NCBI GenBank assembly: GCA_016934325.1 | Contig: JAFGSV010000028.1 | Location: 556-64,555 of the forward strand | Direction of reading: 5' to 3' | From: Candidatus Aenigmatarchaeota archaeon | Lineage (GTDB): Archaea; Aenigmatarchaeota; Aenigmatarchaeia; QMZP01; JAFGSV01 | DNA length: 64,000 nt | Part shown: piece after piece, positions 1 through 64,000 of the stretch | Position numbering within the stretch: position 1 is the first letter of the stretch | Layout of the letters: the number at the start of each line of letters is the position of its first letter | The notes under the pieces: generated by a model | The model's database searches: none | The model's input: only the letters and a program-made list of their open reading frames with translations | What the model was told of the DNA's origin: nothing | Position numbers and translations under genes: made by a program

Positions 1-3000
1 GAGTAGTTGGTGGTGAAGTTGAACATATCGCCTGGGCTTGACTGCGGGACGATGAGGCTCTCCTCGCCTATGAGGTTCCAGACCGAGTAGGGGGGCTCAG
101 ACCAGTTCGCTTGCGTGACGACCAGCCCGCCCTCAAGGTCCCAGACGGAGACCGTGAAGTTGAAGGTCTCCCCCCAGCCTCCGACCGCCCAATCGTTGAT
201 GCTGTCCCAGCCTCCCCCGCTCGCCGTCACATTCGGGTTCTTCAGCTGGGGGTATGTGTTATACGGCTTTATATTCAGGTAAAGGTTCTCAGGCTCGATG
301 AACGTGGTGCCGTACTTCCACTCATATGCCAGCTTAGAGATCGTGACGTTGGAGTGTTCGCTGTACGTCGCATCCGTGTATGCGTACATGCCGATCTTCC
401 GCTGGTTCGAAGTGAAGCGCCATTCCTCATCGGAATCCATCGAGTAGTTGGACCATGACTTCCCGGATGAAGGACCAAGGTCATAATGCTGCCAGGTCCT
501 GTAATAATTATCGTAATCGTCCGTGATATTCACCGAACCTTCCCCGATTGTGGGATCGAAGCCAGTGAAGTTATAGTCAACAAGGAAGTCTATGCTGCTC
601 AGTCTCTCGTATGACTCGGAAGGGTGCTGGAAGTCGTGGCTGACCGGAGAACAGGAAGGACCGGTGCACGAGTAATACACGTTTTCATCATATCCCGTCG
701 AGTTGATCGTGTCTCTTTCCCCTCTCGCGACCAGGACGTACTGGCCGTCGCTGCAGTTGAGCGACAGGTTGAATTCTGTTTCAGCGCCCACTGCGAGAGC
801 GGGCAGCTGCCACATCACCACTTCCCCCGCCTCGGTTCCGTCTGTCCATGTGACGTTGCAGGCATTCGGTATTGACAGGCTTACGTTCCAGTCGTTGGCC
901 GAGGCGGCGGCATCGCCGATATTCTTGGCTGTCAGAGTAACATTGAAAACATAGTGAGGGTTAGCCGATCTGGTGCCCCATCCGTTCACGACATCGAGAT
1001 CGAATGCCAGATGGGGCTCTCCGGTGAACTGCATCGTATCCACTTCGTGATCGCTCAGCTCCAGCCTCTGCCTCGCGCCGAACGTTAGGTTCCAGCGCAA
1101 GGTCCCCGTCTGTTCCGTCTGCAGGTTGCTAAGCACCTTGTAGCTGGCTATCCAGTAGAAGCCGGGATAAAGCTTCTCCGTTCCGTAGTCCCATGTCACC
1201 TTTCCCTTCGGAATGTCTGCGGAACCGGGGAAGTTCGGGCCGTAAGCGATCCAGCCAGAAGAGACCTTTTCCACGAGCTTTATGCTGTCTGCATAAGCGC
1301 AGCCCTTGTTGTAGATTATGAGCCTTGATATCAACTCCGTCGAATTTGCGACGAGCGTCGGCGTCTCCCTCACGACATCGAGGACCGGTATGCTTTCCCC
1401 TTCCTCTATCGTGTAGCCCGATTGCCTCGATTTGGTCAGGCCGTCGGGGTACGTGTAGTTTGCGCTAGCATTTATCTGCACCGTTTCGCCCGCCGAGCTG
1501 CTAGACGTCACGTTGAAAGTGGCCGTGTACGTCCTTGCTTCGGTTGCGTCAATCACTATGAAGGACGGGGCATAGCTCCATCCGGCCGGCATCTCAAGGG
1601 TCACGTTGTACTGGATGCTCTCGTTGAACGGGCTGGCCACGCTGACGTTGAATTCCTCAGTAGTCTGGTTGCACATGTATCCGATGCCTGTGATGCTCAC
1701 GCTGGAATTCCTGTACACGAACCGTTCGCTGCGGTTCGCCTCTGTCCCTCCGTTCACGAACGCGTGCAGCGAGTAGTGCCCCTCCGGCCAGCCTGCGGTA
1801 TCGATGTTCGTGAAGTTCTCAATATGAGTTGAATTCTCGTCGATTGATACGTCCTCTTTCGTGGTCGAGTCGACGACATCGCCGGAGCTGTTCGTGATGT
1901 TAAGGGTTATGTTGACCATGTAGCTGTCGTTCATACTGTTTGCTATCCTGAAAGTGACATTGAAAAGACCGTCCCCGACCTCCATCCCACCGGTTTCCTG
2001 GCCGTTTATCTCCGGCATGATGTCAAGCACGACCAGGTCGAGCTGGTAGTAAGGCTCAAGGCTCAGGGCATTGACTGATATGTTGCTGGAACCGATGTTT
2101 CTTATCCTGACGGTGCAGTAGCCGGATTCGTTTGCGCTTATCTGCTCAGCCAATATGGGAATGAACCTGTTCTCACCGGTGCCTGACGTGTTCAGCCAGC
2201 GGCTGTGCAAGATATCAAGCCAGGCGGTGCCGTTATAGGAGAATACCCTAGCGTATGTCTCGTTCCCGTTCCAGTCCACCGTCAGGTTCGCCACCCTGTA
2301 AATGCCCGCATCGCATCCGAAGCTGAATGTCTTCTCCCCACCGCCCTGGATCGTCGATGGCACGGCCTCCAAGAGGCCCGGAGCCGCATGCTTGTAGTTT
2401 GTCAGCACGATGTAATCGGTGTCATTGTTCCCGACGGAGTTGTTGGCGAAGATCGGGATGTTGAACGTCCCTGGGGTCGTGGCGTTCACTTCCCACTGCA
2501 CGTATTTGGTGCCGCCAAGGTCGATATTGCCCAGGTACTTCGTTTTCCCGTCGGTCTGCCATTCATCCGAAACGTTCAGAGTCACGTAGACGCCGCTGGA
2601 CTGCGCCACCAGGCTTGAAAGGGTCGCGTTGATGGTGAAGTTCATGTGCTGGAAGGTCTCCGAGGGGTGAAGGGTCTGGGTTATCGTCGGGCTCGGATTG
2701 CAGCCGGCCAGGTCCAAGGTGATGGTGAAGTTCTCGCTCCTGTTGCCAAGATAGGCGGAATCCCCAGCGACCCATGCAAACCATTTCTGTTCTCCGGGGT
2801 TGTAGTTGCAATCCGGGATGAACGTGACATTGGCGTAACCATACTCATCGGTTGTGGTGGAATTGGCGATCTTATTATAGGCACCGTCATAGCTCAGGTT
2901 GAAGTTGACCGTTATGCTTGGGCTCAGGTTGTACCTGTCCGCTATGATGTCCCTGACCCTGACGGAAAGGTTCGTCGCCTGGGTCAGGCTGGCAGAGCTT

Positions 3001-6000
3001 TCATTCCCATCCGCATACTCGATGGAGACGTTGTCCCTTATCAATGTGAAACTGTCGAAGCCGGAAGTTGCCTCGGTCGCAAGCTCGAACTTGTAGAACC
3101 ATGTCCCGACGTCCTGATAAGTGAAGTTATTATACCAGTAGAGCGTTGAGTCTATGCAGTCGGGGTAAAAGCAGGATATGTCCGTCTGGTTTACACAGGT
3201 CGAGCATGGCGTATAGCCGGTCGGCGAAGTCTTAGCCAGGGAGAGCTGGACATCATAAGGGTCCGTGTCGCCGCTCGAGGCTATGACGGAGAAATTCCAG
3301 TTCCTGTACCCCCAGCCCTGATAGGTCGGGACTATGTTCGGGCTTTGCACCTTGTATACCGGGAAAAGGTAGAACAGGCCGGGGGACACCAGCTTGTAGG
3401 TTATGTTCGGATAGTAACCGCTTGATTGAGCGAACATTGTCGTGTTGTAATAGCCCTTCTGCACCGTTATGTTCGTCGCCCAGTCGCAGGTGTAGGCATT
3501 CGCACCTGTCTTATTCACCTGGGCGCACGGGTATGCCCCCGCCGAGTGGTTGGCGTAGAATATCACGTCGCTGGTGGATACGGTCAGGGGGTCGCTACAG
3601 TCGTCCCAAGTCGCCCCGAGGAACGGCACCTTCTGCTCTTGGGTGTAATTCGTATCGCCGTCGGGCTTGCTGAACTCCAGCTGTATGTCCCCCGTTATGT
3701 TGACGATGAGGTAGTAGGAGTCTGCCGTCGAGTTGTCCTTGTAGCACGCATCGTCCTCGATGACCGCCTTCCATTCCCTGTATCCGACGCCGTACTTCGG
3801 GCTGCATCCGGCCAGGAAGTCATACATGGCTATGCCCGAACCGTTCGTTGAGTTCACTGCCCCCGAATCCCAAGTGGATATGTCCCTCATGACGTAGAAA
3901 GTGACGTTGAGGCCCAGGATCTGGGAACCGTTCAGGTCGGTCGCATTGACGAGGAATGTCGTCTGGTTCTTGCCCCTTCTGCTCTCAGTCTTGTTACCGT
4001 CAAGATACCTGAGAAGAACCGTGTCCCTCTCGACCGTGAAGGTTTGTACTGTGGTGTAATTGACGTTCCCGTGGTAATCATCCCCCTTTATCTTGAAGTA
4101 TTTCGTCCCCTTGTCGCCGCACTCCGGATCCCAGGAGAAGTTGATGGTCTTCCACTCCCCGGTCACGTTCACCAAATGGCTTTCTATGACCTCGTCAAAG
4201 CTTCCGGTTGGGCTTGAATCTATCCGAAGTGAGAAATTTATGTAATACTGGGAGTTTGTCTTGGAGGTGACGTTGAAGCTGAAGTTGGATCCCCACTCCC
4301 CCGTAATGGGGTCGACGGTTGAATTCTCAAGATAGATGTACTTGCCTGGCTGGACAGATACGTTGTAAACTCCGCTCTCGTTGTAGTTGTAGCATGTCTC
4401 GGACATGTCGACATACCCTATCCAGTTCTGCTTGCCCTCCTGGAAGTCGCCGTCGGGGGTGAAGTAGTAAGTCACATGACCCGTGGAGTTCGAGGTCCCC
4501 GTACCTACATTCTTATAGTCTCCCGACCCCACCCCCGTCTTGGTCACGTTGAATGCCAGGGTCATCGTATCCAGCAGGCTGAATGTACCCATGTCCGTGT
4601 CGTTAATCCTCAGGATGAACCTGCCTGGCGAGCTCGGGCTTGCTGAAGTCTCGTTCCCGAAAATGTAGTGTATGGTCACGTTGTGCTTCTCGATGAAGAA
4701 GGTATCGTCGTTGCTCCAGTAGTCCCCGGGGTTCAGGATATCGGTATACACCACGTTGCTCTCGTTGTCGAGCGCCTCGAACCTGAACTTCATATACTTA
4801 TCCGCATACCCTGTACATGAGTAGTTGACGTTGTCCCAGTAGAGCATCGTGTAGTTGTCGCTATTGTTGCTGCAGCTGGTGCAGTTCTTGTAGCCTATCA
4901 GCTCCCAGGAGCCGCCGAGCACCTGGGTCTTCAGCGTTATGTTCACGGTGTCCCCCATGTTGTCCTTCACCTTGAGGGTAAAGTTGTAGTTCTTTCCCCA
5001 TGGCTGGGACCGGGGTGTCACGTTCGCGTCGTAAAGCTTCGGCTCCGTGAAGAGGAAGAACGTGTCGTTGGGCGGGAAGATGGTCGTGTCGTTCGACCAG
5101 TAATTGGCCGCCTCGGCGTGCATCGAGACGTTGTACCAGCCCTGGACGGATTCCTGGGTTGGCTTCCAGTTGCAGTAGTAGACGTTCGCTCCGCTCCTGC
5201 TTATGCCGGTGCATGAGACCTTGTAATTGCCCGATGTCAGGTTGTACCATACGTTGCTGACGCTCGTCGTTATGGGCTCCCCGCAGTAGTTGTTCACGTA
5301 GCCCTGCAGCAGGATAGTGTCCTCGCTGGTGTAGTTCTTGGTCCCGTCGGGGAACACGATGAAATTCTCCAGGGCGCCGGTGACGTCGAAATCGTAGTAT
5401 TCCGACTGCGAATCCTGGCACAAGTAGTCGTCATCCTCCGTCGTTATCTCGATGTACCAGTTGTGCGCCCCTACCTCGTATTCCTCGTCGACGCTTGTGG
5501 TGTTGGGATCGTTGCAGGTTGCAGTGAAGTTGTACGATACCGTGCCGTTCCCGTCAGTAGTCAGGACGTGCCCGGAATCCCACGTCGCCCCAGAGCCGGT
5601 CCCAACTTTAGATACATAGAGCGTCAGGGTCTGCCCTACGGCGGGAGCGAAATCGTCGGAATTAAGAGTCACCCACATCCCGCTGTAGATTATCGTGTCG
5701 TTGTTGGGAGGAGGGCCTCCCCCGGAATCGAAGTACACGCCCCTCACGCTCAGGCTTCTGTTCGCCGAGTATTTCCATGCATCCAGTATGACGGAGTCCG
5801 TCAGGTTGAGTTCGAAGTCCGTCGTGGTCACGTTCTCCGCATCGGAGCCCATGGTGTCGTTTATATGGTAATAGAAGCCGGTGACGTAATCCGTCCCGTT
5901 CCATACCCTAACCTCCAGGTCAGGTCGCTTGTTGCTCGCCGCGTAAGAGCCTGTGGGGTTGTAATAGCTGATCCTGGCCTGGACCAGCATCTGCGTCACG

Positions 6001-9000
6001 TTGCCATCGAAATCGGAGCCCCCAACCGTGTAGTTGACCCAGATGGAAGGCCCGTCGTTGTCCAGGTCGGGCCCGTAATACAAGGTTGCCCAGACCCCTG
6101 TCCAGTTTATGATGTCGTCCACGCCGCTGACCGTGTCGCCGTAAACGAGCCTTATGCTCATGTTCCTGTTGGACGCCGCCTGCCACGCATCCAGGACCGA
6201 CTGGTCCGTCACGGAAATGGTGAAATTGGTGTCGGTCGTGTTGTCTGCGTCGGATCCCATCACGTTCTCTACGCCATACAGATACCCCGCGACATATCCT
6301 GAGCCGTTCCACAGCCGTATCTCGAGGTCCGGTCTGGTGTTGCCTGCGTCCCTGGACCCGTTGGGCAGGTAGTAGCTGACCTGCGTCTTGATCCTGATTT
6401 CAGACACGTTGGGGAAATCGTAGCTGTCGGTGAAATTGTAATCCACCCAGCTGGTGTTGGCCTCCGTGGTCCATACCCTGAATGTGCTGTTCTGGTCCGC
6501 GAAGGCGCACTTGTTCTGGTCGTTGCACACGTAGCAGTTCCATTCGTAATCGCCGTCCGAAGGGAAAACCCTCGCGAAGGTGAACTCGCCATTGATTCCC
6601 GAGATGTTCGTGCCGTTGGTGCCCCATCCCGGGACCGCCCCGGTCCAGTTCCCGTAAAGCGTGGCGTTGACGACGCTGAATATCTCGTCGGTCCCGCTGC
6701 AAGTCAGGGTCACGAGCTGCGAATAGACGGACTCGCCGTCGCCGGGCTCATCGAGGGAAACGATAGGAGGTCCCAGCACCGAGACCTTCTTGGAGTTCGA
6801 ATCCAAGGTGGAAGTCGAGTTGTAGATCTGGCAACTGACGTAGTAAATGCCGGACGTGCCGAAGCTGACCGTGCGGTCATACCTCACGCCGTTGCCCACG
6901 TCTGTTTCCATGTTGTAGGGGGTAACGTTATTGGGTCCTGATTCGGGTATGTCGATGAAAGAGGACTCTCCGGTGTAATTGTACCGGAAGGTAAGGTTGA
7001 CTCCCGTGGGGGCGCCGACCAGCGGCGTGCAGTTCATGTCGAAGCTCTCCCCCTTGTTTATCTGGATGTCCGTCGTGGGGGCGTCCAGGGTCAGGCCGTC
7101 GAGGGTGGGCTTCAGCACCGGTAGGAAGTATGCCCATATCCAGATGTCGCCGTAGGATGTGGATTCCACCTTGTACTCGTAGCCGCCGGTCCCGGTGAGC
7201 CCGGTCGCCAGTCCTACGTGGGTGCCGCCGCCGATGTCATAATAGTTAACCGAAGGGTTCCATCCGGTGCTGGAATTCATCCTGAGCGTGACCCCGTAAT
7301 CGCTGGCGCTGTCCGCTTCGGCGATGAACCCGACGGCCTCGTCGGGGATCCCCAGGTCCCCCGCATCGTAGGCGGTCCACGTGTCCCCGGAGCCCGGCCT
7401 AGAAGGATGGAAAGAGTTCAGCGTGTAATTGAGGTAGAACTCCCCGGTTGGATTCGCGGGCGTGTAGCCGACCAGGTAGAACCTGACGTCCGTGCTGTCC
7501 CTCTGTATCTGGAAAGACCTGCTGGAATCGAGCATCACCGCCCAGTAGGCGTGCGCGTCGTCCTCCAGTTCCCTGATGCTCCTGTCGTCGCCGCTTCCTA
7601 CCGGCCTGATCATGTAGTCCTCGTCGTTGGACGTATCAACGTTCTGGACGTTTATTATGACCCCCGTCGCCCCCGCTGGCACGTAGGAGCTGACGTCGAT
7701 GACCACCCAGCCCGTGCTGGATCCCGGGCTGACGTCGACGTAGTCGGTGAAGAAAACCTCGGAATCGAAATAGCCTATAAGGTAGTAGTCCCAGTTGGAG
7801 TTTCCCTGGTATATGTCGATCTCCTTGTCATCGTCGACTCCCGTGATGAGGATCATGTTGCAGTCGTCTTCGAGGTGGGAGTACGTCGACAGGTCCTGTG
7901 TGCTGTCCCCCTTCCTGATCTGTGCCCCGGCCCCGGCCCCGCCCCCGTCGTCAGAGACCATGACCATGACCCCTGTGGCTGTTAAAGGTATGTAGGAGCT
8001 AAGGTCGACATCCTCCGTCCAGCCGGTGCCACCCGGGGTTATGTCCTGGTATGGAGCGAGGAAATTGCTCACCTGGTTGTGGGCGTATTCGACGTCGTCC
8101 CCGAAACGGAACTCCAGGGTGTGCTTTCCCGAGGTCAGGACCCTGCTGACCTCATTTCCAGTCCCCTCGCAGATGTAATCCCTGACGAAAACGGAGCCGT
8201 CTACCCATTCGTAGTCCTTGATCACGTCCCCGCATCTCAGTTCCAGGAAATCTATGTCGTTGCCGAAACCGGTCCCGTCCACAGCACTGATCGTCAGGTC
8301 CGACGTGCCTGTGGTGTTGAAACTGACCGTCCAGTTCCCGTGGAGGGGCGGGTACGACTGCACGTTCATGACCGTCAGGTCCGCCCCAGGCCCGTGTTCT
8401 TCCTCGTATACCGCATCCAGAAGCGAAAAAGACGGCTCGGGCAGGAGCGCTGAGAGGAAATCGTTCCGGATCGCCAAGGGATTCTCCGGACCGGCCTCTT
8501 CTACACGGTCCCCGTTCTGGCCGCCGCCGAGGCCGAGCATTTCCAGGAATATTGGGCAGTCGCCGACCTTTGCCTGCTGCTCACCTGGTTCCTGATCCCG
8601 GCTGGTCCACGACGCCTTCGGAGCCTTAATCTCGAAGCCGTTGGGCTCGAGGTTGTCCGACTCAACTGTCATGCCTGAATACACAATGGCGGAAAGGGTC
8701 AGCTCGGGGGCGTCCGCGCTCCTGTTCGTCTGCTCCCCGTCGCCGGCCAAGACCCCGTAGGTGTACGCGTAGCTGGGGTCGCAGACGGATGTCAGCGTTA
8801 TCTCCCTCGTGCTTTCCCTGTCCATGGCTATGCTCTCGGTGTGAGTGGCGTAGCCAAACTTGGAGACCGAGAGCGTGAAGGTGTCCGTTCCCTGGGAGAA
8901 CTGGCGGCTTCCCGAGCTGTCGTATTCGGCGTACACCACCTCCACGTGCACGGTCCCGTCAGAAGCGGTGTAGACCGGGAAACCGTAGGCCAGTTGGTCA

Positions 9001-12000
9001 TCCTTGTCCAGCATCGTGAGGGTCGCGTTATCTATGGGGTCGCCCTTGCTGTCCTTCACCAGCACGTCGAGCGTGTACTTCCTGAAGAGCGTCCCGCCCC
9101 CGCCGACATCCCTGTAGTTCCACGTGTCTGACTGGATGTTGACGGTCGAGCCGTTCAGCGAACCCGCCGAGAAGCCGTAGCCATCCTCTATGTTCAGCGT
9201 CTTGCTGACGTCCGAGGCTATCCTGCCATGGACCGTGGAGTTGCCCAGAATCACGTCGACGTAGGAAGTATAGATGGAGCCCGTGTCCGTGGTGAAGGTG
9301 TCGTTCAGGTTCGCCTGTACGTAATCGTATATGTTGCTTAGCGTCCTGTTCGAGGTCACCCTGATGCTGCCGCCGTACGAGTACACCGACCTAACGGTCT
9401 CGCCGTTGTAATCCGAAGTGAAGTTCACGACGCCCGTGGTCCAGTTCACGGTGTAGTTCGCAGAGGATATGGGAGGGTACTGGTAGTATATGTCCCCCGA
9501 TCCGCTGCCGTCTGTCTGCAGCTCGTCCTGCAGCATGGCCGTGTACTCACTCTGGCACACCGGATAGCCGTTAAGATTGATTGTGCCGGAGCTGACGTCT
9601 TCTTCCTCCCCATCGCTGAAGGTAACCTTCGTGGGCGGCGTGTAAATTATCCCGGTCTGGCTCTTGGCAGCGGCCTGGCTCGTGATGTTTATATATGGGT
9701 TCACCAGCAGTACCTTGTCAACGTCCTTCGGTATCGACATGTCGGCCACGTCCTGCAAGAACCTGTAGCCGTATTTCTTGTAGTAGAAGGTGTGCGTCGT
9801 GTAAGTGTCATGGTTCTCGTCCTGATCAGTGACCGGGACGCTTGATGTCCCGACGTTTGCCCTCGTTATGAATCGCAGGTAATCAACCAACTGCTCGAGT
9901 ATCTTTCCGTTCGAATTCGTGACGTTGTTGAAGGCCGGGTCGCCCCTGACGTCTATGGCTGTTACGTTGACACTGGTGATGGGGTTGTTGCCCGTGTCCT
10001 TCACGTTCGCGGTGAACGAATTCTTAAGGAGAACATACCTGTTGGTATAGCCACCTGCGCCGCACTGGTCCCACATGTGGTCCGGCGGGTCGGTGCTTAT
10101 GTTGGAATCCTCCGCTATGAGGGTCGGCCCTCCCATCTTCACATCGACGCAGTTCTCAAAGCCGTAGTATCCGCTGACCTTTGCATCGGCCTGGCACATC
10201 CTTATTCCCGACTGCGCATGATGTATCTGTATGTTCTGGACGGATTTCGAGGGGAAGGCCGTCAGCTCCATGCCGTACCTGAGATAGGAGGCGGCGTAGT
10301 CGTCAATGTCCGAGTCCTCCGGGACATACATTATCGGGCAGTTCGCGGTGCAAGTGGTCGGGGGCCCGCAGGCGTTGGGTCCCTCGAACGTGAACCTCCT
10401 TATGACGAGCCTCTGTGTGCCCTGCCCCGCACCGCCATTGTGATTTGCTGAATTTGAGGCGGGGTCTATGTTCTGCTTGTTTCCCGCTGCCCTTATACTG
10501 CGGAATGTGGTGTCATATAACAGAATCTGTCCGCCCGGAACCGCGGTGGTGGCGGGATAATCCATCGCGCATATGGCGGCACTGTCACAGGTCAGGCTTG
10601 AGACACTGCCCTCCACCAAGCACCCTTCCTGCGGCATCCCCTCGAGCAGCTCCCCGAACTGCAGAATCCCCCTTTCGTGGACCAGCCAGTAATAATCCGC
10701 CCTGATATGCTTGTTCGTGCACGTCAGATTTGAACTGACGGGGCTGCCATCGCTTGAAATTATCACGCGTGCATGGAAGTAATAATAATTGCCGCTCACG
10801 GTCAGGTAAGTGGCACTGCAGCCGTTAGATCCTCCTTGAACCGCGGTATATATATTTTCACACGTATAATCTCCGCCCACTACAGATATTATGCCGCCGA
10901 CGCCTCCCGAACAGGAGATGCCTGAACCTACCTGCTTATTCAGATGTATGACATTCGGCTCCGTGTCGTAACCATCATTATAATACACGCTCGAATTGAC
11001 GGGCTCCGAGTACATCTCCACTGTGTAATCGGCGCTCTCGTTGTTTACAGCGGGGGGCGCAATGTCCCAGTTGCAGTAGAAGGTCATGTTGGGGTACATG
11101 CTGGCATACTGGCTTCCCGTCGAGGGGCACCTGTACCTGTCTCCTGTTCTGTTATCGGTCATGTTGAACCAGACCCTGACGCTCGCGTTGCTGAGCAGGA
11201 CGCCGCAGTCGTCCGTCACGTTGCCCCTTATTGTGACGTAAGCTCCCGGTACAAGGTCGTATCCGCTTCCATGGTCTTGATCATAGAAATCGTTGCTGAG
11301 GTCGCCGTAGACCTTCACGTTGTAATCCGATGACATGCTGTTCTTGTAGTAGGAATCGTCTGGGGAGACGCCCATATTCCATGTATGATTGCCTACGCTG
11401 TAACCGCAGTCTGGATTAAGCTCCACATAATACTCAGGCACCGAGTAATTGGCTCGGGCCAAGAAGATGTCATGAGACTGTATGGTTATGTTTTCCGTTA
11501 CGTTGAAAATGACGATGGAGTCGTTCGTGAAGACGTTCCTGTCGGTGTCGTTCACCTTCATGCTGAGATATCTCATCTGGTTGCCCGACCTGTTCACTGC
11601 CGTGTTGTCCCCGCTGGCGTATTCCATCAGCGTATCGTCTTTCTCCACGACGAAATAGAATATGCCGCTTTCGTTCACTGCGCCGGTGGTGTTGGTCGCA
11701 TTGAACTTTCCCTGCCATTCGCTTATGTCATATTTGGTGAATGTCATGTAAAGGGTCTTGTTCTCCCCTCCAGGAAGCGGTACGTCATAGTCATAGTCGG
11801 CCAGTATCCAGTTACCGGTCAGGCCTTTCTTCAGCCAGAGCGTCAGGTTGACGTTGTCATTGTCGTCTTCGGAGACCTCGACAGTGAAGTTGAACTCCGT
11901 GCCCCATCCTTCCCGGTAGACCTCAGGTGGGTAGAGGCCGCCCGCCATCCAGCCGCTGAGATGCGGGGCGGCGTAGACAAGGTATGAGAAAAACGCCAGG

Positions 12001-12056
12001 CTGAACAGCACGGCGAGGATGACGAAGATGCCTTTCAGGCCACAGTTACTCAACAT
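1..12056 (-). CDS. Giant secreted surface/adhesin-like glycoprotein (>4018 aa, C-terminus beyond window start)
   Basis: ATG at 12056 overlaps the upstream stop and reads MLSNCGLKGIFVILAVLFSLAFFSYLVYA (signal peptide). The same frame still reads ...GDMFNFTTNY at position 3, and the ORF track shows no ORF terminating in this frame. Very many N-x-S/T sequons and repeated (G/P/E)WG-x-x-(F/Y)NF motifs. Confidence 0.9.
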   Translation of the reverse strand, partial: MLSNCGLKGIFVILAVLFSLAFFSYLVYAAPHLSGWMAGGLYPPEVYREGWGTEFNFTVEVSEDDNDNVNLTLWLKKGLTGNWILADYDYDVPLPGGENKTLYMTFTKYDISEWQGKFNATNTTGAVNESGIFYFVVEKDDTLMEYASGDNTAVNRSGNQMRYLSMKVNDTDRNVFTNDSIVIFNVTENITIQSHDIFLARANYSVPEYYVELNPDCGYSVGNHTWNMGVSPDDSYYKNSMSSDYNVKVYGDLSNDFYDQDHGSGYDLVPGAYVTIRGNVTDDCGVLLSNASVRVWFNMTDNRTGDRYRCPSTGSQYASMYPNMTFYCNWDIAPPAVNNESADYTVEMYSEPVNSSVYYNDGYDTEPNVIHLNKQVGSGISCSGGVGGIISVVGGDYTCENIYTAVQGGSNGCSATYLTVSGNYYYFHARVIISSDGSPVSSNLTCTNKHIRADYYWLVHERGILQFGELLEGMPQEGCLVEGSVSSLTCDSAAICAMDYPATTAVPGGQILLYDTTFRSIRAAGNKQNIDPASNSANHNGGAGQGTQRLVIRRFTFEGPNACGPPTTCTANCPIMYVPEDSDIDDYAASYLRYGMELTAFPSKSVQNIQIHHAQSGIRMCQADAKVSGYYGFENCVDVKMGGPTLIAEDSNISTDPPDHMWDQCGAGGYTNRYVLLKNSFTANVKDTGNNPITSVNVTAIDVRGDPAFNNVTNSNGKILEQLVDYLRFITRANVGTSSVPVTDQDENHDTYTTHTFYYKKYGYRFLQDVADMSIPKDVDKVLLVNPYINITSQAAAKSQTGIIYTPPTKVTFSDGEEEDVSSGTINLNGYPVCQSEYTAMLQDELQTDGSGSGDIYYQYPPISSANYTVNWTTGVVNFTSDYNGETVRSVYSYGGSIRVTSNRTLSNIYDYVQANLNDTFTTDTGSIYTSYVDVILGNSTVHGRIASDVSKTLNIEDGYGFSAGSLNGSTVNIQSDTWNYRDVGGGGTLFRKYTLDVLVKDSKGDPIDNATLTMLDKDDQLAYGFPVYTASDGTVHVEVVYAEYDSSGSRQFSQGTDTFTLSVSKFGYATHTESIAMDRESTREITLTSVCDPSYAYTYGVLAGDGEQTNRSADAPELTLSAIVYSGMTVESDNLEPNGFEIKAPKASWTSRDQEPGEQQAKVGDCPIFLEMLGLGGGQNGDRVEEAGPENPLAIRNDFLSALLPEPSFSLLDAVYEEEHGPGADLTVMNVQSYPPLHGNWTVSFNTTGTSDLTISAVDGTGFGNDIDFLELRCGDVIKDYEWVDGSVFVRDYICEGTGNEVSRVLTSGKHTLEFRFGDDVEYAHNQVSNFLAPYQDITPGGTGWTEDVDLSSYIPLTATGVMVMVSDDGGGAGAGAQIRKGDSTQDLSTYSHLEDDCNMILITGVDDDKEIDIYQGNSNWDYYLIGYFDSEVFFTDYVDVSPGSSTGWVVIDVSSYVPAGATGVIINVQNVDTSNDEDYMIRPVGSGDDRSIRELEDDAHAYWAVMLDSSRSFQIQRDSTDVRFYLVGYTPANPTGEFYLNYTLNSFHPSRPGSGDTWTAYDAGDLGIPDEAVGFIAEADSASDYGVTLRMNSSTGWNPSVNYYDIGGGTHVGLATGLTGTGGYEYKVESTSYGDIWIWAYFLPVLKPTLDGLTLDAPTTDIQINKGESFDMNCTPLVGAPTGVNLTFRYNYTGESSFIDIPESGPNNVTPYNMETDVGNGVRYDRTVSFGTSGIYYVSCQIYNSTSTLDSNSKKVSVLGPPIVSLDEPGDGESVYSQLVTLTCSGTDEIFSVVNATLYGNWTGAVPGWGTNGTNISGINGEFTFARVFPSDGDYEWNCYVCNDQNKCAFADQNSTFRVWTTEANTSWVDYNFTDSYDFPNVSEIRIKTQVSYYLPNGSRDAGNTRPDLEIRLWNGSGYVAGYLYGVENVMGSDADNTTDTNFTISVTDQSVLDAWQAASNRNMSIRLVYGDTVSGVDDIINWTGVWATLYYGPDLDNDGPSIWVNYTVGGSDFDGNVTQMLVQARISYYNPTGSYAASNKRPDLEVRVWNGTDYVTGFYYHINDTMGSDAENVTTTDFELNLTDSVILDAWKYSANRSLSVRGVYFDSGGGPPPNNDTIIYSGMWVTLNSDDFAPAVGQTLTLYVSKVGTGSGATWDSGHVLTTDGNGTVSYNFTATCNDPNTTSVDEEYEVGAHNWYIEITTEDDDYLCQDSQSEYYDFDVTGALENFIVFPDGTKNYTSEDTILLQGYVNNYCGEPITTSVSNVWYNLTSGNYKVSCTGISRSGANVYYCNWKPTQESVQGWYNVSMHAEAANYWSNDTTIFPPNDTFFLFTEPKLYDANVTPRSQPWGKNYNFTLKVKDNMGDTVNITLKTQVLGGSWELIGYKNCTSCSNNSDNYTMLYWDNVNYSCTGYADKYMKFRFEALDNESNVVYTDILNPGDYWSNDDTFFIEKHNVTIHYIFGNETSASPSSPGRFILRINDTDMGTFSLLDTMTLAFNVTKTGVGSGDYKNVGTGTSNSTGHVTYYFTPDGDFQEGKQNWIGYVDMSETCYNYNESGVYNVSVQPGKYIYLENSTVDPITGEWGSNFSFNVTSKTNSQYYINFSLRIDSSPTGSFDEVIESHLVNVTGEWKTINFSWDPECGDKGTKYFKIKGDDYHGNVNYTTVQTFTVERDTVLLRYLDGNKTESRRGKNQTTFLVNATDLNGSQILGLNVTFYVMRDISTWDSGAVNSTNGSGIAMYDFLAGCSPKYGVGYREWKAVIEDDACYKDNSTADSYYLIVNITGDIQLEFSKPDGDTNYTQEQKVPFLGATWDDCSDPLTVSTSDVIFYANHSAGAYPCAQVNKTGANAYTCDWATNITVQKGYYNTTMFAQSSGYYPNITYKLVSPGLFYLFPVYKVQSPNIVPTYQGWGYRNWNFSVIASSGDTDPYDVQLSLAKTSPTGYTPCSTCVNQTDISCFYPDCIDSTLYWYNNFTYQDVGTWFYKFELATEATSGFDSFTLIRDNVSIEYADGNESSASLTQATNLSVRVRDIIADRYNLSPSITVNFNLSYDGAYNKIANSTTTDEYGYANVTFIPDCNYNPGEQKWFAWVAGDSAYLGNRSENFTITLDLAGCNPSPTITQTLHPSETFQHMNFTINATLSSLVAQSSGVYVTLNVSDEWQTDGKTKYLGNIDLGGTKYVQWEVNATTPGTFNIPIFANNSVGNNDTDYIVLTNYKHAAPGLLEAVPSTIQGGGEKTFSFGCDAGIYRVANLTVDWNGNETYARVFSYNGTAWLDILHSRWLNTSGTGENRFIPILAEQISANESGYCTVRIRNIGSSNISVNALSLEPYYQLDLVVLDIMPEINGQETGGMEVGDGLFNVTFRIANSMNDSYMVNITLNITNSSGDVVDSTTKEDVSIDENSTHIENFTNIDTAGWPEGHYSLHAFVNGGTEANRSERFVYRNSSVSITGIGYMCNQTTEEFNVSVASPFNESIQYNVTLEMPAGWSYAPSFIVIDATEARTYTATFNVTSSSSAGETVQINASANYTYPDGLTKSRQSGYTIEEGESIPVLDVVRETPTLVANSTELISRLIIYNKGCAYADSIKLVEKVSSGWIAYGPNFPGSADIPKGKVTWDYGTEKLYPGFYWIASYKVLSNLQTEQTGTLRWNLTFGARQRLELSDHEVDTMQFTGEPHLAFDLDVVNGWGTRSANPHYVFNVTLTAKNIGDAAASANDWNVSLSIPNACNVTWTDGTEAGEVVMWQLPALAVGAETEFNLSLNCSDGQYVLVARGERDTINSTGYDENVYYSCTGPSCSPVSHDFQHPSESYERLSSIDFLVDYNFTGFDPTIGEGSVNITDDYDNYYRTWQHYDLGPSSGKSWSNYSMDSDEEWRFTSNQRKIGMYAYTDATYSEHSNVTISKLAYEWKYGTTFIEPENLYLNIKPYNTYPQLKNPNVTASGGGWDSINDWAVGGWGETFNFTVSVWDLEGGLVVTQANWSEPPYSVWNLIGEESLIVPQSSPGDMFNFTTNY

Positions 12057-13791
12057 AGCCAACCATCCTCGATTCTAGAACTGCTCCCGTTGCGTTTCTG
12101 CGCATGTATCTTCCGCCGTTCACGACGAGAAGATCCTTTATCTCCGCATCCTGGGGAACGTATAGGATTACTTCGCCATCGCCTTTAGCCCTTTGCAGCG
12201 TGAACCTTTCGATGAAAATGTGAGAGCCGTCCTCGCAGTAGATGCTGTTCTCAGCCGTTTCATGAAATACTTTATATGAAGAGCCGTAAAGCTCAAGCGT
12301 CCCCCCGGCACCGATCATGAATGCCGAATTCCCGATTAGCTGAAAGTCATCCGGGACATCGGTTTGTATCAGAGCCCCTCTGGATGTGAATCCTCCTATC
12401 GAATGGCCAAAACTGAGATGTCCCTTCCCAAGGACCACTACATGCCCGTTGAAATTCAACGTTTCGGATTCCGAGTTAAGCCATGTCTCCTTATCCCCAT
12501 CACCAATCACAAGATTGGCATCCAAGGTGAAATAGTTCCTTATCTTGCCTACATTGCCCCAACCCATGAGTTGATCGACATAATGGATATCAAAGAAACC
12601 GCAAGGGTTCTGATCGGTGCATGTTTTTCCATCGGCGAGGACATGTATCGTGTCCGTCACGGGGTCATAGGTAATGCCGCTGGGCATCAAATACAGGACT
12701 TCCATGTCGAATGTCCTGTTGTCCCTGCTTCGCTCTTCGCTCTCGGCATAGACCGTGAGTGAATAATTGCCCACGGAGACTGCCTTGACCCTCCAAGCAA
12801 GGGCAATCGTCTCGTTCTCATCGATTTCCGGTATCGATTTTATGAATTCCTTTTCGCACACCGATTGGCTGCTGCATTGGCTTTCTTGGCTTCCAAAGTC
12901 ACATTCGTCTTCGGAGCGTGTTTGCGGGCAGGCTTCCTTGCACAAGTATTCTTCCAGTATTTCAAGCCCGGAGGGAGATTCGAGTCTGACGTCAACGCCG
13001 GTTGACGCTCCGAAAAGGGACGTGACATAAACATGCACCTCGAATTCCTCCGTTTGGTTTATCACGGAGGGGGCTACGATTTTCTGGATTCTGATTTCCG
13101 GTTCCGTTGCGTTCTGTGTGACGTTTTCTTCCGGAACTCCGATGATTATTTCGGCTTCCTTCCATGACCGATTCAGGTACTCATCATCGTTACCAAGGAA
13201 CTCAGCCCTCACGACGTTGGTCCCATTTCCAAACACGGTGTATATGACCATTTCGCCATCAGCATCCGTATCTTCGGAGGCCAGAATCTCACCGTTGAGG
13301 TACAGATGAATCATCTGTCCGGGTAGAGAAGTGCCATTGTCCAATTGCAGGCGCGCAATTGTCACATTGTTCTTGGGATCAACCTCAACATCAAGGAACG
13401 TGTTTGCCCAGATTTCTATCGTTTTGGTTTTTTCGATTATCTTTACAGATGGGGTACCATCTTGGGTGTTGTTGTCACCCGTCGCGAGAAAATTCCCAGT
13501 GAAACTTGCATTCATGGTCGAGTTCAGAGCGGAGTAAGCGACAACGGAGCCTGCCGCAAGCAACATTAAGATGACCGAAATCGCCAGCTCTGCCTGTCCT
13601 CTGTTATATCTTGATCTCACGGCAAAGAAAATGCTGCACAGGAATGACGCTATGATAATTATGGGAATAAAGTGGGTAATCAGGACGGCAAGAACGGCTG
13701 TTATTAAGGAAAAAATCACGCTAAAAACGTATACTGTGCTCTGGCCTTTCTTCGCTTTCCCGGTTTGGGTGTGATTGCTTTCACTGGGCAT
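12046..13791 (-). CDS. Membrane-anchored surface protein with Ig/CARDB-like domains and two [KR]GQ prepilin-like motifs
   Basis: KKGQSTVYVF + TM, a second TM, RGQAELAISVILMLL + TM, then beta-rich extracellular region with NxT sites and a Cys-rich insert. Confidence 0.75.
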   Translation of the reverse strand: MPSESNHTQTGKAKKGQSTVYVFSVIFSLITAVLAVLITHFIPIIIIASFLCSIFFAVRSRYNRGQAELAISVILMLLAAGSVVAYSALNSTMNASFTGNFLATGDNNTQDGTPSVKIIEKTKTIEIWANTFLDVEVDPKNNVTIARLQLDNGTSLPGQMIHLYLNGEILASEDTDADGEMVIYTVFGNGTNVVRAEFLGNDDEYLNRSWKEAEIIIGVPEENVTQNATEPEIRIQKIVAPSVINQTEEFEVHVYVTSLFGASTGVDVRLESPSGLEILEEYLCKEACPQTRSEDECDFGSQESQCSSQSVCEKEFIKSIPEIDENETIALAWRVKAVSVGNYSLTVYAESEERSRDNRTFDMEVLYLMPSGITYDPVTDTIHVLADGKTCTDQNPCGFFDIHYVDQLMGWGNVGKIRNYFTLDANLVIGDGDKETWLNSESETLNFNGHVVVLGKGHLSFGHSIGGFTSRGALIQTDVPDDFQLIGNSAFMIGAGGTLELYGSSYKVFHETAENSIYCEDGSHIFIERFTLQRAKGDGEVILYVPQDAEIKDLLVVNGGRYMRRNATGAVLESRMVGYVE

Positions 13792-14959
13792 AGCTCACCC
13801 TCACCTTCAATTCGTTCAGACCGAGAGAAGCATCCATATCAGCGATGACCGTTATTGCAGAGGTGCAAGTGAATTTCGGTGCTATTTCATCGCAAATGAA
13901 ATCCATATCCCCTCTCACCAATACCAAGAAATCGGGCAACAGCCACTCAATCATTATGCCCTGGACTCCAACTTCCCCCACATTGCCAACGACCGCGAAC
14001 AATTCGATTTCCTCGCCCCTTGTTATCATGTTCGGTGACAATATGTCAACAACGATTTCTGGTTCTGCGTGCTCTTGAGTGATGTTTTCTGTTATGTTTT
14101 CATCTGTTTCTGTCACGTTTGGTATGGTTATGCGAGTCTCGTTTGTTATCTGCTCTGTCTCGTTCGGAACCGTGACGTTAGTTTCGTTTGCATCAGGGGT
14201 TGTTGCATTCGGAATCGTCAGGTTTGTATCGTTCATGACAGGGACATTCGCATTGGGCGGTGTCAGGTTTGTGTCATTTGAAAAATAAGGAGGAAGTGGG
14301 GGAGGCGCAGTGACGTTCGTTTCATCCGATGTTTCATTTATTATCGGCTCTCTGTCTTCACTGATATCGGGGACGGTGGCGTTTGACCCTGTAAAATTCT
14401 GTCTGCTGTATTCTTCTATGGAATCATGGGTGCTGTCCAACTCCTCTGAGCCGCTGTCAATACCGGGGGTATCGGATTTTCCGTTATCGAATGCATCGCC
14501 AGCCACGTCACCTAACGACCCATCAGGAGTCTTATTCAAAGCGGCAGCCATCCCCGCAAGATTGTTATTGGAATCCGTCATGTTCTGCGCAACAATAACG
14601 GTTGCAGGCACAAGAAGAAGAATCATCATAAGCGCAATCAGCTGCGCCTGTCCCTTCCCGATCTTCCTCGGAACCTCCGCATCCGCCTTCTTCATATCCC
14701 CGTTGTAGCTCTCCCTCAGGTAGCACAGCTTTGCTGCGCCGACTTCCCTCTGGTATATGACCTTAGCTCCGATTAGCTCGTACACGTATTTCGTTATCGT
14801 GTGCCTGTGATGCCCGACGATCTCGGCTATGTCCCTCAGGGTCAGACCTTCCGGATGATTTCTAAGTGCATCTATGATATCTTCCCTCTGATCCACAGAA
14901 TTTGATTTACCGTTCAAATGCGCGCACCTGTGCAACAGTTTATACATTAATGTACACAA
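13781..14959 (-). CDS. Winged-HTH - TM - low-complexity linker - Ig/CARDB-like fusion protein
   Basis: N-terminal IIDALRNHPEGLTLRDIAEIVGHHRHTITKYVYELIGAKVI (wHTH); GKGQAQLIALMMILLLV hydrophobic segment; N/T/E/P-rich NxT stalk; C-terminal beta domain. True start probably downstream of 14959. Confidence 0.8.
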   Translation of the reverse strand: MCTLMYKLLHRCAHLNGKSNSVDQREDIIDALRNHPEGLTLRDIAEIVGHHRHTITKYVYELIGAKVIYQREVGAAKLCYLRESYNGDMKKADAEVPRKIGKGQAQLIALMMILLLVPATVIVAQNMTDSNNNLAGMAAALNKTPDGSLGDVAGDAFDNGKSDTPGIDSGSEELDSTHDSIEEYSRQNFTGSNATVPDISEDREPIINETSDETNVTAPPPLPPYFSNDTNLTPPNANVPVMNDTNLTIPNATTPDANETNVTVPNETEQITNETRITIPNVTETDENITENITQEHAEPEIVVDILSPNMITRGEEIELFAVVGNVGEVGVQGIMIEWLLPDFLVLVRGDMDFICDEIAPKFTCTSAITVIADMDASLGLNELKVRVSYAQ

Positions 14960-15017
14960 CTAATATAGTCAATAACTGTCGAAACTTATATGTTAAAAAG
15001 AATGAGAAAAGCTTAAA

Positions 15018-15494
15018 TTGTCGACCGACAATAGGATACTAATGATGAACTTTCTCAAGTCCCGGAAGATGGACCAGGAGAAGCTTGATTCTGTATCGGA
15101 ACTTGAGAAGATCCGGGAGATCGAGAAGGAGAAATCTGTCAACCAGAGGCTGGAGAGCATAATATTCCAGAAGTTCGAGGAGACGGGCCTCGAGGAGAAG
15201 ATAAACGACATGCACTCCAGGCTCGAGGAGGTCTCTGGCAAGATGGATGAACTGATGTTTTTATACCAGTCGAACAGTCGAGTAAAAACCAACCCCAGCG
15301 TCAGGAAACTGAAGGTCAAGGAAATGGTTAACCTGCTGATACAGCAGCATGGCTCTCTCAGCGCCCCCCAGCTCAGCGATATGATGAACCTGTCGAGGAC
15401 CCGGTGCAGCGAATATCTGAAGGAGATGGAGCTCAAAGGCGTTCTGGTATCCGAGCTGAAGTGTCGGAAAAAATTCTATAAAATTCGACATTGA
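15018..15494 (+). CDS. Coiled-coil + C-terminal winged-HTH transcription regulator
   Basis: LSAPQLSDMMNLSRTRCSEYLKEMELKGVL wHTH; divergent from the HTH-TM gene across a short AT-rich spacer. Confidence 0.75.
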   Translation: MSTDNRILMMNFLKSRKMDQEKLDSVSELEKIREIEKEKSVNQRLESIIFQKFEETGLEEKINDMHSRLEEVSGKMDELMFLYQSNSRVKTNPSVRKLKVKEMVNLLIQQHGSLSAPQLSDMMNLSRTRCSEYLKEMELKGVLVSELKCRKKFYKIRH

Positions 15495-15571
15495 AATTAA
15501 GCAGAATTTTTATTTAAGGAAGATAATCTGGTTATATTTTGTCGCGCAGGTGAGGGGAACAGCGAATAATT

Positions 15572-16255
15572 ATGAAAGTATCTGTAATAACAACGGCTTA
15601 TGATGAAGAAAAGAACATAACCCCTTTACATGAAAGGATAAAAAAAGCGATGAATGGTATAGACTACGAGGTTGTTGCTGTTGATGATGGCTCCACTGAC
15701 AATACCTACAATGAACTCAGAGGAATAAGGGATCGAAGAGTTAAGATAATAAGGATGAATGAACACAGGGGGAAATGCTTTGCATTGCATATGGGAATTA
15801 GCAAATCAAGCGGGGAAATTATTGCAACCATTGATGCCGACGGGCAGAACGATCCAGGGGACATACCAGGAATGGTTAAGGAGCTCGAAAAAGGATATGA
15901 TTGCATATGCGGATGGAGGTATCACAGAAAAGACACCATGGTAAAAAGAATCTCATCAAAGATGGGGAACTTTTTCAACAACATGTTCATGGACTTGAAT
16001 CTCCACGATAATAACTGCCCCGTAAAGGTCTTCAAAAGGCATTGCGTTGCAAGAATAAGGTATTTCGACAACTTCCATAGATTCATCCCAATATTGATAA
16101 AAATTCAGGGATTCAAGATAAGAGAGTACAAGGTTAGGCACTATCCACGCATACATGGGGTTTCAAAATACGGAATACGTAACAGGATATTTGGAAACAT
16201 TAAAACAATCTTCATTGTTAAATTAAAACACAAGGAGCTGATAAAATGCAACTGA
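15572..16255 (+). CDS. GT2 polyprenol-phosphate glycosyltransferase (DPM1/ArnC-like)
   Basis: VDDGSTDNT, TIDADGQNDP (DxD), YHRKD and HRFIP motifs. Confidence 0.9.
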   Translation: MKVSVITTAYDEEKNITPLHERIKKAMNGIDYEVVAVDDGSTDNTYNELRGIRDRRVKIIRMNEHRGKCFALHMGISKSSGEIIATIDADGQNDPGDIPGMVKELEKGYDCICGWRYHRKDTMVKRISSKMGNFFNNMFMDLNLHDNNCPVKVFKRHCVARIRYFDNFHRFIPILIKIQGFKIREYKVRHYPRIHGVSKYGIRNRIFGNIKTIFIVKLKHKELIKCN

Positions 16256-16527
16256 GTTTCTGGTTGGTTTTCGGACTTGCGGCCCAGGGGTGTTTCTTCC
16301 TTAGGTTCTTCATTCAATGGATTGCATCTGAGAAAAGGGGGAGAAGCGTGATTCCTATACATTTCTGGTATTTGAGCCTGCTTGGTGGCCTGGGATTATT
16401 GATTTATTCCATACATATCAGGGACATCGTATTTATCACAGGTCAGGGTCTTGGGATACTAATATACACCAGGAATCTTATCCTTATACACGGGGAGAAG
16501 AATGCTAAAAAGCATGGACTTGGATAG
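16246..16527 (+). CDS. LAB_N (lipid-A-disaccharide synthase N-terminal-like) small 3-TM protein
   Basis: GLAAQGCFFLRFFIQWIASEKRGRSVIPIHFWYLSLLGG...DIVFITGQ...IYTRNL matches the family pattern. Confidence 0.85.
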   Translation: MQLSFWLVFGLAAQGCFFLRFFIQWIASEKRGRSVIPIHFWYLSLLGGLGLLIYSIHIRDIVFITGQGLGILIYTRNLILIHGEKNAKKHGLG

Positions 16528-17950
16528 GATTGCGATTCTGTTTTCAGCTTTCATATTTTTGGTTTATCTTTCTACTTTGAGCATATCCCTGGATGAAGAA
16601 GACGCTGTCCATTTTGCCCTGGGGCTCAAGGAGTTCAATGTTTCAAAGTATCAGCCACACCCTCCCGGATTTCCTGTTTACATCGGATTGGGTATGTTGT
16701 TCAACGCAGGCCTTAAAAACGAGCTGTTAAGCCTGACATGCATGGGCGCCTTGTTTGGCGCCTTGTCCGTCTTTGTCTTCTATATGCTGGCCAGGGAAAT
16801 GCTTGAAAGGGAAATCGCATTGGCCTCGTCTGTCTTGATGGCTTTTACCCCGCTCTTCTGGCTAAGCAGCCTGAAGGCAATGTCTGATATCCCCGCGCTG
16901 TTCTTCACACTGGCTTCAATGCTTTTCATTTACAAGTACATCAAATATAACAAACCGGGTTATTTTTACACAGGTGCTTTGTTGGCGGGAATCTCAACGG
17001 GTGTTAGAATTCATACGCTTTTTATTCTGTTACCTGCATTGGTTTACAGTGCATACATGCATAAGAAAGGCGTCCGGATCAGGAATAAGGGTTTTCTGCT
17101 TTTCGTTATCGCAATGCTAGCATGGTTGTTGCCGGTGATGTTAATAACAGGGATTCCGGAATATCTCTCATCCGCTGTAAGCCAGTTCGGGTTCAGGGTC
17201 GGCAAACCCCATATATCAATAATAGGCACTGAATTGACCCCAAACTATCTGGCCCTTAAATTGTTCAGCTCCTTTTATTATTTTTTGCTTGGTGGTTATG
17301 GCATCAATTTGGCCAGCCTGGGTTTATTCAGCACTGTCCTCTTATTTTTCATGGCAGCCCTGGCAATTCTTTTTCTTAAAAACGTCAACCTAAGGGACAG
17401 AAGGGTGCTCTTTCTTGTCTCGGGGGTGTTAATTTACCTGCCTGTGATATTCATCCTGCTTCCTCCTTTTAGTCCCAGGTATCTTCTAGTCCTTATTCCA
17501 CTGCTTTCTTTGATTTTTACAAAAGCTTTGTGGAATCTAAAAAAACCAAATCAAAGATACCCGTTGTTTGGCCTTCTCATCCTGCTTGTTTTGACCCATT
17601 CAATTTTCCTGGCACTTGAGATAAGCACCAAATCCGCTCCCCCTGTTCAGTTAATCAATTATGTTAATGAAAATTATGGCTCTTATGGCTCAGAGGGGAT
17701 TATCATTTTAAACGGTTTTGCCAGCAAGTACTTTACATATTACCACACAGACTTGACAAGGTTATCCGAAACGGAAACTGATTGCGAAAGGATAAAGAAA
17801 ATTATCTCAGAGAATAAAACCGTTCTCTCCATAGCGGGGGATAAGAACTGTGAAGGACTGCAACTTGAGCTAGTTTCCACCTTTAAGCGCGACCCGAGGG
17901 TTCATATAAAGCGCAGCATGATCAACCTGTATGAATTCTTGTTGGAATGA
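16502..17950 (+). CDS. GT-C multi-TM glycosyltransferase (PMT_2/DUF2723-like)
   Basis: DEEDAVHF acidic loop, QPHPPGFPVY motif, many TM segments, PRYLLVLIP. Confidence 0.85.
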   Translation: MLKSMDLDRIAILFSAFIFLVYLSTLSISLDEEDAVHFALGLKEFNVSKYQPHPPGFPVYIGLGMLFNAGLKNELLSLTCMGALFGALSVFVFYMLAREMLEREIALASSVLMAFTPLFWLSSLKAMSDIPALFFTLASMLFIYKYIKYNKPGYFYTGALLAGISTGVRIHTLFILLPALVYSAYMHKKGVRIRNKGFLLFVIAMLAWLLPVMLITGIPEYLSSAVSQFGFRVGKPHISIIGTELTPNYLALKLFSSFYYFLLGGYGINLASLGLFSTVLLFFMAALAILFLKNVNLRDRRVLFLVSGVLIYLPVIFILLPPFSPRYLLVLIPLLSLIFTKALWNLKKPNQRYPLFGLLILLVLTHSIFLALEISTKSAPPVQLINYVNENYGSYGSEGIIILNGFASKYFTYYHTDLTRLSETETDCERIKKIISENKTVLSIAGDKNCEGLQLELVSTFKRDPRVHIKRSMINLYEFLLE

Positions 17951-18076
17951 TTATACTGCAGTGGATTAAGTAAGATATGAATTTTTACTTTTTATGAGTA
18001 AAATGCATAATTATTTAAACATTTTTGGTAAATGTTGGAATTGCTATATTAGGTAAGAGATACGAAATATGATAAT

Positions 18077-21000
18077 ATGGTAATCAGGCATCTCTTAATT
18101 TTAGGTCTACTACTTGCTTTTTTACCCACTGCTGCAGCTTCTGGTTATCCCAATGTTACCCTAGTTTCACCAGCAAATGGAAATGCGACCACTTTGGATA
18201 ACATAACCTTTATTTGCAATGCCTCTGACGATGAAAACGTCAACAGAATATCCTTTTACCATGATATGAATGGTACGTTTGGGTTATACGACACAAAGAG
18301 GATAATGGAGCTGGATAAGGATTCTAACACCACACTTCTATGCCGATTCGATGATTCATATATATGTGAGGGTGGTGAGGAGGGAACCAATACTTCTACA
18401 GAATTGGTGGCCAGCAAGTTCTTTAAGGGTGTTATGATAAATGATTCTGATACCCTGATATATCAGACTTCCAATAACATACTGTATAATCAGGGAACCA
18501 TAGAATTCTGGCTCAAGATTGGCCTTGATTCCTCTTATAACATTGCACGGCTTTTTTCAGCAGGCAGTGAGTTACAAATATACGCTGATGACGGTGACCT
18601 CTGTTTTAAATTTCATGATGGAAGTATTAATGAAATAACTGCATATAGCGATATTTCCACGTGGAGCGAGGGAGAATGGCACCACTTAGCTGGTATATGG
18701 GATGTATATAATTTGGTTGGCAGCGGTAAAATAATTGACCTGTTTCTTGACGGATCCAATGATTCTGTTCTATACTCAGGTGATTTCTATTCTTATGGCA
18801 CTTTCGGGGATTACATGTATGTTGGAAGCGATGAATATGGAAACGATCAAGCTAATTCCACTTTTGACGAATTCAGGATATCCGACATACCAAGAACACC
18901 AGCCGAGATAAATGCCTCTTATATGAAAGGAGCGGGCAACCACAGCAAAGAATCCGTAAACTGGACAATTACCAATATTCCTGATGGGACGTATACATGG
19001 AATTGTCTGGTTTGGGACAATGAGTCCCTGAAGTCTTGGAACAGTGAGAACTATACTTTTAGTATCGATACAACTCCTCCGACATTTAACGAGGTGAATC
19101 TCTCCCCAAGTTCAGCTGATGATATTGACCCGGGAGTAACGATAAATGTCACAGCCAATATAACAGATTTCGGCAATGTGAGTGCTGCGATATTCCAATA
19201 TAAATATGACGTTGAATGGATGAACGTGACGATGGACAGCATAAGTGATGATTCATGGAATGCGTCGTTTACCACTATATCTTCTGAAAGGGTATATTAT
19301 TACAAGATATGGTCAAATGACACCTTTGGGCACTCCAATACGTCTCAAACCTTCAGCGTGAATGTCAGCTGGGATTACTCATGGAATAGGAACCCTTCTC
19401 TTATTGATGCATATGGACTTGTGAATAGCATAAGCGACGTAGGGATAATAACCGTGAACAATACAGGAGACGACACTCTCATAATCACCCTAACGGATGA
19501 CTGGCGGCCATTGCTGAATGTTTACTATAACACCACGGAACAGTTCGCAATAGCCGGGAAGAGCGTAATAGACATCAACGTCACTGCCGAATATGCCAGT
19601 TTGGATAGCGCAAAGAACATGACAATAACGATGTCCGCTGAGCCCTCCGCCCCTGAAAAAACGGCATCTCCAACTTCATTGAATACCATAGCAACTATGA
19701 ATTCCTATAGCGGCGGGCCATATCCTCATGTGAACATTGCAATGTGTCCTGTTTCAGTGACGCAGAGCACAACAGGTGTAAACCTGAGTGCAACTGTTAA
19801 AAACATAGGCAACGAAACTGCTGAGGATGTCTGGTTCAACTGGACACTCCCTTATGGATGGGCAAACACCAGCGGAAACGTGAACGTGTACATCGGCAAT
19901 GTCACTTCCAAGTCAACAAACACAAGCGACCTGGTTGTGAAAGTAAGTTCATCCGCCCCAAGCGGGATATCGGCTGTGTGCGTAAATGCCAGTGGTAAAG
20001 GGAACCTGAGCAGTTCTGACTGTGAATTCGTACAGGTGAGTTGCTCGAATTCGGATGGTGTCTGTGGGGCGGGTTGCACCTACTTAACAGATGGCAACTG
20101 CGAAGCGCCCAGCAATGGCGGAGGTGAAACCACATACATCGGCATCGGAGCTGTCATAATCGAAGAGCCCAAATTAGAGATCTCATTGCCGGAAAGGATA
20201 GACCTCATAAAAGGCGAGTCTGGTAATCTCAGCATAGAAGTCACGAATCCCGTGGAAAGAACAAACCTTACAGGGATAACGGTGCAAATAACCGGGTACC
20301 CCGCAACCCTGGTGGAAATGATGCCGTCCGCAATCAGCAACATCTCATTCAACCAGACAAGAATCTTCAGATTGACGATCGGCGTTCCGCCCTACATCGA
20401 AGAGAAGGATTACTTCGTGAGCGTGACAGTATTGGCAACGGGAACGTACAGTGGTGGCACGAAATATCTTGAGAAATCAGGAAAAATGATTTTCGCCGTT
20501 CACGGCGTGGTTGAAAGTGCGACTATAGAGGCTATTGAGAATGCGGAGCGTTCACTGGAAAGGATGAGGGAATATAATTTCACTTATATTCGACTATTGG
20601 ATATGCTCGATGACGCAAAGCGGGCTTATGCTGGTCTGAATTTTGACTTGGCAAGAGAACTGGCTCAAAGAGTCGTGGAACTGGAAGAGACCGCTTTCAG
20701 GATTTTCTCATTGATTGGCCAGTTTGAAAAGGATACGGAAGAGGCCGAACAGTACGGGATGGATATCGAGGAAGCTAAAAGGATGCGTGAATTGGCAATA
20801 TCCGCCTTCCAGAGAGGGGACTATGAAAGGGCGGAGGACAGGATTACGGCTGCAGTAACGGCTTTCAAGCTGGAGACGAAGATGCTTCTGCCTCTGAAAA
20901 AGATGATCATGGAATACTGGCCGCACATGTTGTCTTCCATCATTCTCTTATCCATACTTGGCTTTTTTGCTAAGAGAAGGTTACAGATCAGGACTGTGGA

Positions 21001-22180
21001 GAAGAAGCTGAAAAAACTGAGAGATGCCAAACAGTCAGTAATCGAGCTTGTGAAAAGTGGGGAGGATGAGTATTTCAACAAAGGGAAAATATCAAAGCTT
21101 GATTACACGATTAACAGGGAAAATTATGAGAAGAGGCTTGCCGAGCTCGGTGCCGAAGAGCTTAAGCTTATCACTAAGGCGGCATTAGCAAGGGGGCGGG
21201 GCAGAGAGGATAGCCTGCTCAGGGAGAAGGCTATCATCGAAAAAAGGCTGAAAGATGCGCAACTGGAATATTTCGTGTTAGGGAAAAAGTGCAAAGGTGA
21301 TTTCAAGAGGACCATCAAAGAGCTGCAATCAGAGCTCGCGGAGATTGAAAAGAATCTATCTAAAATAAGGAAACCGACAAGGATTAAGGGCACGGTTGTG
21401 TTATTTTCATTGCTCGGAATCGTGTTGGTCTTGTCGAATCTGTCCATATCGCAGGCCCTTGAAAACGCCACGGCTGAAAGTGCGGGGGTATACATTGAAC
21501 AGGCTGAGGTAGTTGTTGGTGACATGAAGAACGCCGGATTGGGAACCGAAAGGGCAAACCACACGCTGGAGAACGCCAGGATTCTCCTTTCAAGAGGAGA
21601 TTATGAACTGGCATTGACCACGGCAAGGTATGTACCGGTTATTATGCAAAAGGGGCTCATAGTTGACACCATGATTGACGACACCGAATTGAAAATTCAC
21701 GAGCTTTCCTCCAGGGACTTCGATGTTTCAAAAGCCGAGGGCTTATTCCTCGAAGGTGTCAAGGAGTTCGAGCTTGAGAACTACGAAGGTGCGGAAACGC
21801 TGCTGGGCCAGGCGATGGACATGCTGGATAAAATGGAATCGGAGTATGCGCTTTCCAAGGCTGCGACATGGAACCCCTTCCCTGCCTTCGTTCAGGCGAT
21901 AAATGAAAACTGGATTTTGATATCGGTCTCTGTATTCTTACTAACATCCGTATCTTCTTTGCTTTTCCTTAAAATCGTGAAGATAAAAAAAGTCAGAAAG
22001 ATTGAAAGCCTTGAAATGGAGTTGAAGAGCTTGAGAAATTCGATAATAAAGACGCAGGAAGAGTATTTTCACAGGAAATGCCTAAGCAAGAAGGACTATG
22101 AAATTAGAATGGAAGAATATAAGAGCGGGCTTGGCAGGGTGATGGAAGCATTAGCAACTGAAAGAGGGGGGAAGGGCTGA
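18077..22180 (+). CDS. Large membrane protein: signal peptide, LamG-like, Ig/CARDB-like, helical and SHOCT-like modules
   Basis: GTIEFWLK...EWHHLAGIWD...FDEFRISDIPRT (LamG); CGAGCTYLTDGNC motif; three internal TM segments; three YF-x3-K-x-SK-x-DY-like motifs. Confidence 0.8.
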   Translation: MVIRHLLILGLLLAFLPTAAASGYPNVTLVSPANGNATTLDNITFICNASDDENVNRISFYHDMNGTFGLYDTKRIMELDKDSNTTLLCRFDDSYICEGGEEGTNTSTELVASKFFKGVMINDSDTLIYQTSNNILYNQGTIEFWLKIGLDSSYNIARLFSAGSELQIYADDGDLCFKFHDGSINEITAYSDISTWSEGEWHHLAGIWDVYNLVGSGKIIDLFLDGSNDSVLYSGDFYSYGTFGDYMYVGSDEYGNDQANSTFDEFRISDIPRTPAEINASYMKGAGNHSKESVNWTITNIPDGTYTWNCLVWDNESLKSWNSENYTFSIDTTPPTFNEVNLSPSSADDIDPGVTINVTANITDFGNVSAAIFQYKYDVEWMNVTMDSISDDSWNASFTTISSERVYYYKIWSNDTFGHSNTSQTFSVNVSWDYSWNRNPSLIDAYGLVNSISDVGIITVNNTGDDTLIITLTDDWRPLLNVYYNTTEQFAIAGKSVIDINVTAEYASLDSAKNMTITMSAEPSAPEKTASPTSLNTIATMNSYSGGPYPHVNIAMCPVSVTQSTTGVNLSATVKNIGNETAEDVWFNWTLPYGWANTSGNVNVYIGNVTSKSTNTSDLVVKVSSSAPSGISAVCVNASGKGNLSSSDCEFVQVSCSNSDGVCGAGCTYLTDGNCEAPSNGGGETTYIGIGAVIIEEPKLEISLPERIDLIKGESGNLSIEVTNPVERTNLTGITVQITGYPATLVEMMPSAISNISFNQTRIFRLTIGVPPYIEEKDYFVSVTVLATGTYSGGTKYLEKSGKMIFAVHGVVESATIEAIENAERSLERMREYNFTYIRLLDMLDDAKRAYAGLNFDLARELAQRVVELEETAFRIFSLIGQFEKDTEEAEQYGMDIEEAKRMRELAISAFQRGDYERAEDRITAAVTAFKLETKMLLPLKKMIMEYWPHMLSSIILLSILGFFAKRRLQIRTVEKKLKKLRDAKQSVIELVKSGEDEYFNKGKISKLDYTINRENYEKRLAELGAEELKLITKAALARGRGREDSLLREKAIIEKRLKDAQLEYFVLGKKCKGDFKRTIKELQSELAEIEKNLSKIRKPTRIKGTVVLFSLLGIVLVLSNLSISQALENATAESAGVYIEQAEVVVGDMKNAGLGTERANHTLENARILLSRGDYELALTTARYVPVIMQKGLIVDTMIDDTELKIHELSSRDFDVSKAEGLFLEGVKEFELENYEGAETLLGQAMDMLDKMESEYALSKAATWNPFPAFVQAINENWILISVSVFLLTSVSSLLFLKIVKIKKVRKIESLEMELKSLRNSIIKTQEEYFHRKCLSKKDYEIRMEEYKSGLGRVMEALATERGGKG

Positions 22181-22225
22181 GGTACATGTCGGAGTGCAGC
22201 ATGTGTAAGAATCGGTATTTAATGC

Positions 22226-22792
22226 ATGGAGATGATTATTAATATGCAGCAATTTGCCGGCCTAAAAAAGGTCATTGAAAAGGAGTTGGTCAATAATAAA
22301 ATACTGCTGGTTTCTTTCAAGAGCAAAGACTATAGGGAGGGGTTGAAAAATCTCTTGGAATTCTCATTGAACAAGTACAAAAAGAGCTGCTATGTTACGC
22401 TGAACGACCCCCATGAGAGCATTGTGAGGAAATTGAATGAGCGGCAATTATCGAAAATGTTCTTCATAGACTGTGTCACATGTTCCATTAAGACACCGAA
22501 GCAAGAGGAAAACGTGGTTTTTGTTTCTTCTCCGAGGGCACTGACTGAAATATCCATTGCCATCAAGAAAGCCATTGATATGGGTGGGATGGAATCTTTG
22601 ATACTGGATTCCATATCCGCGATGCTGGTGTATGAGCAATCCCTGAATGTCATGAAATTCGTTCATAAGCAGGTTCTTGCATTAAGGGAGGCTAATCTGA
22701 TTTGCTACTTGATAATCATGCGGGAAGATGTGAGCGAGGAGCTTATGAAAGACCTTGCGATGTTCGTTGACAAGATTGTAGAGGCGGATTGA
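22226..22792 (+). CDS. Inactive KaiC/RecA-like domain protein (no Walker A)
   Basis: CYVTLNDP, FFIDCVT, LILDSISAML, FVDKIVE; no GxxxxGKT. Confidence 0.7.
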   Translation: MEMIINMQQFAGLKKVIEKELVNNKILLVSFKSKDYREGLKNLLEFSLNKYKKSCYVTLNDPHESIVRKLNERQLSKMFFIDCVTCSIKTPKQEENVVFVSSPRALTEISIAIKKAIDMGGMESLILDSISAMLVYEQSLNVMKFVHKQVLALREANLICYLIIMREDVSEELMKDLAMFVDKIVEAD

Positions 22793-22954
22793 TGTATCAA
22801 TTTCATGTTGGGAGGAATGTGGGGAAGATTTCGATGCACAATAATCACAATGGCTTGCATGATTATAATAGCATTGAAGTCGTGTATCTTTTATGATCAC
22901 TGAAAGAACCGCCTTCGGATGGAATTATATCGAAGATGTCTCAGGTTGAAAAAA

Positions 22955-25162
22955 ATGAAGATATACCTGAAATTGATATTAGGCTTCATATCGGTCCTAC
23001 TGCTATTGGCCACATTGGCCATGTATTCTATTTCTGTCATGAGGGAGAACACTGTTCAGGCCCTTGGAACCGACTCCGCCTTCTCTGTTAAGGAAACTTT
23101 GAACATTATCAACGATAGAATCTTTGAAAACATTGATATCTCGGAGCTGAAAGCGCAGGAAAGCCTTATCCGCCACGCCCTTGAACAATCGAATAGCGAT
23201 TTCGATGAGTTGGATGATATTGATGCATATATCGATGAGATCGACAGCGAATGGGTTCTGACACCAGAAGGCGAAGAGACTGCGTTCATGAAGCGATTGA
23301 TCGAAAACAACATTTCTGATAACCTGAGAGATCAATTCGCGGATTTCTGGAACAAGAAACGCAACTATACGGTCTTCGAGGAGGTCTTCATCACGAACAA
23401 ATATGGGGCGAATGTAGCTCAGACTCAAAGGACCACCGATTATTACCAAGCGGATGAAGAATGGTGGGAAAAAGCCAAAGAGGACGGCATCTATATCAGC
23501 AGTGCCGAATTCGGCGAAAGCGTGGGGAAATATTCCATAAGCATAGGAATGAGGATTGATGATGAGAAGGGGGAATTCATAGGCGTGATGAAGGCGGTCA
23601 TCAACGTCGTGGAAATAATGAAGGAGGCCGAGATTGCGACCGGGCAATATCAGACTTCAATATTCTATGTGACCACAAAAGACGGCAGTCTGGTGTTCTC
23701 ATCAAAGAGCTTCAAACCCAACGATGATTTGTCCCAGGAAGGTTATTTTAAAAGAGTCCAAAGCGACAACGGGTTCTTCATCGACAGCATAGACGGCAAT
23801 GAGGAACTGGTGACATATGCCCATTCAGAGGACTTCAGGGGGCATGAGGAGTTGGATTTCGTGCTCATCGTCAGTTACGATACCGATGAGGTGCTTAGGC
23901 CGGTCTATATTATGAGAAATAACCTCATCATGATATCAATAGCTTTGATAATATCGGGTATCCTGGTTGCTCTCTTCATCTCCCGTTCAATATCGATGCC
24001 CATATCCCATTTGAGAAACGTCGTCACGGAGATTGGAAAGGGAAGACTTAATACAAGAATCATAGTGGAATCGAATGATGAGATAGGTGATCTCGCAACG
24101 GCCTTTAGAACGATGACCGAGGACCTGAAAAAATCACGCGACGAGATTAAAAGGCACACGAAGGAACTGGAGAACAAAGTTGACGCAAGAACGAAGGGAC
24201 TTGGCACGAAGGTCGAGGAGCTGACAGCGACCAAGACCGCTGTCCTGAACATGATGGAGGATATGGACGAGGCTAATAAACAGCTCGTAAAAACCCAGCA
24301 TGAACTGAAGGATAGCTTAAATGAGTTGAAGGAAATGGATGTGAAGAAGGATCAGTTTATTTCAATCGCAGCGCACGAACTCAAGACACCGCTGACATCC
24401 ATCCATGGATTCTCGCAGCTGCTCCAAGACAAGAAAGTTGCAGACAACATTGCCGAGAGAGCAAAATACCTGCGCATTATGGATCACGAAACCAGAAGGC
24501 TGGCAAAACTTGTGAATGACATACTTGACCTGTCGAGGATAGATCTCGGAACCGTTAAGCTCAATTCAGAGCCTGTTGATGTGAAAGAACTGCTGCAGGG
24601 GGATATAAAAGGGGAGATGAAAATGCAGATTGAGAAGAAGGGGCTTAAATCTGAATTTATTGCCGAACCGGGATTGACAACCATCGTAACTGACAAGGAA
24701 AAGCTGACAGAAATTCTAATCAACCTCATTACCAATGCCATGAAGTACACCAACAAGGGAAAAATAACGGTGAATGTTTTCAAGAAAGATAAAGATGTGC
24801 ATTTTGTGGTTAAGGACACGGGAATTGGGATATCGAAAGAGAATTTGGAAAAGGTATTCGAAAGGTTCTATCAGGTGGATTCTTCTTACACAAGAGAATA
24901 TCGTGGGGTTGGCCTTGGTCTGGCTCTCTGCAAAGAGTTCGTGGCGTTGCTTGGAGGTAAAATCTGGGTCAAGAGCGAACTCGGCAAGGGTAGTGAATTC
25001 CATTTTTCACTGCCCATTAAAGGTGCCCCAGCCCAGGATATTAGGAAGGAGGAATTGGGAGCGGAAGTGAATCTTGAATCTCAAAAAGCGAAGAAAATGA
25101 CAGAAAGCGCGGAAATGCTGAGAGGAAATAGAATCGTCCGATCTACCCAACAATCTTCTTAA
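22955..25162 (+). CDS. Membrane sensor histidine kinase (Cache-like - HAMP - HisKA - HATPase_c)
   Basis: Two TMs around a DYYQADEEWW Cache-like domain; SNDEIGDLA HAMP; AAHELKTPL H-box; NLITNAMKYT, VKDTGIGI and GVGLGLAL boxes. Confidence 0.95.
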   Translation: MKIYLKLILGFISVLLLLATLAMYSISVMRENTVQALGTDSAFSVKETLNIINDRIFENIDISELKAQESLIRHALEQSNSDFDELDDIDAYIDEIDSEWVLTPEGEETAFMKRLIENNISDNLRDQFADFWNKKRNYTVFEEVFITNKYGANVAQTQRTTDYYQADEEWWEKAKEDGIYISSAEFGESVGKYSISIGMRIDDEKGEFIGVMKAVINVVEIMKEAEIATGQYQTSIFYVTTKDGSLVFSSKSFKPNDDLSQEGYFKRVQSDNGFFIDSIDGNEELVTYAHSEDFRGHEELDFVLIVSYDTDEVLRPVYIMRNNLIMISIALIISGILVALFISRSISMPISHLRNVVTEIGKGRLNTRIIVESNDEIGDLATAFRTMTEDLKKSRDEIKRHTKELENKVDARTKGLGTKVEELTATKTAVLNMMEDMDEANKQLVKTQHELKDSLNELKEMDVKKDQFISIAAHELKTPLTSIHGFSQLLQDKKVADNIAERAKYLRIMDHETRRLAKLVNDILDLSRIDLGTVKLNSEPVDVKELLQGDIKGEMKMQIEKKGLKSEFIAEPGLTTIVTDKEKLTEILINLITNAMKYTNKGKITVNVFKKDKDVHFVVKDTGIGISKENLEKVFERFYQVDSSYTREYRGVGLGLALCKEFVALLGGKIWVKSELGKGSEFHFSLPIKGAPAQDIRKEELGAEVNLESQKAKKMTESAEMLRGNRIVRSTQQSS

Positions 25163-25511
25163 CCCTCTTCACGAGGTCTTGGTTTTCGAATGGTTTTGTG
25201 ATGTAATCCAGGACGTTCATCTTTTCCAGGACGCCTTTTCCGGCCTCTGAAAATTTCGCCACTGTGAGGAATGCGACTTTCAAGTCCTTTGTAGCAGGAT
25301 TTTGCCTGATGCTTTCGCATACTTCCCTTCCGCTCATCCCAGGCATCATCATGTCAAGCAGGATGAGGTCGGGTTTCACCGTTTTCAGTTTCTTCAGGCA
25401 CTCCTCTCCGCTTATAGATGTAATCACTTCGTACTTTTCGTGTTCAAGGATGGCCCTAACAAGCTCAATCAAGCTTTCCTCATCATCCACAACCATAATT
25501 TTTTTGGCCAT
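25143..25511 (-). CDS. Stand-alone response regulator receiver (REC)
   Basis: IMVVDDE, LILLDMMMPGMSG, YITKPF. Confidence 0.95.
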   Translation of the reverse strand: MAKKIMVVDDEESLIELVRAILEHEKYEVITSISGEECLKKLKTVKPDLILLDMMMPGMSGREVCESIRQNPATKDLKVAFLTVAKFSEAGKGVLEKMNVLDYITKPFENQDLVKRVKKIVG

Positions 25512-25564
25512 ATTATATCAATGCGATTCAAACATTAAATATATATCTATTATAACTCAACGGC

Positions 25565-26146
25565 CTAATACTCGATGGACTTATTGTTCGCAGCGCTGTT
25601 CAAATCAATTGCCATATCAGCAAACATGACGAGGTCCTTTACTAGCTTTTCGTTTTCCTCGACCGGTATGATGCCGTGTTTCAAGACTAAATACAGGATT
25701 TTATTTTCTTGCCTTTCTCCCGACAGCAAATCATGGGTGAACCGCACTATTTTCGATGTTCCCTGATACTCCAGCATCGCGGTTATGGAGTCAAAAACGA
25801 CCACTCTGCATTTTTTATCCCTTATCGCCTTTGATATCTCAGATCTTATCACCGGCAGGTTTGCCGGTGAATTGATAAAAGTGCAATTTTCGTTTGATTG
25901 CATTTCTATGTAATGTGAACTCAAAACATCGAGGAAATGGAATCTTGACAAGTCGATATCCCTATTCTTCATATCGCTATATATGTCCTCATAGGGTCTG
26001 CTCAAGCATATGTAACATATGTTATTGGTTTTATCAATAGATTTTACGATCTCCTCAACCCTATCCATGCATACTTCTTCCTCGAGCAGCAGTAGCAGGA
26101 ACTGGCTATTCTCTATAACCTTAGGCAAATCTGCGGCCCGAAACAT
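25565..26146 (-). CDS. Inactive KaiC/RecA-like domain protein (paralog of 22226-22792)
   Basis: CYICLSRPY, FHFLDVLS, VVFDSITAML, FADMAID; no Walker A. Confidence 0.7.
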   Translation of the reverse strand: MFRAADLPKVIENSQFLLLLLEEEVCMDRVEEIVKSIDKTNNICYICLSRPYEDIYSDMKNRDIDLSRFHFLDVLSSHYIEMQSNENCTFINSPANLPVIRSEISKAIRDKKCRVVVFDSITAMLEYQGTSKIVRFTHDLLSGERQENKILYLVLKHGIIPVEENEKLVKDLVMFADMAIDLNSAANNKSIEY

Positions 26147-26230
26147 AGCTTATATAAGGCCAAGGGGATATAAATTATTTGTTTATACATAAGTATAAAA
26201 TATATAACTATTTATAACGAATATTAAAAC

Positions 26231-27370
26231 ATGGTGCGATTCTGCGACATTAAGATTCACGACACAACCCTAAGAGACGGCGAACAGATGCCCGGCGTTG
26301 TTTTCTCACCCAAACAAAAAATCGAATTGGCCACGTTGTTATCTGATTTTGGTGTAAGCTATATAGAGCTGATGCCAGCTGTGTTCTCGGAAGAGATGAT
26401 GGTGGCAAAGACGCTTGTCGGAATGGGCCTTGCTTCAAAATTGACCGCATCGACAATGCTGAATAAAGACTCGGTGGATCTGGCTCTGGAATGCGGACTT
26501 GAGTGCATCACTCTTTTCACCCCTCTTTCCGATATCCAACTCGATACCGTTGGAATAGGGAGGAGTGAAAATCTCAGAAAGAGTCTGGAGCTGGTTGATT
26601 ATGCATTGTCTCATGGATTGAGGGTGGGATTCGCTGGTGTCGATGTGACCAGGGCCGACATGGAATATGTGTTAAGCTTCATGAACGCATTGCCTCGAAG
26701 GATGGAATACTTCATGGTCTGCGATACTTTGGGATGCATGACCCCGATGAAGGCATACGCCTTTTTCAATGAAATCTGCTCAAAAACTCACCTTCCTGTT
26801 TGTCTGCATGAACATAACGACTTCGGTTTGGCCACCGCAAATACCCTCATGGGGATTTCTGCCGGGGCGGAAATGTTCTCGGGAACCTTTACAGGGATTG
26901 GGGAAAGGGCGGGCAATGCCCCGATAGAAGAGGTCGTCTCTTCGCTGAAGTTCCTTTATGATGTTGACCTGCCAGTCAAATATGAAAGAATGACCGAGAT
27001 ATGCAACATGGTAGAAAAACATTCGGAAGTAAGGCTCCAGGATCATAAACCGATAGTAGGGAGGAACGCCTTTAGGCACGAGTCCGGAATTCATGTGGAC
27101 GCCCTGTTGAAGGACGCAGATAGCTATGAGATCTTCAATCCGGTTCTTGTTGGACAAAAGAGGACCTTGGCAGTTGGTAAACACTCGGGTGGATGCATAG
27201 TAGACTTTCTGGCGGGCAAGAAATACAAAGCCAAGGATAGATATGAGATACTCAAGGAAATTAAAAGCGAATCGCAGCGGATAGGCAGGTCGCTCACGAG
27301 AGCTGAGGCCATGAAGATTCTGAGATTTACTGAATCGCAGCATAAGAAAATGGGAGACCTTTATGCATAG
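26231..27370 (+). CDS. DRE-TIM acetyl-CoA condensing enzyme, homocitrate synthase/AksA/LeuA-like (short form)
   Basis: DTTLRDGEQ, HEHNDFGLATAN, GIGERAGNA, AFRHESGIH, GKHSG; no LeuA regulatory domain. Confidence 0.9.
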   Translation: MVRFCDIKIHDTTLRDGEQMPGVVFSPKQKIELATLLSDFGVSYIELMPAVFSEEMMVAKTLVGMGLASKLTASTMLNKDSVDLALECGLECITLFTPLSDIQLDTVGIGRSENLRKSLELVDYALSHGLRVGFAGVDVTRADMEYVLSFMNALPRRMEYFMVCDTLGCMTPMKAYAFFNEICSKTHLPVCLHEHNDFGLATANTLMGISAGAEMFSGTFTGIGERAGNAPIEEVVSSLKFLYDVDLPVKYERMTEICNMVEKHSEVRLQDHKPIVGRNAFRHESGIHVDALLKDADSYEIFNPVLVGQKRTLAVGKHSGGCIVDFLAGKKYKAKDRYEILKEIKSESQRIGRSLTRAEAMKILRFTESQHKKMGDLYA

Positions 27371-28178
27371 GAAAATTCTTTACATAATTTACAAAAGGTT
27401 AAGGCCCGCGTTTGGCTTGGCTTTTGGGTTTACACTCATCTACGGATTGTATATCAATAAAATCACGCCCCCCCTTCTATTGGCCGGTCTGGCTTTCATA
27501 TTCATCGAGACCTTCGGTGGTCTTTACAACGACTACTGGGATTATGAGGAAGATTTGAGAAACAGGCGAAAAGACAAACTTACCACAATGGGTATTCTCA
27601 GTAGGGTGCAGGTCAGAAATCTCTCATTCCTATTTCTTGGCATTGGTTTGTCCATCGTGCTCATATTAAATGCAGCACTATTTGTGTTGGGACTTTACTG
27701 GGTAACTATTTTTGTGTTATATTGTATCCCCCAAGTGAGACTGAAAGGTCATATAAGGAGCTATCTTTTGGCATCTTCAATATTTTTCTTTTTCCCCTTT
27801 GCCCTGGACGTGACGTTAGGAGTTGGTTTTTCCTTTACCACTTTGATATTTGGCTTGCTCTTTTTCTCCCAATTCATGTATATTCTTTGCCAGAAAGACT
27901 CGACAGACCCCGAAGACGAAAAAAACATTTTCTTGAGACATGGCTGGATAAAGCCGAGTATCATAATGGCCTTTTTTGCATCTTCAGCATTATTCTTTCT
28001 CTTAATGGTGTGCCTTATCAATCCCGTTCTCATTATTGTATGGATTTTCAATCTTTCATTAAAAATGCTTAACGTGAAGAAGATTATCACGAGGAGTATC
28101 ACAAGGAGAGCCAGATATAGACTCATGCTCTTGGAGTTCTTAACACCATACCTTTATATAGGTGGTTTCTTCTTATGA
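27363..28178 (+). CDS. UbiA-family prenyltransferase (divergent)
   Basis: NDYWDYEEDLRN first Asp-rich motif; atypical second motif KDSTDPED; multi-TM. Confidence 0.75.
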   Translation: MHRKILYIIYKRLRPAFGLAFGFTLIYGLYINKITPPLLLAGLAFIFIETFGGLYNDYWDYEEDLRNRRKDKLTTMGILSRVQVRNLSFLFLGIGLSIVLILNAALFVLGLYWVTIFVLYCIPQVRLKGHIRSYLLASSIFFFFPFALDVTLGVGFSFTTLIFGLLFFSQFMYILCQKDSTDPEDEKNIFLRHGWIKPSIIMAFFASSALFFLLMVCLINPVLIIVWIFNLSLKMLNVKKIITRSITRRARYRLMLLEFLTPYLYIGGFFL

Positions 28179-28951
28179 TAGGTACATTTTCGTCTGTTTC
28201 TGACTTCTTGAGGCTTAGAATAACGTTGACCATAAGTTTAATATCGTTGTCCGGGTGTTTCATTTTTAACAAACCCTCTTTTAATTCGGTATTTGTTTTT
28301 TTGACTTCATTCCTTGTCTTCGCAGGAGGTTATGCCTACAACAACACAAGAGATGTGGAAGAAGATTTAATAAATAGGAAAAATATAAGCCCACTGGCCC
28401 CGAAAAGAAAGGGACTCGTTATAGTCACGGTATCATTGATTTCCGGCATATTCTTTTCTCTGTTTCTCTCTACATATTCCATTGTATTAATCGCAACGAG
28501 CATCTTGACGCTTGTCGTTTACTCCTTTCTGAAACTGAAGAAATATCTGCTGCTGAAGAATGTATACACGGCTTTTTGTATTGCGTTGAGTTTCTTGATA
28601 GGAGCAGCATCCTCTGGCCTTTTCACGCTAGAGATAACGATATATTATTGTTTGGTTGTTTTCTTTCTTTTCATAGGTAGTCTTATATCGGACATGAGAG
28701 ATTACGAAGGGGATAAAAAGGCTGGTATAAGGACTCTTCCTGTTCATCTTGGTTACGAAAGAACAAGAAACATGGTATGCGCTTTGCTCGTTGTCGGAAT
28801 CCCCTTGGTCTTGATCTTTTCGAAGTTCATGGTCTTTATACCCGTCATATTAATGACGGTTCTTGCTGTATTAAAAAACAGACCAGGGCTTGCTCATGCG
28901 CTAGGTGGGCTTTCCTTTGTATTATTGATGCTAATAGCACTTATTTTTTGA
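28175..28951 (+). CDS. UbiA-family prenyltransferase
   Basis: NNTRDVEEDLIN and DMRDYEGDKKAGIRTLPV motifs; multi-TM. Confidence 0.85.
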   Translation: MIGTFSSVSDFLRLRITLTISLISLSGCFIFNKPSFNSVFVFLTSFLVFAGGYAYNNTRDVEEDLINRKNISPLAPKRKGLVIVTVSLISGIFFSLFLSTYSIVLIATSILTLVVYSFLKLKKYLLLKNVYTAFCIALSFLIGAASSGLFTLEITIYYCLVVFFLFIGSLISDMRDYEGDKKAGIRTLPVHLGYERTRNMVCALLVVGIPLVLIFSKFMVFIPVILMTVLAVLKNRPGLAHALGGLSFVLLMLIALIF

Positions 28952-28962
28952 TGATGTGGGAG

Positions 28963-29994
28963 TTAGTTAGAAGAAAACGTTGCTTCTATGTTTTTGAAAG
29001 ATTCATTGATACTAACGATTCTAAAGCGTTTATCCAAAAGATGTAAATAGCCCTCAATAATCTTAAAAAGGAAATTCCAGCTGTCTTTCTCTGTCTGAAA
29101 GCCGTATGGTTGATATTTGATTTTAATCAAAACATTACCATTGGCCTTGATTGCTATTTTTGCAATTCCCCATCCTGTAAAATGTAAAATGTTTTTGAGT
29201 AGATTGAGTTTCTCCCACTTTTTGGTTTCTATTTTTATCACTTCTCTGAAATAATTAAAAGAAATAGACGGCACTGTATCCAACAATATTCCTCGGTTGG
29301 AAATGATATGGAATAGTGTGTTTTCTATTATGATCAGTGGCTTCTCCCTGAAATACACTCTGTTGTTACTTTTCAACTTTAATATCTTTGATTTGAAAGC
29401 ATCTTTCAGAGCTAGTCCTCTATAATCTGGCATTGAGTTTAAATAATTGTATTTGTCCTTTCCCTTTGTAACAGGAGGGTCCCAGGGTTCGTCTAACAAT
29501 TTGTATACATATTTACATCGGGTCTTTGTCTGATTTACTTCTGCTGCTACCATGGGGGCTTCGCAGATTACATTCAAAATACCACAAAACAAACCAGGCA
29601 TAAATCTATTCTTTCCAATTAACCTTGTTATACATTCGTTTTTCGTTTCCACAACGGCTATATCCTTATCTTTTCTAACATGAAAATCATCCAGCAATCC
29701 TATATTGGTCCATATTTTTTTCGCTATAGGTGAAAGTATAGGCATCGGCAGCTTCCTTACTGTATGCGGGAACAGATTTTCAATTATCATATTCATCCAT
29801 TCAGCACTAATTTCCTCCACTTCCTTCTCGTAGCCCGCTTTTTCGCATTCAAGTATATAATTGGCTAAAATGTCCTCGGAGAATATAACATCCCTCCTGA
29901 TTTTCGCTTTGAATCTGTTAAGAATACTGCCTGCTCCAACCTTCATTATGCCTCTTCTCAAGGATTCTGATAAACGCATAAAATCACAAATCAC
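28963..29994 (-). CDS. Tandem V4R-like ligand-binding domain protein
   Basis: WTNIGL...RFMPGLFCGILN...EVNQTKTRCKYVY and a second FTGWGIAKI...IIEGYL repeat resemble the V4R fold. Confidence 0.5.
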   Translation of the reverse strand: MICDFMRLSESLRRGIMKVGAGSILNRFKAKIRRDVIFSEDILANYILECEKAGYEKEVEEISAEWMNMIIENLFPHTVRKLPMPILSPIAKKIWTNIGLLDDFHVRKDKDIAVVETKNECITRLIGKNRFMPGLFCGILNVICEAPMVAAEVNQTKTRCKYVYKLLDEPWDPPVTKGKDKYNYLNSMPDYRGLALKDAFKSKILKLKSNNRVYFREKPLIIIENTLFHIISNRGILLDTVPSISFNYFREVIKIETKKWEKLNLLKNILHFTGWGIAKIAIKANGNVLIKIKYQPYGFQTEKDSWNFLFKIIEGYLHLLDKRFRIVSINESFKNIEATFSSN

Positions 29995-30033
29995 TTATAT
30001 CCATTGTATATGATACAAGTTTATACATTTTAA

Positions 30034-31194
30034 ATGAGAATTTATACTCCGACGTTATATTATTATCAGTTAGGCATGGTCCTGAATGCTGCGATTCGGA
30101 ACACACCCGATTCTGAGGTATCGCGGTACTTCGGCAAAGTCCCTATTGATGCTATTAATTTCTCCTTGGGTGAACCTATTTTCCCTCCGCCGGACTCTGT
30201 CAAGAAATCATTTGCGAAGTCCATAATGGAAGGCTCGGGAAGATATTCATCCGTCCAGGGGCTTCCAGATCTCAGGAAGGCGATTTCCGATAAACTCGAA
30301 AGGGAAAATAATGTCATGTCTGATCCCGATGATATACTCATCACGAACGGCGCTAATGAAGCTATAGCAATCGCTATTCTTTCCCTGGTGGATAATGGAG
30401 ATGAGGTCATAATATGCGAGCCAAGCTTTCCTGCTTTCAAGCCTCTCGTCAAATACTGTCAAGGCGTACCGAAGCCGTTGTTTCTCAAAGAGGAGAACGG
30501 GTTTCGTTTGGATTTGGAAGAGCTGAAGGAAGCCGTCAGCGATAAAACCAAGATGATCGTGATCAATACCCCCCATAATCCCACCGGTTCTGTTTTCGAT
30601 AAGAATACATTGAAATCGATATCCGAAATATGCAATTCTCACATTCTGGTGGACGAAGTCTATGAGAATCTGGTTTACGGCGTGCCTCATTGCTCAATTG
30701 CCTCCGTTGCCGGGAACCCGGAAAGAATCATAACAGTTAATTCATTCTCGAAAACATACTGCATGTGCGGCTACAGGCTGGGCTACATGCACGCAACGGA
30801 CGACTTGATTAAGAGCTTCATGAAACTGAAACTGTACCTGTCGGTTTGCACGAGCATGCCCATCCAGGTCGCGGGGATCGCTGCGCTGAAAGATAAGAAT
30901 TATCCGAAATTGATTCGAAGGGAGCTTTCGGTCAGAAGGAATATACTATTGGGCGGCCTCAGGGGATTGAAGATTCCATTTGTCGAGCCGGACGGTACCT
31001 TCTTCGTATTTCCCAACATATCGGAATGGGGCAATGATATGGAGGTTCATGAAATGTTCCTTAAAGCGGGGGTTCTGGCCATGCCGGGCAGCATCTTTCA
31101 TCCGGATTGCAGCAAGAACATCAGATTCAGTTTTGTGGCAGATCCACAAGATATAAGGGAGGGCATTATAAGGCTGGAAGGGCTGCTGGCCTAG
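30034..31194 (+). CDS. Class I/II PLP-dependent aminotransferase (aspartate aminotransferase-like)
   Basis: GEPIFP, NTPHNPTG, DEVYE, SFSKTYCMCGYRLGY. Confidence 0.92.
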   Translation: MRIYTPTLYYYQLGMVLNAAIRNTPDSEVSRYFGKVPIDAINFSLGEPIFPPPDSVKKSFAKSIMEGSGRYSSVQGLPDLRKAISDKLERENNVMSDPDDILITNGANEAIAIAILSLVDNGDEVIICEPSFPAFKPLVKYCQGVPKPLFLKEENGFRLDLEELKEAVSDKTKMIVINTPHNPTGSVFDKNTLKSISEICNSHILVDEVYENLVYGVPHCSIASVAGNPERIITVNSFSKTYCMCGYRLGYMHATDDLIKSFMKLKLYLSVCTSMPIQVAGIAALKDKNYPKLIRRELSVRRNILLGGLRGLKIPFVEPDGTFFVFPNISEWGNDMEVHEMFLKAGVLAMPGSIFHPDCSKNIRFSFVADPQDIREGIIRLEGLLA

Positions 31195-31267
31195 GCGTTA
31201 CAGGATCCGATGCTGATATATGCTTACATGATGATCGAATGAGATTCTGAGAAATATCCATCCATAC

Positions 31268-31942
31268 CTATATGATTCTGGTTTCTGTCAGACGTATGTC
31301 TTTGTTGTTTATTACCAATTCGTGTGGCAGTTTGGCGTCGAAATTCGTGTATCTCATCTTATGCACGATCAGCGACCTCATGGGCTTCTCCTCGAGTTCG
31401 AGAAAAATAAGCTGTATTACACCATCGCACTCGAACGATTCATGGCCACTTGAGTCAAGCTTCTCATCATTGTCGGTTTCGCACAGCAGAAGCGAAGAAC
31501 CCAGCTTTTTCAGGGAGTCCAAGAGTTCAACCAGATAGGCCCTGTACGATTTGTTGTTTTCGGAGAACATGAGCAGCTTATTTACGTTATCAATGACTAT
31601 TCTGTCGATTTTCGGATAGCTGGCTATTATATCTATGAATCTCTTCATGCTCACGTTGCTCTGTGCCATGGGAATGTGCTCAATTGCAAGGTTCTCGCCA
31701 AGATATTTCTTAACTTCAAGCAGGGACTCCACCGATTCGCAAGCCTTGATCAACTCTTCCTTGCTCTCGTTCAGCGTTATATAGCAGCATTTTTCCTTTT
31801 TCTTGGCACCGTCGAGGATGAATTTCATGCCAACCAGCGTCTTCCCTGTTCCCGGGCCTCCGGATAGAAGCATTACGGCATTCTCCGGGAAGCCACCTGA
31901 AAGCATCTTGTCCAGTTTCTTCAGACCGGTTGAAACCCTCAT
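31268..31942 (-). CDS. KaiC/RAD55-like ATPase
   Basis: STGLKKLDKMLSGG, GGPGTGKT, CDGVIQL, HKMRYT; NE in place of the EE pair. Confidence 0.88.
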   Translation of the reverse strand: MRVSTGLKKLDKMLSGGFPENAVMLLSGGPGTGKTLVGMKFILDGAKKKEKCCYITLNESKEELIKACESVESLLEVKKYLGENLAIEHIPMAQSNVSMKRFIDIIASYPKIDRIVIDNVNKLLMFSENNKSYRAYLVELLDSLKKLGSSLLLCETDNDEKLDSSGHESFECDGVIQLIFLELEEKPMRSLIVHKMRYTNFDAKLPHELVINNKDIRLTETRII

Positions 31943-31943
31943 T

Positions 31944-32288
31944 CTATTCCTCCTTGAAAGTCGGCACGCCGAGCCCCGACTTCTTTATCTTGATCAGAAG
32001 ATATGCATCTTCATCGACCTTGAAAATATTCGAAGGTACTTTCTTTTCAAGCGTGCTGATCTTATATTTTGCCAGCAACTTCTTGGGAAGCATTATCCTG
32101 TTGCTGTTGCCAAGTTTCCCGGTCGTCAGGAAATGGATCATGCTATCCTTACCGCAAGGCAGGATTAATATATCCGACATGTTGTGCTTCAGCAATTTGT
32201 ATTCGGTGCGGTTTATGGTGAGAGTTATGTCAATCCTGTTATCGTGCATATCGATGCTTCGTATATCGGCCATAGTACAATTAACCAT
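31944..32288 (-). CDS. Small protein with AbrB/MazE-like segment, co-oriented with KaiC
   Basis: TTGKLGNSNRIMLPKKLL resembles the AbrB swapped-hairpin N-terminus; abuts the KaiC start. Confidence 0.5.
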   Translation of the reverse strand: MVNCTMADIRSIDMHDNRIDITLTINRTEYKLLKHNMSDILILPCGKDSMIHFLTTGKLGNSNRIMLPKKLLAKYKISTLEKKVPSNIFKVDEDAYLLIKIKKSGLGVPTFKEE

Positions 32289-32357
32289 TGTAAAACATTT
32301 AAACTTTTCGATTTTTTGTTATATTTATTAAATGCCGGGCTCATATATATTAATCGT

Positions 32358-33203
32358 ATGGCCAAGAAACTGGCAAAAAGTGGGGCTAACAAGCCTAGAA
32401 AAACCGGAAAGGCCTTGAAATCGGATGCGTCAAAAAGTAAAAAGAAGTGTGTCCCTGAAAAGAAGGCCGAGTATATTAAAACCGGCATATCCGGTTTGGA
32501 TGGCCTGCTTAGGGATGGATTGCCGGTAAACAGCTCTGTTCTCATCTCAGGCGGCGCTGGTTCCGGAAAAACGCTGCTGTGCCTCCAGATACTATATAAT
32601 GCGGTCAGGAAGGGGAAGAAGTGCTTCTATATGTCATTCGAGGAGTCGGAGGGGAAACTCAAGAGCCATATGGCCAAATTCGGCTGGGATCTTAAAGGAA
32701 AAGAAAAGGACTTTGTCATAAAGAGGTTCAACCTCTTTGACATCACAAGATCTATAGACGCCCTGCTTGCCAAGCAATCCGGAGACTTGCTTATAGACGT
32801 CAATCCGGTCCTGCTGCCCGCTGGTTTCAAACCGGACATAATAGTAGTCGATTCCATGACCGCAATAGCATCCGCTTTCAGCGAAAAGCGAGAAACCTAC
32901 AGATTGTACATCGAGCAGCTTTTCAGATTCTTCGAAGAGCAGGAAGTTAACACGTTCCTCATATCGGAAACCGAGCAGGAGCCAAGGATATTCAGCCCAA
33001 CCGGGGTTGAAGAGTTCCTTGCCGACGGCGTGATCGTTCTTCACAATATCAGAAGGGGCAACGTGAGGGAAAACGGACTGGAGATATTGAAGATGAGGGG
33101 TGCCAAGCACGAGAAGAAAATCGCGGCGATGCAGATAATAGAAAATAAGGGTATAGAAGTATATCCCGATCAGGAAGTGTTCGGGATGAATCAGAAAATG
33201 TAG
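32358..33203 (+). CDS. KaiC-like ATPase (single domain) with basic N-terminal tail
   Basis: KTGISGLD, GGAGSGKT, SFEES, VVDSMT, EEFLADGVI, LKMRG; start re-assigned to ATG 32358. Confidence 0.92.
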   Translation: MAKKLAKSGANKPRKTGKALKSDASKSKKKCVPEKKAEYIKTGISGLDGLLRDGLPVNSSVLISGGAGSGKTLLCLQILYNAVRKGKKCFYMSFEESEGKLKSHMAKFGWDLKGKEKDFVIKRFNLFDITRSIDALLAKQSGDLLIDVNPVLLPAGFKPDIIVVDSMTAIASAFSEKRETYRLYIEQLFRFFEEQEVNTFLISETEQEPRIFSPTGVEEFLADGVIVLHNIRRGNVRENGLEILKMRGAKHEKKIAAMQIIENKGIEVYPDQEVFGMNQKM

Positions 33204-33338
33204 CGAATAAGTCTGCACCCGTTGTTTTCCGGCGCACGGAATCCCATATGGAGCGGGCTCCAACTGCGGCTATCATTCATACAGCCCGTTATCCCCCCAT
33301 GTAATCAGCTTTTTATTGTACTGAACGATATTATTGTT

Positions 33339-34325
33339 ATGGCAGTTTTGGTAAAGAACGAGATGAACAGGAACGTGAAGACCCTCGGGCCCGAGGACAC
33401 GGTCAAGCATGCCGCTGAGAAGATGTCAAGGTACTGGATGGGCTCCATCGTGATAGTGGAGGGGAAGAAGGTCGTCGGCATCGTGACCGAGAGGGACATT
33501 CTCAGCAAGCTTGTCCTGCACGGGAAGAATCCCAGCTCCATCAAGATAAAGGAAATAATGTCAGGGAACGTCATCACCATCGAGGAGAACAAGACCATCG
33601 AGGATGCCGTCAAGCTCATGAAAGCAAACGACATAAAGAAATTGCCCGTCATGAACAAGGGGAACCTTGTGGGCATTATCACCACGACTGACATAATAAC
33701 GGCGATGGACGAGGAGATCAAGGACGGCGTCAACCTGGAATCATACCGGGACCTAAAGGTTCTCGTCAGGAGGCATTCGATCGACCTGAAGTCGGAGACC
33801 GCCAAGAACCAGGTGCTGACTTTCCTGATGTCCAACTCCCTTTTCCCCATGGATTCCATATCAGTCACAAAGGCGGTGACCAGGGCCATCAAGAACATCA
33901 TATACGTAACCGTCAACAAGCCCTATTTCTCGATAATCGGAACCCTGAAGAAGAAGGGGATAAGGACGGACTCGATGTATTTCATTGACGCCTCCTCGGA
34001 GGAGGGGGACGTCTCCAAGGGCGCCAACTACGAGAAGCTCAGCGGCCCTTCGGACATGACAGAGATCATTCTTTCGGTGGACAGGTGCCTGAAAAGCAAG
34101 AAGTTCGAAGGCCTGATATTCGATTCGATATCCACTTTGCTGGCGTACCATGACGAGGAGCTTGTGATAAGATTCGCCCACTCGCTGGTCAACAAGCTGA
34201 GGAACACCAATGTCAAGGGCATCTTCTTCTGCACGAAGGAGGACATGAAGACCAACCTCATGAAGAACCTGAACATGCTGGCGGATTACAGCGCGGACAT
34301 CGACAAGAGGGGAGAAATCGTCTGA
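33339..34325 (+). CDS. CBS-pair fused to inactive KaiC-like domain
   Basis: VGIVTERDI and VGIITTTDI CBS motifs; C-terminal IYVTVNKPY...FIDAS...IFDSISTLL without Walker A; start re-assigned to ATG 33339. Confidence 0.85.
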   Translation: MAVLVKNEMNRNVKTLGPEDTVKHAAEKMSRYWMGSIVIVEGKKVVGIVTERDILSKLVLHGKNPSSIKIKEIMSGNVITIEENKTIEDAVKLMKANDIKKLPVMNKGNLVGIITTTDIITAMDEEIKDGVNLESYRDLKVLVRRHSIDLKSETAKNQVLTFLMSNSLFPMDSISVTKAVTRAIKNIIYVTVNKPYFSIIGTLKKKGIRTDSMYFIDASSEEGDVSKGANYEKLSGPSDMTEIILSVDRCLKSKKFEGLIFDSISTLLAYHDEELVIRFAHSLVNKLRNTNVKGIFFCTKEDMKTNLMKNLNMLADYSADIDKRGEIV

Positions 34326-34361
34326 CCCCCTCTGGATTGCATATCTCAGGCGGCATCATCG

Positions 34362-35261
34362 CTAGCTCTTGACCAGCTTCTTGAACTCTTCGTTCGAGTC
34401 CTTCCTGCGCTCGACCTTCAACAGCTCGCTCCTCATCCTCTTGACGAGGACAGCCAGCAGCAGGATCACGGCCAGCAAGGCTGCCACGACCGTGACGAAA
34501 AGGGGGTCCTGCGCCACGGCCATCCCGGCAACGCCCGGAGCCGAAAGCAGGCAGGCGCCGTCCGCGCATCCGAAAACGCAAGTCTCGAGTGTGAAGGCAG
34601 ACCCGTCCTCGCTGCACTCGAACAGGGAATCGCCAGAGCAGTACTTCTCCGAGGGGATGCATCTGGTCTGGGCCAGTATAACGCAATCAGGGCAGTTATC
34701 CCTGTCCTCCCCCCTTTCCGGCTCGCAGACGTCGTTCCCGTTGCAGGGGCTAGAGATTTCGATGACAACGGGGACCGGCTCGCCGGACAAGGCGAACGAG
34801 GTGTTCAGCCTAGGCGATTCGGAGATGAAATACAGGAAATCCGGGTCCTCTGCGTAAGGCACCGCCTGGAACCTCTTCCATACGCCATCGTAGACGTTGA
34901 GCGCGATTGTCGACAACTCCACATTGTTATCGTTTATCCATGTCCTGTTCACCTTCAGCTCTATTATGACATCCTCCGGTTCGGCTTCCAATCCCGGCGT
35001 GCTGATGTGGAAATTGTCATAGACCCATTCAAGGTCATTGCCGATCCTGTCTATCCTCACCGTGTATCCATCGTGCTGCCCTCTGAGCCTGAAGGATATC
35101 CCGTGCACCGCGATGTCGGGCTGCCTGACCTCCAGCTCGACCAGCCCATCCCGACCATCGGGAGGTTCCATGAAGAAGGTGTATGACTGGGCCAGCGCAA
35201 CAGGTGCCAGCAACAGGATGGCCAATGTCGCCAGCAAGGCAATCGGCAATGGTTTTACCAT
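34362..35261 (-). CDS. PGF-pre-PGF-like secreted, C-terminally anchored protein with Cys-rich repeats
   Basis: Signal peptide; LKVNRTWINDNN...SESPRLNTSFAL; CNGNDVCE..GEDRDNCPDC; C-terminal TM + basic tail. Confidence 0.65.
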   Translation of the reverse strand: MVKPLPIALLATLAILLLAPVALAQSYTFFMEPPDGRDGLVELEVRQPDIAVHGISFRLRGQHDGYTVRIDRIGNDLEWVYDNFHISTPGLEAEPEDVIIELKVNRTWINDNNVELSTIALNVYDGVWKRFQAVPYAEDPDFLYFISESPRLNTSFALSGEPVPVVIEISSPCNGNDVCEPERGEDRDNCPDCVILAQTRCIPSEKYCSGDSLFECSEDGSAFTLETCVFGCADGACLLSAPGVAGMAVAQDPLFVTVVAALLAVILLLAVLVKRMRSELLKVERRKDSNEEFKKLVKS

Positions 35262-35304
35262 AGTTTTATTATTGTTGGGTGGTTTTTTAAGTTTGTTTTT
35301 GGCA

Positions 35305-37143
35305 TCAAAGCAGCACCCGCAGGTTCTTGCTCAGGTATGCCTGCAGGGACTTCCTTCCCTGCTCCGACCTCTTCCTGATCTTCACCCTGCCGTTCCTGCC
35401 GGCTATTGCCGAGAAGAGGAAATCATCTCCGCTGTATATGTCGAGCGTCTTTCCGCTGAGCCTGGGGTCCATCATCAGATAGAAATTCGCTCCGGTCTCT
35501 TCCCAGTCGAAGCGCGTCTCGCCCTTCATGGTCGCTTCCTTGGGCTCGACGGATATCTTCATTCCGAGCTCACGCTCGATCATCTCTATGTTCTTTCCCT
35601 TCTTTCCTATCATCTTGGCGATGACGTCGTTCCTGACCTTCACCTCTATCCTGTTCTCCCCGAGGAACTTGATGTCCATCCCCGGGTCCCATTTCCTGAG
35701 CTTGGCGTAGATCGATTCCCTGGCAAGCTTCTTCACGCCCGAGACCTTCTCGCCGGCAGCCGCTTCCTGCACCGGGACTATGACGTTCTCCTCGCCGTAC
35801 GTGTATATCTCGTACTTGAGCTCTTTCGACTCGAAATCCCGGACCTCGACCACCGGCCTAGTGAGGTCGTCGTCGTTCATCCCGGTCGGGCACTTTACTG
35901 TCAGGGATACCGAGAACACCTCCTCGATCCTGCCATCCTTGATGTAGATGACCGTATCGATGATATGCGGTATCGTGCCCAGCTCGAGCCTGCCGATGAA
36001 CCTCTGGATGGCAGACACGGGGCCCGTTGAATGCACCACCCCTATCATGCCGACCCCCGCGAGGCGCATGTCGCCGAAGACCATGAAGTCCTTGGTCTTC
36101 CTGACCTCGTCGAATATGGTGTAGTCGGGCCTGACGAGGAGAAGCAGCTCCGCCGTCTTCTCCCAATCCCCCTCGAGAGGGGCGTATTCGGTCACTTCGG
36201 GCCCGACCTGGAGGTCCCTTGGCTGCTCGAACGTCTTGACGATCTTCTTATGGGACACGAGGTAATCGGCAATGCTCGCGGCGAACGTTGACTTTCCGGA
36301 TCCCGGTGGTCCCGCGATCAGGACGCCGCTGGAATTCTCGACTATGTTCCTCTCCAGCTGCTTGTGCAGGTTGTAGTCCGAGAGCCTCACCTTCGCTATC
36401 GGCCTGACGGCCGTAAGCTCAAGGGCGTCCGAGAAAGGCGGCTTCGTGATCGCTATCCTGTAGTCGCCGAGCTGGATCACCATGGCTCCCTGCTTGCTGA
36501 TCTCGATGAACGAGTCCTGGTCCGTCCTCGCCTTGGACATGACCTCGTCGATCAATCCCTTTATCTCATCCTCCGTGCATTTGGTATCCCTTATGCACAC
36601 AAGCTCCACGCTGCCCGGTCTTCCTTTCTTGGCCATGGGCCTGACCCCGGTCTTGAGGTGGACCGACTGCGTGTCGGGTGTGAAGAAGCTTTCCAGCCTG
36701 ACCCTCTTCAGCTGAGGCTTCGGTATGTGCATCACATCGATGCCCTCCGCCTCGGCAACAAGTGCCTGGACATAATCAGATGTCAGCAGGATTCCCTTCT
36801 CGTTCTTCGCGACGTCCCTTATCAGGGCGTCTATCCTGCCTTTCTTGGCTAGCTGAATCTCTTCCATGGTGGGCCTCTCGCCCACGAACTCAATCGTCAC
36901 TCCATTCTTCTCACCGACTTCCCTGATCTTCTTGATCTCGTCAAGGCCTGAGAAGCCTATGTCTCTGTGCCGCGAGGCCTGCGCCTGCAGCTCATCAATG
37001 ACGGCCATCGGTATCACTACCATGGCCCCCTTGATCTTTCCTTCGTTTATCAGTCCGGAGACCGTCCCCTTGATCAGGACGCTGGTGTCCGGAACTATCT
37101 TTCTAGCGTTCAAATCTTTCGCGCTAATTTCTTTTTCTATCAT
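35305..37143 (-). CDS. PINc/VapC - ATPase - KH protein (PINA family)
   Basis: VPDTSVLI PIN; AGPPGSGKST; DEVRKTKDF; MIGKKGKNI KH. Confidence 0.92.
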   Translation of the reverse strand: MIEKEISAKDLNARKIVPDTSVLIKGTVSGLINEGKIKGAMVVIPMAVIDELQAQASRHRDIGFSGLDEIKKIREVGEKNGVTIEFVGERPTMEEIQLAKKGRIDALIRDVAKNEKGILLTSDYVQALVAEAEGIDVMHIPKPQLKRVRLESFFTPDTQSVHLKTGVRPMAKKGRPGSVELVCIRDTKCTEDEIKGLIDEVMSKARTDQDSFIEISKQGAMVIQLGDYRIAITKPPFSDALELTAVRPIAKVRLSDYNLHKQLERNIVENSSGVLIAGPPGSGKSTFAASIADYLVSHKKIVKTFEQPRDLQVGPEVTEYAPLEGDWEKTAELLLLVRPDYTIFDEVRKTKDFMVFGDMRLAGVGMIGVVHSTGPVSAIQRFIGRLELGTIPHIIDTVIYIKDGRIEEVFSVSLTVKCPTGMNDDDLTRPVVEVRDFESKELKYEIYTYGEENVIVPVQEAAAGEKVSGVKKLARESIYAKLRKWDPGMDIKFLGENRIEVKVRNDVIAKMIGKKGKNIEMIERELGMKISVEPKEATMKGETRFDWEETGANFYLMMDPRLSGKTLDIYSGDDFLFSAIAGRNGRVKIRKRSEQGRKSLQAYLSKNLRVLL

Positions 37144-37519
37144 ATTTTTAACTCCTTTATCGTAATCATGAATTCTCATGCATTATCGATCTTTTTTTAA
37201 TTTTATTTTTTCGATACGCCAATCATACCTTTCTTGCCATTTCGTTGCCATTCCTGAATCTTCTTGATTGTTCGTCGTCCAGCATCCAGCTACGTTAGCA
37301 CATCGTTTCAACCTGGTTACCCTGCCTAGAAGGAGCAGTGTTTTCCAGTTCTATTCTATATGGATGTCTGCAAAGCTTTAAAAAGCTTTCCCTGTGTATT
37401 TGAGCGCGCTGCTGCTATAAATTTTCCGCTTTTATCCCGTCCGAAGACCGGCTTCCGCAAAAAGATTTTGCTGGTAAAAAATTTCAAAAAGATTTTAATA
37501 CGCTCAACAATAATTCACT

Positions 37520-38653
37520 ATGTCGTTCTTAACCTTTCCGGAAGGGTTTCCCCATATTCCAGGCCTTGCGAAGGTGCTGGATTCGCTTCTCAATATCACA
37601 TCCGCCAAGAGCGATGAAGCTGATGAGGATCCCGAGCTTAGGTACAAGGTGGAATCCGCCAAGAAGGCCCTGCAGGAAGCGGAGAAGGAGATAGACGAGG
37701 AGGTAGATGCCAGGGAAGCCGCCAAGAAGAAGGCCGAGGAAGAGAAGAGGGGAAGGGAGAGGGCCGAAGAGCTCTCCAGGGTGGAGGATAACAGAAGGGC
37801 AAAGGAAGAGGCCGATGTCGTGGCTCATGATGAGGTCGAAAGGGAGTACGCCAAGGCCGAAAGGGCCAAGCGCGAAGCGGAGCGTCAAAGGATGGCCAGG
37901 GAGGCCGCCATACTGAAAGCCGAGCAAGAGAGGAAGGCCAAGATCGACGCGGAGAAGAAGGCCGAGGAAGAGAAGCTGCTCAAGCGGGACGTCGAACAGA
38001 AGATGATGTCCATGGAGAAGATGGAGCGGCTCGAGCAGGCCGAAAGGGTTGCTAGGGTCGAGGCCCTCATGAGGGAAGAGGAAGAGAAGAAGGCCAAGCT
38101 GGAAGCCCTCAAGGCTTCGAAGATCGAGGCCGCTAGGAAAGCGAAGGAAGCCGCCATGGCAAGGGTGATGCGCGAGAAGAATGCCAGGGAGGAAGCGGAA
38201 CGGCAAGCGGAGTCCGAGAGGGAAGCCAGGAGGGCGGCGGAGAGGGAAGCGATCAGGAAGGCCGTCGAGGAGAGGAAGTCCGCCGAGGAGGAGGCGAGGA
38301 AGCGCAAGCTCAAGGAGGCCAGGAAGGCCAGGGAAGCCGCGGAGAAGATCGCGAAGGAGGAGATGCTTTCCCGGGAGGAGGCCGAAGCCAGGCTCGAGGA
38401 GGAGAAGATGGCCAGGGAGGAGGCCGAGAGGAAGGCCGTTGAGGTTAGGACCCAGAGGGTCATGGCGGAGAAGAAGATCAAGGAAGCCGAGAGGAACCTG
38501 GCAAGGCTCGAAGCGAAGAAGATGGAAGAGGAGGCCAGGCTGCTGAAGAGGAAGAAGTTGCTCGTTATAATGGGGAACCGAAGCAAGCTCACGCCAGAAA
38601 GCATCAGAAAACTGGTGAAGTCGGCAAGAAAGAGGATCTCCAAGAAACGGTGA
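37520..38653 (+). CDS. E/K/R/A-rich long alpha-helical protein
   Basis: Repeated AREEAERKA-like units; core-like codon usage; no Pro in the central region. Confidence 0.75.
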   Translation: MSFLTFPEGFPHIPGLAKVLDSLLNITSAKSDEADEDPELRYKVESAKKALQEAEKEIDEEVDAREAAKKKAEEEKRGRERAEELSRVEDNRRAKEEADVVAHDEVEREYAKAERAKREAERQRMAREAAILKAEQERKAKIDAEKKAEEEKLLKRDVEQKMMSMEKMERLEQAERVARVEALMREEEEKKAKLEALKASKIEAARKAKEAAMARVMREKNAREEAERQAESEREARRAAEREAIRKAVEERKSAEEEARKRKLKEARKAREAAEKIAKEEMLSREEAEARLEEEKMAREEAERKAVEVRTQRVMAEKKIKEAERNLARLEAKKMEEEARLLKRKKLLVIMGNRSKLTPESIRKLVKSARKRISKKR

Positions 38654-38780
38654 ATGCGGGAACACTGATAAAATTCTGGTGGCCTTATATACGCAAATGC
38701 TTCATCAATTCATTTATAATGTAATGATATATCGAGAGCAGGCTAATAGTTGAAGCCTACTTGGAGGTTAACGGAAGGCT

Positions 38781-39371
38781 GTGATGCCCATGGAAGATAA
38801 GAGGCTGCCAGATGTGCTGAAGAAGCTGGCCAGGGGCCCCCAGATAATCACGCTGAAGGACGCCGCGATCATTTCCGCATTCACCGGCATGTCGCCGGGC
38901 GACATCGTCGTGGACGCGGGGTCGGGGTCGGGCTTCCTCGCCATATACATGGGAAACCTGGTGAGGCCTTCGGGAAAGGTGATATCCTATGAAAGGCGCC
39001 CGGACTTCGCGAAGCTCGCGCAAGGGAACGTGAATAAGGCCGGCCTTGAAGGCTACGTGACCATCAAGGAGAAGGACATCTACGAGGGGATTGATGAACA
39101 CGACGTGGATGTCATAACCCTGGACCTGCCGGAGCCTTGGAACGCGGTCGAGCATTCCGTGCGGGCCCTGAAAGACAGGGGCTTCCTGGTGTCTTACGTC
39201 CCGACCGTGGAGCAGGTGAGGCGATTCGCCTCGCAATGCGAAAAATCCGGGCTGAAACACGTGAAGACGGTCGAATGCTGCGTGAGGGAGATGGTCCTGC
39301 ACGAAAGGGGCACCAGGCCCCAGATAAAGGGCATCATGCACACCGGTTACATTACATTCGTCAGGAAGTGA
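38781..39371 (+). CDS. trmI: tRNA (adenine-N1)-methyltransferase TrmI/Trm61
   Basis: RGPQIITLKD, DAGSGSG, LDLPEPW, YVPTVEQV, HTGYI. Confidence 0.92.
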   Translation: MMPMEDKRLPDVLKKLARGPQIITLKDAAIISAFTGMSPGDIVVDAGSGSGFLAIYMGNLVRPSGKVISYERRPDFAKLAQGNVNKAGLEGYVTIKEKDIYEGIDEHDVDVITLDLPEPWNAVEHSVRALKDRGFLVSYVPTVEQVRRFASQCEKSGLKHVKTVECCVREMVLHERGTRPQIKGIMHTGYITFVRK

Positions 39372-40689
39372 TGCCTGTTTCATCCTTCAATTTCTTAACA
39401 AGATTTTCCAGGCCCGCTTTCTTTTCCCTGCCGGTCTTCATCTCTTTCATCGTGAATCTGCCGGTCTTCATCTCATCAGGCCCGACGATCAAAACGAAGG
39501 GTATCTGCCGCCTGTTTGCATAGTCCAGCTGCTTCCTCAGGTCCCTGCCCATCAGGTCCGTTTCCGCGTCCACGCCGCTTGACCTCAGCTTCTGCGCTAT
39601 GACGATCGATTCCCCCCTGACCGCCGCATCATCGTTCACCGAAACCACGAACACGCTGGTCTTCGGCTTGACCTCTGCGAACATGTTCTCCGCGCACATG
39701 ACCTCGAATATCCTCTCTATGCCGAAGGAAATGCCGGTTGCTGGCGTGGGCTTCCCGCCATACATCTCTATGAGGTTGTCGTATCTGCCGCCGCCCGCCA
39801 CCGATCCGACTTGCCGCTTCGCCTTCGCCGAAACCTCGAAGATCGGCCCGGTGTAGTATTCCAGTCCCCTCACGAGGCTCAGGTCTATCTTTATGCATTT
39901 GTCGATCCCGTAGGATTTTGCGATCGTAACTATCTGTTCCAGCCCCCTCGTCCCGTCTTCGGCCGTCCCGATGCCTGCAAGCATCCTCCCTATCCTCGGC
40001 AGGGTCTTCTCGGGAGCCCCGCTGACATCGATGAGCTTCATCAGCTTCGTGACCCTGCCTGCATCGATCCCGCTCCTTTTCAATTCGCCTATTATCTCGC
40101 TCCTGGGCGCCTTGCCCGTCTTGTCCAGGATCCTGAAGACTTCGGGAGCCTTCTTCCCGGGTATGTTGACGGATTCCACCAGGGCGTTAAGTATCTTCCT
40201 GTTGTTGAGCCTGACCTCGAGCTTCCTGAATCCGAGGGCCCTCAAGGCCTCTACTGCGACCGCGATGCATTCCGCATCGGCTTCCATCCCAGCGGTTCCT
40301 ACGATATCCGAGTCTGCCTGGACGAACTCCCTCATGCGTCCGGCCTGCGGCCTGTCGTACCTCCAGACCTTCGATATCTGGTACCTCTTGAATGGGAGCT
40401 GCAGCTGAGGATTGCCGGCTGCGACCCTCGCCAGCGGGACGGTCAGGTCGAACCTGAGCCCGAGCTCCCTGTCCGACTTGTCCTTGAAATAGTAGATCTC
40501 GTCCTTGATCCCCTCCCCGCCGCCTCCCTTCTTCGATAAAAGCTCCCAGGACTCGAATGCGGGCGTGTCCATGGGCCGGAATCCGAACGACTCGAAGACC
40601 CGCCTGAATGTATCCAGTACATACTGGCGCCTGGACATGTCCTCGGGCATGAAGTCCCTCGTCCCCCTCGGCGGCTGGAATTTCGGCAT
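39361..40689 (-). CDS. hisS: Histidyl-tRNA synthetase
   Basis: PRGTRDF, LRFDLTVP, WRYDRPQAGRMREFVQ, LVRGLEYYTG, GGGRYDNL, GISFGIER. Confidence 0.97.
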   Translation of the reverse strand: MPKFQPPRGTRDFMPEDMSRRQYVLDTFRRVFESFGFRPMDTPAFESWELLSKKGGGGEGIKDEIYYFKDKSDRELGLRFDLTVPLARVAAGNPQLQLPFKRYQISKVWRYDRPQAGRMREFVQADSDIVGTAGMEADAECIAVAVEALRALGFRKLEVRLNNRKILNALVESVNIPGKKAPEVFRILDKTGKAPRSEIIGELKRSGIDAGRVTKLMKLIDVSGAPEKTLPRIGRMLAGIGTAEDGTRGLEQIVTIAKSYGIDKCIKIDLSLVRGLEYYTGPIFEVSAKAKRQVGSVAGGGRYDNLIEMYGGKPTPATGISFGIERIFEVMCAENMFAEVKPKTSVFVVSVNDDAAVRGESIVIAQKLRSSGVDAETDLMGRDLRKQLDYANRRQIPFVLIVGPDEMKTGRFTMKEMKTGREKKAGLENLVKKLKDETGITS

Positions 40690-40744
40690 ACCGATCACCT
40701 TTATATTTGTTTTTCGGTGTTTAAGTTCTTACGGACATGCTAGC

Positions 40745-40966
40745 TCAAAGGCAGTCGCGCAATCCGACCACCCTATACACATCTCCGGATTTTATAGGGG
40801 TTCCGTCAACCCTATCAAAACCGACCGTAACATCTGGGTATTCCGGCATGGCGCCGGCAATCCCAAAACACTCTGACATGGTTATGTATCTTCTTTCAAT
40901 CCTGTCGTATCCGACGATTGGGTCATCGGGAGATGCTTCGCGCCTGAAAAGGATATCCTTCCTCAT
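40745..40966 (-). CDS. Hypothetical 73-aa protein
   Basis: Strong GGAGGTGA SD; start overlaps the AbrB stop (ATGA). Confidence 0.6.
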   Translation of the reverse strand: MRKDILFRREASPDDPIVGYDRIERRYITMSECFGIAGAMPEYPDVTVGFDRVDGTPIKSGDVYRVVGLRDCL

Positions 40967-41286
40967 AGTTCACCTCCCTCATCGTTGACAGATGCATCAG
41001 GGTCAGGACCGGGGCTCGAACCCGGCTCAGGAACTCCACGGGCCCCTATGCTAGCCGCTGCACCATCCTGACCACTTTCATCGATAACAAGGATAACAAG
41101 GTTCTTGTCTAGGCTGAATACCATGTCCACTTCAGAGCCGCTGCCAAGGCCGAAGCTCCTTCGGATATCAATGGGGATCAAAAGCCTTCCCTTGGAATCG
41201 AGCTTCGCTTTCCGGGTGAAAATCTCCGCTCTAGAAGCAGGGCTGGGCAAGTCTCCAACACTTCCCCTGCGCGTGAACCGATTCAC
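40963..41286 (-). CDS. AbrB/MazE/SpoVT-family DNA-binding protein whose 3' part reads through a tRNA-like element
   Basis: KLDSKGRLLIPIDIRRSFGLGSGSEV AbrB motif; start codon uncertain. Confidence 0.8.
   Translation of the reverse strand: MNRFTRRGSVGDLPSPASRAEIFTRKAKLDSKGRLLIPIDIRRSFGLGSGSEVDMVFSLDKNLVILVIDESGQDGAAASIGARGVPEPGSSPGPDPDASVNDEGGEL
41001..41073 (-). tRNA. tRNA-His(GTG)-like cloverleaf, degenerate (pseudo-tRNA, mimic or atypical tRNA)
   Basis: G-1 GTCAGGA TG GTGC AGCGGCTA GCAT A GGGGC CCGTGGA GTTCC TGAG CCGGG TTCGAGC CCCGG TCCTGAC C73; G-1:C73 His identity; C at conserved U33. Confidence 0.8.
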
Positions 41287-41485
41287 CCATATTGTTCACC
41301 GATTTGTTATATGATTGGTAATATTTTTAAAAGTTCCGTGGGAAATGGGTTCATCGGCCACATTAGGTCTTTTATCTCTATTGAAAGACAAATTGTGATT
41401 CCTTCATGATTCCTTTATAAGAGTTTTGAACCACTAAAAAGTAGGGAATATTTAAATAACTTTGCTTTCTTATATTATTTTATTA

Positions 41486-41550
41486 TGTGTGAGCCGTTCC
41501 CCAAGGCGGAGGCATTGGCGGATAATGCGTCCTGAACGGTGATGAAAACA
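41486..41550 (+). ncRNA. Candidate small structured RNA with kink-turn
   Basis: GC-rich islet in an AT-rich spacer, between two TATA-like boxes (41451 and 41551); stems GCCGTTC/GAACGGT and GCATT/AATGC; GAT bulge + tandem GA. Confidence 0.45.
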
Positions 41551-41604
41551 TTTAAAAATAACTAATATATAATAATCAGTAATCAGTAGCAAATAGAGGT
41601 CAAT

Positions 41605-42399
41605 ATGATAGGTTCGCAGGAAGTACTGGATGCGTTGAAGAACATAGGCCTTAATCTATATGAAAGGAAGATATACGTTGCGCTTCTGGCAAAGGGGGTC
41701 GCGACAGCCGGAGAGGTTTCCGAGATAGCCAAGGTCCCGAGGTCGAGGTCCTATGACGTGCTCGAATCGCTGGCGGACAAGGGCTTCGTGGTTTCGCAGT
41801 CATCCAAGCCCATCAAATACGTCGCCCTTTCTCCGAAGGACGCTCTCTCAAGGGCCAAGGACAACCTCAAGATGAAGCACAACGAGACCGTCGAGAGGAT
41901 GGACAGGCTCATGAAATCGCCGATCGTCAAGGAGCTCGAGTCGATCTACAAGGAAGGCTTCACCATGATCCAGCCCTTCGACATCGCCGGGACGCTCAAG
42001 GGCAGGTACTCCATAAACCAGCAGATAAAGATGCTTCTCAAGAAGGCGAACAATTACATCAATGTCATAACCACCGGCGACGGGCTGAGCGAGCTCTATT
42101 CCAAGCACTTCAACGTCCTCAAGAAGGCCACGAAGTCGGGCGTCCAGCTGAGGATACTGTCCCCGGTCACTGACTCCAAGCCGGCGGGGGCCTTCGCGGA
42201 AATCGGAGAAGTCAGGGGGATGGATAACGCCCTCGGCAGGATATTCACGATCGACGGGGAGCACTTCATGATGGCGCTCACGGACGACAGCAAGGTCCAT
42301 CACACCCAGGACGTGGCTTTCTGGGCCGGTTCCGGCCACGTCGCCAAGGACGTACTCGAGCCGCTGTTCGAGAACGTGTGGACCGCCAACAAGAAGTGA
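41605..42399 (+). CDS. TrmB-family transcription regulator
   Basis: GLNLYERKIYVALL...VPRSRSYDVLESLADKGFV; C-terminal PLD-like sensor domain. Confidence 0.92.
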   Translation: MIGSQEVLDALKNIGLNLYERKIYVALLAKGVATAGEVSEIAKVPRSRSYDVLESLADKGFVVSQSSKPIKYVALSPKDALSRAKDNLKMKHNETVERMDRLMKSPIVKELESIYKEGFTMIQPFDIAGTLKGRYSINQQIKMLLKKANNYINVITTGDGLSELYSKHFNVLKKATKSGVQLRILSPVTDSKPAGAFAEIGEVRGMDNALGRIFTIDGEHFMMALTDDSKVHHTQDVAFWAGSGHVAKDVLEPLFENVWTANKK

Positions 42400-42560
42400 C
42401 CTGTCCGAAAAGGCGGATTCATTCTGAAACGTGGTCTATCTTCAAAATATAGTGGCCATATGAATGGCTGATCCGCCTGCGGAACCCAGAACCTAACCGG
42501 ATGTGACTGAGAAAACGTAGCCCTATGCCGATATCGGCATCCAGCGGGTGACCGGTCCTG

Positions 42561-42632
42561 CTACCAGTCCTCTTCTTCCTCGCCGTCGATATCCTCTTCA
42601 TCAATCAAGTCTTCCTGCTCCCAGAATCGCAT
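42561..42632 (-). CDS. Acidic micropeptide MRFWEQEDLIDEEDIDGEEEEDW (23 aa; not in ORF track)
   Basis: GGAGGT SD just upstream of ATG, TTTAAA box upstream, TAG stop. Confidence 0.55.
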   Translation of the reverse strand: MRFWEQEDLIDEEDIDGEEEEDW

Positions 42633-42770
42633 AAAGACCTCCACGGGCAAAATAATAATTAGATAATGTAATAACATTTAAATGCTTTACTGGTATAACG
42701 CGGTCCCATGGCTCCGGGACTGCCGCGGAGCGGACATGCGGCTGCGCTGCCCCAATCCCATCAAAGGCGC

Positions 42771-43157
42771 TCAAGCCTCTTTCACCAGTATCCTGTTCCC
42801 GATCTTCCAGTAACCGACTTCCTGGCCGGACTGCAGCTTTCCCTTGAACTCGGCCGGGATGCTTGCGTCGAAGGTGCTGTAGTCCTCGAGGTTCATGAGC
42901 TGCACGAAGTCCCCGCTCACCGAAATTACCTGGGCCTTGTTCTTCTCTATTATGGGAACCGTGACGCCAGCGTCCGCCGGCTTGAGCAGGGACCTTTTCC
43001 TGCCGTCGAACAGGCCCAGGGCATCGACCCTCGCCTTTGTCGAGCCGTGCTTCCCGGGCTTGGAGAGCGTTATCTTCAGAACCTTGCACGGCTCGTCGTC
43101 TATCATCACGTAATGGCCTGGCCTGAGGCTCTTTATGCTGCTGTTTTTTGTGGCCAT
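42771..43157 (-). CDS. eif5a: Translation factor aIF5A (eIF5A)
   Basis: SKPGKHGSTK hypusine motif; VQLMNLEDY. Confidence 0.96.
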   Translation of the reverse strand: MATKNSSIKSLRPGHYVMIDDEPCKVLKITLSKPGKHGSTKARVDALGLFDGRKRSLLKPADAGVTVPIIEKNKAQVISVSGDFVQLMNLEDYSTFDASIPAEFKGKLQSGQEVGYWKIGNRILVKEA

Positions 43158-43283
43158 AACTCTTATTGTGGATGCCAGTTAATAAGATTTTTTCTTTTCC
43201 GGGTGGTTTCAGGTTTGTGCGCGGGAGCACATTGAAGCGCCCTGAGCCCGACTTCCTAATCACAAATATAAAACAACAAGTTA

Positions 43284-43880
43284 TTGATATCCTATGAAGG
43301 TGGCAAAATGATAGTTAAATCTATAAAGAAGGACGAATGGGCCGTGGTCCTTGACTTCCTGGCCAGGGGCCATTATGGCATGCAGAGGTCCGAGCCCATG
43401 GCGCAGGTGATAGGGGAGAGGTACTTCTCCCTGCTGGAGGTGATCACCAGGGAGGACCTCACGCTGAAGCCCGAGGACAGGGTCTACATAGGGGACGGCA
43501 AGAGGAAGGACGTTAAGTATATCAGGAAGAGGATCGAGTATGGGGAGCTCACCGTCGCGGCGAAGGAGGAGCTCACCGATATAATCGAGAAAGTCGTCAT
43601 GAAGAACCCCAAGATGTTCCTTGAATTCTTCAACAGGTCTGGGCCCGTCACCACCAGGCTGCACCAGCTCGAGCTGCTCCCGGGGATCGGGAAGAGGCAC
43701 CTTTGGGCCATCATAACCGAGCGCAAGAGGGAGCCTTTCGACTCGTTCCAGGACCTGAAGAAGAGGGTGGCCCTGCTTCCGGATCCCGAGAAGCTCATCG
43801 TCAGGAGGGTTCTGAGCGAGCTCGAGAACAAGGACAGGTACAGGATCTTCGTCCCGAGATGGGAGAAGAAGGAGAAGTGA
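43284..43880 (+). CDS. DUF655-family putative nucleic-acid-binding protein
   Basis: VLDFLARG, AQVIGERYFSLLE, TTRLHQLELLPGIGK (HhH). Confidence 0.88.
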   Translation: MISYEGGKMIVKSIKKDEWAVVLDFLARGHYGMQRSEPMAQVIGERYFSLLEVITREDLTLKPEDRVYIGDGKRKDVKYIRKRIEYGELTVAAKEELTDIIEKVVMKNPKMFLEFFNRSGPVTTRLHQLELLPGIGKRHLWAIITERKREPFDSFQDLKKRVALLPDPEKLIVRRVLSELENKDRYRIFVPRWEKKEK

Positions 43881-43884
43881 ACCT

Positions 43885-44316
43885 ATGATCGTGAAGGACA
43901 TCATGCAGACGGACATCGAGAAGGTGGACGCAAGCGTGAACGTGAAGGAAGCCGCCAGGAGAATGTCGGCGAAGAAGATAGGCTGCCTGCTGGTCGTCGA
44001 GGACCACAAGCTCCTGGGCATCGTCACCGAGGACGACATCATAAAGAAGGTGGTCGTCGAGGGGAAGACCCCGCACAGCATCACCGTGGCGGAAATCATG
44101 GAAAGGGAGGTCGTCCGCATCTCGCCAGATGAGACGATAGAGACGGCGGCGGAGATCATGACCCAGAAGAAGATAAAGAAGCTGCCTGTCGTCGGCGGCA
44201 AGAAGCTCCTCGGGATCATAACGGCAACCGACATGGTGGCTGCCGAGCCCAGGATGATGGAGCATCTCGGGGAGCTGCTGCTGTTCGCAAAGAAGCCCCA
44301 GAGGATAGCGGGTTAG
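43885..44316 (+). CDS. CBS-pair protein
   Basis: LGIVTEDDI and LGIITATDM. Confidence 0.92.
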   Translation: MIVKDIMQTDIEKVDASVNVKEAARRMSAKKIGCLLVVEDHKLLGIVTEDDIIKKVVVEGKTPHSITVAEIMEREVVRISPDETIETAAEIMTQKKIKKLPVVGGKKLLGIITATDMVAAEPRMMEHLGELLLFAKKPQRIAG

Positions 44317-44452
44317 CCCTGCCATCATTATATCATCGCTTGGTGTCGGTTATCGTTGTTATTTGATTTTAATTACTGACGAGTTGTTATCGATAGGTTT
44401 TTAAAGATTCGCGGGCTTAATTCAGAATGTAGTTAATGGGGGATTAGATATA

Positions 44453-45322
44453 ATGGTAATGCTGGCTGCTCCAATGGTTGGCAGGAACAGGGACCTGATA
44501 AGAACGATGGATACGCTTTTCCGGGACACTCCCGCAAGCGTTAGCGGGGATATAAGTGAGGAAAGGCGGGCTTCTCTTGAAAACCAGCTTAGGAGCGCTG
44601 CGGCATACGCCAAATATTCCATGGAGGAAAGAGGGCTCTATCCAGTAGGACCCCAAACCGAAAGCATGAGAGTCCTGCCGATTGAGCCTGATGAAAGAGG
44701 TCTAGAAGAAGGCCATACGAATGGCGGCAGGATAGTCATCAACTCTTACCGGATACCCGGCACGAGATATTATCGCCAGCTTCAGAAGTGGATTGGCAAG
44801 AGGGATGGAGCATTCGGTCGGTACCTGAAAGAAAAGTTAGGAACCCCTGAAAAGGCGGATGAGTCTTTGGGATATGCCGTCTACCACGAGGCAAACCACA
44901 ACGAGACACAGCTCAGGCCGATGAGAACGAAGGATGGCAGAGTGCTGAAGCCCTTCGTAGAGAGACTCTTCAATGGGCTGAAAAGATATTATGTGAAGCG
45001 GTTGAAGAAGAACGACAAATGGATTTCGGACTTCCTTGCATATCTGAGCTTCAGGCCTTTGGCAGAAGGGATGAACGAGGTATTCACCGAGAACGCATAC
45101 AATGGAAGGACGGCTGCAGAGATATCAAGGGTTAGGGGCAAAATGCCGGACACTTACAGCTGGTATGCAAAGGGCTCCGCGGATTTCTGCGCAAGACATA
45201 AACTTGATCCGGGGGAAGAGGGCGCTCACTTCTATGGAAGGGAAGACCTTTTACGAGACTATGTCGATGAGCATCCGGCCAGAATAAGAATTCCGAAATC
45301 TTACCTTAAAAAAGCTGCATGA
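44453..45322 (+). CDS. Hypothetical protein with zincin metallopeptidase motif
   Basis: VYHEANH (HExxH) plus downstream AEGMNE. Confidence 0.55.
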   Translation: MVMLAAPMVGRNRDLIRTMDTLFRDTPASVSGDISEERRASLENQLRSAAAYAKYSMEERGLYPVGPQTESMRVLPIEPDERGLEEGHTNGGRIVINSYRIPGTRYYRQLQKWIGKRDGAFGRYLKEKLGTPEKADESLGYAVYHEANHNETQLRPMRTKDGRVLKPFVERLFNGLKRYYVKRLKKNDKWISDFLAYLSFRPLAEGMNEVFTENAYNGRTAAEISRVRGKMPDTYSWYAKGSADFCARHKLDPGEEGAHFYGREDLLRDYVDEHPARIRIPKSYLKKAA

Positions 45323-45447
45323 ATGCCGCTTCTCGGTTCTAAAAACGGTAAATGCCTATTCGCTTTCATTCACGGGATCGATAAACAACAGCATTGACAG
45401 CATCGGGCTTCGAATATTTATAAGGAAGGCAGGGGCAATAATATAGT

Positions 45448-45879
45448 ATGCATAAACAAAAGGGTATAACTCCAATAATAGCCATACTAGTGATCCTGCT
45501 GATAACCATAGCGATAACGGGATCCGCCTGGATCTACATATCCACCTACTACAGCGGCATGACCAGCGAAGCGATAGAGATCACGAGCGTTGACTGCACA
45601 GGCAGCGGGGCAACCATATACATCCACAACATCGGGACAGACACGATATCGACCAACAACATCGCTATATCGCGGGAGGTCGTGACTGGCGATTGTGTGA
45701 ATTCCAGCGGTGGCGTAACGACCGCGTTGGCTGCGTCATGGGGGGGAGCCACTGAGGTCAGTCCCGGGGGGACTCTGATTTTCAAGGACACGAACTGCGT
45801 CAGGTCCGTCAATGCCAGCGTTGCCAGTTACACTGTCATCTCAGGCGGCAGGGTTCAGAAGTTGCAGATAAGCTGCTGA
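45448..45879 (+). CDS. Archaeal type IV pilin
   Basis: Class III signal KQKG/ITPIIAILVILLITIA; IHNIGT motif. Confidence 0.88.
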   Translation: MHKQKGITPIIAILVILLITIAITGSAWIYISTYYSGMTSEAIEITSVDCTGSGATIYIHNIGTDTISTNNIAISREVVTGDCVNSSGGVTTALAASWGGATEVSPGGTLIFKDTNCVRSVNASVASYTVISGGRVQKLQISC

Positions 45880-46020
45880 GCTAGTATTGACTTTACAATA
45901 TTTGTTATTGGACTTATATTTCAGTGATGGGGGAACTTGGTAGGCTATAGGCTTGTTGAGTTCCTTTCATCGGATTCTACTGGTCTCAAGCTAATATTTT
46001 TGTTACCCTAATATAATAAT

Positions 46021-46893
46021 ATGCTAATCAGAAAAAAATCGCTGAAGATCCAGGAAAGGCTCGGGATGAACATAGGGGTCGCATATGGCGTTTCCACCAT
46101 ACCGGTGGCCAAGACCATCGGCCAGACCCTGGATGTCCTGAGGGAGCTTTACAAGATAGGCTTCAAGGCTCTCGTGCTTCCCAGGGAGCTGTTCGCGGGC
46201 ATAAAGAACATGACGGAGCTCTACAAGGACTATTACGGCGACCTGCTCAGGCTTAAGAACATAGCAAAGAAGTTCAACATCGAGCTCTCGCTCCATCTCT
46301 CGAATCTGACTGACCTGCCCGACGAGAAGCTCAGGCTCTTCTCGACGATCGCCTCCGTCATGGACTGCAGGATACTGACGATCCACCCCACATTCTACCC
46401 GAGGATGCCCCAGGACCAGGCAAGCAGGCTCGTCGTATACAAGATCAACGAGATCGTGAACGAGCTGAGGGTCAAGGCGAACATAGGCATAGAGACCACG
46501 GGCAGGATCGGCGAGCTGGGATCGATCGAGGACGTCATAGACATATGCAAGAGGACCAAGAACACGGAGCCCGTGATAAACTGGGCGCACGTGCACGCCA
46601 GGGGAGCAGGCTGCCTGAACAGCCAGGAGGATTTCAAGAAGGTGATCGAGCAGGTCAAGTTTGGCGTCGGGCAGCAGTGGCTGAGGAGCGCTTTCTTCTT
46701 CTTCTCCGGCATAAAATACGGGCCATCCGGGGAGATAGGCCATACGTCGTTCCTGCAATCAGACCTGAAGCTCGATCATCTCATCAGGAGCGTGCTGGCC
46801 TTCGGCATGCGGGGGACCCTCATATTCGAGGAAGCGGCCAGGGAGAGGAACGTCGTCTCGATTCTAGACCAGCTGGGTGACATGGTCAGATGA
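46021..46893 (+). CDS. Endonuclease IV-like TIM-barrel protein (divergent)
   Basis: IGIETTGRIGELGSIEDV, NWAHVHAR, FSGIKYGPSGEIGH; start possibly 46066. Confidence 0.75.
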   Translation: MLIRKKSLKIQERLGMNIGVAYGVSTIPVAKTIGQTLDVLRELYKIGFKALVLPRELFAGIKNMTELYKDYYGDLLRLKNIAKKFNIELSLHLSNLTDLPDEKLRLFSTIASVMDCRILTIHPTFYPRMPQDQASRLVVYKINEIVNELRVKANIGIETTGRIGELGSIEDVIDICKRTKNTEPVINWAHVHARGAGCLNSQEDFKKVIEQVKFGVGQQWLRSAFFFFSGIKYGPSGEIGHTSFLQSDLKLDHLIRSVLAFGMRGTLIFEEAARERNVVSILDQLGDMVR

Positions 46894-47447
46894 TCGTCAC
46901 CATTTCCGGCTTGCCGGGCTCCGGGAAGAGCACAGTGGGGAAGCTGCTGGCGAAGAGGCTGGGCTACAGATTCCGCTCGGTGGGCGACCTGAGAGGGGAA
47001 TGGGCGGTCGGCATGGGCATCACCATCGACGAGCTCAACAAGCTTGGGGAGAGGGAGGATTGGACGGACAGGAAGGCGGACGAACACCAGAAGGGGCTAG
47101 GGGAGCGCGAGGATGACTTCGTCATTGACGGGCGCCTTTCGTTCCATTTCATACCCAGGTCTTTCAAGGTCTTCCTGGACGTGAAGACGCAAGAGGCGGC
47201 AAGGAGGATCCTGCAAGACGACAGGCCCGACGAGCCTGCAGGCACCGCTGAGGGCATTGGGAAGTCGCTTGAGCGAAGGGTGAGAAGCGATGACAAGAGG
47301 TACAGGAAGCTGTATGGCATCGATTTCAGGGACAGGCGCCATTTCGACCTGGTGATAGACACCACGGACCTGACGCCGCAGCAGGTCACGGATGAGATAC
47401 TGAAGGCCGTCAAGGGGAAGCAGCGGGAGAAGGCATCGAAACAATAA
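46890..47447 (+). CDS. cmk: Archaeal cytidylate kinase
   Basis: TISGLPGSGKST, IDGRLS, DDKRYRKLYGID, DLVIDTT. Confidence 0.92.
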   Translation: MIVTISGLPGSGKSTVGKLLAKRLGYRFRSVGDLRGEWAVGMGITIDELNKLGEREDWTDRKADEHQKGLGEREDDFVIDGRLSFHFIPRSFKVFLDVKTQEAARRILQDDRPDEPAGTAEGIGKSLERRVRSDDKRYRKLYGIDFRDRRHFDLVIDTTDLTPQQVTDEILKAVKGKQREKASKQ

Positions 47448-47484
47448 ATATCGACACGGGCAAATAATATTCAGGTGTTTTATT

Positions 47485-48102
47485 TTGGAAAGGATCAAGT
47501 CTGGCGTTCCGGGATTCGACGGGCTCGTGGACGGCGGATTGCCCAAGGGATTCATAGTGCTTGTTTCGGGCGCTCCGGGGACAGGGAAGACCATATTCGG
47601 CCTGCATTTCCTGTTAGAGGGCATAAGGAACGGGGAGCGGTGCGTCTACATAACGTATTCGCAATCGCCAAAGGACATCAGGGACCAGGGCGCCGTCCTT
47701 GGATGGGACCTCAGCACGCTGGAATTCGTCGAGCTGAGACCGGAGGAGTTCGAGGAATCGCTTGCCGGCAAGCGGTACGACAGGATAGTCCTCGATTCGC
47801 TCTCATCCGTGGCCGTCATGACGAGGGATTCCCTGGGACGCTTCATAAGCAAGGTCAAGGAAATCGGGTGCACGGCCTTGCTGATTTCCGAGCTGCCGAA
47901 GGAGACGCAGTGGCTGAGCAGGGACACCATCTCGGAGTTCCTGTGCGACGGGGTCATCGTTCTGAAGTCCGTCGAGGCTGCCGGCGACGTCAAGAACATG
48001 CTCAAGGTCGAGAAGATGAGGTCGACCAAGATAGACCATAAATCCTTCATCTACAACCTGACCGGAAAAGGTTTCGAGCTCAAGACTTACAAGGTCAGCT
48101 GA
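47485..48102 (+). CDS. KaiC/RAD55-like ATPase
   Basis: SGVPGFDGLVDGG, GAPGTGKT, LDSLS, EFLCDGVI, EKMRST; YSQS replaces the EE pair. Confidence 0.88.
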   Translation: MERIKSGVPGFDGLVDGGLPKGFIVLVSGAPGTGKTIFGLHFLLEGIRNGERCVYITYSQSPKDIRDQGAVLGWDLSTLEFVELRPEEFEESLAGKRYDRIVLDSLSSVAVMTRDSLGRFISKVKEIGCTALLISELPKETQWLSRDTISEFLCDGVIVLKSVEAAGDVKNMLKVEKMRSTKIDHKSFIYNLTGKGFELKTYKVS

Positions 48103-48117
48103 GCCAGAAAAAGCTTG

Positions 48118-49323
48118 TCACTCAGGCCTCATCCTTGACTTGAGTATCTTCCCGGCTTCCCTGATGAACTTCCTGACATACTCCCTCTGCAGCAGTATGT
48201 GCTGCTTGGGCAGCTCCAGGATCTTGCCTTCCCTCGACACCTTCCGCAGCTTCTTCAGCTCCTGATAGACGCCAAGGAAATCCTCCGGTATCATGCCCGT
48301 CTTGATGAGTTCCTCCTCGAAGGCGCGCTCGAGGTCCGACATCTCCGATTTGGGAGGGGCCTTGTTTATTGCCTTGAGAAGTGTGAGCGTTGTCTCCCTC
48401 ATGATCGTGTAGGACTTCTCTATTATGTTCTCCCTCTTCATTATCTCTATCTTCACTATCAGCTGCTGCATCCTCTTGACGAACTGCTTCGTCTTCCTGA
48501 TCCAGCTGTCCAGCTCTATGCCCGACATGCTCTGCTTCTTCTTGTGCTCCACGTCCTTCCTGACCTTCACGATCTCCAGCAGCCAGTCGGCGTATTTCGG
48601 CTCCAGCAGCTTCATCTTGCATACCGTCTTCCTGATGGCCTCGGGGGCGTCGCTCGGCCTGGGCGGGTTCTCTCCCAGGAACATGAGCACCGCCTGGGCC
48701 GACTCCAGCATGGCGTAGTAGCAGTCCTCGACGACCATGTATATCTTGGCGTTCTCGACCCTCTTGATCCTCTTGGGGCCCCTCTCTATGTACTTCTCGA
48801 CGGCTTCCTTGCTTGGCTTTATCTCGCCCATCTGGAGAAGCCTCTTGATAGGAAGGAATATGTCCTTGTCATAGACGGGGACTCCCTCCCTGATGAAGTT
48901 GAAGACTATGGGATGGCCCAGCCTGACCATGTTCCAGAACTCGGTGAGCAGATAGGGCTGCTGGACTGACAGCTGGCTGTGTATGTCCTTGGCGATCTTG
49001 ACGAGCTCCCCATCGATCCTGTCCTTGATCATGGGCGTCATCTTCTGCCTCGTGTCGTCGAGGATGACGAACACGTCGATGTCCGATTTGCCCTTCCACT
49101 CCTCCCTGGCGGTGGAGCCGAACAGGACGACGGACCTGACGATCGGGCCGTACTTCTTCAGGACCTGCTTGGTGAACTTCTTGAGGATCTCGATCCTCTC
49201 TTTCTTGTCCTTGACCTCGACTATCTTGTCCTCCTGCTGCTCTTCGGCGGATTGCGCCATTCCCGGAACCTCCTTTAGGGGCGCGGGGGCTTTTCTTCTC
49301 TTGGGCTTATTTTTTGCAGCCAT
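48118..49323 (-). CDS. Minimal nucleotidyltransferase - HEPN fusion protein
   Basis: LFGSTARE...SDIDV; YYAMLESAQAVL and RKDVEH (Rx4H); start re-assigned to 49323. Confidence 0.8.
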   Translation of the reverse strand: MAAKNKPKRRKAPAPLKEVPGMAQSAEEQQEDKIVEVKDKKERIEILKKFTKQVLKKYGPIVRSVVLFGSTAREEWKGKSDIDVFVILDDTRQKMTPMIKDRIDGELVKIAKDIHSQLSVQQPYLLTEFWNMVRLGHPIVFNFIREGVPVYDKDIFLPIKRLLQMGEIKPSKEAVEKYIERGPKRIKRVENAKIYMVVEDCYYAMLESAQAVLMFLGENPPRPSDAPEAIRKTVCKMKLLEPKYADWLLEIVKVRKDVEHKKKQSMSGIELDSWIRKTKQFVKRMQQLIVKIEIMKRENIIEKSYTIMRETTLTLLKAINKAPPKSEMSDLERAFEEELIKTGMIPEDFLGVYQELKKLRKVSREGKILELPKQHILLQREYVRKFIREAGKILKSRMRPE

Positions 49324-49403
49324 TTCCAATAATTGATTATCAATTATAAAAATCAAACCCAAAGAAGTATGCCGATGGCCGGGACAGGGAATTGCCTTGG
49401 GGA

Positions 49404-51242
49404 TTACCTGACTTCCTCTTTCTTGAATATCTCCTTCTTGCCCTTCCTCACGGCGGCCGTGGAGAGCAGGCCCCACTCCTCCTCGGGGACCTCGAACAGG
49501 TCCTTCAGGACGTCGAACCTGTGGTCCATCATTATCTGCTCCTGCCTCTTGACGTCGAACGCCGTCTTCTCCAGGCCGTAGAAATCCAGCGGGAGCTTGT
49601 CAGGGGGTACGTTCTTGTCAAGGTACTTAGCCATTATCTTCAGGGCATCGACGGACTGCCTGAACGGGTCGTCGCCGCCTCCCCTCTCGAATATCAGGTA
49701 CACTGTGTGGCCCGGGGACTTGCCGGCCCCCGCGGTCCTCAGTATCCAAAGCAGCTCGTAGACCTCCGTCTGGCCGAGCTCGACGGGATAATGGGAATGG
49801 AGAGGTGTGGGGTAGGTGCAATGGACGGAGAGGACCATGGATCCGAAATCGGGGAAGTCCTTCGCCATCTTCTTCCCCTCCACCCAGGGGTCGTATCCCT
49901 GCGTGGCCAGGTGCTCGTTGTCTATGGTCAACCACAGGCGATTCGTCTTGAGCACCTTCCGGGTTGTCCTTACAGCCGAATATATCTGCCTGGGATGGGT
50001 GAGCATGTACCTGCCAGCGTACTTAGGGTCCCTGGCGTCCGGTATCTCTATCGTCACCTGAAGCTTCCTGGCAATCTCCTGCCTGTCCGGGTCCCCCTTC
50101 AGCTCGACAGGTATGAGCTTGTTGTCGATCCATTCGAGCAGGGCCTTGATGTGCCCCTCGAGGAACTTGGCTCCGACCACGGCGTAGAAGAACTGCTTGA
50201 ACTCCATGTCGTTCTCCTTCTCGGCCTTGTTCCAGGACCTTATCAGCCAACCGTTGTCTGAGTAGTCTATCTTGTACCTCGCCAGGACGTCCTTGTAGAC
50301 ATCGGCCATGGCCATCCACTGCGGATCCTTCGTGAAGAATAGGTGGTGAGCGGCGATCTTGTACGCGTCGACCAGCCTGCCGTATGTATCAATCCGCCAT
50401 CTCCTGTCCTCGTACTTCTTCTCGGCGAGCTTCTTCCTGACGGCATCGTCCATGAGCTGCCTCCTCTCCTGCGATTCCCTGCGTCCCGATTCCTCGGCCA
50501 CCTCGATGGATATTCTCTCTATCTCCTTCTTCAGCCATTTCTCGAGCCTTATCGCATTCTGCCTGGCCTCTTCCGTCCTCTTCCTGGCGTATTCCTTCTG
50601 CGCTTCCTCCACCTTATCCCTGCCGGGCCTCGCCCTCCTCTCTATCTCGGTCTGGTCCCATATCCTCCACTTGGCGTGGGCCCTCGACTGGGCGTCGTAG
50701 AACTCCTCCTCGCTCAGGATGAACTGCTCGTAGGTGATGTCCCCCAGCTTCCTCATGTTCTCTACGAACCAGTTCCTGAGCCTCGTGTTCTCGTAAAGCA
50801 CCTCGCTGACGAACCTGCCTGCGTGGTCGCACATGGTGATGGTCAGCTTGGTGCCCGTGTAGGTCAGCAGCTCGACCCAGAAGTGCAGGCATGCGTGGAA
50901 AAGGACGTACTTGCATCCCGCGTTGACAGCGGACCGGACGGACTTCTCCATATGGTCCTGGGCGTCCCTCCAGTCCGTCCTCTCGGGCATGGTCATCGGG
51001 ACCGTCAGGCTGCCGTGGAAGAACAGGTCCAGTCCCTGGTTCCTGGATATGTTCCTGAGCTCTATGCCCTCGGTGTAGCTTATCTCGTGGGGGGTGTCCC
51101 CCGATATCTCCATGACGTCGGCCCCTCTCGTCAGCGCGTACCCGATCTTCTTCACTGTGCTCGCCAGGCTGACATCGTGCGCAATGTAGTACAATCCTGT
51201 TGTGACTCCGACCTTGAAGGGCATGTGAGCTCCTCCTTTCAC
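49404..51242 (-). CDS. Xylose-isomerase/AP-endonuclease-like TIM barrel with large helical insertion
   Basis: FHGSL, LFHAC, TIEIPD, IDNEHL, SVHC, HSHYP, IFERGGG metal-ligand-like motifs around a coiled-coil insert. Confidence 0.65.
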   Translation of the reverse strand: MKGGAHMPFKVGVTTGLYYIAHDVSLASTVKKIGYALTRGADVMEISGDTPHEISYTEGIELRNISRNQGLDLFFHGSLTVPMTMPERTDWRDAQDHMEKSVRSAVNAGCKYVLFHACLHFWVELLTYTGTKLTITMCDHAGRFVSEVLYENTRLRNWFVENMRKLGDITYEQFILSEEEFYDAQSRAHAKWRIWDQTEIERRARPGRDKVEEAQKEYARKRTEEARQNAIRLEKWLKKEIERISIEVAEESGRRESQERRQLMDDAVRKKLAEKKYEDRRWRIDTYGRLVDAYKIAAHHLFFTKDPQWMAMADVYKDVLARYKIDYSDNGWLIRSWNKAEKENDMEFKQFFYAVVGAKFLEGHIKALLEWIDNKLIPVELKGDPDRQEIARKLQVTIEIPDARDPKYAGRYMLTHPRQIYSAVRTTRKVLKTNRLWLTIDNEHLATQGYDPWVEGKKMAKDFPDFGSMVLSVHCTYPTPLHSHYPVELGQTEVYELLWILRTAGAGKSPGHTVYLIFERGGGDDPFRQSVDALKIMAKYLDKNVPPDKLPLDFYGLEKTAFDVKRQEQIMMDHRFDVLKDLFEVPEEEWGLLSTAAVRKGKKEIFKKEEVR

Positions 51243-52951
51243 GGCGGCTCGACGCCAGAAAGCTTTCCGAACTGCATCTTAATGAATTTTATGAATGGGT
51301 CCGTCATGGCCGAGCCCATGTACCTGCCGTACATCTTGCTCAGCCTCTCATTCCGAACGGTCTCGTACGGGCCGATCCTCATGAAGTACTTCAGGAAGAC
51401 CCTGCCCTTTGGGACGAAATCGAGCCACCAGTCGTCGAACCTCTTGCCGAAGTTATGCCTCTTGGTCCTCCACTTCTTGACGAAGCGCCTGGTCCCAGCG
51501 AATCGCTTCTTCTCCTCCGGCTCCATGTTGTACCTCTTCTCGACCTCCCTCCGCAGCTTGTCCTCGACCTCGCGGACCCCTATGAGCTCCTTCACGTACT
51601 TGTTCATCCACCTGTGCTTGGCCTCAATCTCGAGCAGCGCCACCAGCACGACGTTCTGCGACACTATGTATGGTGTTATCATGCAGTTCCAGTCGTCTAT
51701 CTCCTCCTTGCCCCCCTCGACCTTGAACAGCGGGCTCTCGATGAGCAGGTGATAGAAGCAGTAGTAGTATCTGTTTGGGTTGAGCCTCGGCTGGGACTCA
51801 TAGAAGTTAGGCGTGTTCCATTTGGGGAGCTCCTCATCCAGGATGATCACGTCGTCGTCCGTGAGGTTCTCCTTCTCCTTCAGCTCCTTGCCCTCCTTCT
51901 TTGTCTTGACGATGCGTATCTCGTATCTCTTCTCGATCTCCTTGGCGTGGCGCCTGACGAAGCTGTCCCATGGCTTTATCTCTCCCACCACGAATCCTGG
52001 CTTCCCCACCTCCTCGGCGGTGAACATCTTCCACATGAATACCCTGACGCCGTAGAATGAGTTGGGCTTAAGCCACGGCATGACTCCCATCGTGAGAACC
52101 TTCGAGGGATCCGACTCCGTGCTCTCCCTCATCATCTTCAGGTTGACGATGTACGGCTTCAGCCATTCCCTGTACTCGTCCACTGACTTCCTCCTGGCAT
52201 CCACCAGCGTCTTGACCCTCGCGTACCTGTCCCTGATGTCGGGGAAGAATATCTTCTCCCACTCTTCAAAGACCTTGTTCTTGGTCTTCAGGACCGTCGC
52301 CTCGGCCTCCGAGATCTCCAGCTTCTTCCTGATCTTCTTCGGGTCGTCCCGGTCCTCCTTCTCTATCGTCGAAAGGCGCAGGAAGTCCGTTATTATCGTG
52401 GGCCAGCGCTTGGTCATGCTTATCATGGAGTAGCCCTCGCCGGTATGGGCGTCCACCCTGTCCACGAACAGGGCCCTGAGGACGTGCTCGTCCTTCTTGC
52501 CTTCCTTGAAGTAGTCGAGGATCTCCCTGTACTTCCTCTCGTCGTGCTTCAGCAGCTCGTAATCGGCGACAGCCTGCGCGGCCGAAGCCAGCCCGGCCTT
52601 CACCTGGCCCTCCAGCTCCTTCTTCTTCGCTATGATGCGCCCGTACATCTCCGGGTGGGAGGGGGAAACCGCGATGCTCTCCTCTATCTTTTCGAAGTTG
52701 TAATGGTACTTGGGCATCGTGTAGGCCATTATGGCGTAGATGAGGTTCCCGTGCCCGAAGGGGGTGGTGGCGTTTATCATCACTGACTGGTCTGGGGGCT
52801 GCTCGCAGATCGCCTCCCCTCCGTTAACTATGCCCTTACCTATCTTGCTCCACTTCTCCAGCCATTCCGTGAAAAGCAGCTTAGGCTCAGACGTGCTGCT
52901 GAGCGTCTTGACCTCGACCTCGGTTTCGCCTGCCATAGTTTCGCCAGCCAT
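51239..52951 (-). CDS. Uncharacterised 570-aa protein with coiled coils
   Basis: Long ORF with core codon usage; stop overlaps the start of the next gene. Confidence 0.8.
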   Translation of the reverse strand: MAGETMAGETEVEVKTLSSTSEPKLLFTEWLEKWSKIGKGIVNGGEAICEQPPDQSVMINATTPFGHGNLIYAIMAYTMPKYHYNFEKIEESIAVSPSHPEMYGRIIAKKKELEGQVKAGLASAAQAVADYELLKHDERKYREILDYFKEGKKDEHVLRALFVDRVDAHTGEGYSMISMTKRWPTIITDFLRLSTIEKEDRDDPKKIRKKLEISEAEATVLKTKNKVFEEWEKIFFPDIRDRYARVKTLVDARRKSVDEYREWLKPYIVNLKMMRESTESDPSKVLTMGVMPWLKPNSFYGVRVFMWKMFTAEEVGKPGFVVGEIKPWDSFVRRHAKEIEKRYEIRIVKTKKEGKELKEKENLTDDDVIILDEELPKWNTPNFYESQPRLNPNRYYYCFYHLLIESPLFKVEGGKEEIDDWNCMITPYIVSQNVVLVALLEIEAKHRWMNKYVKELIGVREVEDKLRREVEKRYNMEPEEKKRFAGTRRFVKKWRTKRHNFGKRFDDWWLDFVPKGRVFLKYFMRIGPYETVRNERLSKMYGRYMGSAMTDPFIKFIKMQFGKLSGVEPP

Positions 52952-52993
52952 AATAAACTATTGACAGCAACAAATAAAATGTTTTGGCACGGG

Positions 52994-53164
52994 TCAGAAG
53001 AATATTAGCGCGGCCCCCACCACGAGAGCGATTAGTCCCATGACCACGCCGCCTATGGCCAGGCTCTCTTCCTGGTGAGTCGAGGAGCTCGGGAAGAAGA
53101 AGACGCAGAAGACCCCGAACAATAAAAGCAATACGCCGCCGCCCAGGCCCCAAAGACCAAACAT
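52994..53164 (-). CDS. Small 2-TM membrane protein
   Basis: MFGLWGLGGGVLLLLFGVFCVFFFP...GLIALVVGAALIFF. Confidence 0.6.
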   Translation of the reverse strand: MFGLWGLGGGVLLLLFGVFCVFFFPSSSTHQEESLAIGGVVMGLIALVVGAALIFF

Positions 53165-53211
53165 ATTTAATATTTGATATGCTATTAATAAAAATAGGGG
53201 TGTGATGTGCC

Positions 53212-53745
53212 GTGCCCGTGCTCGCCAGGATGAAGATGATGATCGAGGAGGAGCTCTATCCTCCCAAGGGCACCGCCAAGGGCTCCCCGAGATCCATACT
53301 GACATACATCGGCCCCGACCCGGGCAAGCTGTACCCGAAGACGAGGGAGTTCGCCAAGGCCGTGTTCAACGCGACCGACGCGGACATCCACGAGGAGATA
53401 TACGACTGGGGCAAGGGGGAGAAGGAGAAGTACAGGGTCAGATTCTACCTGCTCAGGGACCTCGACAAGTTCACCTACTACTTCATAAGGTTCGATGTCA
53501 AGGGAGAGGGGACGGAGAAGTCGGGAAAGGGCTCCGTCACGATCAGGCCCCTGCTCAGGACAGAATACCCCCAGGACACGCTTTGGCAGAGGACCATATT
53601 CTACGAGATGATCAGGGTGTTCTGGCACAGGTTATTCTACCACAACAGGAGAAGGGAGTACATCTGGGAGGGCAGGAACCTGCTGTCTATGCTGCAGTCC
53701 CAGCTCAGGGACTACTTCAAGGAGATAAGGGAAGAGCATGGGTAA
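53212..53745 (+). CDS. Uncharacterised protein (paralog of next gene)
   Basis: GGGGTG SD; YIGPDP...LDKFT...LFYHNRRREY. Confidence 0.75.
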   Translation: MPVLARMKMMIEEELYPPKGTAKGSPRSILTYIGPDPGKLYPKTREFAKAVFNATDADIHEEIYDWGKGEKEKYRVRFYLLRDLDKFTYYFIRFDVKGEGTEKSGKGSVTIRPLLRTEYPQDTLWQRTIFYEMIRVFWHRLFYHNRRREYIWEGRNLLSMLQSQLRDYFKEIREEHG

Positions 53746-54298
53746 GCTTGTTGTCACCGACGAGTGCCTAGTCCCAAGAAGGCTCTCGTGGCTGCACTAC
53801 AGGGGCCCCGACCCGATAGGCTTCATGAAGGACTTCAAGAAGACACTCAGGTTCATATTCGAGGTCTCGACCACGAGGTGCAGGGAGAAGAAGCTGCTGT
53901 GGGATTACACAGGGGACCCCATAAGGTTCTACAACGAATGGTGGCTCCATAAGGAGCTGAGCAGGTTCTCTGAGATGAAGGTTTCTTTCAGGATACTGGG
54001 CTACGTCTCGAAGGGCAAGAAGGACGGCAACTTCAGCCTGGAGATGTACGGGGAGGTCAATCACACTTTCTCCCCTAGCAACTGGTTCACCAAGTACGTC
54101 TGGCTCATCTACAACTACATCTTCTACAACAAGCTCAGGGACAGGTACTCCCTGATGTGCAGGGATTACATAAACAACTACATGAACTGGGTCAAGGAGC
54201 ACTACAACCTCAAGACCGTCGTCACCGCAGAGGACAGGAGGGATTCCTTCAAGGAAGAGGTCGAGAAAGAGGCTCCCCCCGTAGACGAATCCGAATGA
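53738..54298 (+). CDS. Uncharacterised protein (paralog of previous gene)
   Basis: YRGPDP...LSRFS...IFYNKLRDRY. Confidence 0.75.
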   Translation: MGKLVVTDECLVPRRLSWLHYRGPDPIGFMKDFKKTLRFIFEVSTTRCREKKLLWDYTGDPIRFYNEWWLHKELSRFSEMKVSFRILGYVSKGKKDGNFSLEMYGEVNHTFSPSNWFTKYVWLIYNYIFYNKLRDRYSLMCRDYINNYMNWVKEHYNLKTVVTAEDRRDSFKEEVEKEAPPVDESE

Positions 54299-54325
54299 AG
54301 CCTTGCCGGTAATAAAACATTGTTT

Positions 54326-55441
54326 TCAGTTACCAGCAGCTCTGAGCACTTCAGCATGGGGGGCGTCCGTAATCAATCCCGTGGGGGAAAGGTGCGTCCT
54401 GCTGGCCGCGTGCCAGCTATCCCTGAGAATCATCATGACGTCTTCCATCCTCCTGGGCGGCTTCCTCAGCGCCCTGAAGACCCTGGGCAGGTCGTAATAG
54501 AAAGGGACGCATGCCTCGCCAATGCATGTTTCCAGCTCCTTCGTCCGCCCGTAACCCCGCGACCGCAGGTCGTCCAGCATCTTCAAGCAGAAATCCCTGT
54601 CATGCATGGGACCAAGCCAGATCGGTCCGATGATGCTCAATCCCTTTCCGCAATGGGGACATTCCGGCATTATGCGTGCTGCCCTGAACAGGCACGACCC
54701 GCAATATGAAACGAATCCGATTTTCTTGAACTGCGAGGACAGCCCGCTCTTGCTCCGCCTGGCGGCCCCGATAACCCTGAAGTAATGGTTGGAATGCGAG
54801 TAGAGGGGCATGAAGGAGATGTCATGCCTCGCCAGCTCGATCATTATCGCCGTAGTCAGGACCCTTATGCCGGTCTCCTTGAAGAAGTCCGTCTTCACCG
54901 CCCTGATGCCGTACCTCGTGAAGCATGTGCCGGGGAAAGCGCCGCAAAGGGCTCCAGTGTCGGTGGCCGTGCAGGCCAGCATCGACCTGGGCTTGAGCGC
55001 ATGCCCCGCGTTGAAGATGAAGCTGACGGGGGACCCGAACGGGTCGATGTCTATGTAGTCGAAGCGCCTTGGGTTCTCGAGGAAGAGTATATTGGCGTTC
55101 CTGCTCGTCGCCTCGATCCTGATCGACTTCGCAATAGCGTTCCCGCCCATGTTCTTCTTGATCAGGCCGTATGCCCTTGGATTCGCGTCATTGACCGCGA
55201 TGCCGCTTATCCCCGGTACCTCCAAGGCTATCCTGGCGCTGCGCACGCCCGTCCCGGCCAGGGGGTCGCATACCGATAGATCATGCCCGGCCGAGCGCTG
55301 GAAGGCCCTCAGGGCGGACATAGTCAGGTCCCTCTGGTATCCCATCTCAGGGTTGTAGAAGGCCACCGCCTTCCTTGTCAGGGACCGATCCGGAACGAGG
55401 AACGTGGCCTCGCCTTCCTTGATCTCCTTCATGTCAATCAC
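54326..55441 (-). CDS. trm1: tRNA (guanine-N2)-dimethyltransferase Trm1
   Basis: FYNPEM..QRD, LAGTGVRSAR, IDIDPFGSP, TATDTGALCG, GPIWLG, RTH. Confidence 0.95.
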   Translation of the reverse strand: MIDMKEIKEGEATFLVPDRSLTRKAVAFYNPEMGYQRDLTMSALRAFQRSAGHDLSVCDPLAGTGVRSARIALEVPGISGIAVNDANPRAYGLIKKNMGGNAIAKSIRIEATSRNANILFLENPRRFDYIDIDPFGSPVSFIFNAGHALKPRSMLACTATDTGALCGAFPGTCFTRYGIRAVKTDFFKETGIRVLTTAIMIELARHDISFMPLYSHSNHYFRVIGAARRSKSGLSSQFKKIGFVSYCGSCLFRAARIMPECPHCGKGLSIIGPIWLGPMHDRDFCLKMLDDLRSRGYGRTKELETCIGEACVPFYYDLPRVFRALRKPPRRMEDVMMILRDSWHAASRTHLSPTGLITDAPHAEVLRAAGN

Positions 55442-55491
55442 TTCACCCGAAGCTTAAAGAAGAAAATACCGCGAAGCATTACAGAATTGTC

Positions 55492-55752
55492 CTATTCCAA
55501 TATCTCGATGTCCTTCCCGAGGACCTCGCTGGGCAGGCCCTTGCCGAACCTCGCCCTCAGGACGCCGTTCTTGCCGTGCGGGGATGCTATCTTGCCCTGG
55601 ATCTCCTTGCCAGATTTCGATCTCCAGACGACCTTCCTGCCCACGAAGCCCGCCGCGGTGGACCTGCTCGCGACATCCTTGATCGATAGCAGCAGCTGGT
55701 TCGTCTGCTGGACGTGCCTTCCCCTCCGGTAGCTCAAAACCCTGGCTTTCAT
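55492..55752 (-). CDS. rpl35ae: 50S ribosomal protein L35Ae (eL33)
   Basis: YRRGRHVQ...GRKVVW...GKIASPHGKNGVLRARF..GLP. Confidence 0.95.
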   Translation of the reverse strand: MKARVLSYRRGRHVQQTNQLLLSIKDVASRSTAAGFVGRKVVWRSKSGKEIQGKIASPHGKNGVLRARFGKGLPSEVLGKDIEILE

Positions 55753-55830
55753 GCATTACCACCCCGAGGTAAACCCTGAGTAACAATAATTGCCAGGATT
55801 GTTTTTAAATGTTTGCGTTAAATAAGGATC

Positions 55831-56118
55831 ATGAGCGTAAATGGCACGCCCGGGGTAATGCTTATCAGCAAATCGGGCTGGGATGGTGAAAGATTCAATT
55901 ACCTATTTCGACCCACATCTCCCGAAATAGCCGAGAACATACATGGCGGTGTCAATATGACATATAGCCATACCCTGCAGAGAGCCGGAGAAGCGAAAGC
56001 CGCCGGATACGGTATAGTATTCGAAGCCAGTGCATTACCCGAGCCGTGGAAACCCGTTGGCTTTTTTAAAGAACGTAAATTCAGAAAGGACCTCAAGCTT
56101 TCTGTCGGGACTGATTGA
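55831..56118 (+). CDS. Hypothetical protein
   Basis: ORF fills the intergenic gap, TATA-like box upstream. Confidence 0.45.
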   Translation: MSVNGTPGVMLISKSGWDGERFNYLFRPTSPEIAENIHGGVNMTYSHTLQRAGEAKAAGYGIVFEASALPEPWKPVGFFKERKFRKDLKLSVGTD

Positions 56119-56163
56119 AAACTTGAACTGGCGATTTTTTAATAGAAGCCGGCAATTATTCAT

Positions 56164-56619
56164 ATGCTTAACGAGATGCTGATAGTCATAATCACTACGA
56201 TGCTTCCTATCGCGGAGCTGAGGGGCGGAATCCCCCTCGGCCTGGCCCTCGGCCTCCCGGCCTCGATCGTCATCCCACTGGCCTTCACCGTGAACTGCCT
56301 CATATTCTTCCCCATATACTTTGGCATGGACCTCTTCTACGAGCGGTTCTTCGAGAGGTACGGGTGGGCCAGGAGGCTTGTGGAGAAGCTTCACAAGAAG
56401 GCCCCTCGCGTCGAGGAGTACGGAGTAGTTGCCCTGATTCTTTTCGTTGGCATCCCCCTTCCGGTGACGGGCGCATGGACCGGGACCGGCATCGCCTGGC
56501 TGCTCGGGCTCGACTGGAAGATGAGCTTCCTGGCCGTTTGCCTGGGAGTCCTCATGGCTACGGCAATAGTGAGCCTTGTGGTGTTCGGTTTCCTCGGTTT
56601 TCTGACGCAATTATCATGA
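56164..56619 (+). CDS. Small multi-drug export (COG2426-like) membrane protein
   Basis: LPIAELRGGIPLG, LFVGIPLPVTGAWTG. Confidence 0.9.
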   Translation: MLNEMLIVIITTMLPIAELRGGIPLGLALGLPASIVIPLAFTVNCLIFFPIYFGMDLFYERFFERYGWARRLVEKLHKKAPRVEEYGVVALILFVGIPLPVTGAWTGTGIAWLLGLDWKMSFLAVCLGVLMATAIVSLVVFGFLGFLTQLS

Positions 56620-56653
56620 AAGAGAATCCGATTCTCAGATTCGATGATCAGAA

Positions 56654-57241
56654 TCAATATCTCAATATCTTGACATCGTCCGTCCTCAGGTCGAAAACCC
56701 TCGACGCCAGGCCGCCGATCCTGCCCGCGTCGATTACCCAGTCGGTGATTCCCTTTATCTTCTCCGGGATGTCCCTGACGCTGCCGGCGTGCTCCTCACC
56801 GCTGACGTTGACCGACGTGGTCACGAATGGGATGCCCGCTTGCTCGACCAGCCCGGAAACGGGATGGCTGGGAATCCTCACTCCCATCGACTTCTCCCCT
56901 GATACCACGGCCTTCGGAGCGCTGGGCCCTGCCTTCACGATGATCGTGTAGGGGCCCGGCAAGATGCTGTCCGCCAGCTTCTTGTTCGCTGCCGATAAGG
57001 ATGCGTTCTTCCATATCCATCCCTTCCCGGGGGCTATGACCGAGAACCGCTTGCCTGACTCCCTTCCCTTCGCCTCCGCGATCCTGCTGACGGATTCAGC
57101 TCGCTCGGCGTTGCATCCGATGCCGTAGATCGTGTCGGTGGGATAGATGAATATCATGCCATTCCTCATCGCATCGATGGCTTCCCGCCTGACCGGCGGC
57201 TTGCCCAGGACTTCCGACAGCTTGACCACCCTCATCTTCAT
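56654..57241 (-). CDS. tsaC: L-threonylcarbamoyladenylate synthase (YrdC/Sua5 short form)
   Basis: YPTDTIYGIGC, KGR, PGPYT, GVRIP, TTSVNVSG. Confidence 0.92.
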   Translation of the reverse strand: MKMRVVKLSEVLGKPPVRREAIDAMRNGMIFIYPTDTIYGIGCNAERAESVSRIAEAKGRESGKRFSVIAPGKGWIWKNASLSAANKKLADSILPGPYTIIVKAGPSAPKAVVSGEKSMGVRIPSHPVSGLVEQAGIPFVTTSVNVSGEEHAGSVRDIPEKIKGITDWVIDAGRIGGLASRVFDLRTDDVKILRY

Positions 57242-57900
57242 TCCTCCCTCAGGGACTGCTTGACCTCGTTCGCATGCAAGTGGGCGAGCCTCGACGGCTC
57301 GGGGAGCCTGTGACCAGCCAGGCATCTCCGGGTTATCACGAGGCTCGATTCGATAGAGACTTTATTCCCGGGTGAAATATAAATGGGATTGCATCCCCGC
57401 CTGGTTAGCAGCACCCAGCCGATCTGCCTGCCGCCGGCTGTAAGCCTGGACGCCCTGCCGACCGCCTTGGGCTGCCTGAACCCGCCGAAGAGCCATGACT
57501 TGGCGATGCCAATTGTCGGCGCGTCGAGCAGGACCCCGAGATGCGACGCCAGCCCGATCCCCCTCGGATGGGCGATTCCCTGGCCGTCCACGAGAAGTAT
57601 GTCGGGCTCGTTCCGCAGCCTCTTCCACGCATGCAGTATGGGCGGAGCCTCCCTGAAGGAGAGGAACGTGGGTATGTAGGGGAATCCGGCCTTGGAAACG
57701 TGATGCGCCCGCTCGACTATGTACATGGAGTCCATGGAGCGGTACGAGCAGACCACGATGGCCGATATGACCCTGTCCCCTAAGAAGGCCTGGTCGGCTC
57801 CTGCCACTGTCATGATGGCCCCGAAGCGGTCTTCAAGAACAAGCTGCTTCGCTAACTCATGCTGCTCGTCTATGAGGCTATCCAGTTTCCTCCCGGACAT
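57238..57900 (-). CDS. nfi: Endonuclease V
   Basis: VAGADQ, FPYIPTFLSFREAP, LVDGQGIAHPRGIGLASHLG, IGIAKS, LPEP. Confidence 0.95.
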   Translation of the reverse strand: MSGRKLDSLIDEQHELAKQLVLEDRFGAIMTVAGADQAFLGDRVISAIVVCSYRSMDSMYIVERAHHVSKAGFPYIPTFLSFREAPPILHAWKRLRNEPDILLVDGQGIAHPRGIGLASHLGVLLDAPTIGIAKSWLFGGFRQPKAVGRASRLTAGGRQIGWVLLTRRGCNPIYISPGNKVSIESSLVITRRCLAGHRLPEPSRLAHLHANEVKQSLREE

Positions 57901-57917
57901 CAGAAAGAGGTGCGGCC

Positions 57918-58259
57918 CTAGTCTTCAACCGCGTTGGTGGTTGATACCTCGTCCATGGACGTTTTCCTTCCACCCCGGGACCCGGAGGTCGCCTCCTCCT
58001 CGACGGTGGGCGGCACTATGTGCTTGATCAGTATGACGTCGCCAATCGCTTGGACCATCGGGAACGGAATCACGACCCCTTTCTTGTCGCCCAGCATCTT
58101 GCTCAGGTACGACCCCTTCATGGCCCTTATCACAAGCGATCTCACCTTGAACCTCTTCAGGTCGCATTCTATGTCCTCGACCTTCCCGCAGAAGAACCCC
58201 TTGTCCGTGAAAACGTCCTTCGCGTACGTATCAGACACGCTTGATACCTGTATTGCCAT
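57918..58259 (-). CDS. PRC-barrel domain protein
   Basis: KDVFTDKGFFCGKVEDI...IPFPMVQAIGDVILI. Confidence 0.88.
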   Translation of the reverse strand: MAIQVSSVSDTYAKDVFTDKGFFCGKVEDIECDLKRFKVRSLVIRAMKGSYLSKMLGDKKGVVIPFPMVQAIGDVILIKHIVPPTVEEEATSGSRGGRKTSMDEVSTTNAVED

Positions 58260-58410
58260 AGAGCACCTCCAAATTAATCTGTCAGTGAATTCTTTATTGC
58301 TTTCAAGATATTTAAAACTTTGAGCCGGCAAAACCCAAAATTGGGCATACGACACGCTTATAAAGAGTGACTCCCAATAATCAACAAATTAAATAAAGGA
58401 GTTAGTTAAT

Positions 58411-58572
58411 ATGGCAGAAGACACGAAGGACAGGTTCGGAAGGGAGCTTCACAAGGCTACTTGCGCGGACTGCGGACAAGAGTGCGAAGTGCCGTTCAAG
58501 CCCAGTGGGGACAGGCCTGTCTATTGTAGAGATTGCTTTCAAAAGCACAGAAAACCTAGAAGAAGCTTCTAA
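58411..58572 (+). CDS. CxxC-x17-CxxC zinc-ribbon protein (53 aa; not in ORF track)
   Basis: MAEDTKDRFGRELHKATCADCGQECEVPFKPSGDRPVYCRDCFQKHRKPRRSF; AAGGAG upstream. Confidence 0.9.
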   Translation: MAEDTKDRFGRELHKATCADCGQECEVPFKPSGDRPVYCRDCFQKHRKPRRSF

Positions 58573-58742
58573 GCCGCCTTGCGTTCGGTGAGTTTTTTTC
58601 TGAGTTTCGGAGTTTCGTTTTGATAGCAGAAGTATTATTCGTTTTGAGTTTCATTTTGACTTTCCCGGGCGTAGCTATACCGAAATATTAAAGGTTTTAA
58701 AGCATCATAATAACAAAAAGGGTGTTTGATTGCGAAAAACGG

Positions 58743-58828
58743 GCTGGGATGGCCGAGCTAGGTTCAAGGCGCAAGGTTGCTAACCTTGTGAGGTTCGCCT
58801 CGCGTGGGTTCAAATCCCACTCCCAGCG
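58743..58828 (+). tRNA. tRNA-Ser(GCT)
   Basis: Acceptor GCTGGGA/TCCCAGC, anticodon loop TTGCTAA, long variable arm, TTCAAAT. Confidence 0.95.
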
Positions 58829-58862
58829 CTCCTTTTTATATATTTTTCAACGAATTTGAATC

Positions 58863-59888
58863 ATGGCCCTCACGAAAGCCGAGGAGAGGACGCTCGAATC
58901 GATCGTCGTACCCTCGGACGATGATCCCGACATGCCGGAGTTCCCGCCCGACGACCCGCACTGGCCCTCTACCCCCACGATTAAGATAAGCGTGCCCGGC
59001 TTCTCCCAGGTCTTCCTGAAGGACGAGAGCGTCAATCCCACGGGCACGCACAAGGACAGGATGGCCTGGGAGATGGTCGTCACTTACAGGCAGCTCCTCA
59101 TGGCCAAGAGGAGGGGGAGGATAAAGAAGCTCCCCCAGATGTCCATAATCACGTCGGGCTCGGCGGCCAACGCCATACAGAGCATGCTGAGAAAGTACGG
59201 GCTGCCGAACCTGAAGGCCCTCGTGGACCACAGGATGGACAGCGGGGTGAAGAAGGCCCTGCAAAGGATAGGCTGCGAGATATTCGAGACCGACCTCTCA
59301 AGGAAGGTGCTGCATAAGGACGATATACTGCGGCTCACCAACAACGAGGGGGGCATCGATATCACCTCGGACAAGTCCCTGCAGCCCTTCAATGTCTTCT
59401 ACGACTGGATGAGCTATGACATAATAAACCAGAACGCTAGCTATGTGTTCGTTCCCTATGGGACCGGCCATCTCTACGAGAACATCGTGAACACGGCCCT
59501 CAAGGAGGAAAAGGCCAGCTTCCATGACAGGAGGTTCAGGGGCGACCCTGACACGATAAGGCGCTGCAATTTCATGGGGGCGACCACGAACAACCCTAAC
59601 ACCAGGGCAGACAAGCTGTATTCCCCGTACCTGCCGTTCGTGCATTTCGACACGGGATGGATAAGGATGGCAATCGAGAACGGCTACATAGGGTCGAAAT
59701 CCAACGCGCTTGCGGTGCAGGAGAGGTATTTCGACATCGCTCTTGGGATCGCCAAGAAGAACGGCGTGGGCTGCGAGCCCAGCGGCATCGCGGGCCTCGC
59801 CCTGATGATTCAGATGAAGAGCCAGTTGCCGAGGAAAAGCAAGATGCTGATAGTGAACACGGGAAAGACGAAATACGCGGCCCCCTGA
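58863..59888 (+). CDS. PLP-dependent fold-type II enzyme (threonine synthase-like)
   Basis: LKDESVNPTGTHKDRMA, ITSGSAA, VPYGTG, EPSGIAG, VNTG. Confidence 0.85.
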   Translation: MALTKAEERTLESIVVPSDDDPDMPEFPPDDPHWPSTPTIKISVPGFSQVFLKDESVNPTGTHKDRMAWEMVVTYRQLLMAKRRGRIKKLPQMSIITSGSAANAIQSMLRKYGLPNLKALVDHRMDSGVKKALQRIGCEIFETDLSRKVLHKDDILRLTNNEGGIDITSDKSLQPFNVFYDWMSYDIINQNASYVFVPYGTGHLYENIVNTALKEEKASFHDRRFRGDPDTIRRCNFMGATTNNPNTRADKLYSPYLPFVHFDTGWIRMAIENGYIGSKSNALAVQERYFDIALGIAKKNGVGCEPSGIAGLALMIQMKSQLPRKSKMLIVNTGKTKYAAP

Positions 59889-59903
59889 AGCCCTTTCCTG
59901 CCC

Positions 59904-60770
59904 CTATTTCCCCGCGATGTACCTCGCGACCCTGTCGGCGATGTTGACCTCGGTTATCCTGCTTATCTTCAGGCCCGGGTTAATGTTCACCTCGAGGACC
60001 TTGGGCCTGCCGTCCACGACTATGTCGACCCCCGCGAACACGGCCCCGACGGCCTTGGTCGCCTTGAGAGCCAGCCTGCGCAGGCCTGCTTCCAGCTCCA
60101 CTTTCTCCCCCTTCCCGCCCCGGGACAGGTTGGACCTGAAGTCGCCGTTCCTGGCGGTGCGCTCCATCGCCGCTATGACCTCGTTCTCCAGGACTATGAC
60201 CCTGATGTCCTTCCCGCTGGTCTCTATGTACTCCTGGAAGTATATTATCTCGCCGAGGGCCCACAGCGCGTCTATGACGGATTCCGCCTCGTCGTTGGAG
60301 CATATCCTCATCACTCCCTTGCCATGGGATCCCGAGAGCAGCTTAATTATCACAGGCTTCTTCATCTTCCGTATCGACCTCATGGCGGCGCTCGGCGTCA
60401 GGGCCGCCCTCGTCTTGGGCGTGGGCACCCCGTGCCTCTGCAGGAACTGTATGGTGCTGAACTTGTTCCTGCATATCCTCGTCGCCTTGCTCGGGTTTAT
60501 CACGTCGAGCCCCATCTCCTCGAGATGCTCGGAGACCGTGAGCCTGAAATCGAGCAGCGAGGGCGGGCTTATGCATCCCCTGAAGAACACGGCATCAAGG
60601 TTGCTCAGCCTCAGCCTCGGATAGAAGACTTCCCATTTCTTCGGGAAGGCGGCCACCCGGAGATTGTATATGTCTATCATGTATGGTTGCGTGCGCTTCT
60701 TGAAGGCGTTGAAGAATATGTTGGCCGAAGCCAGGTTGACGTTGTTGGTTATAACGCCGACTCTTTTCAT
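59904..60770 (-). CDS. RimK/LysX-family ATP-grasp ligase
   Basis: CRNKF, IKLLSGSHGKGV, FQEYIE, DIRV, FRSNLSRGG, GVDI, EVNINPG. Confidence 0.92.
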   Translation of the reverse strand: MKRVGVITNNVNLASANIFFNAFKKRTQPYMIDIYNLRVAAFPKKWEVFYPRLRLSNLDAVFFRGCISPPSLLDFRLTVSEHLEEMGLDVINPSKATRICRNKFSTIQFLQRHGVPTPKTRAALTPSAAMRSIRKMKKPVIIKLLSGSHGKGVMRICSNDEAESVIDALWALGEIIYFQEYIETSGKDIRVIVLENEVIAAMERTARNGDFRSNLSRGGKGEKVELEAGLRRLALKATKAVGAVFAGVDIVVDGRPKVLEVNINPGLKISRITEVNIADRVARYIAGK

Positions 60771-60844
60771 GAGAATAGAATGTGCATCGGGTATTTAAGC
60801 TTATATAAATTTTAATATCTCTTGGAATCATTATAACTACCGAT

Positions 60845-60917
60845 GCGACCGTAGTCTAGCTTGGTAGGACACTGGCTTCCCAAGCCAGTAACCTGGGTTC
60901 AAATCCCGGCGGTCGCA
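60845..60917 (+). tRNA. tRNA-Gly(CCC)
   Basis: GCGACCG/CGGTCGC, loop TTCCCAA, TTCAAAT. Confidence 0.95.
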
Positions 60918-60961
60918 TTTTTTATTTTTATATTTTTGTTTTCCAATAGAACACGTATTGC

Positions 60962-61034
60962 GGGCCGGTAGTCTAGTGGTTATGACGCTGCCTTTACAAG
61001 GCAGAGGCCGCAAGTTCGAATCTTGCCCGGCCCA
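60962..61034 (+). tRNA. tRNA-Val(TAC)
   Basis: GGGCCGG/CCGGCCC, loop TTTACAA, TTCGAAT. Confidence 0.95.
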
Positions 61035-61052
61035 TTTTCAATTCTATATTTT

Positions 61053-61565
61053 TCAAAGGCTTATGCCGATCGCGCTCAAAGCTAGGTTGATTCCGTAGAA
61101 GCCGGCAAGGGCGAGAGCGATGTTCATCAGGGTCTTGCCTATGAAAGCCGCGAGCAGGAACCGCTTCACGTCGTAATTGAAAATGCCGCCGACTATCCCG
61201 GTTACGTCGTCCGGCAGGGGCGTGGCGGCGAATATCACTATGAACAGGAACCCCCTGCCCTCGCTGAACCATCGCTCGCCCCTCTTCAGCCATTTCATGT
61301 CCTTCCTCTTGAGGGCGGCGCCTCCCCCCTTCCCGAGGACGTATCCCGTTACCTCGCCTATAGCCATGCCAGCCCCCGAGACTATCCCGAGCAGGAACGG
61401 GTTGAGGAACGGGCTTGCAGCCAGGATGAAGAGGAACCCCGGGACGGGCAGGAATATGGTGGCGGTGCTGGCTATGCTCACGAGGAAAACCCCCGGATAG
61501 CCGAAATTCTCGATCATGTACCTGGACCATTCCAGGAACGCGTTCACGGCCGACGCCCAGTCCAT
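61053..61565 (-). CDS. VTT/DedA (SNARE-associated) membrane protein
   Basis: GYPGVFL, GEVTGYVLG, AATPLPDD, FIGK. Confidence 0.9.
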   Translation of the reverse strand: MDWASAVNAFLEWSRYMIENFGYPGVFLVSIASTATIFLPVPGFLFILAASPFLNPFLLGIVSGAGMAIGEVTGYVLGKGGGAALKRKDMKWLKRGERWFSEGRGFLFIVIFAATPLPDDVTGIVGGIFNYDVKRFLLAAFIGKTLMNIALALAGFYGINLALSAIGISL

Positions 61566-61631
61566 AAGAATTAATTATTTAAAGAAATTAAATAAAGCCT
61601 TGAAAGCAAAAAAATAATAAAACGACGGAAC

Positions 61632-61732
61632 GGGCCGGTAGATCAGCGGAAGATCGCCACCTTGGCATGGTGGAGGCCAGGGGTTCAAAGCGGGCTTGTG
61701 TGAGCAGCTTGGCGGAAATCCCCTCCGGTCCA
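61632..61732 (+). tRNA. tRNA-Ala(GGC) with 29-nt intron in the T-loop
   Basis: GGGCCGG/CCGGTCC with G3:U70; loop TTGGCAT; removing about 61690-61718 restores AGGGG TTCAAAT CCCCT. Confidence 0.9.
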
Positions 61733-61760
61733 TAAAAAATTCGATGTGTGGGGTGATCGC

Positions 61761-61934
61761 ATGGACGAGCAGAAGATAGCATTGATCGTGATAGGCATGA
61801 TGCTGCTCTCCGTGGCGGCCATTGTGATACAGGGAATCACCAAGGACTTCGGCCTCACCCTGCTCGCCGTGTTCAGCGTCACCATAACCTTCGCTGTTTT
61901 CTTCTTCGAGGAATGGTCCGGAGAGGGGGAATAG
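61761..61934 (+). CDS. Small 2-TM membrane protein
   Basis: GGGGTGA SD; two hydrophobic segments. Confidence 0.6.
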   Translation: MDEQKIALIVIGMMLLSVAAIVIQGITKDFGLTLLAVFSVTITFAVFFFEEWSGEGE

Positions 61935-61939
61935 GTCCA

Positions 61940-62668
61940 ATGCCCGAGATAGTGGTCTACGCCACTGACTTGCACGGCGAGATACACGCGTACGAGCGCC
62001 TCTTCGAGGTCGGTGCCGGCAAGAACGTCAAGGCTGTGATACTGGGCGGGGACATAACCCCCTTCCTGACCGCCGTGGGGGACATAGCCCTTTACCAGCG
62101 CGAGTTCCTCGAGTACTACTTCATACCCAAGATAAAGGACTTCAAGAAGAAGGCGGGGAAGGAGATCTTCGTGATGATGGGCAACGACGACCTGAGGATA
62201 AACGAGGACGTGCTGCAGAAGGCTGCCAAGAAGGGCATGTTCAAGCTCATCAACCAGCATGCGCACAAGCTGGGCAGCAAGTTCATCGCGGGCTATTCCT
62301 ACGTCAACGAGACGCCCTTCCTGCTCAAGGACTGGGAGAAGCCGGATGACAAGATGAAGAAGGACCTGAACGCCCTGGCGAAGAAGAGCGACCCGAAGAG
62401 GACCATATACTCGACCCACGCCCCTCCGCTGGGCACGGGCCTGGACGTCATCTTCAGCGGCACCCACGTCGGCAGCTCCGCCATCCGGGACTTCATACTG
62501 AAGCACCAGCCCTACCTCACGCTCCACGGCCACATACACGAGTCGTACCAGATGAGCGGTAACTGGAGGGAGGCGCTCGGCAAGACGATCTGCGTGAACC
62601 CGGGGAAGCACAACATCCTGGTCTTCGACCTGAACGACCTGAAGACCATGGAGATCACCGGCATCTGA
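61940..62668 (+). CDS. Metallophosphoesterase (calcineurin-like)
   Basis: TDLHG, GGDI, GNDD, THAPP, HGHIHE, NPG. Confidence 0.92.
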   Translation: MPEIVVYATDLHGEIHAYERLFEVGAGKNVKAVILGGDITPFLTAVGDIALYQREFLEYYFIPKIKDFKKKAGKEIFVMMGNDDLRINEDVLQKAAKKGMFKLINQHAHKLGSKFIAGYSYVNETPFLLKDWEKPDDKMKKDLNALAKKSDPKRTIYSTHAPPLGTGLDVIFSGTHVGSSAIRDFILKHQPYLTLHGHIHESYQMSGNWREALGKTICVNPGKHNILVFDLNDLKTMEITGI

Positions 62669-62677
62669 TGGTTTACG

Positions 62678-62923
62678 ATGGCTTTCGATACTCTGAACAG
62701 GCTGAAATGGACGGGGAAGCTCGGCGGGGCCGAAATAGTCATCAGGCACAGGGGGGCTCCACTTGAAAGGAGGGTCATCGCCGGCCCGAAGGTCACCCGG
62801 ATTAAAAGGAGCCACTTCTATTATGAAGATGGGGGCCGGGAAAGGTTCATCCCCTTGCACAGGGTGCTGCTGATAAGGCTGGAAGGAAAGACTATATGGA
62901 AGAGAAGTACAGGAAGAGGATGA
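62678..62923 (+). CDS. DUF504/MJ1316-like RNA-repair-associated small protein
   Basis: LNRLKW...HRGAP...FIPLHRV. Confidence 0.75.
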   Translation: MAFDTLNRLKWTGKLGGAEIVIRHRGAPLERRVIAGPKVTRIKRSHFYYEDGGRERFIPLHRVLLIRLEGKTIWKRSTGRG

Positions 62924-63387
62924 CGGAAGCCCTCGGCTACAAGAGGCAGGACAAGTCCCTGCAGACCTGGCGCAAGGTCAAGAGCGTCAGGAGTATCCTT
63001 AAGAACTATCTGATCATGGTCATCTGCCGCTATCTGCCCGACATTGAGCTGAAGAACAGGATATACAGGAAGACCGGCATGAGGATCGGGAGGAACGTGA
63101 GCATCTACGCCAGCAACCTCGACATCCTTTTCCCCGAGCTGATAGAGATAGGGGACAACACGGTCATAGGGAACACCACCGCCATACTCACCCACGAGTT
63201 CCTGTCCCATGGCAGCAGGAAGGGAAGGGTGAAGATCGGCAAGGACGTGACAATCGGGATCATGACGATCATACTTCCTGGAGTCGAGATAGGCGACGGC
63301 GCTGTGGTCTCCGCATATTCCCTGGTGAACAAGAGCGTCGAGCCCGGGGCGTTCGTCGGCGGGGTCCCGATCAAGAGGATAAGATAG
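62896..63387 (+). CDS. Hexapeptide-repeat acyltransferase
   Basis: GMRIG, IEIGDNTVIG, THE, ILPGVEIGDGAVV, GGVP. Confidence 0.9.
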   Translation: MEEKYRKRMTEALGYKRQDKSLQTWRKVKSVRSILKNYLIMVICRYLPDIELKNRIYRKTGMRIGRNVSIYASNLDILFPELIEIGDNTVIGNTTAILTHEFLSHGSRKGRVKIGKDVTIGIMTIILPGVEIGDGAVVSAYSLVNKSVEPGAFVGGVPIKRIR

Positions 63388-63448
63388 AGGGAAGCCTGCC
63401 ATAAAGAGCAGCACAGGATTCGGGAAAAAGAAGGTTCATCCGAGTTAG

Positions 63449-64000
63449 TCATGCAGAAGGGACACACTCTATCCTGACATTCCCTCCGGAATTCTCCGCA
63501 TTGAACTCGACCGGCAGGAACTGCTGGATCACCCACATGTTCGTCCTTGCGTGATTGGTGAGCGAGGGGGCGATGATACACGATCCCTTATTGGCAAGTG
63601 CCATGTAGGGCAGCATCTGGTCGCTGACGTGCACGTCGACCGTGGCGCCCGAATCGATAGTCCTCAACAGGGAATCCACCGCCTCTTCGGCCACGACCTC
63701 GGCGGGCTTTCCCATCTCCCCGAGGCCATCGGAGCCCAAGACGCACCCGTTCGCCGTTCTGGCGACCAGAATGACGCCCGATCCGGGGGAGCTGCTTTCG
63801 ACGTACCTTGTCTTCAGCGCGCAATCGTAGCCTCGCTGGCTCAGGGCCGACTCGATGGTCCGGGCCTGCCTCTCGGCGACCCTGGGCTTCTTCAGGCCCG
63901 AGCTCGCGACGGAGACCCCCTCGACGGAGATCACATCCCCGCGTTGCCGCAAGTCTATGGGATCGAGGCCCCTGCACGGCTCAATCATGACCTTCACCCT
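63449..64000 (-). CDS. rtcA: RNA 3'-terminal phosphate cyclase (5' part outside window)
   Basis: VAERQA, SPGSG, LGEMGKPAEVVA, VDVHVSDQ, TNHARTN. Confidence 0.92.
   Translation of the reverse strand, partial: RVKVMIEPCRGLDPIDLRQRGDVISVEGVSVASSGLKKPRVAERQARTIESALSQRGYDCALKTRYVESSSPGSGVILVARTANGCVLGSDGLGEMGKPAEVVAEEAVDSLLRTIDSGATVDVHVSDQMLPYMALANKGSCIIAPSLTNHARTNMWVIQQFLPVEFNAENSGGNVRIECVPSA

Follow-up and report, generated by a model that had tools for sequence, protein, structure and literature searches.

Regulatory domains that are held by a transmembrane (TM) segment on the cytoplasmic side and freed by a membrane-embedded protease are known from SREBP/S2P, RseA/RseP and Notch/presenilin, with RseA and SREBP in the N-in orientation, and presenilins and prepilin peptidases are both GxGD-type aspartyl proteases. 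The archaellum regulators ArnR and ArnR1 of Sulfolobus are membrane-bound; ArnR has C-terminal TM segments and, to our knowledge, no class III-like site. An acidic residue at +5 is frequent in prepilins and typical of EppA substrates, and in all pilins that we know of it is the leader side of the signal that is removed. Class III leaders have been treated as short peptides, and predictors of the FlaFind and PilFind type look near the N-terminus only and would miss proteins such as the one described here. A 2013 review and PMC10191384 describe the leaders as short, hydrophilic and variable in length; the latter also gives Gly or Ala as the end of the leader and small residues (G, A or S at -1) as required by prepilin peptidases, and the former gives R-G/Q-I as the site of EpdA and the Gln at +1 as important to cleavage by EppA. 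PilB of Streptococcus sanguinis is a modular type IV pilin in which a class III helix carries an extra module, and CadC is reported to be activated by proteolysis too (PMC11484849). For PilD and FlaK, cell-free co-synthesis in the presence of liposomes is reported (PMC3584216). Our literature search found neither a folded domain serving as a class III leader, or a leader of about 100 aa, nor a prepilin peptidase that releases a tethered regulator.

The stretch of DNA analysed here, 64,000 nt long and called the window, comes from an archaeon of the Aenigmatarchaeota type (DPANN), and we were concerned with the gene for a 392-aa protein and its neighbours (Table 1). The first-pass annotation placed this gene at the head of an overlapping operon that ends in a giant surface gene, and this is borne out by the reading frames, as the 392-aa gene overlaps a 581-aa gene by 11 nt (13781-13791), which in turn overlaps the giant open frame. 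As to the true start, there is an uncertainty of up to 14 residues: residue 5 is encoded by an ATG, and P0001, the database form (378 aa), begins at residue 15, at position 14917. The proposed order of winged helix-turn-helix (wHTH), KGQ site, TM, stalk and Ig-like domain was confirmed by the translation and by an AlphaFold2 model built from a 48-sequence alignment. The wHTH consists of three helices and two strands, with block-mean pLDDT of 86-96 but 76 for the block 81-90, and MepR of the MarR family is among its Foldseek matches. A helix follows at residues 102-120 (block-mean pLDDT 70-74), its start coinciding with K102-G103-Q104; residues 121-300 are without secondary structure and hold all 18 N-x-S/T sequons, and the terminal beta-sandwich has pLDDT mostly above 90. 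Five K/R residues in 86-103 and none in 121-140 place the wHTH and the site, by prediction, on the cytoplasmic face, so that the protein would be N-in and C-out.

Table 1. Features of the locus, in positions of the window
Feature	Position	Strand	Remarks
Whole gene, 392 aa, first of the operon	13781..14959	-	TTG at 14959; ATG at 14947
wHTH domain, residues 22-81, predicted cytoplasmic	14717..14896	-	AlphaFold2, Foldseek, family conservation
Flexible basic linker, residues 82-101	14657..14716	-	Low model confidence; length and sequence vary across homologues
Class III-signal-like site K102-G103/Q104-A105-Q106	14642..14656	-	Proposed scissile bond G103/Q104
Hydrophobic membrane helix Q104-Q125	14585..14650	-	Strong conservation, P118 invariant
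Disordered stalk, residues 126-300, predicted extracellular	14060..14584	-	Model and sequon positions
C-terminal Ig-like beta-sandwich (CARDB / macroglobulin / TRAP-beta-like), residues 301-392	13784..14059	-	AlphaFold2, Foldseek
Divergent coiled-coil protein with C-terminal HTH_24 wHTH	15018..15494	+	Likely start ATG 15042
Conserved palindrome, core TGTCG-N-TCGACA, in divergent promoter region	15017..15032	.	Candidate operator
Second operon gene, 581 aa	12046..13791	-	Two K/R-G/Q sites, three TMs, sequon-rich ectodomain
Giant surface-protein gene, >4,000 aa, continuing past the edge of the window	3..12062	-	N-terminal signal ordinary-looking

The assignment of the wHTH rests on the model and on conservation in the family, because the Pfam matches at E up to 0.1 (MarR_2, IclR, HTH_23 and HTH_11 only) are all sub-threshold, MarR_2 with 19.6 bits (cut-off 27) and IclR with 19.0 bits (cut-off 22); no OmpR/ToxR-type match appeared in the same range. 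The invariant columns include H51 R52 H53 T54 and K57 Y58 in an alignment (A5) of 45 rows that had been selected as site-bearing. The NCBIfam scan gave nothing for the 392-aa protein, and Pfam and NCBIfam provided no curated family for the protein, its C-terminal part, the 581-aa partner or the short forms described below; some homologues carry NEW3 (PF10633). With ToxR, CadC and TcpP of bacteria the protein shares a cytoplasmic wHTH at the N-terminus, one TM and a C-terminal domain that lies outside the cytoplasm, whereas its wHTH is MarR/IclR-like rather than OmpR-type, its host is an archaeon, its exterior is a sequon-rich stalk with an Ig domain, and it is linked to a giant surface gene. 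Compared by description only, ArnR/ArnR1 have in common with it an archaeal membrane-anchored HTH regulator with a link to a surface structure.

Could a whole folded domain be the leader of a class III signal? In agreement with class III signals, and in particular with the EppA-type sites of Methanococcus pilins (R-G/Q-I), the putative leader ends in Gly (G103), Gln stands at +1 (Q104), basic residues lie upstream, the site is predicted to be cytoplasmic, and the stretch after the proposed cut (Q104-Q125, with about 21 hydrophobic residues) has the 20-25 mainly hydrophobic residues of such signals. It differs from them in the leader, which is not short and hydrophilic but, in the model, counts 103 residues and includes the folded wHTH. 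The acidic +5 residue is absent, as had been noted earlier, Ile being found there. Nor does the model have the lollipop fold, in which a head packs on the N-terminal helix; a bare helix is followed by about 180 disordered residues and a separate, distant Ig domain, which speaks against the earlier description of the outer part as a pilin-like subunit. PF04021 and PF07790 gave no match at E up to 10, a test of little power here because genes at this genome's own pilus locus likewise fail or score below the cut-off.

Conservation of the site was examined in 91 homologues. The motif [G/A/S]-Q-x-Q stands at the start of the TM in 53, with G at -1 in 48, A in 3 and S in 2. When homologues were chosen by Q-x-Q alone, the preceding residue was G, A or S in 52/52, and in an independent second set in 17/17. 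Conservation of this kind indicates that the motif is under selection. The first-pass annotation had proposed conservation of [KR]GQ as a check; K occupies -2 in only 33 of the 53. The remaining 38 homologues have basic residues abutting the TM instead of the site, their wHTH being as well conserved as in the site-bearing ones; site-less homologues contain S-E-S/T inside the TM. Of the best 150 representatives, 78 bear a TM, and in 45 of these the site is likewise lacking, 9 of the 45 being longer than 600 aa. Tethering without the site is therefore common, and tethering alone is evidently functional.

In the same genome, Q-x-Q at the start of the first TM was found in only 3 of 300 TM-bearing ORFs, which makes the motif more than a chance occurrence. 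These are the 392-aa gene itself, a case ascribed to chance and, on contig 30, a pilin-like gene with R-K-A/Q-V-Q that adjoins genes for a type IV pilus ATPase and TadC. In a wider scan, about 14 ORFs had [G/A/S]-Q abutting a hydrophobic stretch within the first 20 residues, some of them resembling ordinary or lipoprotein signals; under the stricter [K/R]-[G/A/S]/Q, 7 of 47 N-terminal candidates remained. One A24 prepilin peptidase, with the invariant GDGD and upstream Asp residues, was found in the genome (contig 7, 1093-1959), and no pilus-assembly genes lie within the window. Complex prediction from the alignment of this peptidase and residues 84-132 of the substrate alignment gave a score of 0.00, the fold of the partner being uncertain, and weighs on neither side.

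The relatives of the protein fall apart in several ways. The wHTH family comprises 286 representative clusters, and free proteins of at most 135 aa make up 59 of its best 150 representatives. In the three loci that were read (L025, L027 and L030), free wHTH genes of 66-78 aa lie directly upstream of genes for giant or surface proteins, while in L038 and L039 the stalk-Ig part occurs without an HTH. Six homologues keep the site behind a leader of 11-21 aa, which is the short hydrophilic leader of ordinary class III signals; at two of these loci an upstream HTH is excluded by stops in all frames and by a close divergent gene, and in a quick tree five of the six nest among HTH-bearing, site-bearing forms. 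Since the site persists without the wHTH, it serves the TM protein itself. In L016, L018 and L020 the same module stands at the N-terminal end of giant proteins, whose lengths are at least 2,860 to 3,570 aa. The first-pass annotation had regarded separate genes for the HTH and TM parts as counting against its proposal. Such genes exist, but we do not judge them to be refuting, because, judging from the sequences, each of the two proposed cleavage products then has a gene of its own in the same operon setting. The interpretation of that annotation as a whole is partly supported: the anatomy of the site, the motif at the pilus locus, the leaders of 11-21 aa and the A24 peptidase favour a class III-like site, and the many homologues and tethered proteins that lack it, the model without a pilin fold and the absence of pilus-assembly genes from the window stand on the other side.

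We hypothesize that cleavage at the class III-like site releases the wHTH, which we regard as the best reading even though we give it somewhat less than an even chance. The gene would then encode a bipartite precursor at the head of the giant-surface-protein operon. The A24 peptidase, the only one found in the genome, would cut G103/Q104 at the cytoplasmic face and free the wHTH as a protein of about 100 aa that corresponds to the free 66-78-aa proteins of the relatives. What remains would be a helix-anchored stalk-Ig protein beginning with Gln, equivalent to the short-leader forms, for which the term class III-signal-anchored surface protein is more fitting than polymerising pilin. The freed wHTH would act as a transcriptional regulator, its probable target being the operon itself or the divergent neighbour, and the output of the regulator would be coupled to the insertion of the first subunit of the surface complex into the membrane and to the processing of this subunit. 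A more far-reaching reading, to which we give slightly lower odds, is that DPANN archaea use a prepilin peptidase to free a DNA-binding domain from the membrane anchor of a giant-adhesin complex, which would be a prokaryotic counterpart of signalling of the Notch/presenilin type. One regulator molecule would enter the cytoplasm per surface subunit inserted, and the two flanking sites of the 581-aa partner would release a small two-TM membrane peptide. Unlike in SREBP, RseA and Notch, the proposed cut would be made in a signal peptide, at the boundary between membrane and cytoplasm, and would probably be constitutive rather than triggered by a signal. As in the modular pilins, relatives have giant ectodomains after the same helix, with the difference that the additional module here is on the leader side.

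If the wHTH is indeed a released leader, this would be the first class III leader peptide that is folded and functional. Prepilin peptidases would gain a role in signalling, archaea would provide an example of the release of a tethered transcription factor with a defined site and protease, and giant surface proteins, thought to mediate contact between DPANN archaea and their hosts, would gain a dedicated feedback regulator.

The main rival, which we consider possible but rather unlikely, is that the protein is an uncleaved one-component regulator like ToxR or CadC, whose tethered wHTH binds DNA or is held inactive while the stalk-Ig part senses or docks the giant protein, G-Q-x-Q being a packing or interface motif common to the TM of the partner. 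The topology is the same, the site-less tethered forms with their equally conserved wHTH fit well, the module is fused to giants in L016, L018 and L020, and the similar G-Q-A-E start of a partner helix accords with helix pairing. However, an uncleaved regulator leaves unexplained the constant G, A or S before Q-x-Q, has no account of the presence of this motif in pilin-like genes at the pilus locus or of its persistence in forms without the wHTH, and would have to work with a wHTH that is not of the OmpR/ToxR type. Should it nevertheless be the case, tethered ToxR-like regulators linked to giant surface genes would be widespread and unannotated in archaea, as the number of family clusters implies. 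Improbable in our estimate is regulated intramembrane proteolysis, in which a site-2 metalloprotease or a rhomboid would cut the TM after an event in the ectodomain, as in RseA and SREBP. The N-in, C-out orientation and the invariant, helix-breaking Pro118, itself not specific, agree with such a cut, S-E-S/T in the site-less TMs would allow one mechanism to serve the whole family, and the genome encodes one M50 protease, whose presence is not specific, and three rhomboids. These proteases have no specific link to the locus, though, no candidate for the site-1 protease was identified, and the G/A/S-Q motif would again be without a reason.

Perhaps the wHTH does not regulate transcription here and is a cytoplasmic docking domain of the surface complex that binds, for example, the HTH_24 protein or nucleic acid non-specifically, with or without cleavage. 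This we find very improbable. It gains from the direct fusions to giant adhesin-like proteins and from two checked genomes in which the operon is present without such a wHTH, G002 having none and G001 only a 31%-identical match. Against it stand the 59 small free wHTH proteins mentioned above, the three free-wHTH loci, where the gene sits directly upstream of surface-protein genes in the usual place of a dedicated regulator, and the resemblance of the fold to DNA binders of the MarR type. A further point in favour of docking is that the palindrome in the divergent promoter region does not track the presence of the wHTH.

This palindrome is probably an operator. We had considered it as the operator of the 392-aa wHTH, a view which we down-weighted, since L038 and L039, whose first gene lacks a wHTH, conserve the palindrome to the same degree. 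A likelier binder is the divergent HTH_24 protein. Synteny of the HTH_24 gene extends to L015-L019 and L039, and in L038 a matching upstream reading frame was all that was seen. A TCGACAG element lies nearby, at 14976-14982. The idea that the two wHTH proteins are paralogues was dropped, as BLASTP gave no alignment.

The second protein of the operon has its own pair of sites. From its N-terminus it has a K-G/Q site (G16/Q17), a two-TM hairpin, an R-G/Q-A-E site (G65/Q66), a third TM and the ectodomain, a layout that L015 and L038 share and that L021 shows with its N-terminal site weaker. G-Q at the start of the last TM is found in 8/8 relatives (five database proteins together with L015, L021 and L038), with Glu at +3 in 7 of the 8, and this occurrence of the motif in the operon partner counts in favour of the cleavage reading. 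After a two-TM hairpin, the second site is in an odd position for signal-peptide cleavage; G-Q-x-[Q/E] may instead serve helix-helix packing. A later start of the 581-aa gene, just before the second site, was rejected because the hairpin is conserved at the protein level: it is kept in L015, L021 and L038 and in four of the five database proteins (that of the window itself and three homologues), the fifth starting inside the hairpin.

The protein at the head of the operon (392 aa) combines a winged-helix (wHTH) domain with a membrane segment that opens on a prepilin-like site, and we asked whether cutting at this site could free the wHTH. In an AlphaFold2 model built on a 48-row alignment, residues 22-81 form a wHTH of three helices and two strands (block-mean pLDDT 86-96, and 76 for block 81-90), followed by a low-confidence linker (82-101), a helix (102-120), a stretch without secondary structure (121-300) and a confident beta-sandwich (301-392). 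In Foldseek searches of the PDB, MepR, a MarR-family protein, is among the matches of the N-terminal domain, and the sandwich matches domains of the TRAP-beta, macroglobulin and CARDB types. No curated family of Pfam or NCBIfam covers the protein; the HTH matches in Pfam were all sub-threshold and NCBIfam returned none. All 18 N-x-S/T sequons lie within residues 121-300, and five K/R residues stand just before the membrane helix and none just after it; the wHTH is therefore predicted to be cytoplasmic and the stalk to be outside. The start is uncertain by at most 14 residues, with candidates at TTG 14959, ATG 14947 and 14917, the last being that of the 378-aa database form P0001. The gene overlaps that of its 581-aa partner by 11 nt, and the partner gene in turn overlaps a giant open frame, which exceeds 4,000 aa. 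The layout and the overlapping operon ending in a giant gene, as described in the first-pass annotation, were correct in every point that could be checked.

Features of the operon and its surroundings in the window
Feature	Position	Strand	Remarks
Tethered-wHTH ORF	13781..14959	-	392 aa
Operon partner, 581 aa	12046-13791	-	K-G/Q-S-T (residues 15-19), two TM segments, R-G/Q-A-E before third TM
Related TCGACAG element	14976-14982		just downstream of the operon's TATA-like element
Near-perfect 16-bp palindrome	15017-15032		core TGTCG-N-TCGACA; between TATA-like element and likely ATG of divergent gene
Divergent gene	15018-15494	+	coiled-coil protein, C-terminal HTH_24 wHTH; likely ATG 15042
Glycosylation and surface cluster adjoining the operon	15572-22180	+	GT2 glycosyltransferase, LAB_N membrane protein, PMT_2 mannosyltransferase-like protein, 1,367-aa surface protein
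PIN-ATPase-KH protein, MJ1533 type	35305-37179	-	
Canonical archaeal pilin-like gene	45448-45879	+	6-aa leader ending K-G, then I-T-P-I-I-A; Pilin_N match sub-threshold

A word-indexed search gave 91 homologues of 215-686 aa, all of which share the wHTH or the TM-stalk-Ig part. The conservation of [KR]GQ that had been proposed as a check held in part: the pattern x-[G/A/S]-Q-x-Q opens the hydrophobic segment in 53 of them, with G (48), A (3) or S (2) at -1, K at -2 in 33 and Q at +3 in all, and is absent from the other 38, which carry basic residues directly against the TM. Because this pattern itself demanded G/A/S, the count was redone with Q-x-Q alone: G, A or S preceded it in all 52 cases of the same set, and G or S in all 17 cases among newly found representatives. 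A quick tree made from the TM and the C-terminal 100 residues puts 36 of the 38 site-less homologues in one well-supported clade and requires a single change of the site label, a partly circular result since the TM columns were in the alignment.

Could such a site be a class III signal? Reviews describe these signals as leaders that end in Gly or Ala and precede a stretch of 20-25 hydrophobic residues; Glu is frequent at +5, and the cut is made on the cytoplasmic face (PMC10191384). EppA-type sites are given as R-G/Q-I with an important Gln at +1 (PMC4187195). Our site shares with the former the Gly at -1 and the hydrophobic stretch, and with the latter the Gln at +1, but, as had been pointed out from the sequence, it has no Glu at +5. 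The source genome (1.24 Mb, 79% complete) holds one A24 prepilin peptidase (288 aa, with an invariant GDGD and upstream Asp residues), and several secretion ATPase and TadC-like genes lie on other contigs; the window contains none of these. The named relatives of the peptidase and of the 392-aa gene belong to Aenigmatarchaeota, plus one Micrarchaeota locus. Q-x-Q at the start of the first TM occurs in three of the genome's 300 TM-bearing ORFs: the 392-aa gene, one evident chance case and a pilin-like gene on contig 30 whose leader, with a sensible start, ends in R-K-A before Q-V-Q. This last gene adjoins two TadC-like genes, a secretion ATPase and three further pilin-like genes. Within their first 20 residues, about 14 ORFs listed by one scan have [G/A/S]-Q immediately ahead of a hydrophobic stretch, some of them resembling ordinary signal or lipoprotein signals; under a stricter scan, 7 of 47 N-terminal candidates showed [K/R]-[G/A/S]/Q. 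Also on contig 30 (35644-45774), two large proteins (638 and 609 aa) carry short leaders that end in K-A before Q-A-E-F-A-L, with two small G/Q-type pilin-like genes nearby; the region is a possible second locus for surface proteins with class III signals.

The partner carries similar sites. G-Q at its third TM is kept in all eight proteins compared (five from databases, including the window's own form, and those of loci L015, L021 and L038), seven of them with Glu at +3, and the N-terminal K-[G/S]-Q is kept in most partners examined. These two conserved [G/S]-Q sites (16/17 and 65/66) bracket a two-TM hairpin, and if both were cut, a membrane peptide of 49 aa would be freed. Together with the 392-aa gene, the motif thus marks the start of three helices on the cytoplasmic side, encoded by two neighbouring genes, a recurrence that would fit recognition by one enzyme and a common helix-packing role equally well.

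The wHTH and TM parts do occur as separate genes elsewhere, and they also occur fused in other settings. Six homologues without a wHTH start 11-21 residues ahead of the same K-G/Q-A-Q helix, and the quick tree places five of these among proteins that have both the HTH and the site. In two such loci (L038 and L039) about 60-100 nt separate the gene from its divergent neighbour and stops interrupt every upstream frame, leaving no room for an HTH, while the downstream 581-like and giant genes are present; a search for a wHTH copy elsewhere found none in one of these genomes and only a 31%-identical match in the other. Conversely, the wHTH stands as a gene of its own in L025 and L027 (66 and 70 aa), directly beside giant genes with ordinary signal peptides, and in L030 (78 aa), where a MinD-like ATPase gene separates it from a surface-protein gene nearby. 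At L022 (242-748) a 168-aa protein of two tandem wHTH copies without a TM is directly upstream of surface-protein genes and overlaps one. At L016, L018 and L020, proteins of at least 2,860 to 3,570 aa begin with the wHTH-site-TM module. An exhaustive phmmer survey with residues 1-131 gave 286 representative clusters, of which the best 150 were classified: 33 have a TM with the site (three giants), 45 a TM without it (nine longer than 600 aa) and 72 no TM (59 of at most 135 aa). The wHTH is beside or fused to surface-protein genes in every locus examined, giant ones in most, and is found free, plainly tethered or tethered via the prepilin-like site.

Is the wHTH then released by cleavage at this site? 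We consider this a serious possibility that stops somewhat short of probable. It is favoured by the G/A/S-Q signature, by the identity of the site to the genome's own pilus-locus signals and its persistence in forms without a wHTH, by the independent existence of both proposed products and by the presence of the A24 peptidase. On the other side, the -2 residue is variable, the +5 Glu and a lollipop fold are missing, assembly genes are absent nearby, and the leader would be folded and about 100 aa long, a form for which neither the literature searches nor term searches within papers offered a case. Site-less tethered relatives are also common, and an uncleaved, ToxR-like tether is a rather unlikely but still substantial alternative. 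An M50 protease and three rhomboids in the genome provide other routes of release, although we think intramembrane proteolysis of that kind improbable, and a docking, non-regulatory role of the wHTH slightly more so. The individual parts (wHTH, class III-like signal, Ig domain on a stalk) are of known kinds; their combination, a folded DNA-binding domain placed where the leader of a prepilin-type signal would be and heading DPANN giant-surface-protein operons, was not found in the literature searched.

The divergent intergenic region measures 94-124 nt. The palindrome core recurs in the matching region of nine loci (L015-L019, L021, L038, L039 and L045, with L015/L041 counted once), three times in L021, whose site spacing L045 shares, and the whole genome has two copies of it where 0.6 would be expected. 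Its conservation is equal where the first gene has no wHTH, which makes the divergent HTH_24 protein its likeliest binder; the palindrome looks like an operator, probably of that protein. Synteny between the divergent gene and the operon extends to L015-L019 and L039, with only a matching upstream reading frame seen in L038, and the product of the divergent gene weakly matches the CdvB C-terminal region in NCBIfam.

Within the adjoining cluster, the 1,367-aa surface protein has Big_7, Laminin_G_3 and NEW3-like domains. G+C is 0.37-0.49 over positions 12000-34000 against 0.52-0.59 in most intervals on either side, and the giant gene is itself G+C-rich. The low stretch may be an island or mark a compositional boundary inside the operon. 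MJ1533-type PIN-ATPase-KH proteins are placed outside secretion systems by Makarova et al. (2016), who list KaiC-family ATPases as candidate pilus regulators. Several KaiC-like/DUF7504 ATPase genes, a dCache-HAMP histidine kinase and a single-domain response regulator are encoded at 22226-26146, 31268-31942 and 47485-48102.

What the first reader, a model, noticed from the sequence alone, without database searches (positions are those of the whole stretch)
39361..41290. tRNA-His cloverleaf embedded in an AbrB coding frame directly upstream of hisS
Seen: 41073-41001 on the minus strand folds into a full cloverleaf with anticodon GTG and the His-specific G-1:C73 pair. It has C at invariant U33, two G:U pairs in the anticodon stem and no C48. 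It lies on the sense strand inside the AbrB ORF, where it translates as GQDGAAASIGARGVPEPGSSPGPD. That ORF is coupled to a 73-aa gene and followed by co-oriented hisS. So HisRS identity elements are kept while decoding features are eroded. Known precedent for synthetase feedback through tRNA mimicry: the E. coli thrS operator. Inference: a tRNA-mimic mRNA element that binds HisRS or is cut by RNase P/Z to control AbrB/hisS expression, or a dual-coding tRNA gene.
Basis: partly seen in the sequence, partly recalled or inferred. Interest (0 to 1): 0.85.

Follow-up and report, generated by a model that had tools for sequence, protein, structure and literature searches.

The report
tRNA-His gene inside a frameshift-gated gene
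In a group of tiny archaea the histidine tRNA gene sits inside the reading frame of a small regulator gene that ribosomes apparently enter only by slipping one base at a histidine codon, which looks like a new way for a cell to sense and correct a shortage of histidine tRNA.

Summary
A full tRNA-His(GUG) with G-1:C73 and C33 lies at 41073-41001 (-) inside an AbrB-domain ORF. That ORF is ATGA-coupled to a 73-aa ORF, and hisS follows.

The "eroded tRNA mimic" reading is not supported. Orthologues in Ca. Aenigmatarchaeota are normal, covarying tRNA-His genes: U33 in at least 61 of 65 and G-1 in 65 of 65. In one complete chromosome the embedded copy is the only tRNA-His found.

The "dual-coding" alternative is strongly supported.
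- In 53 of 54 genomes the AbrB ORF reads through the whole tRNA gene.
- It also reads through all 11 intron-like inserts, whose lengths are all multiples of 3.

New here: the AbrB frame is reached from a short SD+ATG upstream ORF only by a +1 shift at a histidine codon.
- The site is an SD-like GGTGA, then 3 nt, then GTT/CTT/CCC, then CAY. It occurs once or twice in tandem, resembling prfB.
- The same cassette precedes hisG and a hisZ-like gene in relatives.

Best reading: a His-tRNA-sensing programmed +1 frameshift gates translation through the cell's own tRNA-His gene into the hisS operon. All evidence is comparative; there is no RNA or protein data.

The parts
41321..41343 (-). Promoter-like element: TCCCACGG, 3 nt, then a T/A-rich TATA-like box (TTTTAAAAATAT), about 30 nt upstream of the leader ATG.
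   Evidence: Sequence. A CCCAC..TTWAWA motif is found by a strict pattern 150-330 nt upstream of the tRNA in 27 of 50 related loci and is visible in the upstream prints. Promoter function is inferred.
41296..41300 (-). Shine-Dalgarno GGTGA, 5 nt before the leader ATG.
   Evidence: SD-like 5-mers are enriched before first ATGs of long ORFs in this genome: 83 of 566 against 32 of 566 in control windows, with spacing peaking at 5-7 nt.
41231..41290 (-). Leader ORF (0 frame), 19 codons plus TAG: MGESVHAQGKCWRLAQPCF*.
   Evidence: Translation. An equivalent SD/ATG leader with a His codon is present in 30 of 30 loci of the order, and in 51 of 54 embedded loci by the script (52 counting G178, found).
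41273..41287 (-). Putative +1 frameshift cassette: internal SD-like GGTGAA (41287-41282), spacer TCG, P-site codon GTT (41278-41276), A-site His codon CAC (41275-41273).
   Evidence: Among 75 sites in 51 loci the P codon is GTT 52, CTT 11, TTT 4, CCC 3, TCC 2, CGG 2, TTC 1. The 6 nt before the spacer codon are mostly GGTGAA/GGTGAT/GGTGGT/AGTGAT/GGAGG-like. Frameshifting itself is inferred.
40963..41277 (-). AbrB reading frame (+1 relative to the leader), open from TTC at 41277 to TGA at 40965-40963. It contains the AbrB domain (about 41208-41092) and then the whole tRNA-His.
   Evidence: Translation. Domain support: PF04014 and a profile hit to the AbrB N-domain structure 1z0r at E 9.7e-8. AlphaFold2 gives pLDDT 81-89 for the domain and 47-67 with no secondary structure for the tRNA-encoded tail.
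41001..41073 (-). tRNA-His(GUG) gene, from G-1 to discriminator C73. It carries C33 and has no encoded CCA (CC then T).
   Evidence: Only tRNA-His found in this 78.9%-complete assembly.
40745..40966 (-). 73-aa ORF whose ATG overlaps the AbrB-frame stop (ATGA at 40966-40963). Lineage-specific small protein with no Pfam match.
   Evidence: Similar only to the G002 and G087 counterparts.
39361..40689 (-). hisS (class II histidyl-tRNA synthetase with anticodon-binding domain). It has its own SD GGTGA, and its ATG is at 40689.
   Evidence: PF13393 at E 2.5e-53 and PF03129 at E 4.7e-16. hisS lies downstream on the same strand in 30 of 50 related loci within the DNA fetched.
41605..42399 (+). Divergently transcribed TrmB-family regulator (context only).
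   Evidence: PF01978 at E 1.7e-21. The same neighbour is seen in G002 and G003.

Best explanation
This is the working tRNA-His gene of a Ca. Aenigmatarchaeota archaeon. It lies in one transcription unit with, and inside the reading frame of, a small AbrB-domain gene at the head of the hisS operon.

Proposed mechanism:
- Ribosomes start at an SD-led ATG (41290) and read a short leader.
- At GGTGAA-TCG-GTT-CAC the internal SD-like sequence holds the ribosome while the A site waits for His-tRNA(His).
- If that tRNA is plentiful, CAC is decoded and translation stops 14 codons later.
- If it is scarce, the P-site tRNA-Val slips +1 (GUU to UUC) and the ribosome enters the AbrB frame.
- It then translates the AbrB domain, runs through the entire tRNA-His sequence, and stops at an ATGA that hands over to the next gene. 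hisS follows.

The cassette would therefore sense His-tRNA(His) supply. It would turn that signal into synthesis of a DNA-binding regulator and into ribosome traffic across the tRNA-His/hisS transcript.

What is shown (comparative):
- The tRNA is genuine.
- The ORF across it is kept open by selection.
- The AbrB frame is always +1 of a His codon in an SD-led leader.

What is inferred:
- That frameshifting occurs and responds to His-tRNA.
- That the tRNA is made from the operon transcript by RNase P/Z.
- What ribosome passage does. My preferred guess is that it protects or antiterminates the transcript so that more tRNA-His precursor and hisS mRNA are made. Blocking tRNA folding and processing is the alternative.
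For: Genuine tRNA:
- 98.3% of cells paired, 14 of 22 pairs with double-sided changes, 0 of 500 shuffles as good, G-1:C73 in 21 of 21.
- G-1 in 65 of 65.
- Sole tRNA-His in the complete genome G068.

ORF continuity is selected:
- 50 of 50 loci plus 3 of 4 further loci read through the whole tRNA gene.
- Intron-like inserts of 15, 15, 18, 36, 36, 36, 39, 45, 63, 48 and 48 nt, plus a 3-nt D-loop insert, are all in frame and free of stops.
- Four 73-nt tRNAs are compensated by +1 nt in the linker.
- There are 13 distinct distances from the AbrB motif to the tRNA.
- Embedded tRNAs lack the T-run found after 7 of 11 stand-alone tRNA-His genes of the same order.
- TATA-like hexamers are not enriched before the embedded tRNA.

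Frameshift:
- 30 of 30 loci of the order have an ATG leader whose His codon is followed by the AbrB frame in +1.
- Across the class, one search finds 27 single-site and 24 double-site loci among 54. One search adds G178 as a further double-site locus.
- Tandem sites are spaced 16, 16, 31, 25 and 28 nt, all 1 mod 3 (read, confirmed).
- In 17 of 30 loci the AbrB frame is closed by TAG immediately before the site.
- At least six loci have no ATG/GTG/TTG in the AbrB frame before the domain: G002, G081, G090, G021 (read from the codon print), and G036 and G089 (one search lists no in-frame start for them).
- TAG is an ordinary stop in this genome (222 of 1008 long ORFs).
- Val at the P site is GTT in 52 of 52 sites, although GTT is only 16.5% of Val codons.
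- An SD-like hexamer sits one codon upstream of the P codon.

Histidine link:
- The same cassette precedes the next gene in 19 of 50 loci.
- Of 10 such genes tested, 5 are HisG and 1 is a HisRS-core (HisZ-like) protein.
- hisS is downstream in 30 of 50 loci. In G173 AbrB, tRNA and HisRS form one 527-aa ORF.
- There are 0 His among 2397 AbrB-domain residues, against a background of 2.16%.
Against: - There is no direct evidence. No RNA holder of this stretch was available, and there are no protein data.
- In this window itself an in-frame GTG (41286) lies 4 nt after the leader ATG and could start AbrB without any shift. The same holds for several relatives.
- The script allows shifts only at His codons, so 'always His' is partly built in. 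The independent support is the conserved sequence context and the narrow window in which both frames are open.
- GUU to UUC re-pairing leaves a first-position mismatch for tRNA-Val.
- One locus (G142) ends the ORF inside the 3' part of the tRNA. G331 shows no leader path.
- The three genomes of genus g22 keep the AbrB gene, leader and hisS but have the tRNA elsewhere. The tRNA is therefore not essential to the module.
- The genomes are related, so counts overstate independence.
- The zero-His count may simply be a family trait.
- Why translation through the tRNA would help is unexplained by data.
Confidence: 0.62

Rival explanations
1. Passive overlap. A normal tRNA-His gene merely abuts a small AbrB gene. 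The ORF runs on through the tRNA because that frame of a conserved G+C-rich tRNA has no stop codons. Nothing is selected, and AbrB starts at a conventional in-frame codon (GTG 41286 here).
For: - In G000, 14 of 20 other tRNAs have at least one sense frame open right through them, and 3 lie in frames of 100 aa or more.
- Stand-alone tRNA-His genes are also open in the same frame.
- An in-frame GTG/TTG start exists in G000 and several relatives.
- The tRNA-encoded tail is predicted to be disordered.
Against: - 53 of 54 ORFs stay open through the tRNA.
- All 11 intron-like inserts are multiples of 3 and free of stops.
- 1-nt changes in tRNA length are compensated in the linker.
- The other two frames hit stops 7-24 nt into the tRNA, yet are used only with compensation.
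- At least six loci lack any in-frame start, and 17 of 30 have TAG right before the site.
- Embedded copies have no T-run terminator.
Confidence: 0.08
2. Leader-peptide control without frameshifting. The short His-containing ORF is a regulatory uORF. Ribosome stalling at CAY alters initiation at a nearby AbrB start, or alters transcript fate, as in bacterial his attenuation. AbrB is made from its own non-canonical or internal start.
For: - The SD/ATG leader with a His codon is conserved.
- It is linked to hisG, a hisZ-like gene and hisS.
- In-frame starts exist in some loci.
Against: This reading does not explain:
- why the AbrB frame is always exactly +1 of the His codon and open from that point;
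- why tandem sites are always 1 mod 3 apart, with the middle frame open between them;
- why the Val codon is always GTT;
- why an SD-like element sits one codon before the P codon;
- how AbrB starts in loci with no ATG/GTG/TTG.
Confidence: 0.17
3. The embedded cloverleaf is a tRNA-like operator in the mRNA. HisRS binds it, or RNase P/Z cuts it, to feed back on abrB/hisS expression, in analogy to the E. coli thrS operator. Its decoding features (C33) are eroded.
For: - His identity elements G-1:C73 and the GUG anticodon are invariant.
- hisS is linked.
- C33 occurs in G000 and recurs in G042 and G184.
- Excision of the tRNA must cut the mRNA. This is an inference from the absence of an own promoter signal.
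Against: - Orthologues are canonical, covarying tRNAs with U33.
- The embedded gene is the only tRNA-His in a complete chromosome, so it is a tRNA gene first.
- A mimic would not need in-frame introns.
- HisRS binding was not tested.
Confidence: 0.08
4. Artefact or remnant. Assembly or sequencing errors create the apparent frames and C33, or the locus is an att-site or mobile-element scar at a tRNA gene.
For: - G000 is a 35-contig MAG at 78.9% completeness.
- tRNA genes are common integration sites (general knowledge).
Against: - An independent contig of the likely source run gives the same sequence.
- The same architecture appears in more than 50 MAGs, including a closed chromosome.
- Synteny with hisS is conserved.
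- No integrase or repeat signature was seen in the ORF lists.
Confidence: 0.02

Closest known systems
E. coli prfB (RF2) programmed +1 frameshift
   Same: - An internal SD-like sequence sits one codon upstream of a slippery NUU-type P-site codon (CUU there; GUU/CUU/UUU/CCC here).
- The shift is promoted by a slowly decoded A-site codon.
- The slow step reports the abundance of the factor that the system controls, giving an autoregulatory loop.
- The 0 frame ends soon after the site.
The prfB details are recalled.
   Different: - The A-site codon is a sense codon (His CAY), not UGA. The sensed molecule would be an aminoacyl-tRNA, not a release factor.
- The site lies in a short leader, not inside the regulated protein, and is often duplicated in tandem.
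- It occurs in archaea.
- The gated ORF contains a tRNA gene.
Yeast Ty1/Ty3, ABP140 and EST3 'hungry codon' +1 frameshifts
   Same: +1 shifting depends on low availability of the tRNA for the A-site sense codon, with P-site slippage (Ty1 CUU-AGG-C). This is recalled; the review PMC8211752 (passages read) describes 'hungry' frameshifting in general.
   Different: In those cases the hungry codon is a constitutively rare codon that sets a fixed ratio. Here the codon is for the tRNA and amino acid whose genes are being controlled, which implies feedback.
Bacterial his operon leader-peptide attenuation and T-box control of hisS
   Same: A short leader ORF with His codon(s) placed ahead of hisG and hisS-type genes, reading out His-tRNA(His) supply (linkage).
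   Different: - One His codon per site rather than a run of seven.
- No terminator/antiterminator hairpins were identified.
- The read-out is a change of reading frame.
- No tRNA-binding riboswitch is present.
tRNA-mRNA co-transcripts (E. coli tufB operon, plant dicistronic tRNA-mRNA, mitochondrial tRNA punctuation) and tmRNA
   Same: tRNA and coding sequence lie on one transcript, and RNase P/Z processing separates them. This is recalled; a plant example appeared in the search listing only.
   Different: In those cases the tRNA lies between or beside ORFs and is not translated. Here the whole tRNA, introns included, lies inside a conserved ORF whose continuity is maintained.
E. coli thrS operator (tRNA-mimic feedback)
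   Different: The thrS operator is a mimic of the anticodon arm in the 5' UTR that blocks initiation. Here the element is a complete, functional, excisable tRNA gene within an ORF.

Membership tests
tRNA (Rfam RF00005), isoacceptor His | Cloverleaf that scores above the family cut-off. | tested here: met
   40.1 bits against a cut-off of 29. The default filters miss it in larger searches. Orthologues score 54-93 bits with a lineage model.
tRNA (Rfam RF00005), isoacceptor His | Base pairs maintained by compensatory change across relatives. | tested here: met
   98.3% of cells paired, 14 of 22 pairs with changes on both sides, 0 of 500 shuffles as high.
tRNA (Rfam RF00005), isoacceptor His | His identity set: G-1 opposite C73, and anticodon GUG. 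| tested here: met
   G-1:C73 in 21 of 21. G-1 in 65 of 65. GTG anticodon.
tRNA (Rfam RF00005), isoacceptor His | Universal U33. | tested here: not met
   G000 has C33, reproduced in an independent contig. Relatives: U33 in 61 of 64 scored; C33 also in G042 and G184. Consequences for decoding were not tested.
tRNA (Rfam RF00005), isoacceptor His | Is aminoacylated and used in translation. | not testable with these tools
   Inferred only, from its being the sole tRNA-His detected.
AbrB/SpoVT/MazE swapped-hairpin DNA-binding domain (PF04014) | Sequence match to the family profile. | tested here: met
   The whole ORF scores 24.0 bits, just under the 24.7 cut-off. The domain alone scores 26.1 bits, and 26 of 27 orthologues match.
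AbrB/SpoVT/MazE swapped-hairpin DNA-binding domain (PF04014) | Similarity to solved AbrB N-domains. | tested here: met
   Profile against PDB: 1z0r at E 9.7e-8, SpoVT 2ro5 at E 2.2e-6. The AlphaFold2 model has pLDDT 81-89 over the domain. No fold search was run.
AbrB/SpoVT/MazE swapped-hairpin DNA-binding domain (PF04014) | Binds DNA or acts as a regulator. | not testable with these tools
   No data.
prfB-type programmed +1 ribosomal frameshift | Two overlapping frames, with the product frame +1 of the initiating frame and the 0 frame ending soon after. | tested here: met
   30 of 30 loci in the order. 51 of 54 in the class by script, plus G178.
prfB-type programmed +1 ribosomal frameshift | Slippery P-site codon with a better or equal +1 pairing option. 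| tested here: inconclusive
   P codons are GTT 52, CTT 11, TTT 4, CCC 3, TCC 2, TTC 1, CGG 2. CTT, TTT and CCC can re-pair fully. GTT leaves one mismatch and CGG does not fit. The pairing rules are recalled, not computed.
prfB-type programmed +1 ribosomal frameshift | Internal SD-like stimulator a fixed short distance upstream. | tested here: met
   The hexamer ending 3 nt before the P codon is GGTGAA (21), AGTGAT (6), AGTGGT, GGTGAG, GGTGGT (5 each) and similar, among 75 sites. SD use in this genome is shown. The 16S 3' end is absent from the assembly.
prfB-type programmed +1 ribosomal frameshift | A trans-frame protein is actually made. | not testable with these tools
   No proteomic or reporter data.
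Leader-peptide attenuation (his-operon type) | Leader ORF enriched in codons of the regulating amino acid. | tested here: inconclusive
   One His codon per site, with one or two sites. There is no run of His codons.
Leader-peptide attenuation (his-operon type) | Alternative terminator/antiterminator RNA structures after the leader. | not tested
   Not examined. The AbrB coding sequence follows directly.
thrS-type tRNA-mimic translational operator | The element is a mimic, not a functional tRNA, and overlaps the ribosome-binding site of the synthetase gene. | tested here: not met
   It is a complete covarying tRNA located 311 nt upstream of hisS, with another ORF between them.
Class II histidyl-tRNA synthetase (downstream gene) | Catalytic core plus anticodon-binding domain. 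| tested here: met
   PF13393 at E 2.5e-53 and PF03129 at E 4.7e-16.

The most novel reading that the evidence does not exclude
Aenigmatarchaeota run a histidine-supply regulon on a recoding device not described before.
- A prfB-like +1 frameshift cassette has a His codon as its 'hungry' A-site codon, used singly or in tandem.
- It gates translation of hisG, a hisZ-like gene and an AbrB regulator.
- The AbrB-frame ORF is deliberately threaded through the cell's only tRNA-His gene, introns included.
- Ribosome traffic would therefore decide whether the transcript serves as mRNA for the hisS operon or as tRNA-His precursor.

If true, this would be the first conserved cellular +1 programmed frameshift in Archaea. 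It would be the first aminoacyl-tRNA sensor built on frameshifting. It would also be the first tRNA gene shown to be under simultaneous selection as RNA and as open reading frame.
Probability: 0.5. Interest if true: 0.95.

Novelty: categorically new. Interest (0 to 1): 0.9.

Why it matters
Translational control
- How archaea match tRNA and synthetase supply to demand is largely unknown. T-boxes and classical attenuators are bacterial.
- A frameshift that reads the availability of one aminoacyl-tRNA would be a compact, portable sensor. It would extend the prfB/antizyme logic to sense codons.
- The 2021 review PMC8211752 (passages read) lists only one proven case of programmed frameshifting in Archaea (-1, fucA1) and only putative +1 cases.

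Genome architecture
- A tRNA gene whose exons and introns must also stay an open reading frame is a new kind of dual constraint.
- It gives a direct handle on the interplay between translation, tRNA processing and possibly transcription polarity in archaea.

Genome annotation
- Gene callers will mis-annotate these loci by splitting or dropping AbrB, hisG and hisZ.
- Infernal's default filters missed this tRNA-His, so such genomes can wrongly appear to lack tRNA-His.

Tried and rejected
- TAG read as a sense codon (which would allow in-frame GTG/ATG starts). Rejected: TAG ends 222 of 1008 long ORFs, and read-on frequency after TAG (42 of 222) resembles TGA (92 of 573) and TAA (31 of 213).
- GTGAA..TTCAC palindrome as an operator. 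It is seen in family f1 only and is not general. It is better explained as SD-like plus GTT-CAC.
- Own promoter for the embedded tRNA. TATA-like hexamers are not enriched at -40..-21 (9 hits in 50 loci, like other windows).
- Word-indexed protein search with the 107-aa ORF.
- Genome-wide scan of G000 for further cassettes. There were 36 loose matches, and only the AbrB locus had the canonical SD-ATG leader.
- Other tRNAs of G000 inside long frames (tRNA-Pro in 275 aa, and two others). The tRNA lies upstream of the real start or in noise, with no domain before it.
- One conserved family for the small gene after AbrB. Rejected: only G000, G002 and G087 are alike.
- 16S rRNA 3' end to confirm the anti-SD. 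It is not in the assembly.
- RNA evidence. No RNA holder is listed, and two metatranscriptome runs of the same study laid nothing on the stretch. This says nothing about expression.
- Earlier notes of this scan. Nothing to show.
- Literature. Five full-text searches found no paper on a tRNA gene inside a translated ORF in archaea, on an AbrB-tRNA-His-hisS unit, or on a His-codon frameshift sensor. Papers outside the held library may exist. Supplements were not consulted.
- 'HisG-like' label for the 112-aa G003 fragment. It has no Pfam hit. The label was confirmed on the longer orthologues.

Full report
1. What is at the coordinates

On the minus strand, ARAGORN finds tRNA-His(GUG) at 41000..41072. 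The features below are read from the sequence.
- G-1 (41073) pairs with C73 (41001).
- The acceptor stem is GUCAGGA/UCCUGAC, and U8, A14, G18G19 and the T-loop UUCGAGC are canonical.
- The anticodon loop is CCGUGGA, so position 33 is C.
- The anticodon stem GGGGC/GUUCC has two G:U pairs, and the variable loop has 4 nt.

Rfam's tRNA model gives 40.1 bits (cut-off 29) when only 171 nt are searched. The hit is lost by the speed filters in the 5-kb, 64-kb and whole-genome scans. The other tRNAs of the genome that pass the cut-off score 30.7-74.6 bits.

The tRNA lies on the sense strand inside ORF 40963..41286, which has these properties.
- Its N-terminal part is an AbrB/MazE-type domain.
- Its stop overlaps the ATG of a 73-aa ORF as ATGA.
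- hisS follows on the same strand.

The genome is a 1.24-Mb, 35-contig MAG, 78.9% complete. Related records are titled Candidatus Aenigmatarchaeota. No other tRNA-His is detected in it.

A contig built independently from the probable source run reproduces 40600-41400 without a difference at depth about 10. C33 is therefore not an assembler slip, but this is not an independent sample.

2. Is the tRNA a real tRNA?

Relatives carry an orthologue at the same place. Twenty-one intron-less copies were aligned and tested against the cloverleaf.
- 98.3% of cells are paired.
- 14 of 22 pairs have changes on both sides.
- 0 of 500 shuffles reach the observed values.
- G-1:C73 is invariant.

Across 65 tRNA-His loci, G-1 is G in 65 of 65. 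Nucleotide 33 is U in 61 of the 64 loops the script scored (G001 is also U by eye). It is C only in G000, G042 and G184. The 4-nt variable loop is shared by all.

In the closed chromosome G068 (CP070801.1 by its title) the next-best matches of the tRNA-His model are tRNA-Arg and tRNA-Asp. The embedded, intron-bearing copy is therefore the only tRNA-His found there.

This is a working tRNA gene, not an eroded mimic. C33 in this MAG is a rare recurrent variant whose effect I cannot judge.

3. Is the ORF across it more than chance?

In G000 alone it is not. Fourteen of 20 other tRNAs have a sense frame open right through, and 3 lie in stop-to-stop frames of 100 aa or more. None of those has a protein domain upstream.

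Comparison changes the picture. A six-frame search with an AbrB-plus-tail alignment found full-length, stop-free matches in the order (91 genomes). It also found them in other orders of the class (371 genomes searched in the phylum, 66 with E at most 1e-10).

I examined 65 tRNA-His loci. These were chosen through the AbrB search and the 30 best tRNA-model hits, so they are not a random sample.
- Fifty have the AbrB motif upstream in an ORF entering the tRNA, and 50 of 50 read through the entire gene.
- Four more were resolved by eye. G257 and G097 read through. G058 reads through although its AbrB domain is degenerate. G142 stops in the 3' part of a 72-nt tRNA hit.
- The total is 53 of 54.

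Three lines of evidence show that the frame is maintained.
- Ten genomes carry intron-like inserts, mostly after T-loop position 58, two in the D-loop, and one also at 37/38. Their lengths are 15, 15, 18, 36, 36, 36, 39, 45, 63 and 48+48 nt, all multiples of three and all free of in-frame stops. There is also a 3-nt D-loop insert. Two T-loop inserts fold as an extended helix with a 3-nt bulge, compatible with a relaxed bulge-helix-bulge. Splicing is inferred.
- Four tRNAs are 1 nt shorter, and exactly these have 1 extra nt in the linker (distances 118 and 121 against 117 and 120).
- The AbrB-motif-to-tRNA distance takes 13 values. The two other frames would stop 7-24 nt into the tRNA, yet they never end the ORF.

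Embedded copies are followed by coding sequence. By contrast, 7 of the 11 stand-alone tRNA-His genes of the same order are followed by a T-run. TATA-like hexamers are not enriched before the embedded tRNA. It is therefore probably transcribed from the operon promoter and cut out (inference).

4. How the AbrB frame is reached

I printed the DNA upstream of 30 loci. It showed a conserved promoter-like CCCAC..TTTAAATA, then an SD (GGTGA) and an ATG that is not in the AbrB frame.

That ATG opens a short ORF containing a conserved x-Val-His, and the AbrB frame is +1 of it. In G000 the elements are as follows.
- SD at 41300-41296 and ATG at 41290.
- Leader MGESVHAQGKCWRLAQPCF*.
- Cassette GGTGAA-TCG-GTT-CAC at 41287-41273.
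- AbrB frame open from TTC at 41277.

All 30 loci of the order fit: 20 with one site and 10 with two tandem sites.

In other orders most loci have two sites. Over 54 embedded loci the script finds 27 single and 24 double.
- G178 is also double.
- G331 shows none.
- G097 is cut by the contig end.
- For G068 the script picked a spurious path; the canonical one is.

Arguments that this is a programmed +1 frameshift rather than coincidence:
- In 17 of 30 loci the AbrB frame is closed by TAG immediately before the site. In G087 the 0 frame stops immediately after CAC. The window in which the shift can occur therefore narrows to the codon pair GTT-CAY.
- At least six loci have no ATG, GTG or TTG in the AbrB frame before the domain (G002, G081, G090, G021, G036, G089).
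- Tandem sites are 16, 16, 31, 25 and 28 nt apart, always 1 mod 3, with the intermediate frame open between them.
- The P-site codon is GTT in 52 of 52 Val sites, although GTT is only 16.5% of Val codons in G000. Otherwise it is CTT (11), TTT (4), CCC (3), TCC (2), TTC (1) or CGG (2). Most of these allow re-pairing one base downstream with the C of the His codon (pairing rules recalled).
- An SD-like hexamer ends one codon before the P codon. This is the arrangement known from prfB (recalled). G000 uses SD sequences.
- TAG is a normal stop here, which removes the alternative of a TAG-containing in-frame start.

Caveat: the script lets frames change only at His codons, so the invariance of His is partly by construction. 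The conserved context and the narrow overlap window are the independent evidence.

5. The histidine connection

- hisS lies downstream on the same strand in 30 of 50 loci within the 0.4-1.5 kb fetched. In seven loci it begins 42-110 nt after the tRNA. In G173 AbrB, tRNA and HisRS form one 527-aa ORF.
- In 16 of 50 loci the stop of the AbrB ORF overlaps an ATG (start at -1).
- In 19 of 50 loci the next gene starts with the same cassette.
- Of ten such genes tested against Pfam, five are HisG (ATP phosphoribosyltransferase). One is a HisRS core without anticodon-binding domain (HisZ-like). The rest are an Asp/Glu racemase, a GNAT, a methyltransferase and a nucleotidyltransferase.
- The AbrB-domain regions contain 0 His in 2397 residues, against 2.16% in long ORFs of G000. 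The sequences are related, so this is only suggestive.
- The three genomes of genus g22 keep the leader, AbrB and hisS but have tRNA-His elsewhere with its own TATA-like box. The sensor-AbrB-hisS unit is therefore the core, and the tRNA is a frequent but not obligatory passenger.

6. Mechanism proposed

When His-tRNA(His) is ample the leader is read through CAY and terminated. When it is scarce the paused ribosome, held by the internal SD-like sequence, shifts +1. It then makes the AbrB protein, traverses the tRNA sequence and hands over to the next cistron.

Two consequences are plausible, and neither has been tested.
- AbrB is a starvation-induced regulator.
- Ribosome passage keeps the long transcript intact or prevents premature termination. 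More tRNA-His precursor and hisS (and hisG) mRNA would then be made. This would explain why the ORF must stay open through the tRNA and its introns up to the next start codon.

The opposite effect, ribosomes hindering tRNA folding and excision, is equally conceivable.

The tRNA-encoded tail itself is predicted to be disordered (pLDDT 47-67, no secondary structure). This argues that the act of translation matters, not the peptide.

7. Comparison and novelty

The cassette works like prfB, with a sense codon as sensor, and like Ty1-type hungry-codon shifts. Its logic matches his-leader attenuation and T-box control.

It is not a thrS-type mimic (see the membership table).

Five full-text searches found nothing on such an arrangement. 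The review PMC8211752 (passages read) states that only one -1 frameshift is established in Archaea, and that +1 cases are only suggested for a haloarchaeal virus and for Mg chelatase.

I therefore rate the tRNA-in-ORF plus His-sensing frameshift as categorically new. The warning stands that everything rests on comparative sequence analysis of related MAGs.

8. Verdict

My confidence:
- about 0.9 that the ORF across a genuine tRNA-His is maintained by selection;
- about 0.75 that a +1 frameshift at the His codon is the route into it;
- about 0.5 for the proposed physiological role.

Noticed in passing
L008 (G003) 1060-1412; L026, L107, L087, L015, L029; L097: The gene after the AbrB-tRNA ORF often begins with the same SD/ATG/x-Val-His cassette, with its coding frame at +1. 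Pfam identifies HisG in five such genes and a HisRS-core (HisZ-like) protein in one. This suggests a small histidine regulon run by the cassette.
   Followed up: partly
L096 (G173), L029 (G036), L078: In G173 the AbrB ORF runs through the tRNA straight into HisRS, giving one 527-aa frame. In G036 it runs into an Asp/Glu-racemase-like protein (336 aa). In L078 it runs on into a long protein that looked HisG-like by eye (not tested).
   Followed up: partly
L062 (G058) about 620-1070: The leader, the cassette and an 89-aa ORF through the tRNA are kept, although the AbrB domain is no longer recognisable. This hints that translation across the tRNA, rather than AbrB itself, is the conserved requirement.
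   Followed up: no
window 41001-41072: Infernal/Rfam with default or 'permissive' filters misses this tRNA-His in 5-kb, 64-kb and whole-genome scans, although it scores 40.1 bits. Genomes of this group may be wrongly reported as lacking tRNA-His.
   Followed up: yes
window 42771-43157 (-): aIF5A gene (PF21485 at E 1.4e-15; PF01287), about 1.5 kb from the cassette. eIF5A affects +1 frameshifting in yeast Ty1 according to one paper title and abstract in a search listing. The proximity may be coincidence.
   Followed up: no
window 38781-39371 (+): A GCD14/TrmI-type tRNA methyltransferase (PF08704 at E 6e-28) lies convergent to the 3' end of hisS.
   Followed up: no
window 37520-38653 (+): A 377-aa, extremely Glu/Lys/Ala/Arg-rich ORF with no Pfam match. 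It is probably a coiled-coil protein. The opposite strand shows long spurious ORFs.
   Followed up: no
L114 (G041) 1557-1672; L115 (G035) about 1400-1556: In genus g22 the stand-alone tRNA-His also carries intron-like inserts (T-loop in G041, a long D-arm insert in G035). The tRNA-His inserts are therefore not peculiar to the embedded state.
   Followed up: no
G000 contigs C23:16952-17060, C7:11361-11464, C31:432-538, C27:96122-96241 and others: Many tRNA genes of this genome are 100-120 nt long in the Rfam scan and are missed by ARAGORN without intron mode. Non-canonical introns seem common in this lineage.
   Followed up: no
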